Shown here one piece after another: positions 1 through 64,000 of a stretch of 64,000 bases of DNA. The translations under genes were made by a program, and so were the position numbers. This DNA is from Vairimorpha necatrix. Its lineage: Eukaryota. Every line of letters starts with the position of its first letter. The stretch's first letter is position 1. A model generated the notes under the pieces. The model did not search any database. It was not told the DNA's origin and saw only the letters and a list, made by a program, of their open reading frames with translations. Where the stretch lies: positions 124,001 through 188,000 of the forward strand of contig CP142731.1 of NCBI GenBank assembly GCA_036630325.1, in the 5' to 3' direction.

Positions 1-464
1 TTCCTTTGATCCATTTTGGGAAGAAAATGCTCATCTGCTAGGTAATTAATAGCATTATCATGTTGAGAGAAAAACTCTTCAACGAATTCCTCGTTCTTCT
101 TCAAAGCTTTTTTTACATCGGATGTGATATATAATTTAACGCTTACTTTTTTGTTTTTATCATATAGATTCGCATTGTCAACCAAACAAAACAATATAAT
201 GTGGGACTTTATGTCTAATTTACTTACATAATACAAAGCTTTTACAAAATTAGAAAAAAGCGAACGACTAAGATGTTCTTCGGGGTTGTTTTTATTCACA
301 TTCTTGTAGACAGTAAACATATCTTCAATATCTAATGAACTGATTTTATCTGATTGTAGAGATGATTTTGCTGAAGATTTAGCTGGATTTATAGAATACC
401 AAGTAATCAGCCCAAAAATTAGTAACACAACTACAAAAGTAATCTTCTTTATGTTTACAATCAT
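1..464 (-). CDS. Hypothetical protein with N-terminal signal peptide/anchor, partial (runs off the window start)
   Basis: Manual translation from ATG at 464: MIVNIKKITFVVVLLIFGLITWYSINPAKSS..., open without stops to position 1; hydrophobic N-terminus. Absent from the ORF track, presumably because it has no stop in the window. Confidence 0.75.
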   Translation of the reverse strand, partial: MIVNIKKITFVVVLLIFGLITWYSINPAKSSAKSSLQSDKISSLDIEDMFTVYKNVNKNNPEEHLSRSLFSNFVKALYYVSKLDIKSHIILFCLVDNANLYDKNKKVSVKLYITSDVKKALKKNEEFVEEFFSQHDNAINYLADEHFLPKMDQR

Positions 465-994
465 ATGAGGAGGTTGAAAAACTATTTTAAAAAATAAACA
501 AAAAAGAAGAGTTTTTGTGTAAGTTTTATCTAATAAAGAATTTTTCAGTTGGAAAATTCCAATCTCTCGTTCTGACGTATTTCTGTTTTATACGTAACTC
601 TAGATCTTTTTATATGATTATTTCAAAATTATAATTCTAAATAATCAGAAAATGTAAAATTATGATATCATATGAGTTTATATACATAATATTATTTTAT
701 TATGTCGTAGTCGATCAAAAATCAGCCAAAAATCTTTCGACAAATGTAAGTTAGATTGGCTACTAAAACTATTTAAAAACATTTCCAAAAGAGGGCATGG
801 GAAATATATATAAAATACTTGGCATAGTATTTTCCTTTTTTGGTCATTATTAATAAAATAATCATTGTTTTTTTGAATTAAATATTTTTAAGTAGACATA
901 TAAATGGCTCATTTCGTAGATACATCACTTTAAGCTTACAATTAATCCATACGTGTTATATACTAACATGATTTTGTGATGTAACAATAATAAC

Positions 995-1308
995 TGTCAG
1001 GCGACGAACCTACGCTGACAATATGAATCCCCAAATGTGATTGATTCTTATTTAATACAAATGTGAAGGATGATAAAAGTGACAGGTGAATAATTAATAT
1101 TGAATACGAGCATTTAGAGAGTTACTTTTATTTAGCAATTTACTCTTTTCGGAATAGACCGTCGAAATGGTCTATTCGAAATATTTCCTATTTATTTATT
1201 TTCCAGCCCTTACCCTTCACCGTATGTATAACTAACAATCCAAATAAATCTGTTATTGATACTTCGTCGTTTATTTCAGATCAGACCTCGTGTCTGATCT
1301 GAAATAAC
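995..1308. repeat. ~310-bp element with three hairpins (candidate solo LTR or structured ncRNA)
   Basis: TGTCAG..CTGACA hairpin (995-1020); GAATAGACC/GGTCTATTC (1152-1177); perfect 16-bp IR TTATTTCAGATCAGAC/GTCTGATCTGAAATAA (1271-1307); internal CCC and AATAAA; ATAAC at 990-994 and 1304-1308. Confidence 0.35.
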
Positions 1309-4084
1309 TATCAAGTTTCAATTTTTTACGGATATTTATACTTTAAAGCATTATACATGAATTACTTCACTTCTTTTAGATTTGATTTGCATGTAATCGA
1401 ATTCGTCAAATTGTAAGCATCTAATTTAAATAATTATAATTACACTAAATGAACATTCCAAGTAAAAGTTTTGATTTTATTAAAGAAATTATTTAATTAT
1501 TTATGATCAAAGTCGTTATTTGTAAAAAAAACTCGTTATATATTTCACCTTCCATAAAATTTTAACGCCTAACTTTGTTTTTTAAAATTGAAAAATAAGA
1601 ATATAAAAACCTGTAGTTATTATATTTATCATCTTACACGATGTGTGTTGATCTCTTTTTAATATTCTCTTTTATCAAAATGAGTTTTTTTCGTTTTATC
1701 ATAAGGAACTGTTTTTTTATATTTTCTAGATCAATAATAAAAAAAGGAAAATTTTAGAGAATATCTAAATATAAAGTAGAAACTATTTGCTAATAACCTA
1801 TATTCAAAGTATTTTTGGTTTTTAAATCCACTGATCTATTAAATCTCCGTAAATTTATAATTTTATAATAATTATGATGTTTTTGTTTGAATAATTCAAC
1901 ATTTAAAAAATAATGTTCCCAATTAAAAATCCGAACGTCTAAAAAATTGTTCAAAAATATTATTTATGTTCTGTCTATGAAAAAGAAGAATTTTTAGAAT
2001 TTAAAAAGTTTAAATAATTTTCTGATTGGTATATTAAATTATCTAGACACGAATTTTGTTTTAATAAGTAGATTTGTACATTTAAACTTTCTTAGGTCAA
2101 TTAGTATGCTGTAAACCATTTATGATTTTTTTTGTAGGAATCTTTCCCGCATCTCCAAAAACAAAAAAAAAATGAAAACTTGTCTTTGTCTCACTAAAAT
2201 TTTTACATCTGAATACTTAACATATCATTTGTAAATATTGTATTTCCCATCATACTTCGTCATCAAATATTTAAAAAATGTAAATAAATCAGTTACTTTT
2301 TTTTTACCTAATATATTATTTATCAGACATTGACAAAAGGAAACAACAAATTAATAATGTAGAAATATTAAAGAAGTAACCTCTATGGTAAATTTAAATA
2401 TAATCATTAACTTTGTTAGATCTTTTTGGAATTATTAAATTATATTGAGATCATATACGATTTGTAGGGAGCAATGGCTTATAGGTAAGGAACAAAAATT
2501 GTAAAAAAATATTCACGGTACGATTTTAACACGACTAAATTTAAAAACATTTTAAAAAGAAATTAATTGCAAAACAGATGGCACAAATGATACTTAAGTC
2601 AGTATAATTATGGTTATCATTATATTATTCAGTCAGTTTTTAACAAGTTTAACAATAATTTTTTATTAGCGGCTCTTCTGGTATGTGTCAGCTTTCCATT
2701 GGTATAGACGCTAAAAACTTTGCTTAGTCTGGTATTCCGAATATCATTTAATAGAATTAATTTATGAAGCTATTATCGGGTACATTTTATAATTTACCCC
2801 CCCCACTGCCACACTTCATATTTAATTCCACCATCTTCTAGCTACCTCTACTATCTTTCTTATTTCCAGATCCATTTTCACCGAGTCCCAGCAGGTGTTC
2901 AAAGGAGATGCTCTTTAGGGTTTTCTTTATAATTCTCATTTGGATGTAACCTTCGGTACTAGTCGATAGGCAGATGGCATTAATATAATTGCTATGGTAT
3001 TTTGTCACAATTCCGTCCTATTTCATGACGTATGGTATTATTTCAAATAGCGTAAGATATATTCATAAAAATTTCCCTCCATATTTCAGTTTCTCCTCCT
3101 ACAAGTAAAAAAATATTTTATCCTTAGAAGGGTACGATAATGACGACGAAGACGAAATATACACCAAGTAACATTAACCAAATTCACAATATTATTTTAG
3201 ACACGCTTCTCGGGGGTGGATACCACACTTAGATTTCTCTTCTGGTTGCCCATGCCATTCTTTACAAAAATAAATATCTATAAGAAAAAAATCTTAGAAA
3301 TATTTTTCTCAAAAAATGTTTAAATAAAAAATTGATTTTCTTGACACATAGATAATATCATAAATTCAATCAAATTAAGAACGTAACTTTGTAAATCTTT
3401 ATAAAGTTATCATGAATGGGTAGTGGAGGCAGTATTAATTAAAGATGTCTGTTCAAATTAAATATGATGTTATATCTAAAAAGAAATTAGAAAAGCGTTA
3501 TGGTGGTGCTACCAGGGATGAGGGGATAGTAAGTAATAAAATAAAATTCTCAACCTGCAATATATATTTATGAGAATTATATTTATTTAATTGCCCCGGT
3601 GGCCGGATGGGTTGATCCTAGGCTTTAAATAAGGCGTAATGTTTAGACATTTTGTTGTTTGGGCTGTTGTAATTCTCTTATCATCTTGAGATAATTGTTG
3701 GGGTAAAAGAAAAAATTTTGGGAAATAATATTTAAGGCAAATAAAATAAAATTGAAAATTTATTTGAACAATATTAGAACTACAATCTACGTACTTGTAA
3801 GAATAAAGCTCTTAAACGTAAATAAAAGAAAAAATTTAATGATAAAGGAAATTTTGTAGCATCATGTCTTCGTATGAAACTGATCCCACTAGCTTTTTGA
3901 TTTTTTTTTAAAAGGGTTTCAAGGAAGAGAAAAAAGTCAGTCTTAGACAAGATTCTCTAAATAATATAACTTTATCGTTTAATTTAGTTTAAAGATAGAT
4001 TTTTAATAAATATAAAATTGTTTCGCAATCAATAGATTAAATGACGCTCGATAATATATGTAAAATGAAATAAATTTTAATAAA

Positions 4085-5064
4085 TCATAGTGTATTATTT
4101 TCAAAGAACTTTTTAAGATAATATTCATTCTTTTCATTATTCTTTGGCAAAGTCGATTTAGAATGTAAAACATCTTTGATTTTTTTTGTTTCCAATTTAG
4201 TACTATCTGTAGCTTTATCTTTTTTAATATCACCTTCTGACTCTTCTGTTGAATAATCTAACGCCGGAAGATCCACATCTTGAATCAAATCTTGTGTTTC
4301 AACAGTTTTCGTGTTAATTGGAGTATACTTGTTTACAGTTATTGCCTTTTCTTGTATTAGTACGTGTGATTCTGCAGTAGTATATTCTGTTGAATTAATA
4401 TGAGGATTTGCAAACATATTTTCATTATATAATTGTATAATTCGCCACGGACAATCATAATCTATTTTAAGATCAACGAATTTCGAAACTACAAGTTTAA
4501 GATCTTCTATTTCGTTTAAATCTTTAAAAGAAGAGTAAAAACTCAAATCGAAAACTAAATCATAGCTATGATAAGCTAAATATGCAAAAAGATGACCAAT
4601 TGGTTTCAGCTTTCGTGATATATTTTTTTTCGATAAGAATTTTGTTATTAATTTTTTAAAGAGAAATCTTAAATCATACAAGGGATTTGCACTCGACATA
4701 TATAATCCTATACGTATTAATTTACTTACATCTTTATGCATTATAAGAGCATAGAATACAACATCAGATGCATTAAAAATGGCTTGCCAATTAACTTTGA
4801 ATAATGGAGTTTTTTCTGTTTAACTTGATAACTATCCGAACAATTAAATTTGCTGGTATCGATTTTATTAAATAAAACTAAATTATGAGCATCAAATTTT
4901 GTAATATTAGGATTATTTAGATTTCTAACTATAAAATCATCATCGTACACATTTATTTTATTTCTGTAAGAAGGTATATTCTCGGGATCCAAAATTTTTT
5001 GTATTACAAAATTAGAGTTGTTTTTTGAAGCTGCAATTGATAAAATAGAGATACATATTAACAT
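4085..5064 (-). pseudogene. Secreted CxW-family protein split by a 1-nt frameshift (ORFs 4741..5064 + 4085..4741)
   Basis: CCCCAA-ATG start and signal peptide MLICISILSIAAS. Adding one A to the A6 run at 4810-4815 joins the two ORFs (…QKKTPLFKVNWQAIFNASDVVFYALIMHKD…), matching the paralog's …INWSALFTASEIVFEALMANID…. Could be an assembly error rather than a true pseudogene. Confidence 0.75.
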
Positions 5065-8000
5065 TTGGGGTGTTAATAAATAGTTTATAAAATCTTTTGA
5101 TATAATTTATAACGATAGATTTTTTTAAAAATATGTTAAGATAAAAAAGTTAATTCAAATCTAAATACTTTTAAAAGTAACTTAATAAAATATGTTTTTG
5201 TAAAATTTTATTTTAAAATTAACATATATAATTACGGTTTAATGGCACAAAATGACTGTAAAAACAACAAACATTTGCGATCAAATAAATCAAAATACAA
5301 ATTCCATACGTTAAAATCTACCAAAGACATAAAATCACTATAAAGGTAGAACCGTACATCAAGATGATCAAGCTAAATAAGCTGCTTGAAAGCATTTCTC
5401 TGGACTACCGAAAGAGAAAATACGAAGCCGATGCGGAAAGGACTATAATCCGAAAGATACCTACAAAAAGAAGACTCTAACCTTTGACCTATCCTTGTTA
5501 TATTAGAAGTATTAACTACGTTAGCTACCCAAATGAATTTCTTTACTTATGAGGATATAAAATATATAATTCATAAAATATTTGTGTTTTAAATCATTGT
5601 AAATATAATTAAAGAACTGGATTACAATTCTATTGCATTATTTAAAACAAATTAAGGCGACAATATATGATTTTTGTGTTGAAATTTAATATAGTTAAGA
5701 GCACAGCCCATTAGGGTTTAAAATTTGTGTATTGCCTTTATGTTATATATTATTTTTTTTGGTAATATAAATTTATAAAAAACTAAACATATTTAGCTAA
5801 GGATTTTTGTATTTTTAGGTTTTTTCAATTCAGATCTTTATAGAATTCTATTTTTGCTATATTATATTATTTCAAGATTAGGTTTTCATATCTAATAAGA
5901 TTAAAATAACCCTCTCTTAATTTTTGAAACAACCATAGATTCAGTTATTATTCGATTAAATTATAAGAATATATAAAATAAAATTTAAACTACACACAAA
6001 CAAAAGAACATAGCCCAAACAGTAAAAAATTATTTCATAGATTTTTTAATCCCGAAATTAGAAAATATTAAGCAAAATATATATATTCTTTCAATTAAAT
6101 AAATATCGATATTACATGTTTAGATTGTGGTAAAATAATATTTATTTAATTCAAGTTGGGGAAATCGATACTCTCTATGACTTACAGTATATAGAAAGGA
6201 AATTTTCACAATTAGTGCAGTAACATTTCATATAATTTCTTATTTTTAAATATTAAATATATTTGCGCTATAAAGTTGACGTAGGATCAATAAAAAAAAC
6301 TTTCATGTTAGGACGCGTCTACTTTTTTAAAAAATTCTAAAAATCTAAAATATTAATATTTTATAAAACAGAAATTTGTTTTGTTACAAGAAACAGTATA
6401 ATCTTTTAATTTTCCTTTCCAGTTAATAATGGCAACACAATATATATATATATATATATCTCTAACAATTGCTGTACTTAGATATGTTTTTACAGCTTAG
6501 TTGCCCACTTTATTATGTGCAATTTATAGAATAAAGAACAAAAAAAACTTAAACGCAAAGAAGATATAGATGACTCTCGCATTTAGGGGAAATTTTAAAT
6601 AACCAAGATATGGGTAAAATTCAGTCAACGTGTTAGGTTTCTTATTAGATTTGAAGTAAATAAAACGACCAATGTTGTTACCTAGAGGCAAATGTATGTA
6701 GTCTGAGGCTTAGATTTGCAGGAAATCTTCTTAAGAGACATATATTTTTTTTTTAATTTCTTTAACTAGTTTTATTCTCAACCTACTTCAATCATTTGAC
6801 AAGTAAATTCTAGAGGACTAGTAAATATTGTTTTCAAATATTTGTTATGGTATTGATGCCTGTAAAATGTGATGTTAATTTTACTCTCTAAAAAATTAAA
6901 CGATAATTCGGTACAATATTTTCGAAATATAGAGAAGAGTGCTAATCATTATTAAGAATAGATTGCAATCACACTGTTCATATTAAACTGAAATTTAATG
7001 TTAGACTCGAAATTAAGTAAATAATTATAATAGCGAAAGAAAAATAAACAAACTACAAACAAAGCCTTAACCAAAATAATAATAAAAATATAAGAATTCT
7101 ATACATGTATGTTTTTTTTAATGTATTATAACATAGAGCTCTTGAGCCTATTTTATGACATTTTATAAAAAATTTATTTATTTCGGTTTCTGTTTTTTCA
7201 AATTGTTTTTGTTTTCATATTTAATTTTATACGTGGCGGAATATTTCCATAAGTTTTTCGATTTATACTAATGCATTTTCTTTTTTACTGCGTTTTTTTG
7301 TTACTTAAAGACAATTCCATATTTATTAAAATCATTTAGAATTGGCTTTTTATTATTGAATGAAGATATCTTTCTATCCTTATTATATATTTTGATAGTA
7401 GATGTTTTAATAGCTTTTTTCTAAATTTTAAATTTTCTTTTTTTTTTTTTTGAACGGTTACAAAGCAATTCGGCTCAAAAGAAGAAATCGTTTTTTACCA
7501 ATTTCGTATCATTAGACATTATGAGCATGGATAATCCTTTACGTCTACAAAAAATAATTATCATTTTTTTAATTAATTTAATTCTTTAATGACGTTTTTT
7601 GATTTGTGACATTTAATTAATTTTTTACTGTTTTCTATTTATTAAGTATTAATATTAAAAATATAGAATAAATTTTTAAATTATCTATCTATCAGATCTA
7701 CTAGATTATTAAAAGAATTTTATTGAATTTTTAACTAATTTTTTCGTGCTTTTAAAATCTCTAATTCATCCATTTTACTCTTATTATATTTAAATATTTA
7801 AAAATGCACTTTCATTTTATAATTAAAGCATTAACATCTTGTAATTCTATTTTTATTTTGTTAACATTTATGTAAAACTCTGTTCTGAACTTTCGCTAGA
7901 ATTATTTTATCAATTCTTTAACTCTTTAACAAATAATTTCAAACCCGTTATAACGATATAATTTAAAAAGAAGTTAGAAAATTGAGTTATGAGTTTTTAA

Positions 8001-8436
8001 ATGTCTTATTAAAGTTAAGAGTATTTGATCTAGATTTTAAATTACACTTTTGCTAAAAATACAATTTCTAATGTTTTCAAATTTATTGTTTCACTTTTTA
8101 TAATTATTTGATCACAAAAAGAAATTCATATCAAATAAAAATTAGTGAATCAATAAGTAAAATATGTTTTCAAATTAATAAATTTAAATCTAGTTCAAAA
8201 ATAGACAAATTAACTTAAAAAATAGTTCTTAGGGAGAATATTTGTAACTTACAGATACTAGATACATAAAATGAATGCTCAATTTAATTGTGAAACATTT
8301 TTTGTTTCTTTAAGATCATTATATGATATTTCTCGATGTATTCCCTACACAAAAACAATTATTTTTTAGACCACGTTTATTAAAAGAAATTTTTATTTTT
8401 CTCCTTTTAATAAAATTTTTTATTTTTTAACCCCTT

Positions 8437-9768
8437 ATGAATCTGTTGTCAAAAATCAAATTTATTATTTTTATAAATTTCTCATGCTATTTGTGTTCGC
8501 AAGGACCTTCTAGCCGACGAATAGACGTCGAGAATAATGCTTATGGCGAATACTTTATACAAAGATCTAGTGAAAATTTAAACCAAACAAGTAATGACGA
8601 TTATAAAAAGGAAATCGATGCGTTCTATTTAACTTTTCAAGATTACTTTAATGATAAAGTAAACAAACTAAAATTACCAGGAAAACCCACGATCCTTTGT
8701 AGACGTGACAATTTTGTGCTTTCTGTTGTATCTTGGATTTGGGTCTTCAAGATTATGGATTGGTTTAACTGTGAACACACAGTAAAGTTTCTTAAAGAAG
8801 CAGGAGCTGATTGTGGTGGTCTCACTAGAGAGTACTTCACAAATGCCATAGATAAATATTTTATCGAAGAACGTAACTTGTTGTACTCTCCAAATGGAGA
8901 TTATCAGAATTTTTTGCCTTATAAAAACGCTAAATTAAATCATAATATAAGAAGATTAAGTTTTAATGCCCTAGGTTCAATACTTGGCTTAATAATACAA
9001 AAAAAGCTTACCGCTGACGTAAGATTGAATTTGATTGTTTGGAAAATTATTAGAGGAGAAAAAATAACCAAAAACGATCATATAAATGTTGATCCCGAAA
9101 TTTATAAAAATTTATTGAAATTAAAAAAATCTCCGGAGCTACTTAAACGATCAAAACTTAAATTTGAAGACATGTACGGTAAGGAATTGAAAGAAAATGG
9201 GTCAAATATATACGTTGACAAATCCAATATTGATGATTACATAGAGAAACTTTTACGAGCTAACTTTGAAGAAAATATAAAAGAAGAATGTGGATGGATA
9301 AGTGAAGGGATATTTGCAGTAATTCCCGAAAAAAAATTTAAGATGTTATCAATTGCTGCACTTTTGAAGATAATTGGAGGAGAAAATATCATCGATTTTG
9401 AAGATTGGAAGGCTCATACTATTTATGATAAAAATTATACTGCTGGTTCTGATCAAATAAAATGGTTTTGGGATATAATTAAAGATTTTAATCAAAAAGA
9501 CAGAGGCAAAGTTTTACAATTTGCGACTGGTTTAAATAAACCCCCGATGGGAGGATTTAAGAATTTCAGGTATAGAAGTATAATGAAGAATTTTAATATT
9601 TGTTTACCGGGACTTAAAGATGGATGTAAAGGTTATGATGAACAACTTCCAGAGGCAGCCACCTGTAATTTTACTCTGAAGCTTCCGTTATATTCGAGTA
9701 AAGCGATACTAAAGGAAAAATTAGTTATGGCAATGCATTGGATTGATAGTGGTTTTCAATATATTTAA
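8437..9768 (+). CDS. HECT-domain E3 ubiquitin ligase with N-terminal signal-peptide-like sequence
   Basis: HECT motifs VKFLKEAGADCGGLTREYF, IDFEDWKAHTIY, QIKWFWDII, KVLQFATG, catalytic LPEAATCNFTLKLPLYSSK, and -4 Phe at the C-terminus (GFQYI); CCCCTT-ATG start. Confidence 0.95.
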   Translation: MNLLSKIKFIIFINFSCYLCSQGPSSRRIDVENNAYGEYFIQRSSENLNQTSNDDYKKEIDAFYLTFQDYFNDKVNKLKLPGKPTILCRRDNFVLSVVSWIWVFKIMDWFNCEHTVKFLKEAGADCGGLTREYFTNAIDKYFIEERNLLYSPNGDYQNFLPYKNAKLNHNIRRLSFNALGSILGLIIQKKLTADVRLNLIVWKIIRGEKITKNDHINVDPEIYKNLLKLKKSPELLKRSKLKFEDMYGKELKENGSNIYVDKSNIDDYIEKLLRANFEENIKEECGWISEGIFAVIPEKKFKMLSIAALLKIIGGENIIDFEDWKAHTIYDKNYTAGSDQIKWFWDIIKDFNQKDRGKVLQFATGLNKPPMGGFKNFRYRSIMKNFNICLPGLKDGCKGYDEQLPEAATCNFTLKLPLYSSKAILKEKLVMAMHWIDSGFQYI

Positions 9769-12074
9769 TAAACTTATTTAGTTAAAAATGTAGTCCACTA
9801 CTGAGTTCGTTATTTTTAATTGTATTTTGGTTATTACCTAATTTTTTTTTAGTTTTTACAAGCTAAATGAAATTATTGTTAAAAGAATATATTACATTCT
9901 GTCATTACATCTTTACTGTTTATACGAATAAGTTTTAGTTTTAAGGACAACTTATCGATGTTATATGAAATTATCGTCAATTAAAGTTAATGAACTATCA
10001 AAGAAATTATAAATTACACTTTAAACAAGTGTAACATAGTAAAAGTACACATGCATACTTAATAATATTTATTTTACTTGAGACGATACTTAGAAAAAAA
10101 AATTTTGTATTATATAAACATTAAAATTAAAAATATTGACTGGTATTTTAATTATATTCTTAAAATCTATTGTAATTACATTATTCAAGTATACATTTGA
10201 AAAAAAGAAACAAAAACAACTAAACGATTTTCACAATTGATTTAGATCTTGTCTAAGTTAGATATCACCAAGAACTGTAAAATCACACAACTAGTATTAA
10301 ATTAGTAAGTAAATCAAGAAAAAAAATAAGTAAGCCTTTCAGTTATTTCGCAGTCAGAGGACCAGCAGATTTATTTTTTTGAATACACTTTAAATATTGT
10401 CAGGACCTTAAATGAAGATAGAGTTTCTTTTATTAAAGTATTAGAGCAAATTTATAAACTAGATGGTACAAAGGATCTTATATCTGGTTCTGCAAACAAT
10501 TATCTAAAAAAATTTTTAGAAGGAAAAATTTTCATTAATGTATATCTATAAATAAAAATTTATATTCGAAAAACAATCTATACATTATAAAAAAATGTTT
10601 TAGATATTGAAAATTTAGAAGCGTGAGAAAAAATTTGATATAGTGTCATCTAAACATATTTTAAATACAAAAAATAAGATAGTACTAACACGTATAAATA
10701 AATTTATACCTCTAAATGGTATTATTTTGCTGTATTGAAATCTTAAAAAAATCAATATGATTTTCAATAGCCAAAGGCACAAAATGCAAATTGTACATAG
10801 AAAACAAGTAATAAGATAGAGCTGAATTGTTATGTGAGCTAGGGCGGCCGAAATTTATCTTACTATCATCACTTGAAATCAACTATAAATTCCGAAGAAA
10901 ATATAGCAAAATTCATATTTTATTTTTAAAATCTTGTAGTTATGCCCAAGAGTTAAATTGCGCACTAAAATTACTTCAAGAATAATTGTAATTTTTTTTA
11001 AACTCAATGTTTTTGCTTCCGGAAATGTTTAGTCTGGAATTTTAATGATATGTCGGTAGCATGAATATCTTAAAAATTAAAACGAAACCTAATCAAGAAA
11101 CCTTAAAAAAAGAAAGATTTATAATTAATTGCATTCTTCTTCATACAAAAGTCATCTGTTTTTATGTCGTCTTCTTCTTATTTTTTTTTGATTTTATATC
11201 AAATTATATCTTCTTGTTGAGTTTTGCTACTTTAACAATATTTTTGTATAGTTCGTCTCTAATTCGTAATACATTTTACTATCTCTACGTTCCATGTTTA
11301 GTTATTTATCTATTTGAAATAAATCTAGGTGTTGAATAGATGAACAATTGGTGTCATAATTGAGGCGATAATATCCTTTCTATTACTGTATAATAACAAA
11401 ACACTTTAAAAAATAAAAAGATACAGTATATTATACTGAACAAAAATGGTAATATGAAATTAAAATATACTACCAATTTGTCTGAAAAAAAAAATTGGTT
11501 AAATTAAATGTAAATTTAGACATTAGAATGCAAATAGGTTGTTGTATTTTCCTTACAACTTTGTAAATCTATTGAATTTTTTTTGACAGATATACAAATT
11601 TTTTTTAAAACTTTACAAATCAAAAGTTTGTTGTATGATTTCTGAAGGACAACATACAAAATGTTGTTGTCTGCCCGAAGATTCCAGGTTAATTGTATTC
11701 TAGGTTTAATGTCTCATAGTAATCATTTGATTTTGTGTCTCTCTTTATTTCAATTTCTGGAGAAAAATCATAATTTACAGTTTAATATTTATTCTTTTTG
11801 ATATTTTTTAGATTTGGGTTTTTTAAATATATAAAATAGTGTTATAATAAAGCGTTAGTAAAAACAAATAGTGTGCTCTGCGAAGACAGTATAGACTGTG
11901 CCATGAAAGATTTATTAATCACTCTTACCATTATTTATATCGTGCTTTGTTTTTTAAGATATATATATTAATAAATTATAAAATATTCATCAACAACGTC
12001 TAAAATTTTTGTAAATATTGTAATTTTGTAAATTTTTTTATGTACTCAGTCTAAGATATTTTTAAAATAATAAA

Positions 12075-12122
12075 TGTGATATATTTGTATAATTTCTATC
12101 CCCATTATGATAAATAAAGACA
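12075..12122 (+). mobile_element. Solo copy of the 49-bp LTR of Ty3/gypsy element 1
   Basis: TGTGATATATTTGTATAATTTCTATCCCCATTATGATAAATAAAGACA, identical to 28478-28526 except for one C missing from the C run; no PBS follows. Confidence 0.9.
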
Positions 12123-12470
12123 TTATTTAACAAATGCATATAAAATTTTGCGTTAACTAATATTATTTACCTTATAACTGTACAGCAATTTTAAAGATTT
12201 CTTTTGTGATAAAGTAGTACTTGGTGATTAAGTCATAGGGCAACCATATAAATTTTATACTTCGCATTTTTTATTACAATGTTGATTATAAAATAGCGGC
12301 CGTGCTCATTAACATAATAGATTTACTTTATGAATGTCTTCATACGGCAAACATTTCTTTCTTTGACTACAGACTTGCCATCACATAAATATATCTGCCA
12401 TGTGCTTGTTAAATTATATTTTTACAAGTCTTTATAAAAATGTTTAACCTTGTTTCTATTTACTATTTTA

Positions 12471-12508
12471 TGTGATATATCTGTATCATTTCTATCCCAT
12501 TATGATAA
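12471..12508 (+). mobile_element. Degenerate, 3'-truncated copy of the element-1 LTR
   Basis: TGTGATATATCTGTATCATTTCTATCCCATTATGATAA aligns to the 49-bp LTR with 2 substitutions and a shorter C run. Confidence 0.75.
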
Positions 12509-15500
12509 GTTATGAAATTAATTTATTTATTGTACGCCAGAAATTATTTAAGTGATTTGAAAAATATTGTACCATGTTTGAAAAAAAACATCTTCAATGG
12601 GGGTTTTCAGGCAAGTCTTCATAAAATACGTAGAAAATCAAAATAATTGTAAAGAACCCGTTTTTTGCAAATAAATTCTTATTTTTCTCATATTAGTTTT
12701 TGAATCAATGTTTAACCTCGCATTCTTAATTCTGGTTTTATATCAAAATTGTTAAGTACGTATTCAGTTTCAAGAAATAAACAACTTTTTTAATAATAGA
12801 AAAATCTTGATCATGATCTGTTAATATTTAAATATAGTTTCTATCATGACCTTGTAATTATTTACACTAAAATTTTTTCAATTCGAATTTTTCGTATATA
12901 TGGTCTTTTGAATTCTTTATTACATAATTTCCATATTAGCAAAAAAAATACAAAAAATGTCTTATCGCAGATTCATTATAATAAATTCTTTTTAATAATT
13001 TTATTAAATTGCCACTTTCTAAGTATCTAAATATAACTCGACTTCAATAAATTCTTTGTAACAATTTTCGGTTATTCTGACTCTATAGCATTCTTTGTTA
13101 AATTTAAATTTATTTTGTAGCTATTTTTGACAGGGATATATTAAAAATGACTATATTTGTCTCCAATTTAATTATAAAATAGTCTTTATTTTCTCTCATG
13201 TAACAAAGGTAGTAATAACATACTTCAATTCTTGTATTAAAGCACGTTATATTACCATTCTGCTTCAGTTCATATATAACAGCTAATTCGAATAAATTGA
13301 GTAACTTGAGAGTATGATCCATAATGTTTTTATTTAGTGACTAGTATGTAATATTTTACATAATTCAGTTGTAATAAATCGATATATCTTCAGATCTCTT
13401 ATATCTTTTTCAAAAATATATTCAAAATTTGCATCCAAAATGTAAAGTTTTATAGAAAATTGTTGTTATGCGCAATTAATCTTACATGTTTTCCGTAGTT
13501 TTTAGTTTGATGAACCCCCTTGTATAATAAGCTATTGTTTTCAATTATATGGTCAAAAGGGTTTTTATTATTTTCTTTTTTGGATTTTCGCTAATGTTTA
13601 CATCGTTGTAGTTTATATTATAAAATTCATATTTTTAATAAAGGCTGTGTCGGTTTTGCTTTGCTCTAAAATAACGTTTTCGTATGATACTCTAATTATT
13701 TCAAGTCATTTTATTGCTAAACGTGTTAAAACAATTTGTTTGTTTGATAGATCACAAATGGCTTTTCTTGATTAAATTATGTCATTTCAGATGTTTTGTT
13801 TCTTCAATATAGAAAAACTTTTCCGATTATGTTTTAATTATTGGTATTGATAAACGAACAATCTTTTCGTCAATTTTATTTTTTACTACAGTTATTGAAT
13901 ATATCCTTAGTAACTCGAATACTTGAAATAAATATACGAATTTTAGTAATTTATGGAGGGCAAATTTTTTATTTTTCGCTATAAACAAAGACTTTACATA
14001 TTATATTGATTTAAAAAATTCGCTATGCGTTATATGTAAAGGCATTATTTAATTTTAAACAGCTTATAAATAAAATATAACTGTAAAATCATCAAGTAAG
14101 TCATATTGTCTCTAACATATTTGTCTAATAGAAATATTTTAACTATGTATTCTTTAATTTGACCAATAAATTTACAGAAGATATAATTGTTCTTTTTATA
14201 TGCAAAATTATAATATAGTGTAACAATAAATAAAAAATTTTAATATGTATACCTTCGAAACAAAAATTTAAGTTTAAGAAAATTTTAAAGAGTAATTTTT
14301 TAATTATATAACTTTAGACTTAAATCTTTATAGATCTTTTAAAAAATCTTAGAATGCTTTGTAACGAATTTAAATTATGTTTTTGTATTTTTGTCTAATT
14401 TTATTTTTATGTTATAAATTGATATTAATTTTAAACAGTCCTGCTTTATATTTTTTTTAAATTGTTTCAGTTTTATCATATATAATCCGTCTTTTTACAT
14501 GAGATAATTTAAAGATATTTCATGCTAAAATTTTTAAAATTCATGAAATTTTTATTCCCATTTTGATATATCGAAATGAAATAATGTGGCAACTTTTTCA
14601 ACGATATCATCAAAATATAATATATAATATCTTCACAATTAAAAAAAATATATAGAACCTTTTTTTTATTACAAACAAAAAGTTTATTTTTATAAGCATC
14701 TTTTTTTGTTGCTAGTGCCAATGAGGTTAGTCGTATGAAATAACTAGAGATTATTTCGTGTCTCTTATTTTGTCAGGCTCTTTCTCTAACAAATATTTTC
14801 AAATCGAGAAAATACCCTTGCATTTGGTATAAGACCATTGACGTAGTTACAAAATATATAATTTACGTTTATTAACAAACGTCTTAAGGAGAGTAATAAC
14901 ATGTTTTATTAAAATATAGCATAATTTTGGACAAACAATAGAGTTTTAGAGAGTTCCAATCACAATTTGTATAATATAGGCAGATCAAAAGACTGTATAA
15001 ACAGTTTCCGCAAGGAAAGTACAATAATGAGTTACTATAAAATATTGATTCTTATTTTAATATTTTACGATATTCTTCATTTAATTTTCATGATCAAGTA
15101 AAGCAAAATTTTTAAGTTGAAATTAGGAAATTTTAAACAAGACAATAATAATAGAAAAAAAAAATTCCATAGTAAAAAAAAGTTCTTATTAAAATATAAT
15201 TCGAATCTAGAAATATATGCATAATAATACCTTATTATATTGAATATATACATAAATCATCTTCATATATCTCAAGTAATGTGAAAATATAAAAATTCTT
15301 TTTTTTTGGTTCATGTATAATAAAAAAATAGTCTTATCTATTTTAACGCGTTTTGTTTAATTTTAAAATTTGAGAGGATAATTTTAGAATGTATAAATTA
15401 AAAATAATTTTTTTGGTTTTTGTAAGTGAATTAAGATACGAATTGTGTTTTTGTTTTTCTAGATATAATTGATCCACGAAAAAATCAATAAATGAATGTG

Positions 15501-16203
15501 TTGTATAAAATTTTCAAAAATTAAATATACTTTTGTCGCTTGTATATATGCAAACATAATATTTTTTAGCCTATAACTTTGTAGAAAAAAATATTTATGA
15601 AAAATTAAGTTGGACCTATCTTGTTTTTATATCAAAATATAAATTAAGAAAGTTACAATCAAACAAGAGAAATAAAAATATTTAAAAAATAGGAATAGAA
15701 GTGTTTCAAGTTAGTTGATATTAACATAACTTTTTTCGATTTTTACATCCAAAATTTTTCCGCTTTTACTTTAAAAATCGGCTATATACGCAGCAATTAA
15801 ATATTTATATCCAACAAAGATTGATTAAAAACAAAAAAAAAGCATTATTTTCTTTTTTTAGAAAAAAATATAAAAATTATTTCATTTTTGCAGTGCTTTT
15901 TGATTAAAATGTCAAATCTTAATATGCCCATAAAATTATATAAAACTTTATCTTTGAATTAAAAAAGTAAAAGCTTAAACTCTTAAATTGTTATAATTTT
16001 GAGAAATAACAAAGAAATTCGAATTTTATTCATAAATTACTAAAAAGAATAATGAAATAAAATGATATGTAATATTATTTATACTTTAAATTGTCGTAAA
16101 TAATTAAGTCTCAATTTAGTTTGTCATGTTTTCATATACAAAATAAATTAGATTTTAACGGTATTTTTTATTTAAATAAAAAATAATTCAACCCTTTTTC
16201 AAT

Positions 16204-16746
16204 ATGTTGCATATTCTTTTTACGTTTTGCGAATTGACACTATTTACGAATCACAAAAAAAATGATATAGTTGATGTTTACATTGGCTCTTATGATTATG
16301 ATGGAAGCTTGGATTCGTTTTGCATATTTTTGACTGAAGAACGAGGTTATCTTGATGAAAAAAACACTTGTCCATTTATAATTGATTCTGATGAAGAAAC
16401 AATTCATGATAACCGTATTCCTTTTGAAGTTGTAGAAGAAGATGAATATCAAAATATAAGATTTAAATCACGGAGAGCAAAAAATAAAAAATTAGTATGG
16501 TTGTTCGTCCATAGTAAAGAATATTATAAGGTAAGTTTTAAAATCTCACCTCATCGAAAATATTATTTAGAGTTTATGTTTAAAACTAGAGGAACAGGTA
16601 ATTATCATTTCTCAACCACGCCTTCAATAAATTTAAAGCCTAAGGGGAAAATTATTGAATTGAGATTGAACAAAATTATGCCAATTGATGTAACTGGTAT
16701 GGAAATCGACTTTGACAGAATAATGAATTTATATAAATTGAATTAA
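16204..16746 (+). CDS. Hypothetical protein, probable signal peptide
   Basis: 180-aa ORF, CCC motif upstream of ATG, hydrophobic start MLHILFTFCELTLF; no recognisable domain. Confidence 0.75.
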   Translation: MLHILFTFCELTLFTNHKKNDIVDVYIGSYDYDGSLDSFCIFLTEERGYLDEKNTCPFIIDSDEETIHDNRIPFEVVEEDEYQNIRFKSRRAKNKKLVWLFVHSKEYYKVSFKISPHRKYYLEFMFKTRGTGNYHFSTTPSINLKPKGKIIELRLNKIMPIDVTGMEIDFDRIMNLYKLN

Positions 16747-19700
16747 AAAGGTCAATGTTTATAATATTCGTTTATTTAACAATTAAAAATTTGAAATTAA
16801 ATGTTTATAAGTTGCTTAAAATCTATAAGGTTAATATAATAAATATTATATTTTACTTTGTGCTTTTGGTTTAGTTGTAAAAAAGTTATAAATATCAAAA
16901 ATTCAAAAACAAAAAAAATCTAGGTCAAATTATATTCAGTTAATACAAATAAAAAAATCGAATCGTTTATAAAAGCAATTTTTCATTTATACAATATCTT
17001 AAATATTACGAGGTAATTTTTAAAGACGAATATAAATAAAAGATTAATGTTCTCAGAATACGTAAAAAATTATTTATTTGAAAGCAAAAGATTTAATTTA
17101 CGTCAACTAATTCGATGTTTTCTATTAACTTGGCTTTTATAAAAGTTTTTTTTAATTGCTATGTTAAGTATATAAACATTTTAACAATATAAATTATACG
17201 GCAATGCCCTAAAGAGCAAAAAAAAAAACAAAAAACATGTAAAACTACTTCTTGCGAAATAAAAATATGTAGTAAAACAATATTGTGGTTATACGCTATA
17301 ATCACACACAATACTTCAAATGATATAAAAAATATGTTATTATAGTAATTTAGTCTTAATCACTGAAATTTTATCTAATACGTGTAAAGATTGTTTTTTT
17401 GTAATTAAATATATCTCTGATTATGAAACTTAATATACAGTTTTTTCTAAATTTTCAAATAAATCATTAATCTAGGCAATATTTTTATTATTTTGTGTCT
17501 AAACTTATGAATTTTTGAAACTTCAGTAAAGTATACTTTAACGATAAATATTTATGTACAATAAACTCTAAAAAATTTTAACAAATTAGTTTGACTTATC
17601 AATGATTGCCTTTTGCTATGGTAAAATTAGGAATTGCGAATTGTATCATAGACTTATGCGCAAAAAATATTATAGACATTCATTTTTAATACTATATGTA
17701 GTAAAATATTATATGATATCAATAATTAATAAAAATTGCTAATTGGAATTTTTTTTAGATATAGTTCAAAGTTTACAGTATTATAGCTATTTTTTCAGTT
17801 ATTTAAAATTATTTGTTACATTTTATAGCAAAATACTATTGAAGATGTTTTTCTATCAAATTTTCGTTTGTGTAATTAATTTATATTGGTGTTTGTTAAA
17901 TTGTTACTTATTAAACAGGGAAAAAGTTGTAAAATTAACAAATACTATAATTGCGAGTAGAAAGTATGTTTATCAAAAAAATAAACAATATAAAGTAATA
18001 CAAAGGAATAAACTCTCTTTTTTAAATTAACATTTTTTCAATGGTTTATTGTTATAGTTATATTCTTACTGAAATTTTAAATTTGATTCATAATCTTAGT
18101 GTTGCTAGTTAATGAATATAAAATTTACGATTTTTTTATACGGTAATGATGTATTTAAAATATTATACAGACTCTGATCTTTTTTAAATAAACCTAACTA
18201 TACTGAAGAAAACATATGTGTAAATTTTTAAAATCAGGGACAATTATAATTTATAATATTTTGTGTAAAATAAATTTTATTGATAAATACATTGTATCTT
18301 GTATAATTTAGACTAAATTTGACTTTGAGATGGTGCCTTTTTTAAAAGTAGCCTTGTGGAACATTATATTACAACACACATAAAATATAGTCAAACAAAC
18401 TTATTACCTCATAAAAGCGTGACTTTATGATGCTTACTTATCATTATCAAATATTATTAAGTTTTTATAAATTAGTGAATTGGTATTTTGAAATTTTTTT
18501 GTTAATTAAATTAACATAAGATTGTTAGTTGTATATTTAATCTAAAATTAATGCTTAATAAAGCATGATTAAACGAAATTTTACACAAAGATTTAAGTAC
18601 TTATATATATACCTTAATTTGCTACATAGATAAAATTTTCTCTGCTTAATTATAAAAAATTATTCAAACCGTTTTTATTTGTAATAATAACTCTTAAATA
18701 TGCAATTATGACTACGAAAGACATTATACTAGGCATATTAGGTGTGTTGCACGTATATTCGTTTATTGCAAATATGGTTTGTAAGATGAGACGTTTAAAA
18801 GAAGTTTTTCGTTTAAATTGTGGCATGAAACATATTTGAATTACTAAAAAAATTTGTTTTTTCGTCTTATTAAAAAATGCACCTTTCTGTTGAAATAAAT
18901 CAATTTGTAGCGGTATGTTTCATTCTATGCTTTAAAAAATATTCAGATTTCAATGTAGGAATTTGTTATTTGCGTCAGAACATAGCTAGAATGTTGATAC
19001 GAAAATTTATCTAATATAAGTAATTATGTTATTTTATCGTATTAAATTATAACTATAGTAATTTTTTACGTGTAAGATTTTTTAAGTTAATTCAAGAATT
19101 TATTTACTATAAAATGTATTTATTTTCCTTAATGGGGTTCAAAAATATAAGAATATATAACATAAAATATTTTTTGAAAGACATTTTAAATGTCTCAAAA
19201 TGTGTCTGCTGTATTTTACATTTGTGTTACTTCCTACAAGCTTATATATTTTTTTTGCAACGTTTAATTAGATTTATTCTTTAAATTTAACTAGTAAATA
19301 ATAAATCTTTAATGAGTACACCAAAGTAAATTTCTTCGGTTTTGAATTAAATCAGCATATAAACTTTAAAATATTTACAAATGATTCTAATGTGAAATGT
19401 AAATATCAACTATGGTGTATAAGTAGAAATATATTATATGTATAAAAAAGAACATTTCTTTGATTTACAAGGATTTTTATTTTTCATAAATTTATTGTCA
19501 TCCTATTTAGAAATTTATACTATAAGGGGGTTTAACGTCGATTCTAATGAAGTTAATATTTTAGATTTTAGTAGTAATCTTTAGACAAAAATAAAGCTAA
19601 TATGTTCTTAATATCATATTTTTTCAATAACGTACAATCCTTTCTTCTTACCTTCGGAATCCAGAAAATTTTATAAAACTCTTATTATGTGTAAATGATA

Positions 19701-21529
19701 TATATGTATGCTTAGTTGTGTCTAAATATCTGAAGTACTTCTTTATATTAATTTAAAGAAGACTAAAATATTCTAGAAATTAACATATATGCTACAATTA
19801 GTAACCTTAGCAGATATAAAACTAAACATCTTATTCTATTTTAATTTAAGATGCAATAAGTGACAAAATTTATTAATTAAATAGCTAACCTATATTGGAA
19901 AACATAATATGGCATAGTATTTATGATGTGTGGCGAAAGATATTACCAGTAAGTTGTATTTTCTCGTAACGGTCAAAAGGAATAAAGAAATAAAATTATG
20001 ATTCAATCTTGATACGTGCAATTATGCAATGAAAACATAACATTTAAAATTTTAATTAAGGTTTTAGTTATAGATATACTATCATTTTAAATTAATGTGT
20101 ATTTCACCACCTTGGACTGGGGCATATGATATAAAAATATTCAGATTTAAACACGTTATAAATGTAAATAAAAAAATGACCAAAAGACATTTTTTGAAAA
20201 TTTAGAAAAAGCTTAAGTATAACATTTCAATAAAAGTTATTTGATTTTTCGATGAAAAAAATATTATAATCTACATTTCTGTTCTGTAAAGTTGTGCACT
20301 TTTGTAGCATTAATTAATGATAAAATTGATCAATGTTAAATTAAAATCAACAAAGATAATTATTAATAAACACTTTTTTTTAATAGACATTAAATATGTC
20401 TTTACCTTTCTTGTAGCTTTTTACATTAAAAGTATAAAAAATTGTTCATTAATGCAGTTAAATGAGTTTTTATTTCATGTATATTTAAATAAACGACAAA
20501 CAATGAATAATTACAATAAGTTATAGACATCAAACTCAAAGCCCGTTGTTATAATTTTTATAAATTCACGCAGGTATTGACAGTTTATGAGAATTTGCGC
20601 TACAGGCTTTTTTTACAATAATTATAAGGATTTAATATTTCTGTGACATAGTTATAGTAATATAAAAAGGCATAATAAAAGCACAACCCTCGTACCAATA
20701 GAGTCAAAAATTACATTGATTCTTTTGAGTAAAATTAAATATACTTAGAAATACATTGCGATGACTATACATTAACGATCTTATGTGCTAATTGAGTTAG
20801 CTAATAGCTCTTTAACAAGCTAAATTCTTCTATTTTCGATAGAAATCTAATCTATAAGGCCTTAATTTAATCACAAGTCATAATATGTAAGTATTGTATA
20901 TTACACCTCTACGTTAAATCTATTAAGAAATATGTCTATATAATATTAAGAAAAAAAATTTATGTTTTTTAAAAGATTAATAAATGCTTTTCTTACATAC
21001 TGTTTTGATCAATCTTACAAAATTGTATATTTTATAAATTTTTCGAATATTTATTTTTGATTTTGGGTAGACCTGCTAAATTATATACGGATCAGATAAA
21101 TTTCGTATTATATAATATAATTTGAGTGTTTAATCATATTTATAAAATAATGTTCTATATTTGGTTAATAAAAAATCTAATATTAACTTGTGTAGAAGAG
21201 ATAAGGAGACAATACATTCGAATATTTCCAAGGAAGATTATTTTTTAATTTTTTTTATATAATTTTAATTATGACAACAAAACAAGTCTAACTGAATTTA
21301 CTTTTTAATAACAGAAAATCGTTACATAAATAGAAAGATTTTGAAAGATTATGTTATAAATTATATATTTTGTTATTAAAATATTTAAATCGGTTATAAG
21401 TAATATTCCTAAATTGTTCATTACAAAAAATATAAAGAACTGTAGTTACATTTTGTATAGTATATGTAATTGTTTTTAAATGATTAATTTTAATTTTTTA
21501 ATAATCAAGTCGGTATTAGTCTAACAAAT

Positions 21530-22408
21530 TTTTATCATGATTATTAAGATAGTTTCTGGAGTTGGTTCTTTGCCTATTTTTTTTAGATTTTACTTTTTTC
21601 TGTGAACAATAGACGTTACTAGTGCCATATAATACCCCTTGTGCATCTTCGGACAAAAAATAAATATCTTTAAGATTTTTATCATCAAATTTATTATCAA
21701 AAAAATATCCTCTTGTGATTCAGGAGTTATTGAGTGAGCTTCCAATCTTCCACTATATTTTCATTTATTTTATACAAACTTTCTTCATATAATTGTATAA
21801 TATGCCAAGGACATTTTTTATTTATTTTAAGATCGATGTAAACTGAAACTATCTTTTTAAGATTTTCTATTTCGTCAAGATCATCGAAAGACGAATACAT
21901 ACTTAAATCATATATTAAGTCATAACTATGGTATGCCAAAAATTCGAACAGATAAAAAATAGGATACAACCTTCTATTAGTTTTCTGTTTTAATACAAAG
22001 TTTTTTACAAATTTCAAAAACAAATCTTAAATCAAGGAACTGATTTCTACTTGACATATTTTCAACTATATGTATAATATTATCTACATCAATATTTGCC
22101 ATCAATGCCTCAAATACAATTTCACTTGCTGTAAACAACGCTGACCAATTAATCTGATTATTTATTTTTTTCGGTTTAAACTTAAATCTTCTCGTACAAT
22201 TAAACATGTTTCGGTTTTCTATATTAGAAAATGTTTTCAAGTTATCATGTAAGGGATTTAGAGTTATATCTTCAACAAAATTTTCGTAGAAGAACTTTGA
22301 CTTGGCATTATGCTTTGGAAAATACGTAGGCGACGAAATATTTATTCTTTGTAAGTCAACTTGATAAGATGAAGAATATATTAACATGATAAAAAGTAAT
22401 AATTGCAT
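21530..22408 (-). pseudogene. Secreted CxW-family paralog with multiple frameshifts
   Basis: CCCTTAATA-ATG at 22408 (MQLLLFIMLIYSSS signal). Frameshift at the T5 run 22016-22020 joins ORF 21977..22429 to 21727..22023 (LAYHSYDLIYDLS, DLKINKKCPWHIIQLY); a further frameshift near 21730. Clear paralog of 4085..5064. Confidence 0.75.
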
Positions 22409-24660
22409 TATTAAGGGCGATGAAACCAATATTTATGCAAAAAGTAATAAAGACATACAAATTTATAATTAGTAAGATTATTAAATGAAATTACATTATA
22501 AAATGTCATTGTTTTTTTTTGTAATAAAACATTATACGAATTAACAATTATGAATATTTTGATAAATTAAGATACATCTTGGGCATTAAAAACAATTTAA
22601 TTACGCGCAAACAGATATGTGCGTTCTCAATTATACATAAATGATCAAATCGTGCAATGGAAAAAAAGAAATATATACACTAAAAAGAAAACCTATTATA
22701 GTATGTATAATAAAAGATTTTTATTAGTATTTATTTTTTCAATTATGTAAATGGTTTTATTACATTTAAGTCTATTTAAACTAAAATAAATTGTAGATCT
22801 AAAATATCATAGTATTCAGGTACCGACTATACATTTTTAAAATTACGTAGTTTTTAAACATTATATTGATTAAACATGTACATAAAAGTCCTCATGAGAT
22901 AAATTAAAAACTAAAAGATAATACCATAATCATTAACGGCAGGATCCTTCTTTTTATTATATTATATTATCACTTAAAATGTATAAACTATATTTTTCAA
23001 AGCCTTTCAATAATAAAATAAATTTCAATTAAATTTTATTAGAAATACAATACTTTTAAGTCTTAAAAAAAAGAAGAATTTTTATAGTCATATAAAAGTA
23101 ATAAATGTTTGTGTTTTTCATAAATATCCATGCAATTTAAAATGAACTACAAATGATCTAACAAAATAATTATCTTATAAATAACCTAATGTTTTCCGTG
23201 TTAAAAATGAAATTAAAAACTTTCGTTTATGGTATCTATCTCGTTTTTTAATTTTTTCAATCATCACTTTTGGTTGTAATAAGAAAAGCGAATGGAATTT
23301 TGCAAACAACAAAAATTATTTAATAAATCTTACTAAAATCTAACATTGTAAACAAATTCTTAAAAATCTTAAGTGAAAATTTTTAAATATTTTTAAATTT
23401 ATTTTGGACACTTATTATACAAAATCCTTGTAATTTTTGTGCAAGGGAAAATATATTTAAAAACAATTTTGACTATACTATGATACTGATTTTACAAAAA
23501 ATTAGAAATTTTAATATCTGGCATACGCATTTACAATTATCAAAGAAAAAGATTAAATCATATTTGTTACTGAAAAAACATTTTAAGTCGAAGAAAAATT
23601 CGAAGATTGAAAAATCATGAAAAGAAGGTTAAAAATAAAATAAATCAATTTTTATCTAAGATGATATTTTGTTTTAGCAGAAAATATACTTAAATACAAC
23701 ATCTGACCGTAAACACTGTCTTATCTCGTTGGGAACACTTAAATTAAAACATAAATTTAACTATGATTTAAACAGAAAAATTTAAAACAACTATTTTTTA
23801 AAATTTTGATCGGAATAACCACTTATTAACGTATTATGTGCCAACAAAAAAATTTATCTTGTTATAGTATTAAGAATTACAACTCTTTTTTTTATGCGCA
23901 AGAAGGTTCTTTTTGGGTATTTTTATACAAATAATTTATACCTTAAATTTGAATATTTGATGTTAGCTATTCTAAATATAAGGTATTAAATCTAATTGAA
24001 AATTACAAAGATTTCCCATGTCTCGAATTATAAAAAGTTATCCTAGCATATAATAATACCAAAGTTCGTTTGAAATTATATAGCAAGGAAAATATTGTAA
24101 ATCATAATCTAAAAAAGAAATTTATTGTGTCCTGTATAAACAGGACTAAGAAATTAATAATCGTTTTTATAATATTAAATAAATTTATCTTTTAATTTTG
24201 ATTGGTTCTCGTGATTCTAATGTTTGACACCCTTCAAAAACAGACTTCTTTTTATATTTTATTTTTATTCTAGCAACTTTTAAGGAATTAAGCTTAAGGT
24301 TTATGCCTTTGCTTTGAAAAAACTATACTAAAGCATTCTTGTGTTTGTCTGTTTATTGGCGCATGAAAATGTCATTGATGAATATTTGACAGATGATGTT
24401 TTTTACATCTATCCTTGTGATTTGGTCATTAACATTATAGATTGCTAATTAATTATAGATTTCCGAATTGTACTTTGATTTAATTTCTTATTTAATATTA
24501 ATTAAATAATGCATCACTACAAAAATTATAGCAAGGATCAATATGAACACAATTAATATAGATCTAATAGAATATTTTAAAATTTGTTTTTTTTTTGATT
24601 TAATTATTAGAAAATTTAATTTAATTTTTTTCGTTTAAGCTTTTTGTTTCTTTCCCCCTA

Positions 24661-25509
24661 ATGAATTTCTTAATTGTTTATAGCATTCTGAAAATACGAA
24701 CTTCATTTGATGAATATGATTCAGATACGGAATCAAATGAGATATCTATGTCTAATGATGAGGAAACTAGTGTCGCTTACAATAAATGCGAGGATTGTTG
24801 TCCTAAGATATTCTATAAAGAATTTGATTTGCCAGTAAAATTTAAATATCTTCAACAAGTACCAATAATGTCTGATAATATTTATTTAATGATATTAAAT
24901 CAGCTTAGTTTTCCTATCAAGTATAAAATTGATTCAACTTATGGAGAGATTGATAAAGATGATATGGAATTCGAAATATTCTATGATTATGTACGCGGTA
25001 TATATACTGGTCAGATCTATCATGGTAAAGAAGAGATTATACATAAATTATTATCTTCACTTGCTAGACAAAGTCGAGATTTGATAATGGAGTATAGTAA
25101 ATTGAATTTTTCGGTGAAGCCTGCCTTAAGATTTAAACTTTATACTTATATTTTTAATTCTATTGACGTTAAAATGGATGATAAATGTACATGGAATGTA
25201 AAACAAGTTTTTAAACCGCGAAGATATAAGAAAATTCTAGAAAACTTTAAAAGGTTTGAGAAATATATTCAAGAAGAATTTTTTAATGCCAAAAAAAGTT
25301 ACTTAAAATTAAAAGGCGAAGCTCTTTTAAAAAATAAAAGCTATTTAACACAACAATGGGGAGAATTTCAAGCTTTAGAATTAAAAGATGATCTTCGTGA
25401 TAAACAAAGTTCTGTATCTTCTTCAAGTTTACGAAATGGTGAATATTTTAATACTATCGCTGGAATTGGTATCTTTAATGTAATTAATAATTTAGGGTAT
25501 CTAAGATAA
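24661..25509 (+). CDS. Hypothetical secreted protein, CxW family
   Basis: 282 aa, CCCCCTA-ATG; paralog of 54997..55797 (GKEEIIxKLLSSLARxSRxLI, DVKMDDKCxWNV). Confidence 0.85.
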   Translation: MNFLIVYSILKIRTSFDEYDSDTESNEISMSNDEETSVAYNKCEDCCPKIFYKEFDLPVKFKYLQQVPIMSDNIYLMILNQLSFPIKYKIDSTYGEIDKDDMEFEIFYDYVRGIYTGQIYHGKEEIIHKLLSSLARQSRDLIMEYSKLNFSVKPALRFKLYTYIFNSIDVKMDDKCTWNVKQVFKPRRYKKILENFKRFEKYIQEEFFNAKKSYLKLKGEALLKNKSYLTQQWGEFQALELKDDLRDKQSSVSSSSLRNGEYFNTIAGIGIFNVINNLGYLR

Positions 25510-27329
25510 AATTAAAATTATTTAGTTGCAAATATTTGTTTTGAGATATATAATATTTAAACTATAACCTTTAATATTTATAAATTTTCTAGATTTTTTT
25601 AGAATAATATAACACGAACATAAGCTTAAGAATAAATTATACAACTGTAAATTTTATATATTATGTTATTTACCTTATTAAAAATACAGTATATAGAAAT
25701 ATTATATACCGACTATATTTATTCCTTATTGATTTTGAAAAATTCACAATGTAAAATTTTTAGCTACAATTAAACTCTAAAATTACGTAATTAGAAATTA
25801 TCAAAATATTTAGTTTTAATTCAGCTTGTAAGGTCTTATTATAATACAATTTTTTATTTTCTTTATGTATGTTCAGAATTATTTCTATCAGATATAAAGA
25901 AAAAATTAAGGATACTCTATGCTAGTCTTTAATCAAAAACGATGTAATAATTAAATTACGAAATTAATATTTCTGAGTTTGATATTGCGCGAAAATAGCG
26001 TATTGCGTGGTCGTAATCTAAATGAGTCAACGATGCTAATTGTTAACATTAAAGTGAAATGTCATTAGCAACAAATGTTTTACTTAACGTATAGGCAACA
26101 AATAAAAATATATATTTATCAGTAAAAATTTTAATTTATTCACAGATTTCTAAACTTATTATGTTGATACTGCTATCTTAAAAGCGAAAAATTACTCATT
26201 ATTTCTTATCAATTGATAAATTGACATGCTTTTAATTCTATGAAAGTTTATATGGAAAATGATATTAAAAGATGAAGATTGAAAGGGTTTAGTAAAAAAA
26301 ATTAGATAAAATGATACAAAATTATAAAAATGTTATCCTTAACTACAAATAAAAAATTAAAAGTAAAAAACATTCAGTTTTGTAAAAATAAGATGAAAAA
26401 AATCAAATGATTTACAAAGATATATATAAGATTTGACAATATTTATAAGGGAATATGTATATTTCAATATTGTGTTCAAAGTAAAATATGTCGAAAACTT
26501 TTATTTTCTTTGCAGGTATGAGGCAGGGCGACTCCTTATACAAAGACTAGAGAAATTTGGTGTGATCTAGTTTCAACTGGTACTATGAAATTCTTTCAAA
26601 CTTAAAATCCCTCCATAAATTTGCAGATGCAGCGAGCTCCGTAGATCAATTGGACCACAGTTTTAATATATAATTTCCAATTATAACAATTTAACTATGA
26701 TAATCTTACAGTGAATATACACCATGCATAATTATCTCTCCCTGTGAATGAAAAATCGTACTAATTTAATGGTCCAAAATCATCTGTATCGCACACACGG
26801 CTTCATACACGGTCACATCACCTCTCCGGGATTTTTTGGTTGCGTTAGCCGCTAGTCTCCGACTAGTTTCGCTACCGTGTTAAAAATATTGTAAAAGGGT
26901 CCACGAGACCTTTTATTGCCCTCCTTGAAAGTCTGTAGGTCAACTCTAGGATCTTGATCTTAGTGCGATGCTAGGACTCTAACAGGCTGACCCTTCAGAT
27001 ACTTTTATGTTTCATTAAGTCACAACAAGGGTGATACTATTTTGTATTCTTAAGATGCGTTTCTATCAAGGTGCCAATCCCTTATGGTAGGCACACACAA
27101 GTTTCATTGAATCAACTTAATGATTATATTAGATATTTTCATAATCTGAAGTGTTTAAGCTGCATCATAGAAAGTAGAAACAATTTTGTTGCTCCTGGAT
27201 TCGGGACTAGCCATTGCTCAATGAAAGCATCGCCTTCTACTACGGGGCTAAGAGAACCTAAAAAAATAATCAAAGATAAATTTAATAAAATCTATTTGAA
27301 CTTAACATTTCCTCCTTCTTCCTTACATA

Positions 27330-28019
27330 ATTAGTAATTATTTTTAAAAGTAAATTCTTCAAGCCATGATCAAATATTCACACGCTTTACTCCGTGCTAT
27401 TTGGTCATTTCTAATTCTATATAAACCAAAAATTTATAATGTTAAAAGTATGTAATCCTGTTTCATTAGTACTTCCTATTGATTGATTTACAATAATGTG
27501 TTCGCGTTATAGATTTGCTTCATCGCCGGGATAACTAGATTTACCATCAGAAATAATTACTAATCCTGGTAAGACTCTATTTCCTATTATCCTTTTAGAG
27601 TATTTATCTTTCGATCTGCAACTTGTAATATACAAATTTTACTTCTATTTACAGCTTCTAACATCCTAATATCCATAAAGAATCTTTCTTCATCATCAGT
27701 TCCGAATGGAACTTTTTTGGTGTCTCTTTTATACAGTCCATCAAACTGAGTTTGAACTTTCGATCCTCAGATTTTGCAATCGATTTCCAATTTCTTTCTA
27801 ATTTTTCCCATCAATTTAAGCTTTATTTTTAAGAAAGTGTCATTTGACACACCCGTTAAATCATAATCAATTTATAATTGCTGTTACAAAGGACCAAGAA
27901 TCCAACAAAAAGATAAATTTCGAATGGTAACGTAATGCCGAGTAAAAAGCCGTATTTTGCTTGCATTTTCGTGTAGAACACCCATAAAGTAATCTTTACT
28001 ATATTTTTTTCTAATAATA
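27330..28019 (-). pseudogene. Decayed Merlin (ISXO2/IS1595-like) DDE transposase, central and C-terminal part
   Basis: Minus-strand translation with stops/frameshifts gives LLYGCSTRKCKQ, KI*GSKVQTQFDG (KIGG..V.xDE-like), RVLPGLVIISDGKSSY, EHIIVNQSIG, GLHTFNIINFW (HTNxIExxW-like) and HGVKRVNI*SWLEEFTFK, the ordered motifs of ISXO2/Merlin transposases. Confidence 0.8.
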
Positions 28020-28477
28020 CTAGCGTATGCTTTCCCGTTTTTGAAAACGGGATCTAAATGTTTAGTTTTTTTTATATGTCCAGTCACAGTGAATTTTGTT
28101 AAGTTTCCATTTTGGGATGATAGAATTTGATAGGATGAAGACATCATTTTCAAAAATACTTTTTAGTAACATATAAGGAGTAAAGTTGAGTTAAAAACAC
28201 TTATGAGTCTCATTGAGAAAATTTTAGGGACTTCTAAGCTCAATTTTTGACACTTACATTCACAATCTTTATTTGTCAGATCTTTTTACAATTTTTCGTA
28301 GAAGGGTCAAATAAATTCTAAAAAACGATTCTGACGATATTTTGGAACTGAGTTTAACAAAAATAATAATCAAAATTAAAAAGTATTAACTAATAACATA
28401 CACACTTAGAATAGTCAAATTATCGCTATAAATCTATATATGATATTTAAATAACATAGAAAGCCTAATATATATAG

Positions 28478-28526
28478 TGTGATATATTTGTATAATTTCT
28501 ATCCCCCATTATGATAAATAAAGACA
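28478..28526 (+). repeat. 5' LTR of element 1 (49 bp)
   Basis: Identical to 31648-31696; contains CCCCC, ATG (28511) and AATAAA. Confidence 0.95.
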
Positions 28527-31500
28527 TGGGGGCGATACCGAATCGTCAGTTTTCAAGTGTGGACTGTGGTCTAGAGGCCAAAAAGTTAATAAAGGAAGTT
28601 AGAAGAATAATGTATAGGTTGGAGATGGAGGAAGTAGAAATCAGTTTGTGGAAGCAGAGAATATTTATGGAAGGAAGTGAAGAAATAAAAAATTTCATGG
28701 TAGAAAGAATTAGTAAAGAGGACGAATATTATAAAATAATTGAGAAATTAGAGGAGGAAATATGTAGAGAAGAAAGAACTAAAAAAGAAGAAGAAAATAG
28801 GAGAGAACTTATGGAGGTCATAGCTGAGAATGTTAGAGAAACTGTGAGAAAAGAAATTCAAGAGAAAGATTTAGTTTTAAGGAGTACAGTACAAGAAATA
28901 AGAAATAATAGGAATTGTTTTAATTGTGGTAAATTTGGCCATATGGCTAGGAACTGCTATTTAGGAAGGAACAATAATCAGAAAAATAATAAAAAGTTTA
29001 ATAAGTACTTAAATTTAGACGAAAACCAAAGTTGTAGTAGCAGTAATGATAATAAAGAATATAAACCAAGTGGAAAGACAAAACGAGTTAAGTTAAAGGA
29101 ATGTAATAATAGTGATAGAAGACATAAAGAAAGAATATATGCGAGAAATAAAGAGACGAAAAGAAGATTACTGAAGAGGGAATTTACGTTGGAAGATCTC
29201 AAAGCGGAATATGAAGAAGTTTTTAAACAAGGAGATGAGGTTATAAGTTATTGTACATTAGAGAAGTGTAAGATAGATACTCCAGAGGGTAAGAAGATAG
29301 TCAGAAAGGGACAGACGATCCCACAGGCTTTGATCAAACAGACTGAGGAATATATTAATGATTTAGAAAATAGAAAAATTATAAGAAGATCGTCTTCGGA
29401 ATGGCGAAACCCAATAAGAGCGATACTTAAACCAAGTGGTGAAGTAAGAGTAGTTAGTAATTTTATAGGGTTGAATGATTTAGTCGAGAAAGACCCGTAT
29501 GAGCTAACGAATATGAGAGAAATAATAAGAGCTACGCAAGGGTCGATAATATTTACTGTTGTTGATTGCAAAGAAGCATTTTACCATTTTGAAATCGAAG
29601 AAAAAGATAAACATAAGACGGCGTTTGAATTTAATAAAAAAGTTTACGAATGAAATAGTATGGTGATGGGATACAAAAATTCCCCACAGATACTACAGAG
29701 AACGAAGGATATGATTTTTGAAGATTTGCGAGGAAATGGTGTTGAGGTATACATGGACGATATAGTAATACATGCCAACAATAAACGTAAACACGATGAA
29801 TTAGTAATATAGGTTATAGAAAGAATTAAGAGAAATAAAATGAAATTAAATATTGGGAAAATACAGTTTAGACAAGCGGAAGTAAAATTATTAGGTGTGA
29901 CGCTGAATGGAATAGACATGACGGCCGACGAAATAAAGAAAAATGAAGCTTTGGAGTATCCGGATCCAAAAACTTTGACGGAATTGAGGAGGTTTCTAGG
30001 ATTGACTGGGTGGTTCAGACCATTTATAAAAGATTATGCCGGGCTGACGTTGAAAATGACAGATAGTTTGAAGAAAAATGGCAATTCGTGGAAATTTACG
30101 GAAGAGATGAAAGAGGAATTTACTAAAATGAAAAATGTGTTAAGAAATATGGGAAGACTAAGATTACCGGACTATAATAAGGAGTTCATACTAAGAACAG
30201 ACGCTAGCAATTTGAGGTTGGGTGCGGTGTTACTTCAGAAGAATGAGAATGGGTAATGGGTTGCTATACAATGGGCATCTAAAAAGCTAACACCTACCGA
30301 AATAAGATATGGAATATCAGAAAAGGAAATGCTTGCGATATATTGGGGCATTGATAAATTTAAATACGAGTTAAGAGGTAGGAAATTCAAGATAAAAACG
30401 GATCACAAAGCACTGGTGGAGATAAGAAATAAACCGTTTTTTAATAATAACAGAATAAATCGCTTAATCGAGAAGATACAGGAATATGATTTTATCGTTG
30501 AATATAAAAAACCTGATGAGATGGTGGTAGCAGATGCGTTGAGTCGAATAAATATGGAAGAGGATATTAAAGAAATGAAAAATAAAGAGCGAACAATCAA
30601 GCAAACAGAAGGTAAATGGAAAGCACATGTTTCTTCCGAGAATGGAAAGCAATATTGGCAATTTGACTCAGGACGTAAAGTTGAAATACCACCTGAGAAT
30701 ATAAGGAGACAATTAATCCAAGAATATCATGAAAAAGTAGGCCACAGATGCATGACAAGTGTTTATTATGCAATGAGAGAAGAATACTATTGGCCAGGAG
30801 TAAAGAAAGAAATAAACGAGGTTATAAAACAGTGTCAGAAATGTCAGATATATAACAGGAAAAATATGGGTGGTTGTGAATTTGTAGATACATCGAGATA
30901 CTTAGAGAAGGTTGCATTAGATTTGATAGACTTTAGAAATGAGAAGAAATATGTTTTAGTTGCTATCGATTATTTTACACGTAGAGTATGGGGAGTAGTT
31001 ATAAATAACAAGTCAAGTAATAATGTTGTTGGATTTTTGAAAAGATTATGTGAGCAAGGGAAGAAACCAGAAGAAATTATTACAGATAACGGGAAAGAGT
31101 TTATTAACGTGGAATTTAGAAAATTTTGTAGAGATCTCGATATAATACACCGACAAGTAAGTATAGAAGCGCATAGAAGTAACGGAAGAGTAGAGTGTGT
31201 TATAGGAACTTTGAGAGAAAGTATTTTAAAGTCGGATGCGAAAACTTTTGAAGGTAAAGTATATAAAAGTATCGATGTATATAATCAGAGCTATCATACG
31301 GGAATAAAATGTACACCATTAGAAGCGACTGAAGATAAAACTGGAGACGTAATGCTTGAAAATAGCCCTATAGGGAAATATTGTAATAGGTTTGGAAAAG
31401 GAAAGATCGAAAAATTTAGCAAAGGTCAATTGGTAAGAATAGCTAAACGAGAAAATTTGGCAGGTGTTAATAAGTATGAAAAAGGAAGATTTTTGGATAC

Positions 31501-31624
31501 AGGAAAAATTGTTGAAAAGTGTGGAAAAGATTCTTATATTGTAAAACTTAGTAATGGTAGGCTTGTGAAGAAGAGACATTATGATCTGAAGGGTATGCTT
31601 GGGGTAGATGTGAAAATTAGATGA
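28511..31624 (+). pseudogene. Gag-Pol polyprotein of element 1: one reading frame with three in-frame stops
   Basis: ORFs 28511..29653, 29840..30256 and 30329..31624 share one frame; stops TGA 29651, TAG 29810, TAA 30254. Zinc knuckle CFNCGKFGHMARNC, RT YMDD (29750), RNase H DAS/EKE/TDH, integrase HHCC and D(LDLID)-D(TDNGKEF)-E(NGRVE). Confidence 0.93.
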
Positions 31625-31647
31625 GACTAACCGTCTTGAGGGGGGGA

Positions 31648-31696
31648 TGTGATATATTTGTATAATTTCTATCCCCCATTATGATAAATAAAGACA
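31648..31696 (+). repeat. 3' LTR of element 1 (49 bp)
   Basis: Directly after the PPT and followed by TSD TATAG. Confidence 0.95.
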
Positions 31697-34600
31697 TATA
31701 GTTTAAAAATTTTAAAACCACAAAAAATAGGGGTAAAAAATTAAATAAAATTCTTTTATATATATGACTAGCGTATGTTTTCCCGTTTTGAAAACGGGAT
31801 CTAAATGTTTAGTTTTATAATATGTCTTTCATCCTTAAATTTTGTAAAGTTTCCATTTTGGGATGATTTAATTTGACAGAGTTTAGACATGATTTTTAAA
31901 AATACTTTTTAGTGACATAGAAGAAGTAAAGTTGAGTTAAAAACACTTATGAGTCTCAATGAAATAATTTTATGGAATTCTAAGCTCAATTTTTGAAACT
32001 TATATTCAATTTTTTTTTGGTTATTGTTTTTGCAATTTTTCGTGGAAGGGTCAAATAAATTCTAAAAAACGATTCTGACAATATTTTGGAACTGAGTTTT
32101 ACAAAACAAAGAATTAAAATGGAAATGTATTTACATATAGTACACGCACATATGATAGTCAAAATCCTTCAATGAGTTTATATTTGATATTATAATAAGT
32201 TAATAAGACCAAAATATACAGTGTGGAAATTCCAAATTCACAAAAAAGAGGGGTAAAAAATTAAATAAAATTCTTTTATATATATGACTAGCGTATGCTT
32301 TCCCGTTTTGAAAACGGGATCTAAATGTTTTGTTTTATAATATGTCCCGCCTCGGTGAATTTTGGTGAGTTTCCATTTTGGGATGATTGAATTTGATAGG
32401 ATGAAATCATCTTTTTCAAAAATACTTTTTAATAGCATATTAGGAGTAAAGTTGAGTTAAAAACACTTTTGAGTCATAATTAAATAATTTCGGGAACTTC
32501 TAAGCTCAATTTTTGACACTTACATGTAAGATCTTCATTGGTTATATGTTTTTGCAATTTTTTTAGAAGGGTTAAATAAATTCTAAAAAACGATTCTGAC
32601 GATATTTTGGAACTGAGTTATACAAAAATAATAAATCTAATAAAAATGCATTAATATATATTATACGCACTTACAATTATCAAATTTAAGCACTGAGTTT
32701 AAATTTGATATTACAATGACACAATAAGCTATAATAAGAAGTTTAGAATTTTTAAAACCACAAAAAAGAGGGGTAAAAAATTAAATAAAATTCTTTTATA
32801 TATATGATGATGACTAGCGTATGCTTTCCCGTTTTGAAAACGGGATCTAAATGTTTTGTTTATGGTATGTATCTCGTTATATTTTTTTTTAAATTGCCAT
32901 ATTTGGTTTGAAAAGAAAGGGGAAATGCAATTTTTAACAACATTAAAATTATTTCCAATGCGAAACTTGAATATGGATTTCAAATCAAATTATTCTATAA
33001 AATCCAATTTGATAACTTTATTATGTTTATACGTTTAAAATTTGACACTTACATTCAACTTTTCTTTAGTTAATATTTTTGTCAATTTTTTCTAGAAGGG
33101 TTAAATAAATTCTAAAAAACGATTCTGACGATATTTTGGAACTGAGTTCTACAAAAATAATAATTAAAACAAAAAAGTATCAACTTATAACATACACACT
33201 TACGATAGTCAAAATCCTTCAATGAGTTTATATTTGATATTACAATGACGCAATAAGTTATAATAAGAAGTTTAAAGTTTACAAAATCATAAAAAAGAGG
33301 GGTAAAAAATTAGATAAAATTCTTTTATATATATGACTAGCGTATGCTTTCCCGTTTTGAAAACGGGATCTAAATGTTTAGTTTAATAATATGTATTTCC
33401 CCTTTTAATCTTGTTGAGTTTGGATTTGGGGATGAATGAATTTGAAAAGGAGGCAACATGATTATGAAAAATACTTTTTAGTAACATTAAGGAGTAAAGT
33501 TGAGCTAAAAACATTTAATAATTATAATGAGATAATTTCGTGAACTTCTAAACTCAATTTTTGACACTTTTATTCAACTTTTTTTTGGTACATGTTTTTG
33601 TGAATTTTTTCTAGAAGGGTTAAATAAATTCTAAAAAACGATTTTGACGATATTTTGGAACTGAGTTTTACAAAAATAATAATATGAATTAAAATGCATT
33701 AACATACAGTACACGGACCTGTGATATTCAAAATCCTCCTTTGAGTTTATATTTGATATTTAAATAAGTTAATAAGATTAAAATAAATAGTTTAGAAATT
33801 TTTAAACCACAAAAAAGAGGGGTAAAAAATTAAATAAAATTCTTTTATATATATGACTAGCGTATGCTTTCCCGTTTTGAAAACGGAATTTGAATGTTTG
33901 GTTTCATATTATGTCCCGCCTCGGTAAATTTTGGTAAGTTTCCATTTTGGGATGATTGAATTTGACAGGATGAAGACATCTTTTTCAAAAATACTTTTTA
34001 GTGACATAAAATAATTAATTTGAGTTCAAAACACTTATGAGTCTCATTGAAATAATTTTGGGAACTTCTAAGCTCAATTTTTGACACTTACATGTAAGAT
34101 CTTCATTGGTTATATGTTTTTGCAATTTTTCTAGAAGGGTTAAATAAATTCTAAAAAACGATTTTGACGTTATTTTGGAACTGAGTTTTACAAAAATAAT
34201 AGTTAGAATAAAAATGCATTAATATATAATATACGCACTCACAATTATCAAATTAAAACGTTAAAATTAAATTTGATACTATTTTAACGTAAAAGGATCA
34301 AAATGTATCGTTTAGAAATTTCATAATCACAAAAAAGAGGGGTAAAAAATTAAATAAAATTCTTTTATATATATGACTAGTGTATGCTTTCCCGTTTTGA
34401 AAACGGGAATTGTATGTTTTGTTTCATGATATGTTCCTTTTCGGTAAATTTTGTTAAGTTTCCATTTTAGGATAATGAATTTAAAAAAGGGAAAAAATGT
34501 TTTTTAAAAATAATTTTAACAACATATAAGAAGTAATGTTGAGTTAAAAACACTTAAAACCCATAATTATATAATTTTGAAAACTTCTAAAGCTCAATTT

Positions 34601-34898
34601 CAACACTTATTATTCAAATTTTTTGATTCTAATGTGTTTGGAATTTTTTCTAGAAGGGTTAAATAAATTCTAAAAAACGATTCTGACGATATTTTGGAAC
34701 TGAGTTTTACAAAAAACAATAATAAAAATAAAAAGTATTAACTAATAACATCCACACCTAGAATAGTAAAATTATCGCAATAAATCTATATATGATATTT
34801 AAATAACATAGAAAGCCTAATATATATAGTTTAGAAATTCCAAAGTCACAAAAAATAGGGGTAAAAAATTAAATAAAATTCTTTTATATATATGATGA

Positions 34899-35035
34899 TT
34901 ACAAGCTTTGCTATAACGTATCACAAGAACCACATGGTCAGTTAGATTAATGATTTTAGTCTCTATCATGTAGTCTTTACACGAAGCAAGACTTGAAAAC
35001 GAAAAATTTCTCAAATTCTAAAAAAAAATTGTCAT
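34899..35035 (-). pseudogene. N-terminal part of the Merlin transposase split off by the Helitron array
   Basis: CCCAA-ATG at 35035; …KDYMIETKIINLT… then PCGSCDT (CxxC) in a shifted frame, which pairs with the CSTRKC motif on the other side of the array as in Merlin N-terminal Cys motifs. Confidence 0.55.
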
Positions 35036-35583
35036 TTGGGACTTTTTTTTAAAAAAATAAAAATTATATATTTTTGCATTTCTCCGTTTTGGTGCCTCAT
35101 GTTTTCGGGGCAGAAAAACGGAGAAGTGTCGATAATTCTAAATGCCGCCCCTTCCAGTGACTGCAAAAATGTTTAAAATGGACATGCTTTTTTATTATTA
35201 TGTTATTCTATATACTGCGAAGGTAATTATCGAGGTGTTCTTTGGAAAACCTTGTAGAATATGTGTTGCCATTTCAATCTTTCAGGTATGCATTAGTGTT
35301 CTTTACATTAAAAAGCAAATAAATACTTTTTAATCTAGATAATTGTCGAATGTATCATATATCAGTTTCGGACTGTTGATTGGTACTACAAAACATATGA
35401 TAACATCCATAATGTGTTATTTTAGATCACGCATAGATATAACAAAATCATCTAAATACAAAATAATAAGAACGTTCCAAAGAACTAGCACGTAACAAAA
35501 ACGACGATTGCTGAAGTCAACTTTGCAAGTATAATTGAAAGAATGTCAAGACGGTCTTAAAATTAAAAATTGAGTTTTGGTAT

Positions 35584-35653
35584 TGTCGTATCCTTCTATA
35601 AATATTATATATTTTCACCCCCATGCAATTCGTAAATAAAGGAACATTCGACA
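35584..35653 (+). repeat. 5' LTR of element 2 (70 bp)
   Basis: Identical to 39060-39129; contains TATAAAT, CCCCC-ATG (35623) and AATAAA. Confidence 0.95.
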
Positions 35654-38600
35654 TGGCGACAGCGATAAAAACTGTTGGCTGCTTCAGTGGAAAGAAGGAA
35701 GAGGATATAAATACATGGTTGCGTGACACAACGTTCACGGCGAGGGTTATGGGACTGACCGAAGATCAGACCGCCAGACTTATCTGCCTGAGTCTACGGG
35801 GGCCAGCTCTCTCATGGATAGCAATGGCATTTGAACGGGTGTCAGAACTTGATCTGGCAGAGGTTACTAAGAGTCTAAAATTGAGATTTTACAGTTCACA
35901 GAAAACTCTGGCCACTCTAGACGAGTTTGTTAAACCGCAACAATTTGGCAACCTAGAGGCTTTCATAGACTTCTGCAGGAAAGGAAACTCACTTATAGAG
36001 CAACAAACAATGGAGTACAAATCAGTCAGCCTCATAGTAATCAAGAAGTCTCCTTCAGTCCTCAAATCAATTCTTTATGATTTTGCTAGACAATGCCAAG
36101 ATTGGAGTGAATTCCTGAGGCGCACAGAGGAAGTTTCTTGGATAGCATTCCCTATGAAAAGTAACACGACTAATACGGACGAGACACTAGATAACAGGAC
36201 TTTGAAGGTCGCACCATCGAAGAAGGGAAATATACCCTACACCATAGAAAACTACAAGATCAACAGCTGTTTCACTAACCCTTGCTACATAAACGTAGAA
36301 TTCAATCGTAAACGACATCGAGCATTAATTGATACCGGAGCTGATGTCTCCCTGATACCCGCAAGAGTCCTCGAAGGGACAAATATCAGATTTACCAGAT
36401 CTTCAACGATCATACGAGCAGCATCAGGGACACCATTGGAGATTACAGGAAGATGTCTAAATATCAATTTTAGGACGGAAAACACTTCAATTACTTTCAG
36501 CCCTTACGTCACAGAACGGACACCGGACTACATAATCTTAGGAGTTGACGCTATACGAACGAACCCCATATTACTGGAACAACTGATCAGAAAATTCGCC
36601 AATACAGTCAAGAAAGGCTCACTGATTAACAAAGTCAATTACATCTCAATCGAAGAGAAATACCATGACATGTTCAAAACTGAAATTTCAGAGCTTACAC
36701 TTTGTAACATGGGGAAACATCAAATCGAGACAACAGTAGCGAAGGCAATTTACCAGAAAAATGGAAAGATCCCTCTGCACTTTGAAGAGGAAATCACACA
36801 ACAGATCAAGAAGAACTTGCAGTTGGGCGTAATAAGAAATAGTAGGAGCCCCTGGAACAGTAGAGTTGTTCCGGTAACGAAACCTGATGGGTCGATCAGG
36901 CTCTGTATAGATTACAGAGAGCTCAACAAGATAACAGTCAAAGATAAATACCCCCTCCCACGAATTGATGAAATTCTCGACGATCTAGCTGACGCTACTA
37001 TCTTTTCGACATTAGATGCTACGTCGGGATATTATCAGATAGCCCTTGAAGAAGTAGACAAGGAGAAGACAGCATTCAGCTGGAGAGGAGGACATTATGA
37101 ATTTAACAGGATGCCGTTTGGGCTATGTAATGCCCCTGCTACTTTTCAGAGAACTATGGATAAGATTTTTGTGAAAGAAAACAGAAAATTCGTCATACCA
37201 TACTTGGATGACATTATTATCTATTCTAAAAATCACCAGGAACACCGTGAACACTTGGAAATCATATTGGGTAAGCTTAAGGCAGCAGGAATCGCACTTA
37301 ACAGGAAGAAGTGCCACTTCTTCAAAGAAGAAATTAAAATTCTAGGGAATATAGTAACAAACAAGACGATCAAACCGGACCCAGAGAAGGTCAAAGCCAT
37401 AAACGAGTATAAGGAGCCGACGAATATTGCTCAACTACGGTCGTTTCTTGGGCTCATAAATTACTGTAGGGAGTTCATCCGTAACTTATCAGCGATAGCA
37501 GCCCCTCTCTACGAACTGTTTAAAGGAGAGTCAAAGCGAAGTGTTAAGAGTATTTCTCTCAGCAAAAAGGAGAAACGGGCATTCGAAGATCTAAAGAGAC
37601 TTCTCACAGAAGAGACAATAAGATACAAGATTAATCTCAGGAAACCGTTTATACTGACTACGGATGCGTCAGAGCAGGGAATAGGCGCGATCCTCTCACA
37701 GATTGGAGATGATGGGAAGGAGCACTTCGTAAGTGCATTCAGCAAAAGTTTAGAGAAAGCCCATAAGAACTACTCTACAACAGACAAAGAACTCTTGGCC
37801 GTTGTAAAAGGCATCGAGAACTATAGACACTACCTCCTGGGTAGAGAGTTCATATTGAAGACGGACCACAAAGCGCTGACTTATCTATGGGAAGCTAAGA
37901 ACCCTACCAGTAGATTGCTGAGGTGGGCAATGAAGTTGCAGGAGTATGCATTTCAATCAACCTACATAAAAGGAGAGGTTAATGGAGCAGACGGGTTAAG
38001 CAGACAAAACCCGACAGAGAAAGATATAAATATCATCGAAGCTACAGGACCAAGCGATGAAGACAGACAGAAGATCTTAGAATCCTACCATCTAGACGTT
38101 GGACATGCTAGCGCTAGTACGATGAGCTTCATGATTTCACAGAGGTACAAATGGGCAGGAATGCATAAGGACATCAAGGAACACGTAGAAAAGTGTAAAA
38201 CGTGCTTGAAATCGGGATACCCATTACGAAACACAAAAAACAAAGTTATACGATCAGAGAGGCCGAACCAAATATGGGTGATAGATCTCATAGGACGCAT
38301 ATGCGACACTTCGGGTCAAAACAGCTTCATATTCATTGCTATTGACCACTACTCTAAATGGGTCGAGACGGCTGTTATTAACTATAAAACAGGGTCGAAA
38401 ATAATGGGATTAATCCAGCAATTGATTATCGAGAAACACGGCATTCCAGAAAGAATCTTGACTGACAACGGGCTAGAATTTATAAATTCTGACATCAAAG
38501 ACCTGGCCGAAAAGAATGGTATTGACTGGCAATACAGTTCACCAGAACATCACGAAACTGTAGGCGCAGTAGAAAGAGCGAATCAGACGTTAATGAAGAT

Positions 38601-39048
38601 ACTAAATAAAATTACAGATTTCGGAAGGGTAAGCTGGAAGAACAAGCTTCCAGAAGCCACGAGATGCCTCAACCTGTCTTATAATCGGAGCATAGGAACA
38701 TCGCCGTTCATGTTAAGGGAGAATAAATTGCCGATGCTGTCTGTAGACAAAGCGCTAGACAAGGAAGAAGTGACATTCTCAGCGGAGGAAACGAAGAGTA
38801 AGCGCGATGAAAACTTCGAAAAGTACAATAAAGCAATCGTGAAAGGGAAAGTAGAGGTGGTGAAAAAGCTAAACGTGGGCGATAAAGTTTTAATATATCG
38901 TGAGACCAAAAGCGGGAAGTTCAAGTGCAATTGGGAAGATGGATACGTGATCACAGAAATAATTTTACCCGATGCCTATGTGGTAAAAAAGAATGGAAAA
39001 GTATACAGGCTTAACAAAACACGAGTTAAAGCAGATACTTCAATTTAG
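35623..39048 (+). CDS. Gag-protease-RT-RNaseH-integrase polyprotein (1141 aa, uninterrupted)
   Basis: Protease LIDTGADVS; RT LCIDYRELN, MPFGLCNAPATFQR, YLDD; RNase H TDAS/KELLAV/TDHKAL; integrase HHCC, IDLIG, TDNGLEF, VERAN. Confidence 0.98.
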   Translation: MQFVNKGTFDMATAIKTVGCFSGKKEEDINTWLRDTTFTARVMGLTEDQTARLICLSLRGPALSWIAMAFERVSELDLAEVTKSLKLRFYSSQKTLATLDEFVKPQQFGNLEAFIDFCRKGNSLIEQQTMEYKSVSLIVIKKSPSVLKSILYDFARQCQDWSEFLRRTEEVSWIAFPMKSNTTNTDETLDNRTLKVAPSKKGNIPYTIENYKINSCFTNPCYINVEFNRKRHRALIDTGADVSLIPARVLEGTNIRFTRSSTIIRAASGTPLEITGRCLNINFRTENTSITFSPYVTERTPDYIILGVDAIRTNPILLEQLIRKFANTVKKGSLINKVNYISIEEKYHDMFKTEISELTLCNMGKHQIETTVAKAIYQKNGKIPLHFEEEITQQIKKNLQLGVIRNSRSPWNSRVVPVTKPDGSIRLCIDYRELNKITVKDKYPLPRIDEILDDLADATIFSTLDATSGYYQIALEEVDKEKTAFSWRGGHYEFNRMPFGLCNAPATFQRTMDKIFVKENRKFVIPYLDDIIIYSKNHQEHREHLEIILGKLKAAGIALNRKKCHFFKEEIKILGNIVTNKTIKPDPEKVKAINEYKEPTNIAQLRSFLGLINYCREFIRNLSAIAAPLYELFKGESKRSVKSISLSKKEKRAFEDLKRLLTEETIRYKINLRKPFILTTDASEQGIGAILSQIGDDGKEHFVSAFSKSLEKAHKNYSTTDKELLAVVKGIENYRHYLLGREFILKTDHKALTYLWEAKNPTSRLLRWAMKLQEYAFQSTYIKGEVNGADGLSRQNPTEKDINIIEATGPSDEDRQKILESYHLDVGHASASTMSFMISQRYKWAGMHKDIKEHVEKCKTCLKSGYPLRNTKNKVIRSERPNQIWVIDLIGRICDTSGQNSFIFIAIDHYSKWVETAVINYKTGSKIMGLIQQLIIEKHGIPERILTDNGLEFINSDIKDLAEKNGIDWQYSSPEHHETVGAVERANQTLMKILNKITDFGRVSWKNKLPEATRCLNLSYNRSIGTSPFMLRENKLPMLSVDKALDKEEVTFSAEETKSKRDENFEKYNKAIVKGKVEVVKKLNVGDKVLIYRETKSGKFKCNWEDGYVITEIILPDAYVVKKNGKVYRLNKTRVKADTSI

Positions 39049-39059
39049 GGGGGGAGAGG

Positions 39060-39129
39060 TGTCGTATCCTTCTATAAATATTATATATTTTCACCCCCAT
39101 GCAATTCGTAAATAAAGGAACATTCGACA
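39060..39129 (+). repeat. 3' LTR of element 2 (70 bp)
   Basis: Directly after the PPT and followed by TSD GGTAT. Confidence 0.95.
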
Positions 39130-41772
39130 GGTATTATAGCATACTAGAACAAAATAAAGAATTAAAAAATGATCATATTGTAACCTTACAACATTAACCT
39201 TACAATTTAAAATTTTACAAGAAAAATATGTTATTTGCAATACTAATGCATACATATAATTTATAGAGTGGTCGTTTTATCAACATAAAAAACCGTGTTT
39301 TTTTTTATTAAAATTAAATAAAAAGTATGTGGGAGGCACTTTCAATCTTAGAATTCGTTTATTTATAGATGTTTTTATTTTAATAATCTCAAGACAAAAT
39401 GAGACTCATGACTCTTGAAAAAAATTAAATGGGTATAAGGTTTGCCAAGTGTACTATCTTCAGCCTTGTAACGTAAAATTTGTTTGTTTAATTTTTTTTA
39501 ATTGTGTTTTGTTCTTTTTGAGGTTTCAAGGTTAGTTTTCTTTCTTGGTTTCTCTATTCAAGAATGCATTTGTTTAAATAATTATAGATGACTCCTCGTG
39601 GATATTTGACATTTAAGAAGCAGTTGTCAAATGAGTTTCTTGGCAGGCCTATATCACATAAATGTGTTTAACAATGATTTGACAAAAGTCAATTGTTTTC
39701 ATGGTCGCTCAATAGACATATCATCACACAAGATATTCCTTCGCAAGAAAAAAGTCTCGATCTTCGCCTAGGCTTTACTCGACATATTATTTCTAAAAAT
39801 CTAAAAAATTGTATGACTTATTTTATTGCAAAGTTTTTTATTAAAAATGATTTATTTGCTTTTAATTTTCCAGGTTCACCTAAATGTCTGGATATAGACC
39901 AACGTACTGTAAATATTTAATTTTTTTCTCATTTTATTAAATCGCAGTAGAAATGTATTTTATATAAGAAAAATAAACATTAATATATATCGCGTCTAGA
40001 ACAATTAAAAAAAATTATGTTATTTAAGACAATTTATACGAGCCAGAAGAGATATTTTCTCACAAGATTTATAAACTTATATCCTGCATCTCCAACATCC
40101 TATAATTGATCTCGATTTAATAAAAGTCGAGCATTGAGGCCAAATGATATTTCTAGATTGTTGAAAACTCATAGGGCCAAAGTTACGAGATTGCTAATCT
40201 TCTTTATCTACTTTTCGAGACATTTCACCGAATGTCATTTAAAATACGCAGCCATTTTGCTTTAGTAGTAAATATGACTTGTTTTTAATAGAGTAAAATT
40301 GGGGTTATTTTTAATAATACTTGGGTTGTCTTCTAATCTCCAACAAATCTCATTGTGACTTCCAACAGCAAGATTCAAGAAACAACTTAACGTCTTAGTA
40401 ATTACGTTTCTGTATTCCTGGCACAAAAAACAATATATGAACAGATTATAATGGTTCTGTTGGTCGCTATCTTCATTAATTATCTTAAGATTCTTTCAAA
40501 GACATATAAGTAAACAAATCGTATATTATACAATTTAAAACAATTAAAAAGTTCGGCCTTTTACAAATGCTTTTAAAAATTTTTAGATTTCGAACAAGAA
40601 TATACAATACATAAGTTAATACTCTTGACGTTTTTAACGCACTTTCTAGAAATTATATTTATATATATATAGTCATTTTATATGTTTACATCCATTTCAA
40701 TCTTATGTGTTTGGTTTTTAGATAGATTTGTTTGGCTTTGTTTTCAAGAATAAACTAATTTATTCAGATAGTTCATATTTACAAAAATGTTTCATAATAT
40801 AAAAAGGACATAAAATATTTTTTACTATCATGTGAAAGACTATTATTTATATTAAGAAAAAGAAAAACCATATAAAATTGATTTAGTTAAGTTTGATGAT
40901 GTTTTAATATACTTCCTAGATATACTTTGTTTCGTTGTTAATTCTGAAAATTACGCTATTCTTCGATTTCTCAAAAGCTTTATTAAATTTCTTTCAATGG
41001 CAATTTGTGATATAATAAGATGTACACTTGATATGCACAAATATTCTAACCTCGTATACGTTAAAGTGTTATTATATCATTATACCATCTCATTTAAGTA
41101 TTTGCGGCTTTAGAATATAATTAAATTATTTTATTTTCATGTCAAATATATGAAAAAAAGATCAATGTTCTTAATTGTATTTGAAATGCTTATAAATCGT
41201 CTAAACAAATGTTTTGATTTTTTTTATACATTTTAATTAATTAAATGTAGATAATAATATGTAAAGCAATTACATATAATATCGTAGTTAAAAGTATATT
41301 TAAACTACCTTTTTGGCAATTATAGAACATGATAATTTGGATTTATAATGTTATTAACACAAAAGTTGCTTTAACCCCTTGTTTACTAACGATAGTATTA
41401 AAACGACAACTTTTTATGATTTACAAATCATTTACACGTTTTTACTATCTAAAACAACTCTTAATTTGGTTTGTAAATTACATGCTTTATAATAATTCTA
41501 TTTGTTCAAACTAAAAATCTAATATGTACTCATTTTTAAAACTTTATATTCACTCATTATGCATATGCCAAAATATTGGATAAGTAGCAATAATTGGGGT
41601 TTTCTATCACAGTTATTTAATATATTAAAGAATAAAAATAAACTCTAATTTTTTAATGGGATGAAAGTATATCAAATAAGAAATATTTCATTGGCTATTT
41701 TTTTTTGTTTGTTTGTTTGTTTCATCTCAATTATAAATAAATATTTATAAATAATTGTTTATAAACAAAGGT

Positions 41773-43050
41773 ATGAATAGATCAACAGCAGATTCACAAT
41801 ACGTTAGAAAATCAAGAAAATTCCACGATGCATGGGCATTTATATTGTATGCTATTTCAGTGACAGGATTTTCTACTTATAGCATATTGAACATTGACAA
41901 TTCTAACATAATACTTACAAATTTGTTTAATACTCAGATTTTTCTTTGCTCCAGTTTAATAGCTTTAGTATTTCTAATACTTACTTTTACATGTCTAAGA
42001 TTAATCCCAGAAATATTTCTAAAGACAACTTTCGCTTTGTATCCATTTCTTACTCTTTTTATAATAGCGAATATTCTAAAACAAAATAATTATGTACCGA
42101 GTGCTGGATTGATTGGTCCTGTCCTTTCGTTGATATTATGGGCTTATTTTGCTTATAACTATTGGAAGTGGTTAGCATCTGTGGCAAAAATTACAAATAT
42201 AGCAATCAAGATAATTTTTAATAACCTTCTTACTGTTCTATTGGGGTTGTTATTTGTTTCATCTTTAATTGGATTTCAATTATTCTTAATATTGAATTTG
42301 GATTATGAGACTAACAAGAATTTATCTTCTTCACATGTTCTTTACTTCTTCTATATTCTGAATATATTCTGGACATTTTCTAATGCAGTTTATTTTTTCA
42401 AAGTTTATATAACATCTGTTGTAGCGTTTAATGTTTTGGGGGATTCGGGATCGCATATGATGAATATCATCAAGAATACATTGTACTCTCTAGGTTCAAT
42501 CTGCTTCGGAGGCTTGTTAATAGCTATCATATCAACAGTTAAATTTTTTATAAATAATGAAAGAGAAAGAAATCAAAGAGACAATGAAAGAAGCAATTTG
42601 TTTGTTGATATAATGTTATGTGTCGCATCATTTATTTGTTCAATTTTAGAAAGTTTTATTGAATTTGCTAATACTTTGACATTCCCATATATTGCTATAC
42701 ACGGAGAAAGTTATTCTAAATCGATGCGCTCTGCCTTTGATATATCCGCAAATGTGTCCCCTGTAGGATTAATCGGACTTAATGCACTCAATATGGGATT
42801 GTCTATCACCACACTTTTCTTTGGTATTATCTGTGGATATTATGTATATTATATTAATGGTCCTATATTAGATCTTAATATGTTAAGAGGTTCTATCCTA
42901 AGTTGTGTTCTGCCAATAATATTTTACATGTTAGCAATGGTTTCTATAACATCAGGATTCCTCGGGTTGGTTTATATTACTGCAGAAAATTCTGATATAA
43001 TTGATGATAAATATAAAAATGATCTAGAAAATGCATTATTAGGCAAATAA
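41773..43050 (+). CDS. Choline transporter-like (CTL/SLC44/Pns1) membrane protein
   Basis: Many TM helices with family motifs FHDAWAFILY, SLGSICFGGLLIAII, YIAIHGESY; first ATG at 41773 (ORF track starts at a TTG). Confidence 0.85.
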   Translation: MNRSTADSQYVRKSRKFHDAWAFILYAISVTGFSTYSILNIDNSNIILTNLFNTQIFLCSSLIALVFLILTFTCLRLIPEIFLKTTFALYPFLTLFIIANILKQNNYVPSAGLIGPVLSLILWAYFAYNYWKWLASVAKITNIAIKIIFNNLLTVLLGLLFVSSLIGFQLFLILNLDYETNKNLSSSHVLYFFYILNIFWTFSNAVYFFKVYITSVVAFNVLGDSGSHMMNIIKNTLYSLGSICFGGLLIAIISTVKFFINNERERNQRDNERSNLFVDIMLCVASFICSILESFIEFANTLTFPYIAIHGESYSKSMRSAFDISANVSPVGLIGLNALNMGLSITTLFFGIICGYYVYYINGPILDLNMLRGSILSCVLPIIFYMLAMVSITSGFLGLVYITAENSDIIDDKYKNDLENALLGK

Positions 43051-43265
43051 ATGAAACTATTACATAATTTGTTTTTTTACTGTTTTAATCGTGATATCAA
43101 AATATATAAAAAAAAATATGCGAATCTTTTCCAATATTATCTAAATTAGTTTTAATCAAGCAATTATAAATAATTTTTTTTATTTAAGAATTTGTCATTT
43201 TTGATAGTATATATTTCGAAATCATTCAAATCGAAAAAAGTTTTAAATATTAGTTCATTTCTTAA

Positions 43266-43763
43266 CTAGTGCATGCTTTCATATAGGAAAACTCGGATTT
43301 GAGATTTTTTTTAATAATATATCTCTTTTTTTTCTAATTTTAATTTTAGGTAGAAATAAGAAAAACAGAAATTTGATCTTTGAAAACAACACAAATTAGT
43401 TTATAAGTTTGTCGCAAATAGTTTCAATATAAATACATCAATAAAATATATAGTGAAAACTTCAATTCGTTTTAAATTAAATTTTGAAACTGTTTATACA
43501 AAATTTTTGATGATTGAAAGTCTAAGCGATTTTATGAATATGTGTTAACAAAAATTTTCGTTCGATAAAGATGATATTTGAAGCTAAATTTACAAAAACT
43601 AATAATTTAAATAAAGTGTACGCGCTTAAAAAAGTCAAATTAAAGTATTAATTCTTCATTCGATATTATCTATACATAATAAGCAATAAACATTTTGTTT
43701 AGAAATTACAAACATGCAAAAGGTGGGGTAAAAAATTATATTAAATTCTTTGCTTACATGTGA
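43266..43763 (-). mobile_element. Degenerate monomeric copy of the Helitron-like unit
   Basis: Plus strand begins A|CTAGTGCATGCTTTC…GAAAACTCGGAT and ends GTTTAGAAATT…GGGGTAAAAAATTATATTAAATTCTTT…TGA|T; about 500 bp, collinear with the array unit. Confidence 0.7.
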
Positions 43764-44071
43764 TCATGATGAAAAAGTTCTATAAACGACCTAGAGGTTT
43801 TTTAATTGTATATAAAAGACAAAAGTTTGATATATATATATATATACTTCATTAATCGGGGGCTGAAAAGTCATGAAAGGATGTCTTAAGAACCCCTACG
43901 AGCAGAACCAGGGAAGGAAAAGCCACCGCGAAAAGTAAAGAACAATGAAAGCGATGAAACTCAATAAAATGAATTTGAGCCTTGAATCAAAAAGTCATTG
44001 TTACTTACTATAAATATATATGGAACATTAAAATGATTTTTCAAATTTCAATTATTTATTATTATGACTTA

Positions 44072-44953
44072 TTACGTATAAATAAGCTTTTCCATAATAT
44101 CAATAATTAACAAACATTCTTTGCACAACTTTTCAAGATTATTATAAAAAATGTAAAGACCATCATAGATTTCACTAAACGATCTTTTTATTCTATTTTT
44201 ATCTGTTTCATTAAAATTAATAAGATATGCATATTCGAAAAATATTTTTAATGTCTTAAATCTATCGACTATCTGAAATTCATTCATAAATACGTTCATT
44301 CTAAGTGGTAGCGTGCCATAAAAATGCATTATTGCATAACTTTTCGATTTATAATTAAAATATGAACCAGCAGCATATATTTTAAAAAATTCGAAAAATA
44401 AATCAAAAAAAATCAATTGGTCTTCAATATCTTCTGTATATTCATCTTGAACAATAATTTCTGCAGCCATCTTGATTGTGTTCATATTTTCGAGAAATTT
44501 AATGTAAACCTCGTCGAACTTGCGTCGTATTGATTGTTTTGTTTTTTTATAAGTATTTTTTTCATTTGGCTTCATATTTTTTGCAAAATATATTTTTCTT
44601 GCCATATTAGAATCTTCTGTGTTCCACATATTAATAAGATCATTTAATTTTATTTTCAATATTTTATAATCTAAAATGTTTTGTAGGTCGTTTACATTCA
44701 AAATTATTACTTTTTCTTTTTTGTTAATATACCGTAAATTGAAATTATTATTATAATCAGAATTAAAGAATACAGAATCATAATTTTCAATTTTTTCAAA
44801 GTGATTTATACGCTCATACAAACCTTCACTCATCATGTCAAATTTTCGTTTTCTTGTATTATCTGATTTATAGATATATTTTGGGTATAATTCGAGGTGT
44901 TGATGTTCCGTTTCGATGTCAGAACTGATAACAAAAAACATGTATTGTAGCAT
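44072..44953 (-). CDS. Hypothetical protein with short hydrophobic N-terminus and basic NLS-like motif
   Basis: 293 aa; CCCATAG-ATG; MLQYMFFVISS; NTRKRKFD. Confidence 0.8.
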   Translation of the reverse strand: MLQYMFFVISSDIETEHQHLELYPKYIYKSDNTRKRKFDMMSEGLYERINHFEKIENYDSVFFNSDYNNNFNLRYINKKEKVIILNVNDLQNILDYKILKIKLNDLINMWNTEDSNMARKIYFAKNMKPNEKNTYKKTKQSIRRKFDEVYIKFLENMNTIKMAAEIIVQDEYTEDIEDQLIFFDLFFEFFKIYAAGSYFNYKSKSYAIMHFYGTLPLRMNVFMNEFQIVDRFKTLKIFFEYAYLINFNETDKNRIKRSFSEIYDGLYIFYNNLEKLCKECLLIIDIMEKLIYT

Positions 44954-44974
44954 CTATGGGCTATTGTAAAAAAA

Positions 44975-45350
44975 TATTATTTATAAAAATTAGATTAAGA
45001 TTATTGTCAGAATCGTTTAAAATTAAGCTAACATTCTAATAGTAAATTGCAGAGACTTTCAATCTTAGAAAATTTCGCAAAATAAGTGTCAAAAATTGAA
45101 TTTGTAAACATAAAAATTAGCTCAATAAATTTTCTAGAAAAATAATTCAAATTCTTTATTTAAATTTTTTGCTTAGAATTTTTCAAACCCATGGTCACTG
45201 CCTTTCTCGTTCCCTCAATTATAAAAATTTAAGAAAAATTTAGAAGAAAAATATTTTAAAACATAATGTAGATTTAAACATCTTGCGTAAAACATACGCT
45301 AGTTATAAAAATAAAAAAAATTATTTGATTTTTACCCTTTTTCGTGATAG
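44975..45350 (+). mobile_element. Degenerate Helitron-like copy in the opposite orientation, spanning a head-to-tail junction
   Basis: ATTGTCAGAATCGTTT (~45003), TAAGTGTCAAAAATTGA (~45083) and CATACGCTAGTTATAAAAATAAAAAAAATTATTTGATTTTTACCC (~45293-45337) are reverse complements of array motifs at matching spacing. Confidence 0.7.
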
Positions 45351-47081
45351 TGTGATATCAAATCAATAATAGTAATGAAGACATGTTTTACAATTAAACT
45401 AGTTGAAAAACATATTTTATTTAATTATGTAAGCAACAATGTATATTTTGCTTATTTTAAATGTTTGTTTATCTAGGATAAAAGTTTATACAACATCTGT
45501 AAATTAAAATTTTACAATATCGTTATATCCTCTCTTTTAGTTGTTATATTTTTAAATCTGCAAAACTTTTACTCGTAGACTAACATTTACTTAATTTCAA
45601 CAGAAACAAGATTTCAAAATGTTTCTGATATAATTGTATTTAGATACAGGTCTTGTTCTGTTTTGTATATATTCAATTATTAAGACTTTTAATTTATTTT
45701 AAAATGATGATAATCTTTATTGTAGTCTATCACCATGGCTTTTTACATACAACAAGAAATCTTTCAAGCAACAACGATTTGACATGTGATAAAGAGCTGC
45801 ATATTATTTAAAAGAATACTTCTCTCGTAATATTTACGAATTTATTCGATAAGAATTCTAGACATTGATGTTTTAAGTCTAATTTTTGAAGCCAAAATGA
45901 TTCAAAGCATTTACAGCATCCAATATCAAGGAGTTTTTCAAAAACCAACAGACAATAAACTGTGTTTTCCCATAAATGCTAATTTAAATTGTGTATAGTT
46001 TGATTTAACGCATCTTACATACTCTGTCGTGAATAAAGAGTAGCGTTAGTTTAAATTTTTCTTTTGTGCAAAAGTTGTAAAGGACCTACCAGCCGTATTT
46101 AATATATAACAAAACTCATTATTTGCAGATTTTTTTATTTAACGAATTATGCGGTTTCAAGCTGAAGTTTATAAATAATCTAATTCTAATGAAATTGATA
46201 CACTACCTATATTGTATAATTTTTTAAGAAAATCAATGATAAATCGATATATTTTCAGTAATTATAGTATCCATGGAATCAATAAATTATTTTTATGATG
46301 TGTTAAATTACCTATCTTATAAAATCAATTAAACAATGTGTCCGTCGTCTATACAACATATTGTTTATTACACGAGTAAATGTTCTGTTTTTAAAAAAAG
46401 GCCATTTTTACGTAAATTTGCATAAACCAAAAGTGTATATCTTTATGTTTTAATATCTTATATCAGACACGTATAGAATATGTAGTCGAAAATTTCGTAA
46501 TTAAGTAACGTACAATAGTATTACAGATTAGAATGATTCTCTTTGCTTAATTATAGATTATTTTTGTAGTCTCAATCTTCTTTTATTAAATATTTTGTTA
46601 TCATTATTTATATATGTATTTATCATCTTTAATTTTTGATTGCTTTTACCAATAATTAATAAAAATAAACTAAAAATACAAATATTTTCGTCATTAATAA
46701 TTTTGTGTAAATGTATTAGCATGACAATTTTTGATTTACAAGTAAATTGCAGTTTAAAAAAAATGCGCCATTTTTAATCAGTTACAATTATATTTGCCTT
46801 AAACATCAAATCAGTGCAAAATACTGACAAACTTGTTTTTTTTATTTTTCATTTAATGGATAAGAAATCTATAATTTAGCATTTTATTAGAAAATACTGC
46901 ATTTGATATTAAGACATATTATCGTATATATTATTATAAACTTGGCTATAAATCAGAACATAATAAAAAATTATATTACTTGTTTATTTTTTAACAATAA
47001 AAATATTTAAAATAACTGAATTGTTTTTTTTGTACTTACGAAATAAAGAATTCTCACATAAATTTTTATTTTCCAAAAAAA

Positions 47082-49415
47082 TTAATTTTTTTCATCATCA
47101 TCCGCTAAATGTTTTTTCATCGCCAAAATTAAATTGTCATGTAATTGTATTCCAGTCTCGGGACTTGTCATATCTATTCTCTCTTTATCACTCAATATTT
47201 CGTTTAATCTCTCTAGTTTAGATTCATTCTTTGCCTTTATATTTGCATCGTCACTAAAATTACTTTTAAAAGATTGCATTAAAACTTCATGAAATTGTTT
47301 TTTTGCTATGATTATAATTTGATCATCCCATTTTTCTTTTAATTCTACCATAAATTTTGTTTTTTCTTCGTTTATAAAATCACTTATCACATTTTTATCA
47401 ATACTGAATATTTGATTTGTTATATCATCGAGTATATTATCACAAGTAAATATATTTTCAATTATTTGTATTCCCCTTGTTTTTATATCATTTTTAATCG
47501 TTGCACTCACAGTTTTATTGTAAACAATATCAATTCTTTTATCTAAAGCTATATCTTCGATTTTATTTATTAAAGCCTCCAATTTTGATCTTATTAGTTT
47601 TCTTAGTGTCTGTTTTATAGCTTCTCTAAAGGATTGGATTTTTTCATGAGTTTTGTCTCTATTATTTGATTTATAGAATGATATTACTTTCTTTAATTTT
47701 TCTATGTTTTCTATTTTTTCATCTTCTCGTACTTTTTCTAATAACACATTACTTATTGCATCATTGACAATTTTTACTTCATTCTGTGCAAATCCAAAAT
47801 TATCAATAACTTCTGTTCTTGTGTAAAGTCTATTAATTATTTCATATTTATTATTTTCTAAACCTGTAAATAATGAAGTAATTTTAAAAATTTCTTCAAT
47901 AACTTTGTTTTTAAAAATATTTATATCTTCTAAATAAAATTCTGAAATTTCTCCAAATAATGTTATTAAATCTAGATTATTTTTTTCATATAATTTAGAA
48001 GTTGATTTCGATTTTAAGAGGTTGCCTATGGTTACTAATGAATCAAAGAGCGATTCATCAATTAAGTTTTTTTCATTCATAAATCTTTCGGCTTCAAGAA
48101 ATAAACAAATCTTTATAGTGATGAAGCTTGGTTTATACCTATATTTTGATATTTTTTCTACAAAATCTCTTGTTATTTCCATTTTTCTAGTCTCAACAAT
48201 TTGTACGCTTCCAATGATTTTATTTAACTCCTCTTCGTGTATTATTGTCTCAATTAATAAAAGATGTGCAAATACTATATTTAATGCGGAACCAGGTCGA
48301 TTTAAAATCTTATCGAATAGATATTCTAATTTATTTTCGCTTTCTATTAATACAAAAAACATTTCAAAGCTCTTGATTTTCTCTTTATCTGACATAGAAG
48401 ATATTTTTCGGAAAAAATCGTGAAACTCTGCAAAACATTCCTCGTTAATAATAGTTTTAGCATCATTTGAAATTACAAAATTTTCAGATTGATATACATA
48501 AATGCCATATTCATGGATAAATCTTACTTTTTCATTTTTAATTTCAACATTATATTTTTTATCTATAAAACTTATTTTTTTACCTTCGCAAATTGGCCAA
48601 AAAACTATAGTACTTGTTTTAATTATACCGATATCGATGATGTTATATAATCCAATAATATTATTACGAATTTTTTGGTCAATTTCTTCACTAGGGTAAG
48701 TTCTTGATATAATAGAAGAGAAAAAATCTCGCACACGGAATTCGTTGATGTCTACTTCAAAGAAGTAATAAAAATATTTTAAATTTATACAAAAACAAAT
48801 ATAAGATATATCTTTCTTCTGTAAGTATTTAAGAGGTACTTCAACAAACACTGGTCTTCCATACCAATCGCGAGAATATTTTTTTATGTAGAAAAAATTT
48901 TCTGCCCAAAGTTCATTACTTGCTAAAATGTATTCATACTTATTATCGTCTTTTGTTTCCAACTCTTCCATCTCAGTATTTATTTTTTTTAATAAATTGA
49001 TTATGCTACTAAAACTACGATTATATTCAAAAAATATAAAATTGTATATTAATACTATTCTATCCTCTGAACTTTTTTTATATTCGTATAGTAATTTAGT
49101 TTTGAATTCTCTGACAATACTTGAAGTTGATCTGTTATTACAGAATATTTTAATAGATTTAACACTCTTATCAAAATAAGAACAGTGGGTTTCATTTAAA
49201 ATATCCACAATTAGCTCGTGGGTGTTTTGATCATATGTTAAATATATTCTCAAATATTTTTTTTCCAAATTAATCATATTATAATCTCCAGTACCTATTT
49301 TGTTCATTAAAATAGTATGAAGTTTATTATATACCTTTTGAGATCCCATAGCTAAAGAAATAAAGATCAACATTTTTGAAATGTTTTTAGATAAGATATG
49401 TTGCAGATTTAACAT
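47082..49415 (-). CDS. Large hypothetical protein (~760-780 aa), possibly secreted
   Basis: Long uninterrupted ORF; likely start at ATG 49415 or 49373 (MLIFISLAMG); helical/coiled C-terminus; no recognisable domain. Confidence 0.8.
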   Translation of the reverse strand: MLNLQHILSKNISKMLIFISLAMGSQKVYNKLHTILMNKIGTGDYNMINLEKKYLRIYLTYDQNTHELIVDILNETHCSYFDKSVKSIKIFCNNRSTSSIVREFKTKLLYEYKKSSEDRIVLIYNFIFFEYNRSFSSIINLLKKINTEMEELETKDDNKYEYILASNELWAENFFYIKKYSRDWYGRPVFVEVPLKYLQKKDISYICFCINLKYFYYFFEVDINEFRVRDFFSSIISRTYPSEEIDQKIRNNIIGLYNIIDIGIIKTSTIVFWPICEGKKISFIDKKYNVEIKNEKVRFIHEYGIYVYQSENFVISNDAKTIINEECFAEFHDFFRKISSMSDKEKIKSFEMFFVLIESENKLEYLFDKILNRPGSALNIVFAHLLLIETIIHEEELNKIIGSVQIVETRKMEITRDFVEKISKYRYKPSFITIKICLFLEAERFMNEKNLIDESLFDSLVTIGNLLKSKSTSKLYEKNNLDLITLFGEISEFYLEDINIFKNKVIEEIFKITSLFTGLENNKYEIINRLYTRTEVIDNFGFAQNEVKIVNDAISNVLLEKVREDEKIENIEKLKKVISFYKSNNRDKTHEKIQSFREAIKQTLRKLIRSKLEALINKIEDIALDKRIDIVYNKTVSATIKNDIKTRGIQIIENIFTCDNILDDITNQIFSIDKNVISDFINEEKTKFMVELKEKWDDQIIIIAKKQFHEVLMQSFKSNFSDDANIKAKNESKLERLNEILSDKERIDMTSPETGIQLHDNLILAMKKHLADDDEKN

Positions 49416-52400
49416 GTTTACATTATGGGCACGTTTATATAGCAAAAAAAATCAAAAAAAAAACAAATTTATACTAACATTTGACGTAATTATCTTATAA
49501 TTCTTTTTAAGATCATAAAAAAATCGTATTTGTTTGTTTTTAAAAAACTTACGTCAGTGTATTGTTTTGTAGATATTTGATAAAAAATCTAAACTAACAA
49601 ATTTTTATAAAAGTATCAAAATTATAAAAAATAATCTAAATTTATAGTATTATTCAATTAAAATTTATTCATTAAACACATATGTGATTAACTCTAAATT
49701 CAAAAAAATTTATAAAAAGATGTATAATTTGCTTAAGAACGTTTTAAATTAAATCCTATAATTTTGTCTACCTATTGTATAGCTTTAAAATATCCTGCAT
49801 CACGTTTATTGCTTTATTTACTATGTAAAATGTATAATACTAACATTTTGCGTAATTAAAGGCTTTAAATTGTTAATCTTTATAAAGGTCTACAGAAGCA
49901 ATCTGGTTTAGTTTTGTAAATTTTAACAATTTATTCGGAAATCCAGATAAAAAGCATTTTTTTTTTGAAAATTTTAACCTTGTAGATAATTCAATATTTT
50001 TTAAAACTTATATCCTATTTTTAATTAATTTAGGTTTTATTGGTTCAATACATTTTATTAATTATGTATTATTAATCTTTAAATCTAAATGTCATGAATG
50101 TACACGAAATGATTCATCTCAGTTTAGCATGATAAATTTGTTTTGTTTTTTGATTACAAAAAAAAAACATTTAAAAGTTTGTTTTAATTTGACATCACAA
50201 AAAAGATAGAAACTCCCTAAATATTTTCATCATAATTATAAGAAAACGATATACGTAGAACAGCATAAAAAGTTTACAAAAAAATGAATAAACATATTAA
50301 AAGCATTATAATTTGTTTTTAAGAAATAAAAAACCATTTAAACATATAATTATATCAAATTATAAAAATATCATAACAAAATCGAAATATTTTAAAAAAC
50401 GGTAAGATGACTCGTTTTAAAATTATCCTGATAACAAAAAATTTTTTGGGGAGGGTAACTTTTTATTATTCGTTTGTATAAGAAAAGCGGGCCGCAAATT
50501 TATAAGTAGCTTTTTATGGATGTGAAAAAAATTGAAATATTAAAAATCGGGTGTATCGAGCAAAACGTTAGAAATATACTGGATAAAAAGAGTTCTATAA
50601 TGTGATTTTTTTACATTCGTCACAACTACTATATTTATAAAATAGTGTACGTATGTGATATGTTTTACAAAGCTTTTATGTTCACTAAATCATACCAAAA
50701 CAAACTTTTAGCTTTTAAATTTACGAATAAATGTATAATTTACAAAAAAAATACCTATAAATTGTAAATAAATTATTACGGGTTTTTTGTAAAGTACGTG
50801 AAGCTAAAAACAAATGAATTTGTTAAAATCTTTAAACAATAAAAATAAAGTTATATGGTGAAGCTAAAAATAGAAGTATCAAGGACTCTACAAATTCCAT
50901 TGGCGGAATATGAAAACTAAAACTATAGTCAACTTAATATTATGTCGTTCTCGAACGACAAGTTTAAATTGTGAATCTGAAAAGAAATATCTTATGCGAG
51001 GCACAAAATATGACTAAAATTATATAATTAAATCTTCATGTAAATAGAAATAATTAATATTATATTTTAATTTATATAAAGACATTGCAACACATAAGCT
51101 AAATAGTTTTTATCATTTATATTATAAAACGCAAAAGATACTGATATTTCCAAAAAACATAGATAAAATTGAGAGTTTTGTTGATTATCTATCATAATAT
51201 AGAGGTTGTTTTAATTTTGCTTTGTTTTATTTAATATTATGACATTTGTGGACAGTTGGCCATCAAAAAGTCTGTGATGAGTTTTTTAAAATTATGTTGA
51301 TTGGCTTTATCATCTTCACATCTCCTAAGCTTCATTTCCTTTTGTATTTATATGGGACAAATGAAAACATTTACCTTTACATACAATAATTAGGCCAAAT
51401 AATTACTTATGGATAGTATTTTTGTTTCTAAGAACTATCGTTAATAATGGATATCTGTATTTGACAACAATTTATTTAATTTAATGATAAATTTTTTTAC
51501 ACTAATTTATATTTAAATTATGTAAAAATATAAAAAACGTCAAATTAATGAGTAATGTGATAAAAAAACTAATTTTGAGGAATAAACACTAGAGTAAATA
51601 TCAACGTTATTTCTTCAACAAAAAAAAATTAGTACATCGGGACAAATAAAGTGAAACAAAATATAGTAAAATTTCTAACACTTAATTCAATGATTGATAT
51701 TAAATTTAGCAAATAAGTAAGAAAACATATTTTTGTTGTAGTTAACGAATTTGACCTTTTTTCAAATTTCTTATTTATTTTTCGTAATATACGGTTATAT
51801 TTTAATGTAAATTAATCAATTTTATAAATACTGAATGGTTTAGATGCTTAAACCCTTTGTTATTTTAATATAACCCGACTAATGATTAACTACATTGGGA
51901 TTGTAGACTAGATGCCTAATTCTTTTAATATTCTTTAACTTTTCACAATGACAAAAAAGGACTCTTAAGGTTAATTAGATCTAATAATATGTTACTATTT
52001 AGTATTTCTCATACCTTTAATTTATTACTTTTTAAATCACAACACATGTAACCTTTATTATAATCCAACGTCTCATAAAAATTAATATAGCAAGTATCAA
52101 TATTGTTGCTTTAAATATTGGCAAGAGTTTAGGTTAAGCGTGAAAAAAAGTGTTATAATGCTATTGCTAATAACAAAGTATATTTATAGATCAATATATT
52201 TCGATAGCATACTTTAAATGACGTAAAAGTTTAGTACTAAATCGAGGTTAAACTTTAAACTTAAATACCTTTGCTGATTTTATTTTGACGCAAAAAAATA
52301 AATAAGAAAACTGAATCATTTAAAATTACTATAATCAAACTAAAAATCGTCAATTATTTATTCAATATAAGATTTCGAAAAATTACCTAACTAAATATGA

Positions 52401-54996
52401 TTCTTAGAGTTTAATACATCTTTTTCAATCAAAAGCTAATTCAATAGAAACTTTATAATTTCGTTACCGCGTACATAGAAATGAATATAAAAAAATTAAA
52501 CAGATTTCTATTTTGTAGGAACTATTATCAAAATTGACTCGTCTATAATATTACTACAAAAAAGTAAATATATAATTCCAACTGTAGAAGCTGTCCGTTT
52601 ATTGTCAGCTTAGCATTTGAATAATAGAACTTTTCGTCCGAAAATTTCGTTTATTTGTATTTGTTTTTATAGACATGCAAATTACTTACAACGTAAAATT
52701 TTTAAAACTTTTTATAACAGACATTTTTCGTGGTACTGATGTATACAGTCCTTATATTTTTCGAAAACTTTTTGCAAAGTTATTTTAATTTGTAATATTC
52801 TAAAATTTTCAGATATATATTACTGCATCTCGTTTTATACTTGATATTTGTATCTCTTCTGTCTTTATGTACATAAATCTTAAATTTTAATTATGATGCT
52901 GTTTTGTTTTAAATGTTTGTTGTCATTGAAATATCTGAAGTATTTTCATAGCTCTATTGTCATGATTTAATTTAAACATCAAGTGATATCGTATGATACG
53001 ATAAACATTGCGTCAAATAAAATACTTTTTATTTTCTAGATACATCATAACTTCTTCTATAGTCGTCTATAAGTTTTCCGTCCCGCTACGAACTTTTTTG
53101 AATTTTTTTAATGACAATATTTATTTTTATTTATAGAAAAAAAATTTAATTTTGCTGTGAAATTCTGCTTAAAATGTTTGTCTTCGTTATGCTAATTATA
53201 TTATAGTTTTATATGTTTAAAAATGTATTATACCATAATTTTCAATTTATAGCACATTAAATGTTAATTTTAATAATTTATATAACATAGAAAACTACCT
53301 TGGATGGACAAAATGCTTTTTGAAAGTTTTTTTACAAACATAAAATTAATTATATTGTCTTTCGTGTAGATTTGATCACGAACATTTAGAATTTTAGTAT
53401 TATCCCGAATATCTTTTGCATCTCAACAGAATTACGATTTGAATATATATATAATCTATTAAAACTTGTAAATTGATTTATGACTCTTTTTTTATTGAAA
53501 AATCAAATTGTTGTACTCGTCTTAATTGTTATGAATGATAGTACTAATTTGTGTTATAAATTACTTATGGGAAATTCTTCAAAAATATGTCTAATAATAT
53601 ATTGTGATTATTTTAATTGCCTTAAGACACATTAGATTCAATCTTCACAACCAATTGTATATAGTTGAATCGGATTTATAAATTAATGACTCAGCGAATA
53701 CCATTCATAAATTATGAATTCGCTTGAAATAAATAAATCATCTTCTTCTAAAAAAATTCACTGAAAAAATATCTCTTTCAAATAAAAAATTTATTTATAA
53801 CTTCGAGAAATATTCATTTTTTTTGTTTTAAATCCTGTTGTTGTAAAGTAATAGAAATTTCCAGGCACCTTTGTTGCATTGTAATAGGTTTTTTATTTTT
53901 TTAGAGTATTTATGATATTTATGTGTTATAACATATTCTTTTGTGACTATTATCAAATCGTAATTACCCCTCAGTATATTAAGAAAAAACTTTGTAAATA
54001 TCTTTTAAATTTCCAAGACTTTTTCTAAAAGTAGGAAATCTGTTGAAATTTTTTTATCAAGTTTTTTTTGTTTAGTAATTATGTTTCCAAAACATAAATA
54101 CTTTATTAAGACTATTTTTGTCTTGAACTATAAAATTTTACTTTTTTAATGTAAAATTATTCGGCTACTTAATATTTATTGGTGTAAAATTCACTTATAT
54201 TCAGACAAAACTATCAAAATACAGACAATTTATAAATTATCTATGGTAGTTAAACTATATTATTATTTTTTCGTATGACACACATAAAAAAGAAAAAATA
54301 TGACACGCTGTTATGTGTTTTGAGAGACATATGAAAAAATCGTAATAATTTGCCAAATTAAAAAAAGAAATCGTAATTTGATACAGTAATAAGATGACTT
54401 TTCTATGGAATACGAACTTTTTTATTTTTGCTTTGCAGTAATTATAAAAACAGTAATTATTATCATTGGCATGATTTTTGGTATAATGTTTATTTTTATT
54501 ATTTGCGGATATGAATATTATGAAAGTAGCATGCCAATGTTTTTCAAGAATAATTATTGAAAAATTTTTGATGCTAAATTTGATTACGTTAAATGATCAA
54601 ATTGATTAATTGATATCCATACCTATTATTAAAAATATTTAAAAGGGGAAAAGTGTTATATATTTAATGTTATCATAAAAAAAGCCCCTGAATTAATTTT
54701 TATATTTAGTTTAAGTGGTGTAATTATACGAAAATGTTTTCTATTATAGTTATTTATCTTAGGTGCAATTCTTTATACAATTTTTTGTTAAAATTATTGA
54801 TTCAACAGCCACAAGATAGCTTATTTTTCAATAAAATAACTTTAGTTTATATGTCTTTAATTCACATCTTCATATCAATTACATAGTTAAAACGAATCAG
54901 TAATATTTTTTTTTTGTCAAAAATTATGATAAGACTTGATTAATTTATTAAAAATTTAATTGTTACTATAAAAACAAATTTTTATTGTAACCCCAC

Positions 54997-55797
54997 ATGC
55001 TACTTGTTTATATATTTATTGCAGATAAAGTATTATCATCTTCTTCAAAAGATAAAAAAGCAATTAACTCTTCAGAGTGGGAATATACTTTTGATAAAAA
55101 AACTTCGACTTTTATTAAAAATAATGAGAAATGTCCAGATATATTTGATAAAAATGCCGATAAAATGACTAATTATAAGTATCCTGACGACGTTTATATA
55201 GTGGCACGCAATATTTTTTTAAAAATTTTGGAAAATATGAATTTCCCAATAAACATAGAAATTAATTTATCTTACGAAGAGATAAATAAAGATGATTTGC
55301 ATTGGGCAATATATTTTAATTATGTGCTAGGTTTGTATGACGGCCTAAAATATTCTGGCAAGGAAGAGATTATACGTAAATTACTATCTTCACTTGCAAG
55401 ACTAAGTCGGCATTTAATTGCAGAATATACCCAAACGAATTTTGCCAAGGCTACTAAATTAAGAAACATGATTTTTCGTTTGGTCTTTCGGGCATTTGAT
55501 GTTAAAATGGATGATAAATGTGAATGGAATGTTGTTCAGATTTTCGATCCCATAAAATATGAAACGATAATTTATATGATTAATACGTTCAGGACACATA
55601 TTGAAAGAAAAACGATTCTTGGAAATTCATCAAACTATAATTATAGTTTACCTACGTTAGAAGATATAATCGAAGAAGAAGAAGAAAAAAAAATTAATGT
55701 TGTATCTAAAGCAAGTATGTCTGGCTTAGGATATATCGGTAGTATGGGATGTGTACACTTAATTAATAGTTTTATGGGGAATTTAGGAATAAATTAA
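54997..55797 (+). CDS. Hypothetical secreted protein, CxW family
   Basis: 266 aa, CCCCAC-ATG, signal MLLVYIFIADKVLS; paralog of 24661..25509. Confidence 0.85.
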   Translation: MLLVYIFIADKVLSSSSKDKKAINSSEWEYTFDKKTSTFIKNNEKCPDIFDKNADKMTNYKYPDDVYIVARNIFLKILENMNFPINIEINLSYEEINKDDLHWAIYFNYVLGLYDGLKYSGKEEIIRKLLSSLARLSRHLIAEYTQTNFAKATKLRNMIFRLVFRAFDVKMDDKCEWNVVQIFDPIKYETIIYMINTFRTHIERKTILGNSSNYNYSLPTLEDIIEEEEEKKINVVSKASMSGLGYIGSMGCVHLINSFMGNLGIN

Positions 55798-57121
55798 ATT
55801 GTATGTTTTGTAATACGTTAGCAATAAAAGCTAATGTTTTTTTATATTGAAAGCTTTTATAATTTTGATTTGTTTTATTAAGTTGACAAATAAACCTCCA
55901 TTTGTTTAAATATTTTACAATTCTATAGGACGGTTATAAGATTAGATAAAGTCTCCATTTTATACTTTTCCTAGATTGCAGTACTAAGAAATATTTTATT
56001 TTTAAAAACAAATCACATCTTTATTTTCTTACGAGTTTTAGACCATCTAATACTATTCTATATAACAAAAAATTTCAAGAACCTTTTTTACAAACTTTCA
56101 TCGTTTTCGCATTTTGGAGCAGCTTTTAAAGTGATTTTGATCGTGTATAAGTTTTTTTCCGGCATGTTTTTATTACAGGTTGAAAATCCGTAGAACGTTA
56201 TTGGACCAAGTTTTAGAAAAATATACGTTAACATAAAAGTTATGTGACCTCTAACATATTTGTTTTACATTTAAGAAAAAGCTTTAGGCCGATGATTCGG
56301 TTTCCAATTTATGACGATTTATTTATTTAATTCTTGATTTAAGAGTTCAACATGACTTGCTAATAATAATACAGCTGCGATGCTAAACTTCTAGCTATGA
56401 TACTAAGTTTTTATACCGTTAAATAACTATTTAGTTTTTGAAATTGTCGAATGATAGACCTATAACAACAATTTGCTTCCATAATTTATTTTATATATTG
56501 AGATGTCAACACAATGTCCGTTTTCCATAATCCATCGCTTTCATACAATATTTGTACAATTGGTGCATTAGCTGAACACAACATCTCTTGGAATCTGCGA
56601 ACATTATTGATATTACTTAAAAATATTTCAATTTTGTAAAATTGTGTTAATAGTTATTTAACTTGACATTCATTTAACCTTCCAATCAGTATTGATAGGG
56701 CTTCGCCCACGTCATTGTTTTCCTCTGTGGTTATGAGTGTTCTTCTACAGTCTAATTAATGCAAACTAAGTATTTTCGAGGAAATGAGCTGATTATAAGC
56801 CATATTTTCGTTGAGTACGGCAATAGTTCTTCTTTGTATGACGGGAGACTTTGCCACTACACAGCTCAAGTTTTGCACACAGCGCTGTTGTGGATTTAAC
56901 TACGTGAAGTATAAAATAAAGGAGAAATTGCACTTAAATTTAATAATTTTTCTTTTTTAAGACTTCATTAAAAGTTTTAAAATATAGGATCACTAATTAT
57001 TCTTAATTAAATTATTTACTACGTAAAAATTACTGTATAAAGACACAAGCTATTAAAACACATTATAAATTTTTTTAACAGGTTTCTAGTTAATACGTTT
57101 TATTTTTTTTAGATTTTTTTA

Positions 57122-58048
57122 TCAAAATGTATAAAAATTTGATAGATCAAATGAATCATCATTTTCCTTAAAGTCAAAAATACCAGACAATTTAACATTG
57201 TTTTCTGTCTTCCGTTTCAGTTTTTTAGTTTCTTCGGGTGATTTTTTCTCGGGTACAGTTAATTTAGTTTTCTTAATATTTTCCTTTTCCGACCTTGAAT
57301 ATTTTATATATGAGTATATCAATTTACTAGCATCTTCTTTAGATGTATTTTTATCGTATGCGTACCTTGATTCAAAATTTTCATTCATAAATGTTGCTTT
57401 ACAAAAATACACGCCGTTACTTTTTTCAAATACATATTCAGGAAATTTTATTTTTTTTTTAGAACAATATTTGGCAATTTTCTGGCTATACAATTCAGTA
57501 GAATTATTCAAAATGTTGTTTTTAGAGTCGTTTGGATCTTCAATGAAACTTGGAATGTAACTATTGTTTTGAATATTTCTATTTTTCATTTTTGATTTAG
57601 CACTCTTTTCATGCACTATAAAACTGTTGACTATTATATCGGCAGATTCGAGTAATTTTGGTTCTTCTTTGAAGGAAATTTCTGATTTATCTATTTTAGG
57701 TTGTTGTTTTTTTTCGCACATTTTTTTTGTTTTATTTTTGTCACACACTATTTTTGATTTATTTTCGTCACACAATATTTTTGATTTATTTTCGACTTTT
57801 TTGTCACACATTATTTTTGTTTTTTTTTCGTCACACATTTTTTTTGATTTATTTTCGACTTTTTTGTCACACATTTTTTTTATTTTATTTTGAACTTGGT
57901 CTAAAAGATGATCAAGTTCATTTGGATTTTTGATTTTTAATTCTATATTAAAAATGAAAATATTAAAATGGTCTTTATTTTCTTTAATAATAGGTATTGG
58001 TAGATGAGGGAACATAAGTGTGTATTTCTTAATTATTGCTTGAAACAT
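57122..58048 (-). CDS. Double-stranded RNA-binding domain (dsRBD) protein with Lys/Cys-rich repeat linker
   Basis: YSQKIAKYCSKKKIKFPEYVFEKSNGVYFCKATF…DKNTSKEDASKLIY fits the alpha-beta-beta-beta-alpha dsRBD pattern; CCCCC motif upstream of ATG. Confidence 0.7.
   Translation of the reverse strand: MFQAIIKKYTLMFPHLPIPIIKENKDHFNIFIFNIELKIKNPNELDHLLDQVQNKIKKMCDKKVENKSKKMCDEKKTKIMCDKKVENKSKILCDENKSKIVCDKNKTKKMCEKKQQPKIDKSEISFKEEPKLLESADIIVNSFIVHEKSAKSKMKNRNIQNNSYIPSFIEDPNDSKNNILNNSTELYSQKIAKYCSKKKIKFPEYVFEKSNGVYFCKATFMNENFESRYAYDKNTSKEDASKLIYSYIKYSRSEKENIKKTKLTVPEKKSPEETKKLKRKTENNVKLSGIFDFKENDDSFDLSNFYTF
57705..57890 (-). repeat. In-frame coding minisatellite (K(K/I)(M/L/V)C(D/E) repeats)
   Basis: Seven copies of the GTCACAC-type core giving KKMCDKKVENKS / KILCDENKS peptide repeats. 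Confidence 0.85.
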
Positions 58049-58242
58049 GTTCTAAGGGGGCTGAAATAGTAGAGGAAATTTGTAAATGTTTTATGTTAGA
58101 AAAAATGAATATAGACAATATTAAACAACCATTAAAATTTTCCGTTATTAATATACTTAAAATTATTAGCTGTTATTTTAAATTAACACATGTCAAAAAT
58201 TTCGAACCGTCGATTAAAAAAAAAATGAAGGAAGAAAATGTT

Positions 58243-59793
58243 TTATTTTATATCCTGAAATGTTTTTTTATAAGATTCATTAATTTCTGCATTTAGCTCA
58301 ATGTGGTCTTTTATTCCTTCAATAAAATTAAGTAAATATTTAGTACCATTGTCGTTGAGATTTTCTTTATTCTTATTGTAGTACAAAATTGGGAATAAAA
58401 AAATATTAAAATCAAAATTTAAATCATTTGTGTCCCCCGTGGGGGACACAATCTCATAAACTTCTTTTGTTTCTTTAAGCTGCCTTATAATTTTGTTGCA
58501 TTTGTAAACAAATTCGATCTGTGAGTAATCAAAATCCTTTTCCGGAACATTTTGAGACATGATCATGTTCTCTTCAAGATTAGAAGTACAGATCAATTTG
58601 TCTAAGCATTTTTCTTTTACTATATTCTCTGTTATAAGGTAATAATAAAGTACTTGTATAGACTTGGGTATTTTATCCGATATTTTCAAATCTTTGACCA
58701 ATAAAGTCTGTAAATCTGATTTATCGGGATTTTGATTAGTTAATAATTTATATGAGATGTTTTTTTCTAAAAATTTCACCTCATTTTTTTTAATTTTTTC
58801 TAAAATTTTTACGATATTTTTACAATTAAATAATAATTTGTAAAATTTATCGGACAATCTTTTCCCAAATATATTTGTAAAATCAGATGGTACAACTTCG
58901 CTATTTTTAAAAAATGAAACTTTACCTTCTTCTTTCATTACTGGATGAAAATCTATTAAAACAAATGCTGTATAAAATGAATTAATATATTTTAAATAAA
59001 TAGGATTATTTTTAGAAAGTTCTTCTAAATAATTATCAAAATCTCTTGTTTTTACAATAGTAATAATATTTTCTGGTATAAAATTGTCTGCGTATTCCGG
59101 GATAGTTGGACAAAATTCGCAGCCCAGTGCAAAAGCCAAAATTCTAAAATTTTGATTAGTTAATTCAAAAGCTTTCATAAAATTTTTTTTATTGAAAGCT
59201 GTGAACATAAAATGTTCAGAATTTTCCAAATGAAAATCAGTTATGATTTTTTCAACACCTTCAAAAATCAAAGCATCAGATTTACAAAATCCGTAATTGC
59301 ACATATTATTTTGTAAAAAATACGCAATTTGTGCCGTAGCGGAATAAGGAGCTCTTACTGCATCATGACCAAATTGTTTTAATAATTTGTTTATTGGTGA
59401 AACAACATCTTCAAAATCAAGTAAATGTTTCCAATTTTGATTGCAAATTTTTTCTTCATTTTTTTTATAAGCTTCAAATCCCGTTTTTAATTTGTCAAAA
59501 TCAGTTGTTTTTGAATTTGAAATTGGTTTTTCAAAATCCAAACCATCCCAAACAAAAAGGATTTGGATTTTTGATAGATTTGACATTTTAATTAATCTTA
59601 AAACTGGTGCCAAAAATCTTTCGTCGCATTTGCTAATAAAAAAATCGCTCATGTTACCAGTGACAACATATTTTCTTAAGAACCAAAAACCGTCTATTGC
59701 CAAAATTGAATCTTTTAAAACAGAAACTTGTGCTTTAGCAATCCAAGTGTTTAAAGATGATTTCTTTATTGTTTCTATTCCTCTTATAGGCAT
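58243..59793 (-). CDS. MKT1: Mkt1-like protein (XPG/FEN1-type PIN fold, probably catalytically degenerate)
   Basis: MPIRGI, LAIDGFWFLRK, LFVWDG, RAPYSATAQIAYF (APYEADAQ-like with acidic residues lost, as in Mkt1), LALGCEF-like H3TH region. Confidence 0.7.
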   Translation of the reverse strand: MPIRGIETIKKSSLNTWIAKAQVSVLKDSILAIDGFWFLRKYVVTGNMSDFFISKCDERFLAPVLRLIKMSNLSKIQILFVWDGLDFEKPISNSKTTDFDKLKTGFEAYKKNEEKICNQNWKHLLDFEDVVSPINKLLKQFGHDAVRAPYSATAQIAYFLQNNMCNYGFCKSDALIFEGVEKIITDFHLENSEHFMFTAFNKKNFMKAFELTNQNFRILAFALGCEFCPTIPEYADNFIPENIITIVKTRDFDNYLEELSKNNPIYLKYINSFYTAFVLIDFHPVMKEEGKVSFFKNSEVVPSDFTNIFGKRLSDKFYKLLFNCKNIVKILEKIKKNEVKFLEKNISYKLLTNQNPDKSDLQTLLVKDLKISDKIPKSIQVLYYYLITENIVKEKCLDKLICTSNLEENMIMSQNVPEKDFDYSQIEFVYKCNKIIRQLKETKEVYEIVSPTGDTNDLNFDFNIFLFPILYYNKNKENLNDNGTKYLLNFIEGIKDHIELNAEINESYKKTFQDIK

Positions 59794-60061
59794 GGGTTAA
59801 AAAATAATAAAAAATTTATAAACATTTCTGAAACATTTATTTCGTTTTATTAATTTTTAGAGTTCGAATTAAAATTTAACCAATTCAAAAAAAAATGTTA
59901 CAAAAAAACGGTAAATTAAAAAAAAGCAATAAAACACATATTCCAAAAAACTACACTATCTTATTTGACTTTTTAAAAAAAAGATCCAGTTTATATTTTT
60001 ACTTTGTAGTAAAAAACAAACAAATTCTGAACAAATTAATTTAATATTTTATTTCATTTAT

Positions 60062-60676
60062 TTAGCAACACGAAAAGAAACAGAGAAGTTTATGTAATGC
60101 TGATCTGTCTTTTTTACTGTTTTCTTTTATGGCGTACTTTGCCACTTGTTCAAATAATTCGCTTATTCCTATGTTCAATTTAGCAGATGTCTCGAAATAT
60201 GCCACTGCGTCTATTTCTTTGGCCAGTCTCATTCCTTCGTTCCGTGTTATGGGCGAGTCTCCTTCATGTGCCAATTTCTCAAGTGTCTCGCTGTCATCTC
60301 TCAAATCTATTTTAGTGGCAGCCAGGAAATATTTGGCCTCGGGGTTGATTTCCTTAATTTGAGGAATGAATGTGTTTGTTACTTCATTGTAAGATTTACG
60401 ATTGTCCACATTAAAGCAAATTAAGACGTAGTGGGCATTTGGCAAGGCCAAATGTCTAAAACGACTAAATTCGTCTTGTCCTGCTGTGTCCCAAAGCTTC
60501 AATTCGACTAGATGGTTTTCTTCTTTATATTCTATATTTGCAGATGTAAATACAGTTGGTTCTAATTTCTCGTCAAATTTTTGGTTGATTTGTCTATTTA
60601 AAATACTTGTTTTACCACATGTCCCGTAACCCAAGACGGTCAATTGTTTTGATAAAACTTGTTTACCTTCATTCAT
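60062..60676 (-). CDS. Rho-family small GTPase
   Basis: P-loop GYGTCGKT, effector PTVF, LWDTAGQDEF, TKIDLR, Rho insert helix, ETSAK, C-terminal Cys (CFFSCC). Confidence 0.93.
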   Translation of the reverse strand: MNEGKQVLSKQLTVLGYGTCGKTSILNRQINQKFDEKLEPTVFTSANIEYKEENHLVELKLWDTAGQDEFSRFRHLALPNAHYVLICFNVDNRKSYNEVTNTFIPQIKEINPEAKYFLAATKIDLRDDSETLEKLAHEGDSPITRNEGMRLAKEIDAVAYFETSAKLNIGISELFEQVAKYAIKENSKKDRSALHKLLCFFSCC

Positions 60677-60874
60677 TGGGGGTCAAAAATAAACCGCATA
60701 AACAAAGAAAAACAAGCTGCCAAAATCACCTGGCGAAAGTGTATATTTTAAAATGTATTTATAATTTACAGAGCATTTCTCAGTTTAATAATAAAATATT
60801 AATGTTTAATTCTTGTTTTCTTTTTATTATTTAGTTTGTCGAGTAATCTTAGATTAAAAATGTTTTATTTTGTT

Positions 60875-62167
60875 TTATTCCTCTAATTTCTCATCTAACC
60901 ACCTCAAAAATGAATTCCCTTTCAAATGCTCATAAAAATTCCACATTTTATTTTTAAATTTCTTAAAATCTTCTATTTCTTTCCTCTTTGTAATTAGTGC
61001 TGGATCAAACATAATTTCCAATAAAAAATCTTTTTTTTCTTTATAAAATTCATTCCATTCTTTGTTGAGCATTCTTCTGAAATTAAGTTTATGACTCAAT
61101 GTCTGGTACACGAAGATTCTATTAGAACTTATAGTCTCTGATATTGACATGTCTCCAGTGCAGCCTACAATCTCTTCGCTTTTTAATAATAAAAAATCAA
61201 ATTCATATTTAGAGAGCACGGGATAAGTCTTAATTTGTATAATCTTGTCTTTATATTCTAATACTAAATTATTATTTATTAGTTTTATATTAATATTTAT
61301 CATTTGAGAAATGTAATATAATTTGTAATATAACTCAGTAAAGCCATTTGTAACTAATTCGCGATCTAATAAATCAAAAATATTATGAGAAACAGAATCG
61401 TCTTTTAACTCTGACTTATTAGAATCTATTAAGGAAACATCTTCTGAAAAAATATCGGAAATATTAGTCAATATTGTAAACTCTTTTAACTCTGAAAACA
61501 TGATCACTTTCTCAACAAAATAAAAAAAACTTATCATGTCTTTTATAAGATCAGATCTAGAAAAATATGAGAAATAAAACGGCATATTACTAAGATAATT
61601 CATATTCTCAATATTAAATTTGTCATCTTCTAAATTGTAAATCTTTTTAAATTTCTCAGGAGATATATTGATTTTTAAGATTTTGTTGTCTAAACAAACA
61701 AAATCTTTATACTCCTCCTCATAATTTCTAAATAAAAAATAAATTTTTTCTGAATTCTTACCGTATTCATCAAAATTTATTACTTGTGAATGGTTTATAA
61801 TATTTTTCGGAGAAAAATGAAAATTTAGAATTTTAAAAAAATTTTTAGTTAGGTCTAAAATTTTTTGATTGCTAATTTCCTTTTCTTTATAAATGTAAAT
61901 AAATTTTTCTTTATCCAAATTCTTTTTGTTTAAAATATTGATTTCTTCATTTATAAAATAATCTTCTTTTTCGTTGTTAATTTCCTGTATTTTATATTTG
62001 GTATGATTCTTAAGATAATTTTCTTGTTTTTTCATACAATTTATAAAAACTAATATAACTTTATATTTATTTTTTATTCCTTCTAAAATACGCAATCCCC
62101 AATTTACATCTCCAAGGCCTGCTTCTATTCGTATTAAAATTAATATTTTTTTAATATTGTTTTTCAT
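60875..62167 (-). CDS. Hypothetical protein, probable GT-B fold glycosyltransferase-like
   Basis: N-terminal strand + GLGDVNWGLRI; C-terminal EFDFLLLKSEEIVGCTGDMSISETISSNRIFVYQ resembles the GT-B nucleotide-sugar-binding segment; CCC-ATG start. Confidence 0.5.
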   Translation of the reverse strand: MKNNIKKILILIRIEAGLGDVNWGLRILEGIKNKYKVILVFINCMKKQENYLKNHTKYKIQEINNEKEDYFINEEINILNKKNLDKEKFIYIYKEKEISNQKILDLTKNFFKILNFHFSPKNIINHSQVINFDEYGKNSEKIYFLFRNYEEEYKDFVCLDNKILKINISPEKFKKIYNLEDDKFNIENMNYLSNMPFYFSYFSRSDLIKDMISFFYFVEKVIMFSELKEFTILTNISDIFSEDVSLIDSNKSELKDDSVSHNIFDLLDRELVTNGFTELYYKLYYISQMININIKLINNNLVLEYKDKIIQIKTYPVLSKYEFDFLLLKSEEIVGCTGDMSISETISSNRIFVYQTLSHKLNFRRMLNKEWNEFYKEKKDFLLEIMFDPALITKRKEIEDFKKFKNKMWNFYEHLKGNSFLRWLDEKLEE

Positions 62168-62301
62168 AACTTGGGTAAAATTAAATATTTTTAATAAATT
62201 TTTAGAAAATCAAAACATTTTATTTCTGTGTTTTAAAATATAAAACGCATTTGATTGGTTTTTATAAACAAATTTATTCTATATGTATGACGTATAAATA
62301 A

Positions 62302-62742
62302 TTATATATAATCTATTTTGTTCTTTTTTTCTTTTCGATTTATTCGTTTTTTTATTCTTTTATAGGCACATTCTACATCTTCATTTACAAATTCTTCTGT
62401 CGCTTCTTTAAGTTCGTCATGTTTTGATACTTCTATTTGTTTGTACACACTGCTAATATATTTTTCATAACAAGCTTGTTCACTTTTATTCATAATTTGA
62501 CCAATAAGCCCCCACTGGGGCTTGAGATGTCTAGAGATTTCTAATAATTTCTCTTGTTCTTCTTCTGTCCACGTATTATTTAAACTTAAAAAATTTTCAA
62601 ATCTTTCTTTGCACTCAAGGGGTGTTCTTTTCAGGAGAGAAGAGACTTTGTTCCACTTGTTTGGGCCGTATTTCATGACGCCCATTTTCAAGATTTCGTC
62701 TTCTGATTTCTTCCACAAGTTATTCTCTTTTTCTAGAGCCAT
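62302..62742 (-). CDS. CEF1: Cef1/Cdc5-like Myb (R1R2) splicing factor, reduced to 146 aa
   Basis: WKKSEDEILKMGVMKYGPNKWNKVSSLL and WTEEEQEKLLEISRHLKPQWGLIG…QACYEKY match the Cdc5/Cef1 Myb repeats. Confidence 0.85.
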   Translation of the reverse strand: MALEKENNLWKKSEDEILKMGVMKYGPNKWNKVSSLLKRTPLECKERFENFLSLNNTWTEEEQEKLLEISRHLKPQWGLIGQIMNKSEQACYEKYISSVYKQIEVSKHDELKEATEEFVNEDVECAYKRIKKRINRKEKKNKIDYI

Positions 62743-63039
62743 GACTTGGGGGATAAAGCAAATTAAGACTTATTAGAAATTGAACTAGGCTGATCAATTT
62801 TTAAAATGTATGTATTTTAAATTTAATATAAAATGTATAAATTTAGCCTTTATCTGATATAAACCAGCAGAAGATTAATTTTAAACACTTCTGTGCCAAT
62901 GGGACAAATTATAATAAAATAAAAGCACTCCATTTTATTTTTTTTTAATGTTATGCCCAATTGGCAATTTCAATCTTATAAAAATATTATTGAAGTTTAA
63001 ATTTCTACATTAAAAATTATTTATTAATTTCTGCTTAGT

Positions 63040-64000
63040 TTACATTTTATTGTGTTTTATATCATCTAAAACTTTCCTTATTAAATTTACAGATTCGACT
63101 ATGTCCTCGTAGATCAAAAAATCTTTTGATTTTATATTCTGAAGTCCAGTCAAGTGCTCAGAATTTATTAATATTCCTTGACAACTTTCTACAAATAAAT
63201 CTAAGGATTCTTTTATCTTTCCTGTCTCCTTAACACAAGATTCCTCATCATACTCAATTTTAGAAACTGTCTCTATAAAACTATTTACACTTCGTGTTAT
63301 AGAATCTTCATCATGAAAAATTTGTTTGTCAATAACAAACTTGACAATATTCAAAAACTCATTAAATATCATTTCTTTCTTAATATCTTCATTAATATTC
63401 ATATTCTCTAATCTCTTTATATTGTCTCTATAAATTATATATTTCTCTAAAGAAGCATACCTAGTCTTATCTAATTTATCAATAAACAACTTATAATTAA
63501 AAATACCCTCAAAGGTACTTGTAAGTTCTTCTTGTATATTATTATCAATATATTCTACCATGTGATCTACAATCTCGTCTTTAATATTATATTTCTGAAT
63601 TATATATTCTAAAAAAAAATTAATTTTTAGAGTTATATTAGTTTCATTCAAAATTTGTTGGTTTAGATTTTCTTTCATTTTCAGACATGTAATAATTTGA
63701 CTAATATTTTCTATTTCGTCTTCCATATTACTAGGATATCTAACATCATAAACTTCTAATAAATCAAAGACTAGATTTTTGAAAGTATCTTCTTTCATTT
63801 GTATCAATTTCTTCCTCATACTGTGTTTTCTTGGTTTTTTATATTCCATGTCTGTTCGTCTATGAATTTCATTAATAATGTCATTGACAAATTTTTCAAA
63901 ATCTCTAACTGACAAGGTACTTAGCTTGTCAAAAGTCTCTTTTTTCTTTTCTGGTGATGAAAAATTTGTATGGTCTCCTAAGTAACTTTTTAGAGTATAT
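63040..64000 (-). CDS. SPA2: Spa2/GIT homology domain protein (polarisome Spa2-like), 5'-partial
   Basis: Frame open to the window end (YTLKSYLGD…KETFDKLSTLSVRDFEKFVNDIINEIHRR…MRKKLIQMKEDTFKNLVFDLLEVYDVRYP), giving two SHD/GIT repeats. Confidence 0.75.
   Translation of the reverse strand, partial: YTLKSYLGDHTNFSSPEKKKETFDKLSTLSVRDFEKFVNDIINEIHRRTDMEYKKPRKHSMRKKLIQMKEDTFKNLVFDLLEVYDVRYPSNMEDEIENISQIITCLKMKENLNQQILNETNITLKINFFLEYIIQKYNIKDEIVDHMVEYIDNNIQEELTSTFEGIFNYKLFIDKLDKTRYASLEKYIIYRDNIKRLENMNINEDIKKEMIFNEFLNIVKFVIDKQIFHDEDSITRSVNSFIETVSKIEYDEESCVKETGKIKESLDLFVESCQGILINSEHLTGLQNIKSKDFLIYEDIVESVNLIRKVLDDIKHNKM

Follow-up and report, generated by a model that had tools for sequence, protein, structure and literature searches.

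Seven divergent non-autonomous Helitron units stacked head to tail in Vairimorpha necatrix: a probable case of serial insertion

Introduction

Helitrons joined head to tail are among the few genomic footprints that bear on the mode by which these elements integrate. Seven such copies, nearly constant in length but clearly different in sequence, stand end to end in a 64-kb stretch of DNA from the microsporidian Vairimorpha necatrix (the whole stretch analysed here, called the window), and they raise the question of how unlike units came to be stacked so exactly. An earlier note on this DNA had offered three options: serial, targeted insertion by members of the family at their own ends, a functional chromosomal array resembling a centromere or origin, and a repeat–spacer RNA cassette. 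Arrangements of this sort have been described before, in maize, bats, frogs, and fungi.

Results

The array described in the earlier note is real. Positions 28020–34898 hold seven head-to-tail non-autonomous Helitron units of 520–526 bp, all on the minus strand (Table 1); the Helitron DNA totals 3,655 bp, and there is one nested LTR retrotransposon besides. Seven junction motifs were located (at 28020, 31768, 32288, 32814, 33337, 33857, and 34377), six of which match the 31-mer given in that note with at most one mismatch (0 expected from 100 shuffles), and the seventh, at 28020, deviates by one additional base in the hairpin loop. The joints between units are exact, reading CTAG|TC with no additional bases. 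The differences in unit length are largely due to additional TCA triplets, which lengthen the 5' ends of U3 (+6) and U7 (+3), and because of such triplets the right end of the stack can be placed at 34895 or at 34898, with A preceding TC either way. What did not stand is the contiguity of the seven units: U1 is made up of 28020–28477 and 31702–31767, on either side of a retrotransposon that had been missed.

Table 1. Positions in the window of the Helitron stack, its units and conserved blocks, the nested element, and the dispersed relatives
Feature	Positions	Strand	Length	Remarks
Whole Helitron stack	28020..34898	(-)		seven units and nested LTR retrotransposon
Unit U1, 3' part	28020..28477	(-)	458 bp	3' hairpin with one extra loop base, terminal CTAG; U1 in all 524 bp
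Nested mini Ty3/gypsy LTR retrotransposon	28478..31696	(+)	3,219 bp	splits unit U1
Unit U1, 5' part	31702..31767	(-)	66 bp	includes conserved 5' block
Unit U2	31768..32287	(-)	520 bp	
Unit U3	32288..32813	(-)	526 bp	two additional TCA triplets at 5' end
Unit U4	32814..33336	(-)	523 bp	most divergent of the units
Unit U5	33337..33856	(-)	520 bp	reference unit for block coordinates
Unit U6	33857..34376	(-)	520 bp	
Unit U7	34377..34898	(-)	522 bp	519 bp if 5' end set at 34895
Conserved 3' block in U5	33337..33383	(-)	~47 nt	93% among units
Palindrome of U5 3' block	33351-33367	(-)	17 nt	followed by 10 nt, then CTAG
Conserved central block in U5	33601..33676	(-)	~75 nt	92% among units
Conserved 5' block in U5	33807..33856	(-)	~50 nt	97% among units
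Decayed copy S3	7692..8144	(+)		nhmmer E 6.5e-12
Decayed solo copy S1	23182..23664	(-)		nhmmer E 8.8e-18
Decayed solo copy S2	43266..43769	(-)	504 bp	A|TC ... CTAG|T flanks, eroded hairpin
5'-truncated decayed copy S4	44977..45302	(+)		ends ...CATACGCTAG at 45302
Decayed 5' block of a further copy	45303..45379	(+)		directly after S4 CTAG; read by eye

The nested element has identical LTRs of 49 bp (28478–28526 and 31648–31696) and is bounded by a 5-bp target duplication, TATAG, at 28473–28477 and 31697–31701. Its ORF begins within the 5' LTR at 28511, encodes a CCHC knuckle, reverse transcriptase, RNase H, and integrase, and contains three in-frame stops (TGA at 29651, TAG at 29810, and TAA at 30254). 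A transposon nest spans ~26.8–39.1 kb of the window and holds two LTR elements and another high-copy repeat, and within 10 kb of the array there are ordinary genes on either side. Among the proteins of the window, a Rho GTPase has its best named matches in V. necatrix (80%) and Nosema granulosis (62%), in keeping with a host of the Nosema/Vairimorpha clade, and a protein search with a HECT protein returned no close named relative.

The Helitron hallmarks that the earlier note had listed, a TC start, a hairpin 10 nt before CTAG, and an A|T target, all hold, but on the minus strand. Each of the seven units begins with TC (TCA) and ends with CTAG, the latter shared by the relics S2 and S4 and conforming to CTRR. 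The outer flanks of the stack read A|TC at its right end and CTAG|T at its left end, and flanks of this A|T type are also seen at relic S2 and at the 5' end of relic S1. In the sequence read around the stack, no flanking direct repeat is visible as a target-site duplication. At the 3' end, the 17-nt palindrome (8-bp stem) folds as DNA with −9.3 kcal/mol (z −5.3; none of 200 shuffles folds as well), and its stem pairs are kept in all seven units with one G-U change. Helentrons (Helitron2), a group with asymmetric terminal inverted repeats, hairpins at both ends, and a T|T target, were considered and rejected as the class of these units, because terminal inverted repeats are lacking, the flanks are A|T, and the 5' end is unfolded (−1.4 kcal/mol, z −0.17). 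The test for inverted repeats compared the first 40 nt of U5 with the reverse complement of its last 40 nt and found none (score 5 against a shuffle mean of 5.7; 457 of 500 shuffles reach this score or more). Pfam scans of 33 ORFs in the window (12 and 21 ORFs) showed no Rep or helicase domain and hence no RepHel gene. The canonical Helitron definition includes a palindrome of 16–20 nt near the 3' end (PMC4038834). The Lep1 Helitrons reported from Nosema bombycis are elements of 200–450 bp shared with Lepidoptera (PMC4038834); in their published description no link to the stack family was seen.

Within the units, the pattern of conserved blocks and variable segments was borne out by segment alignment, with three blocks: 5', central, and 3'. 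Mean pairwise identity is 97% in the 5' block, 70% in the first spacer (V1), 92% in the central block, 69% in the second spacer (V2), and 93% in the 3' block. Divergence along the unit is therefore not uniform, with blocks at 92–97% and spacers at ~70%, and the spacers nonetheless keep their lengths, 129–130 nt for V1 in all seven units and 217–221 nt for V2; even the V2 of U4, which is only ~50% identical to that of the other units, has the same length. In the 5' block, the TC terminus is accompanied by a stretch rich in TA and by an AAATTT-like and CCC-like motif, and the central block contains a second A/T-rich and AACCC promoter-like motif. The central block has no significant fold (z −1.0 and −1.55), and comparison of the 5' block with the rest of the unit gave no sign of internal duplication (score 22, shuffle mean 24).

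The substitutions between units are spread symmetrically over transitions (233) and transversions (256), with no A-specific or C-to-T bias in the spectrum, and a hypermutation or diversity-generating mechanism was rejected on this ground. Gap events per 100 substitutions number 2–11 among U1, U2, U3, U5, and U6, as against 16–28 in the solo relics, and 9–26 in pairs that involve U4 or U7; such counts depend on the aligner, and we regard the depletion of indels in the units as suggestive only and net length as the more robust measure.

Whole units are 68–86% identical in pairwise comparison, and proximity in the stack does not predict similarity. The mean identity is 0.761 for adjacent and 0.774 for non-adjacent units, and among the 5,040 ways of ordering the units, 3,908 reach or exceed the observed mean for adjacent units. 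The units are, moreover, mosaics of spacer variants: the closest pair in V1 is U1–U7 (88%) but in V2 it is U3–U6 (89%). Over whole units, U2–U5 (83%) and U3–U6 (86%) are mutual best matches, in both cases three units apart, an offset that an old duplication of two units could have left behind, as could the transposition of several units together. The earlier note had argued that a fresh concatemer would consist of identical units, and the argument is sound. Because identity is only 68–86%, neighbors are no closer than other units, and the units are mosaics, the stack is probably neither a recent concatemer nor a product of local duplication.

Four further loci of the family lie in the window. 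One of them bears the relic of a second head-to-tail junction, at which the decayed 5' block of another copy, itself a weak separate match (nhmmer E 1.9), directly follows the CTAG of S4. The solo relics have changed in length (S2 to 504 bp; S1 is ~12 shorter and S3 ~25 longer than the matched model span), and they have decayed in the conserved blocks as well. Because old solo copies have decayed in their blocks too, and the units are ~70% alike in their spacers versus 92–97% in their blocks, the differences between units probably predate their insertion into the stack.

The stretch is represented in the contigs of public runs, chiefly X1 (share 0.37) and X2 (share 0.23), with one small partial contig each in X3 and X4; no RNA run is among those listed. 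The depths given here are summed contig word depths and not copy numbers, and X1 may be the sample of the window's own assembly. In X1, bins wholly within Helitron units (31844–34849) have summed depths of 7,165–28,994, and values up to 40,135 occur in array bins that partly cover the nested LTR element, as compared with 24 and 33 in bins of unique flank. Positions inside the variable spacers (28423, 32661, 33036, and 33539–33552) have depths of 1,307–15,840, contributed by 3–14 contigs. X2 shows the same pattern, and the variable spacers in these two runs have roughly 30–800 times the depth of the unique flanks. Chimeric contigs, in register, carry other combinations of spacers elsewhere. The family is thus best read as abundant and dispersed. 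No contig joining 28019 to 34899, as an empty site would, is present among the joints listed for the public-run contigs, nor was polymorphism in unit number or insertion seen in them, and an exact scan of metagenome contigs gave 0 matches for the 3' terminus and 0 for a degenerate core of the central block.

Discussion

The best explanation of these observations, and one that we consider probable, is that the units are canonical (Helitron1-type) non-autonomous Helitrons of a single abundant family, different members of which inserted successively at a resident A|TC junction. Of the three options raised in the earlier note, the first, in which family members insert serially at their own ends, fits best; we prefer it because neighboring units are no closer than others, the spacers are mosaic and present in high copy, and both dispersed solo copies and a second joint are found. 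Mechanistically, a RepHel transposase acting in trans would use the cis signals of the unit, namely the TC end with the ~50-nt left block and, at the 3' end, the hairpin, 10 nt, and CTAG; here the mobilization in trans and the roles of the conserved blocks are what we infer from their arrangement. A new copy would integrate at the 5' A|TC junction of a resident copy, producing the exact CTAG|TC joint, and the stack would most likely grow unit by unit, which would make U1 (the 3'-most) the oldest and U7 (the 5'-most) the youngest. Occasional read-through of the 3' end could move two or more units as a block. The two fixed-length spacers would differ between subfamilies, and the mini LTR retrotransposon would have entered U1 later. 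The internal joints are of G|T type, which fits insertion into the 5' junction of a resident copy as well as non-canonical insertion at its 3' end and does not distinguish between the two.

A purely parasitic model of this kind does not account for spacer lengths that stay constant across ~30% substitution, or for a conserved internal block, and this counts against our best explanation. It is reasonable to infer that spacing and motifs are under constraint. A more specific proposal, which we put forward tentatively and regard as doubtful, is that the family homes to its own left end, resolving preferentially at the normally nicked A|TC, and that a fixed layout of three blocks is required in addition. 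Homing would yield polar arrays with the oldest unit at the 3' side, and the layout (left end, 129–130 nt, ~75-nt block, 217–221 nt, right end) would be needed for transposition or for persistence, with the internal block possibly serving as a priming site or second-strand origin, or as a promoter. If this is true, the layout requirement is a spacing rule not described for Helitrons.

The strongest competitor to serial insertion, though in our judgment an unlikely one, is that several units were delivered together, by rolling-circle replication or by read-through of a tandem donor, and that they came to differ afterwards as they mutated and underwent unequal crossing-over and gene conversion, the blocks staying similar through conversion or selection. 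Concatemers are the usual explanation of tandem Helitron arrays (PMC5876387, PMC12001565, PMC11934779), and they would produce the exact CTAG|TC joints. The best matches three units apart between U2 and U5 and between U3 and U6 also agree with a multi-unit origin, and the in-register chimeric contigs indicate that recombination between variants does happen. Yet the units differ by 14–32%, and the V2 of U4 is only ~50% identical to the rest; neighbors are not closer than non-neighbors, and the relationships in V1 and V2 are discordant. Moreover, the spacers of each unit are high-copy at at least 90% identity in X1 and X2, which is not expected if they diverged in situ, and neutral decay, as seen in the solo copies, erodes the blocks too.

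Two further readings would give the array a function. It could be a satellite of Helitron origin that acts on the chromosome like a centromere, origin, or boundary, in which selection on chromatin or protein binding maintains the 520-bp period and the blocks. The strikingly constant unit and spacer lengths are what such selection might produce, the array sits in the transposon nest noted above, and one report places Helitron-derived arrays at the subtelomeres or centromeres of other organisms (PMC11934779). Nevertheless we think this very improbable, and the centromere- or origin-like array suggested earlier finds no support: there are only seven units, at 68–86% identity and interrupted by an LTR element, rather than a long near-identical array; the same family also occurs as solo copies that carry Helitron termini between a flanking A and T; there are ordinary genes to either side within 10 kb; and AA/TT periodicity at 10–10.5 bp is not above that of six control stretches, the peak at period 8.0 being a harmonic of the 520-bp unit. 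Alternatively, the 5' and central blocks might be core promoters firing into the variable spacers, giving short variable RNAs, for example as substrates of RNA silencing. Read in the Helitron sense, both blocks do show ACCCC or AACCC after a run rich in A/T, and an AAATTT-like and CCC-like signal, described just upstream of microsporidian start codons (PMC2803860), also lies upstream of 11 of the 12 long ORFs in the window. But the 5'-block motif may be the leftover promoter and start region of an autonomous ancestor; at one position, U4, S1, and S2 have ATG where the other six units of the array have GTG. No ORF crosses the array, in which coding potential was sought and rejected (70–116 stops per frame, longest open stretch 38–86 codons). 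Further, the RNAalifold covariation term is +0.41, with the terminal hairpin alone supported, and 0 Rfam families reach the gathering score, the sub-threshold matches being only to snoR09 (30.3 and 26.2 bits; gathering score 50). With no covariation, no Rfam family at that score, and "spacers" that are not unique, the repeat–spacer RNA cassette finds no support, and we hold it to be hardly credible.

Stacked Helitrons have precedents. The model of insertion at a 5' junction, together with heterogeneous head-to-tail pairs, has been published (Du et al. 2008, PMC2267711; Chellapan et al. 2016, PMC5148889). The maize pair (PMC2267711) is like the stack in having an exact CTAG|TC joint between unlike Helitrons; there, two large gene-carrying elements are joined, whereas the stack consists of seven small gene-less members of one family in a microsporidian, with conserved blocks and fixed length. 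In fungi, three Helitron copies lie in tandem in Metarhizium acridum, and FoHeli4 is inserted 2 bp upstream of the 5' end of another copy; the same two explanations are offered there, insertion at a resident 5' end or rolling-circle replication, for Helitrons that are of autonomous size and non-canonical and that show no fixed-length modular non-autonomous family (PMC5148889).

Other tandem arrays have been ascribed to rolling-circle concatemers, among them those of bats and plants (cited in PMC5876387) and 43 arrays of Xenopus laevis with 2–7 repeats and monomers of 121–1,996 nt (PMC12001565). They share head-to-tail copies with the stack, but have been treated as repeats of one element or as internal minisatellites, in contrast to the 68–86% identical mosaics from different subfamilies found here. 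Rolling-circle elements are also a source of tandem DNA in Hydractinia, as Helitron-derived repeats at chromosome ends (PMC11934779), and in the oyster, as satellite-like repeats borne by Helentrons (PMC7492417). Those are long arrays of parts of elements, often subtelomeric, unlike the short stack of whole elements with both termini.

With seven clearly different members, the stack offers a clearer natural test than the pairs and triplets in the literature: its composition speaks for insertion having occurred repeatedly at the 5' junction of a resident copy, and against one rolling-circle concatemer. The family would, in addition, indicate what selection preserves in a minimal Helitron, namely both termini, the internal block, and the spacing between them. 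The conserved termini, internal block, and spacing are thereby concrete cis elements for testing. Helitron stacks can also serve as landing sites for mini LTR elements of the same genome. Finally, an abundant 520-bp repeat in a microsporidian may be taken for a satellite by standard tools or escape them altogether; the array is unreported by Tandem Repeats Finder because the longest period of that tool is 500.

Architecture of the stack

As the earlier note had recognized, the region contains seven Helitron-like units joined head to tail. All have their Helitron sense on the minus strand. The junction motif occurs in six copies with no more than one mismatch (shuffle expectation 0, 100 shuffles), and a seventh, at 28020, carries an additional hairpin-loop base. 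Spacing between consecutive motifs is 520-529 bp, apart from a gap of 3,748 bp after the first, which is due to an insertion, a 3,219-bp element with copies of a 50-nt repeat at its two ends (28478 and 31648). With this element taken out, the leftmost unit, U1, is 524 bp long, and U2 through U7 measure 520, 526, 523, 520, 520, and 522 bp.

Every unit starts, on the minus strand, with TCATATATATAAAAG and ends with a 17-nt palindrome followed by 10 nt and CTAG. Joints inside the stack are exact CTAG|TC, and the host bases flanking the whole are A before and T after. Modelled as single-stranded DNA, the 3' end has a folding energy of -9.3 kcal/mol (z -5.3; 0 of 200 shuffles equal), the 5' end gives no fold, and a search of the unit ends for terminal inverted repeats found none. 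The Helitron hallmarks that had been noted (TC start, hairpin 10 nt before CTAG, A|T target) are thus all present, and the units match the definition of canonical Helitrons given in PMC4038834. Because extra TCA triplets are present at the 5' end of U3 (two) and U7 (one), the right boundary falls at 34895 or 34898, with A|TC in both placements. The triplet count differs among copies, both at 32804 and in contigs of two public sequencing runs, X1 and X2; one contig of each carries a 3-nt deletion variant at 32804.

Features of the Helitron units and neighboring elements (identities are mean pairwise values among the seven units)
Feature	Position or length	Strand	Characteristics
Helitron stack	28020-34898	-	seven units
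5' block	~50 nt		97% identity
Spacer V1	129 or 130 nt in 7/7 units		70% identity
Central block	~75 nt		92% identity
Spacer V2	217-221 nt		69% identity
3' block	~47 nt		93% identity
Mini Ty3/gypsy element nested in U1	28478-31696	+	identical 49-bp TG...CA LTRs; 5-bp target duplication TATAG
Second LTR retrotransposon	35584-39129	+	identical 70-bp LTRs; GGTAT target duplication; 0.7 kb right of stack
Relative S1	23182-23664	-	diverged
Relative S2	43266-43769	-	solo copy, 504 bp; A|TC...CTAG|T
Relative S3	7692-8144	+	diverged
Relative S4	44977-45302	+	truncated

The computed conservation profile bears out the contrast previously described between near-invariant blocks (92-97%) and divergent spacers (about 70%) of held length. 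The most extreme spacer is V2 of U4, which shares only about 50% identity with its counterparts (20-36% in sub-windows) and yet is unchanged in length and significantly alignable to them overall (z 5.9-7.1, 0 of 300 shuffles). Relationships among the units are mosaic: the closest V1 pair is U1-U7 (88%), and the closest V2 pair is U3-U6 (89%).

A protein-coding array is ruled out by 70-116 stops per frame. Substitutions are biased neither by strand nor by base (233 transitions versus 256 transversions), 10-bp AA/TT periodicity is absent from the array, and the 5' block has no significant similarity to the remainder of the unit. The RNAalifold covariation term is +0.41, with the terminal hairpin the only supported structure. 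Rfam gives no family at gathering score over the array and, at E up to 1, only two sub-threshold snoR09 matches across junctions.

A profile of the seven units detects four further diverged relatives in the window. The 3' end of S4, at 45302, reads ...CATACGCTAG, and a decayed 5' block starts directly after it, forming a second head-to-tail joint. Erosion in these old copies affects the conserved blocks as much as the rest of the sequence, and length has drifted (504 bp in S2; relative to the matched model span, about 12 shorter in S1 and about 25 longer in S3). The start of an ORF at 44072-44953 (-; 293 aa, no Pfam family) adjoins, at 44954-45002, the truncated end of S4, so that the region upstream of the ORF is in part of Helitron origin.

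Contigs of X1, possibly the sample from which the assembly was made, and of X2 were placed on 26500-36500; depth is given as word depth summed over contigs, not as copy number. On this measure, X1 gives 24 and 33 in unique flanks, 7,165-28,994 in bins wholly inside Helitron units, and up to 40,135 in array bins containing parts of the nested LTR element; single positions within variable spacers reach 1,307-15,840, from 3-14 contigs. X2 shows the same pattern at lower depth. Several contigs link spacers of different units in register (jumps of, e.g., 529, 1,048, 1,065, and 2,081 bp) with a few unmatched letters at the jumps, and thus other combinations of these spacer variants exist elsewhere.

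Origin of the stack

Units of a single rolling-circle concatemer would be identical at first, as the earlier note had reasoned, and would then decay evenly, blocks included. Such even decay is what the solo relics show, but in the array the blocks are nearly intact although the spacers differ by at least 30%. Moreover, the spacer variants each occur in multiple copies, the relationships given by V1 disagree with those given by V2, and neighboring units are not more alike than others (identity 0.761 versus 0.774 for non-neighbors; 3,908 of 5,040 unit orders are at least as good). The simplest account is the serial insertion that the note had listed among its options, here of different, fairly young family members. 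Integration would occur at the 5' junction of a resident copy, which would be a preferred target because the transposase normally nicks there. Du et al. (PMC2267711) set forth this model for a pair of dissimilar maize Helitrons, and Chellapan et al. (PMC5148889) consider it for three tandem Metarhizium copies. Read-through of a 3' end could also have moved two or more units together, which could account for U2-U5 and U3-U6 being best matches three units apart.

Repeated insertion does not by itself account for the three-block, fixed-length design. That spacer lengths are held constant suggests that transposing lineages require a particular spacing. The terminal blocks would be the cis sequences needed by a trans-acting RepHel, the transposase of autonomous Helitrons; we know of no counterpart of the central block. 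The 5' block contains …TTTAATTTTTTACCCCTCT… and the central block …GAATTTATTTAACCCTTCT…, both of which resemble the AAATTT-like plus CCC-like signal of microsporidia; either would be a candidate promoter. This signal sits just upstream of microsporidian start codons (PMC2803860). A few bases past the 5' motif there is an ATG in U4, S1, and S2 (GTG in the other six array units), and for this reason the 5' block may be a remnant of the promoter and start region of the autonomous ancestor. Of 12 long ORFs in the window, 11 carry CCC no more than 15 nt before the ATG, usually following a T-rich run; the motif corresponds to the microsporidian core signal already in print and helps to fix start codons here.

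Helitron stacking as such is already known, with head-to-tail junctions or tandem arrays described in bat, plants, Drosophila, frogs, cnidarians, and fungi (PMC5876387, PMC2267711, PMC12001565, PMC11934779, PMC5148889), and Helitrons are among the microsporidian transposons listed in PMC5012567 (Table 2) and PMC12558613. The seven-unit array is a further case, the longest and most clearly heterogeneous among the published stacks compared in a limited survey of main texts.

Genomic surroundings

The stack lies within a transposon nest. The ORF of the mini Ty3/gypsy element starts within the 5' LTR and encodes a CCHC knuckle, reverse transcriptase, RNase H, and integrase; a protease was not found by Pfam. 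It has three in-frame stops (TGA 29651, TAG 29810, TAA 30254) and no frameshift. The second LTR retrotransposon has an intact 1,141-aa ORF with protease, reverse transcriptase, RNase H, and integrase, its start codon within the 5' LTR directly after CCCCC. Left of the stack, a GC-richer stretch at about 26834-27167 (X1 summed depth 4,576 versus 24 in a nearby unique bin), with no Pfam, tRNA, or Rfam matches, is probably another high-copy repeat.

Outside the nest the window is AT-rich (GC 22-28%). Its long intron-free ORFs include a HECT ligase, a choline-transporter-like protein, an XPG-like nuclease, a Myb protein, and a Rho GTPase for which the top named matches come from Vairimorpha necatrix (80% identity) and Nosema granulosis (62%), confirming a microsporidian genome of the Nosema/Vairimorpha type. 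The 787-aa ORF at 47082-49445 (-) has no Pfam family at E 0.01. Another, at 57122-58048 (-; 308 aa, no Pfam family), contains a 63-bp tandem repeat at 57735-57891 (2.5 copies, 91% matches).

Follow-up and report, generated by a model that had tools for sequence, protein, structure and literature searches.

How small can the long terminal repeat (LTR) of a working retrotransposon be, and can a repeat of a few tens of base pairs hold a promoter motif, a start codon and a polyadenylation signal at once? The question is raised by a 64-kb stretch of DNA from Vairimorpha necatrix, hereafter called the window, in which an earlier note had described two elements, each with perfectly identical tiny LTRs, a 5-bp target site duplication (TSD), a primer binding site (PBS) and a polypurine tract (PPT). 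We re-found the repeat pairs and the boundaries of both elements (Table 1), which measure 3219 bp (element 1) and 3546 bp (element 2). For element 1 the repeat tool reported a 50th base, a T that is common to the PBS and the TSD, and the LTR is 49 bp.

Table 1. Features of the two elements, in window coordinates.
Feature	Position	Strand	Remark
Element 1, 5' TSD TATAG	28473..28477	+	same 5 bases at 31697-31701
Element 1, 5' LTR, 49 bp, TG..CA	28478..28526	+	exact repeat pair
Element 1, putative PBS TGGGGGCGATACCGAATC, translated M-G-A-I-P-N	28527..28544 (extent inferred)	+	adjoins 5' LTR
Element 1, polyprotein frame: CCHC knuckle, RT, RNase H, integrase	28511..31624	+	without protease, broken
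Element 1, PPT GAGGGGGGGA	31638..31647	+	directly 5' of 3' LTR
Element 1, 3' LTR, 49 bp, equal to 5' LTR	31648..31696	+	exact pair
Element 1, 3' TSD TATAG	31697..31701	+	copy of 5' TSD
Element 2, 5' TSD GGTAT	35579..35583	+	copy at 39130-39134
Element 2, 5' LTR, 70 bp, TG..CA	35584..35653	+	exact repeat pair
Element 2, putative PBS TGGCGACAGCGA, translated M-A-T-A	35654..35665	+	adjoins 5' LTR
Element 2, intact polyprotein, 1141 aa: Gag-like N-terminus, protease, RT, RNase H, integrase	35623..39048	+	
Element 2, PPT AGGGGGGGAGAGG	39047..39059	+	overlaps stop codon; directly 5' of 3' LTR
Element 2, 3' LTR, 70 bp, equal to 5' LTR	39060..39129	+	exact pair
Element 2, 3' TSD GGTAT	39130..39134	+	copy of 5' TSD

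Both elements are genuine Ty3/gypsy (Metaviridae) LTR retrotransposons, as had been proposed, and both belong to microsporidia-specific clades. Each has direct repeats of the form TG..CA, a TSD of 5 bp (4-6 bp being expected), a PPT and an integrase that follows the reverse transcriptase (RT), and TGG... starts immediately after both 5' LTRs. In a FastTree tree, from a run that warned of composition bias and of one long-branch join (L087 with L155), elements 1 and 2 were placed in two separate clades with 100% support each. The best protein matches came from Vairimorpha, Nosema, Pseudoloma, Pancytospora and Enteropsectra.

Other identities were considered and rejected. A Ty1/copia (Pseudoviridae) element needs its integrase upstream of RT, and the integrase is C-terminal in both elements; a TRIM or other non-autonomous miniature would be non-coding and shorter than about 1 kb, and about 97% of either element is taken up by one polyprotein frame. 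Chance repeats were likewise dismissed, the members of each pair being identical and accompanied by TG..CA, PBS, PPT and TSD: with up to three mismatches allowed, neither LTR sequence has more than its two copies in the window, and none of 100 shuffles of either LTR gave any match. Searches of the 64 kb with ARAGORN returned no tRNA gene, Rfam gave no match in the whole window, and the sole match in G001 to the complement of the PBS of a relative described below (L081) was that PBS itself.

Element 2 is an intact, recently mobile copy. Its polyprotein, with protease at residues 223-313, RT at 419-576, RNase H at 647-775 and integrase at 812-975, shares 99% identity with a V. necatrix protein from a cluster of 10. 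An empty-site allele is preserved in a contig of run X2, in which 35578 is followed, after two letters, by 39132 and which reads AATAT where the window has GGTAT, and runs X1 and X2 contain loose ends at 35584, 35635 and 39097 that correspond to other flanks or variant LTR ends. Element 1, with the domain order RT, RNase H, integrase, is a dead copy from a protease-less clade: its 3114-nt frame contains three in-frame stops (29651-53, 29810-12 and 30254-56), no retropepsin match was found in it, and none of the 26 members of its clade matched any retropepsin family at E values up to 1. The coding fraction of about 97% given for both elements in the earlier note is accurate for element 2 (3426 of 3546 nt, an intact ORF) and, because of the three stops, describes a dead copy in the case of element 1; of the two elements, only element 2 looks autonomous, element 1 being broken and without a protease. 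Element 1 has a paralogous empty site, its flanks plus one copy of TATAG being equal to a neighbouring repeat unit at about 34790. The window contains a ~520-bp repeat array, which TRF missed because the period exceeds its limit.

Relatives were found with LTRs of similar and of greater length. A full-length relative with 64% protein identity to element 2 (L081) has identical 75-bp LTRs of the same layout (TGTCGTA, an AT-rich stretch, CCC, ATG, AATAAATAAA and GACA, followed outside the LTR by TGGCGAC), and its PBS differs from that of element 2 at one base. In the clade of element 1, the basally placed L177 has identical 58-bp LTRs in which AAATAAATAA is followed by CCC, then 20 nt, and then the terminal A that meets the TG of the PBS. 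The LTR layout that had been described as common is present in both window elements and in L081, and it is not universal, because L177 has no ATG inside the LTR and carries AAATAAATAA 5' of the CCC. Sister to the group of element 2 and L081 is L082, whose 176-bp LTR has a longer U3 and ends in the same module (GGG/CCC, ATG, 13 codons with AATAAA, and AACA), the 12 bases after the LTR being identical to the element 2 PBS, TGGCGACAGCGA; another related element, L111, has an LTR of 268 bp. In the presumed 3' LTR of L172, which is perhaps 38 bp long, AATAAA abuts the first ATG. LTR lengths among microsporidian-type elements are 58, 70, 75, 176 and 268 bp, with 93 and 113 bp in unrelated gypsy elements; the 80 metagenome loci kept and the 11 viral-collection loci, which are 29-43% identical and apparently come from other hosts, served for length comparison only. 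Matching TSDs are absent in L081 and L177, which may be due to chimeric flanks in metagenome contigs, and no LTR pair came out when L173, L199, L172 and 15 further incomplete loci were searched for repeats. The comparison shows that miniaturisation has come about mainly by a cut of U3 to about 25-40 nt, with retention of a module that runs CCC-ATG-...AATAAA...-CA and is followed by TGG.

The signals packed into this space are ordered alike in the two window elements. The LTR of element 1 contains TATAAT (LTR positions 14-19), CCCCC (26-30), ATG (34-36) and an in-frame AATAAA (40-45), and that of element 2 contains TATAAATA (14-21), CCCCC (35-39), ATG (40-42) and AATAAA (52-57), again in frame. 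Immediately 3' of the 5' LTR, the putative PBS of element 1 opens with TGGGGGCGATACC.... The second in-frame ATG that the earlier note had derived from the LTR-terminal A and the TG of the PBS is present in both elements, 15 nt downstream of the first in element 1 and 30 nt downstream in element 2. Microsporidia have 5' UTRs shorter than 7 nt, a CCC-like motif just 5' of the start codon and a stochastic use of AAUAAA, according to PMC2803860, and the reading of the LTR motif as a host-style CCC agrees with these published signals and with the window itself, where 13 ORFs of at least 150 aa lie outside the elements and 10 of them have a CCC at most 17 nt upstream of the ATG, as opposed to 96 of all 2111 ATGs (4.5%). 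The first ATG of both window elements and of L081 has a CCC 0-3 nt upstream (3/3), and none was found within 17 nt of the second ATG. AATAAA is present in all four micro-LTRs, compared to 18% of size-matched random stretches; it lies 4-13 nt from the LTR end, so that cleavage may fall in flanking DNA and may thereby depart from the textbook U3-R-U5 scheme.

Alignments of the N-termini bear on the choice between the two ATGs. An extension before the PBS-encoded methionine is present in 11 of the 17 rows of alignment A1 and 14 of the 23 rows of alignment A2 that include the N-terminus, whereas an ATG picked at random from the window is preceded by another in the same frame, at most 22 codons away and with no stop between, in only 17.6% of cases; as the rows are related, the binomial significance of this excess is overstated. 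The extensions are short, variable and poorly conserved, and they are missing in the other rows (6/17 and 9/23). The PBS-encoded start M-A-[ST]-[AT] is conserved in A1, the M-G-A start of element 1 is common to four relatives in A2, and two alignment rows (P0073 and P0142) are without the second methionine. To judge from these sequences, translation may start mainly at the second ATG.

We consider it probable that these findings have a joint explanation, in which the two microsporidian Ty3/gypsy elements have had their LTRs miniaturised to 49 and 70 bp and rely on a host-type promoter, a start at an ATG in the LTR and the AATAAA of the 3' LTR. The residual U3, with its TATA-like box and CCC motif, would act as a host-type core promoter, and transcription is predicted to start a few bases 5' of the LTR ATG. 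Gag translation would begin at this ATG, or at the second one, and would pass through R/U5 and the PBS, so that the PBS would code for the conserved Gag N-terminus. The in-frame AAUAAA would be ignored at the 5' end, which could rest on its weak, stochastic recognition in microsporidia and its nearness to the cap, and used in the 3' LTR, with cleavage predicted at, or just past, the LTR end. From the predicted start and cleavage positions, R plus U5 would amount to about 19 nt in element 1 and about 31 nt in element 2, and the minus-strand strong-stop DNA would be of that size.

An alternative that we judge rather unlikely places the transcription start downstream of AATAAA, in the last ~10 nt of the LTR, and makes the ATG at the LTR-PBS junction the true Gag start; the 5' UTR would then be a few bases, R would be shorter than about 10 nt, the first ATG would be incidental, and the polyA signal, now in U3, would be present only at the 3' end of the RNA. 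L177 has exactly such an arrangement, the abutting AATAAA and ATG of L172 fit it, and so does the conservation of the PBS-encoded M-A-[ST]-[AT] or M-[AG] across both clades beside extensions that vary or are missing; microsporidian 5' UTRs of less than 7 nt (PMC2803860) and the existence of R regions of 10-11 nt (PMC3601003) also speak for it. However, in the window elements and L081 the CCC stands directly 5' of the first ATG and not near the second; upstream ATGs that are in frame and not cut off by a stop occur much more often than expected by chance; and P0073 and P0142 do not have the second methionine.

Much less probable is that the LTRs provide integrase ends and repeats only, expression being due to read-through from host promoters or to trans-acting elements, with CCC, ATG and AATAAA as by-products of an AT-rich composition. 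Transcription overrun and multi-gene transcripts are indeed known in microsporidia (PMC2803860), and element 1, being broken and without a protease, would need trans factors anyway. Yet the frequencies of CCC and AATAAA given above exceed those of other ATGs and random stretches, and the module has persisted between elements whose proteins are 64% identical. Moreover, by its established mechanism, reverse transcription would remake two identical LTRs only from an RNA with both ends inside the LTRs. We give next to no credence to a last alternative, that the short repeats are private deletions of LTRs of normal, long size, or else repeats due to chance or assembly, rather than functional design. 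Relatives with longer LTRs do exist (L082 and L111), but the window pairs are identical, bounded by TG..CA and accompanied by PPT, PBS and TSD, and the shuffles gave no match; in the run contigs, other sites have variant LTR ends of comparable length, and an empty site is seen too; and of the 16 tabulated contigs with full-length clade-B ORFs, 14 are only 27-100 nt longer than the ORF. The 75- and 58-bp LTRs of independent relatives from other sources also argue against deletion derivatives, which the earlier note had named as a possible refutation, and this alternative is largely refuted. We conclude that the tiny LTR is inherited within lineages and is not a private deletion.

Known microsporidian Ty3/gypsy elements, from Nosema bombycis and as consensus families from Anncaliia algerae (Parisot et al., 2014, PMC4202319), are alike in their single Gag-Pol polyprotein, a fused single ORF (PMC13174016), and in forming microsporidia-specific clades. 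The main texts of PMC4202319, PMC3614468, PMC3486916 and PMC10759460 give no LTR lengths or anatomy for such elements, and our literature search found no paper with microsporidian LTR lengths or sub-100-bp LTRs, although some may be listed in the 2006 N. bombycis paper or in the supplements of PMC4202319. LTR length is a continuum, and the micro-LTRs are the extreme of a known kind and not a separate class, those of 49 and 70 bp ranking with the shortest seen in elements that code for their own enzymes. In Ty1 of Saccharomyces cerevisiae, a copia-type element with an LTR of ~330 bp, translation of GAG begins within the 5' LTR and the ORF continues across the PBS. The window elements would share this start and read-through, but are of gypsy type and would do so with a whole LTR of 49-75 bp. 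The Mag lineage likewise consists of compact gypsy elements with short LTRs, that of Bombyx mori Mag reportedly being 77 bp, whereas the elements described here belong to microsporidian clades, have shorter LTRs (49-75 bp) and carry start codon and polyA signal inside them. Mosquito Mag-like LTRs are 119-304 bp (PMC3286476). In retroviruses and the plant elements Sire and Retrofit, R can be as short as 10-21 nt and still serve for first-strand transfer (Sire 10 bp, MMTV 11, RSV 21) and the TATA box lies close to the polyA signal (PMC3601003), but their LTRs are several hundred bp, with long U3 and U5, compared to a U3 of about 25-40 nt and a U5 of perhaps almost nil in the window elements. TRIMs are small LTR elements too and often escape standard finders, but are non-coding and shorter than 1 kb (10.1101/137141), whereas the window elements code for a full polyprotein in 3.2-3.5 kb.

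A broader reading, to which we give slightly less than an even chance, is that the 49-75-bp LTRs of microsporidian gypsy elements represent the smallest size at which an LTR can work, a design that is widespread across two clades or more and under-annotated. Such an LTR may consist of a host-type core promoter of ~25-40 nt and ~20-35 nt of R/U5 that are also coding, the PBS may encode the N-terminus of Gag and the polyA signal may be read as Asn-Lys, and one of the clades may do without a protease. If true, this would set a concrete lower bound on the necessary contents of an LTR, show a retroelement control region adapting to a host with near-zero UTRs, and offer a minimal testable system, in which 49-75 bp accommodate a promoter, a start codon, a polyA signal, the integrase ends and the homology for strand transfer. 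LTR finders with a 100-bp floor would be blind to these elements, as the earlier note had pointed out and as the common use of LTRharvest with -minlenltr 100 (10.1101/137141) bears out, and both the LTR-element content and the activity of such elements in microsporidia would be under-annotated. Elements missed at this minimum are then annotated as ordinary 'endonuclease' or 'reverse transcriptase' genes, and these are the names that the V. necatrix protein matches carry.

Direct reading of the region and a repeat search confirmed the two Ty3/gypsy elements with identical 49-bp (element 1) and 70-bp (element 2) LTRs: with up to three mismatches allowed, each LTR sequence was found at exactly two places in the window, so that there are no solo LTRs there, and 100 shuffles yielded no match. 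In both elements the LTR termini are TG..CA, the flanks carry 5-bp duplications (TATAG for element 1, GGTAT for element 2), a candidate primer binding site (PBS) starting with TGG lies directly 3' of the 5' LTR, and a G-rich polypurine tract (PPT; GAGGGGGGGA in element 1, AGGGGGGGAGAGG in element 2) lies directly 5' of the 3' LTR. The LTR layout described in the earlier note, with promoter motif, start codon and polyadenylation signal, proved exact in both elements, including the in-frame AAT AAA and a second in-frame ATG made of the last A of the LTR and the TG of the PBS.

Features of the two elements (window positions) and of related loci (positions in their own contigs)
Feature	Position	Strand	Description
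Element 1	28478-31696	+	direct reading and repeat search
Element 1 5' LTR	28478-28526	+	49 bp, identical to 3' LTR
Element 1 frame	28511-31624	+	three in-frame stops
Element 1 3' LTR	31648-31696	+	49 bp
Element 1 LTR layout	LTR positions		TATAAT 14-19, CCCCC 26-30, ATG 34-36, AATAAA 40-45, GACA end
Element 2	35584-39129	+	direct reading and repeat search
Element 2 5' LTR	35584-35653	+	70 bp, identical to 3' LTR
Element 2 ORF	35623-39048	+	1141 aa, single, intact
Element 2 3' LTR	39060-39129	+	70 bp
Element 2 LTR layout	LTR positions		TATAAATA 14-21, CCCCC 35-39, ATG 40-42, AATAAA 52-57, GACA end
Tandem array	28016-28477 and 31697-34900		~7 units of ~520 bp, 65-88% alike
L082 LTR copies	68-243 and 3853-4024		differ just 5' of start codon: GGAGGG ATG vs GGGCCC ATG
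L119	259-7429		unrelated 7-kb gypsy, ~30% identity, 49% G+C; clean 93-bp TG..CA LTR with PPT and PBS
L172 3' end (element 1 clade)	2714-2770		PPT GGAGGAGGGGA, then possible 38-bp LTR, TG..CCCC..AAATAAATG..AACA

The boundaries of both elements are those of a mobile unit. Element 1 is inserted in the ~520-bp tandem array, and its flanks joined with one TATAG correspond to the neighbouring unit at ~34790; each array unit carries a near-perfect palindrome, TTTCCCGTTTTGAAAACGGGA (28032, 31779, 32299, 32825, 33348, 33868 and 34388), and the array, whose period is above the limit of TRF, was not called by that tool and had no Rfam match. Element 2 has been recently mobile: in a contig from the public sequencing run X2, two letters separate 35578 from 39132; this is the empty site, with AATAT where the window has GGTAT. 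Loose contig ends at 35584, 35635 and 39097 in the public runs place the element 2 LTR beside other flanks, and show variant LTR ends that nonetheless terminate in ..GACA. One contig of a second run, X1, reads PPT-LTR-PBS-gag, with 39053 joined to 35584 (window 38916-39053 + 35584-36761) and a polypurine run one G shorter, and could represent tandem copies, a one-LTR circle or an assembly collapse of a multi-copy element.

Element 2 encodes protease, reverse transcriptase (RT), RNase H and integrase in gypsy order (Pfam), and its best match, from Vairimorpha necatrix, is 99% identical over the full length and belongs to a cluster of 10 sequences, followed at 40-57% by proteins of Nosema granulosis, Pseudoloma, Pancytospora, Enteropsectra and Nematocida and many metagenome proteins. 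Element 1, related to ~45 proteins of ~1000 aa (35-63% identity; including V. necatrix, N. granulosis, Enteropsectra and Pseudoloma), contains a CCHC knuckle, RT, RNase H and integrase, and no protease was matched in it by Pfam; the two polyproteins are 29% identical over 734 aligned residues, in an alignment that begins after the element 2 protease. The earlier note had counted 3114 of the 3219 nt of element 1 as coding, and this holds for the span and fails for a working frame, since the three in-frame stops make it the span of a dead frame in a dead copy. Among the 26 aligned members of the element 1 clade (alignment A2), none matched the retropepsin Pfam families at E <=1 or contained a plausible D[ST]G[AS] motif, and judging from these sequences a protease appears to be missing throughout the clade; its members may use a host protease or that of another element, or may need no processing. 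Many of these protease-less members keep intact ORFs of ~1000 aa. The G+C content of the window is 25.8%; the V. necatrix genome has 28.3% G+C, ~50% repeats, four pseudo-haplotypes and 109 TE genes according to a genome paper whose accessible text makes no mention of LTRs (PMC10759460).

The signals in the LTRs are host-like. The statement that microsporidia use short UTRs and a CCC near the ATG agrees with the accessible part of a published account, in which 5' UTRs are <7 nt and a CCC-like or GGG-like motif lies immediately 5' of start codons (Peyretaillade et al., PMC2803860), and with the window itself, where CCC occurs <=17 nt 5' of the ATG in 10 of the 13 non-element ORFs of >=150 aa versus 96 of all 2111 ATGs (4.5%). 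CCC stands 0-3 nt 5' of the first ATG in element 1, element 2 and L081, a related locus in other DNA with almost the same context (ttttaaccc ATG) as the host ORF at 58243-59793, and AATAAA is present in 4/4 micro-LTRs compared with 18% of random stretches of equal size.

The conserved N-terminus of the polyproteins is encoded by the PBS, and reads M-A-[ST]-[AT] in the element 2 clade and M-G-A, M-A-N-T, M-A-T-A or M-V-E-N in the element 1 clade; four types of candidate PBS were distinguished (TGGCGACNGCG, TGGGGGCGA, TGGCNAACAC, back-inferred from M-A-N-T starts, and TGGTGGAGAAC). An extension before the PBS-encoded Met was present in 11 of the 17 rows with an N-terminus in the alignment of element 2 relatives (A1; 10-22 aa) and in 14 of 23 such rows in A2 (2-6 aa), whereas an upstream ATG within 22 codons, in frame and with no stop between, precedes only 17.6% of random window ATGs; the small p-values for the extensions are only indicative, the alignment rows being related. 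The second Met is missing in two alignment rows, and the extensions often include N-K (AAT AAA). Against this stand the poor conservation of the extensions and their absence in some rows, with none in the related locus L177. Our reading of this pattern is that the first ATG is usually part of the transcript and hence has to remain in frame; the second could serve as a start as well, in some lineages perhaps as the sole one.

A profile of A1 (element 2 and 18 relatives) was used to fetch the DNA of related loci. In L081, 64% identical to element 2 over its full length, the two LTRs are identical, measure 75 bp and repeat the order of signals (TGTCGTA, AT-rich, CCC, ATG, AATAAATAAA, GACA, then TGGCGAC), and L177 has identical 58-bp LTRs and the candidate primer site TGGTGGAGAAC, its start codon being formed by the last LTR A plus TG and its ORF ending 18 nt inside the 3' LTR. 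The LTR of L082 is 176 bp long, with a longer U3 than the micro-LTRs, and the same module makes up its last ~55 nt, comprising GGG (5' copy) or CCC (3' copy), ATG, 13 codons including AAT AAA, and AACA followed by TGGCGACAGCGA. The motifs of these two copies match the GGG-like and CCC-like alternatives of microsporidian genes (PMC2803860). The LTR of L111 is at least 268 bp, those of the circularly assembled contigs L190 and L087 are estimated at ~150-200 bp from PPT and start positions, and the 5' LTR of L172 would lie beyond the contig end. In a FastTree tree of 44 polyproteins, of which only well-supported groupings were used because composition bias and one long-branch join were flagged, element 2 groups with L081 and L082 in a clade of 13 rows (support 100), element 1 belongs to a second clade, of 11 rows (support 100), in which L177 is basal, and a third contains L111 and L190. 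Two separate clades thus have micro-LTRs, and in that of element 1 they are found at both ends. The elements could have been deletion derivatives of copies with long LTRs, a case raised in the earlier note, but the recurrence of micro-LTRs in relatives (75 bp in L081, 58 bp in L177) argues against it, and the miniature LTR is an inherited lineage trait.

To place these lengths, we scanned 158 of 201 loci for repeat pairs, leaving out 2 exact duplicates and 41 loci without an open frame of 600 aa. A pair flanked the ORF in 56 of the 158; 39 pairs touch a contig end and 17 are internal, the latter on 16 distinct contigs, as L188 is L081 again, with lengths of 27 (doubtful), 58, 75, 93, 113, 113, 176, 180, 223, 253, 255, 265, 281, 305, 325 and 493 bp. 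The 58- and 75-bp pairs belong to microsporidian-type elements, and the 93-bp LTR of L119 means that sub-100-bp LTRs are not confined to microsporidia; 49-75 bp is the low extreme among the elements compared here. Compactness across the element 1 clade has indirect support, based on our reading of how such contigs assemble: the excess over the ORF is 27-100 nt in 14 of the 16 full-length-ORF contigs tabulated (163 and 261 nt in the others) and 56 nt in the unit of element 1 itself. The Bombyx Mag LTR is 77 bp long, and in Ty1 GAG starts inside the LTR. The LTRs of mosquito Mag-like elements measure 119-304 bp (PMC3286476, Table 1), in contrast to the 49 and 70 bp of the window elements, and LTRharvest is widely run with -minlenltr 100 (10.1101/137141). 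LTR lengths of microsporidian elements did not turn up in literature searches and are not stated in the accessible text of PMC4202319, whose supplements, like the 2006 Nosema bombycis paper, may list short LTRs, nor in that of PMC3614468, PMC3486916, PMC10759460, PMC13174016 and PMC12471100. The micro-LTR finding is real, well supported structurally and of moderate surprise.

Under the established reverse-transcription scheme, from which the following expression model is drawn, both ends of the RNA have to lie inside the LTR. With a transcription start near the CCC, U3 would measure ~30 nt (element 1) or ~39 nt (element 2), leaving ~19 and ~31 nt, respectively, for R plus U5, so that minus-strand strong-stop DNA would be of that size. 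The distance from the end of AATAAA to the LTR end is 4 nt in element 1 and 13 nt in element 2, and cleavage would probably occur at or beyond the LTR end, with almost no U5 left. As an R of 10-21 nt has precedent in Sire, MMTV and RSV (PMC3601003), strand transfer with an R this short is plausible. Microsporidia are reported to recognise AAUAAA weakly and stochastically, with transcriptional overrun (PMC2803860), which may account for bypass of the signal at the 5' end.

Many contigs with microsporidian-type retrotransposons lie in bins G001-G005, which were deposited as bacterial MAGs; L081, L082, L087, L111, L172, L177 and L190 are from G001, which gave 34 matches. These contigs look like eukaryotic contamination of prokaryote bins.
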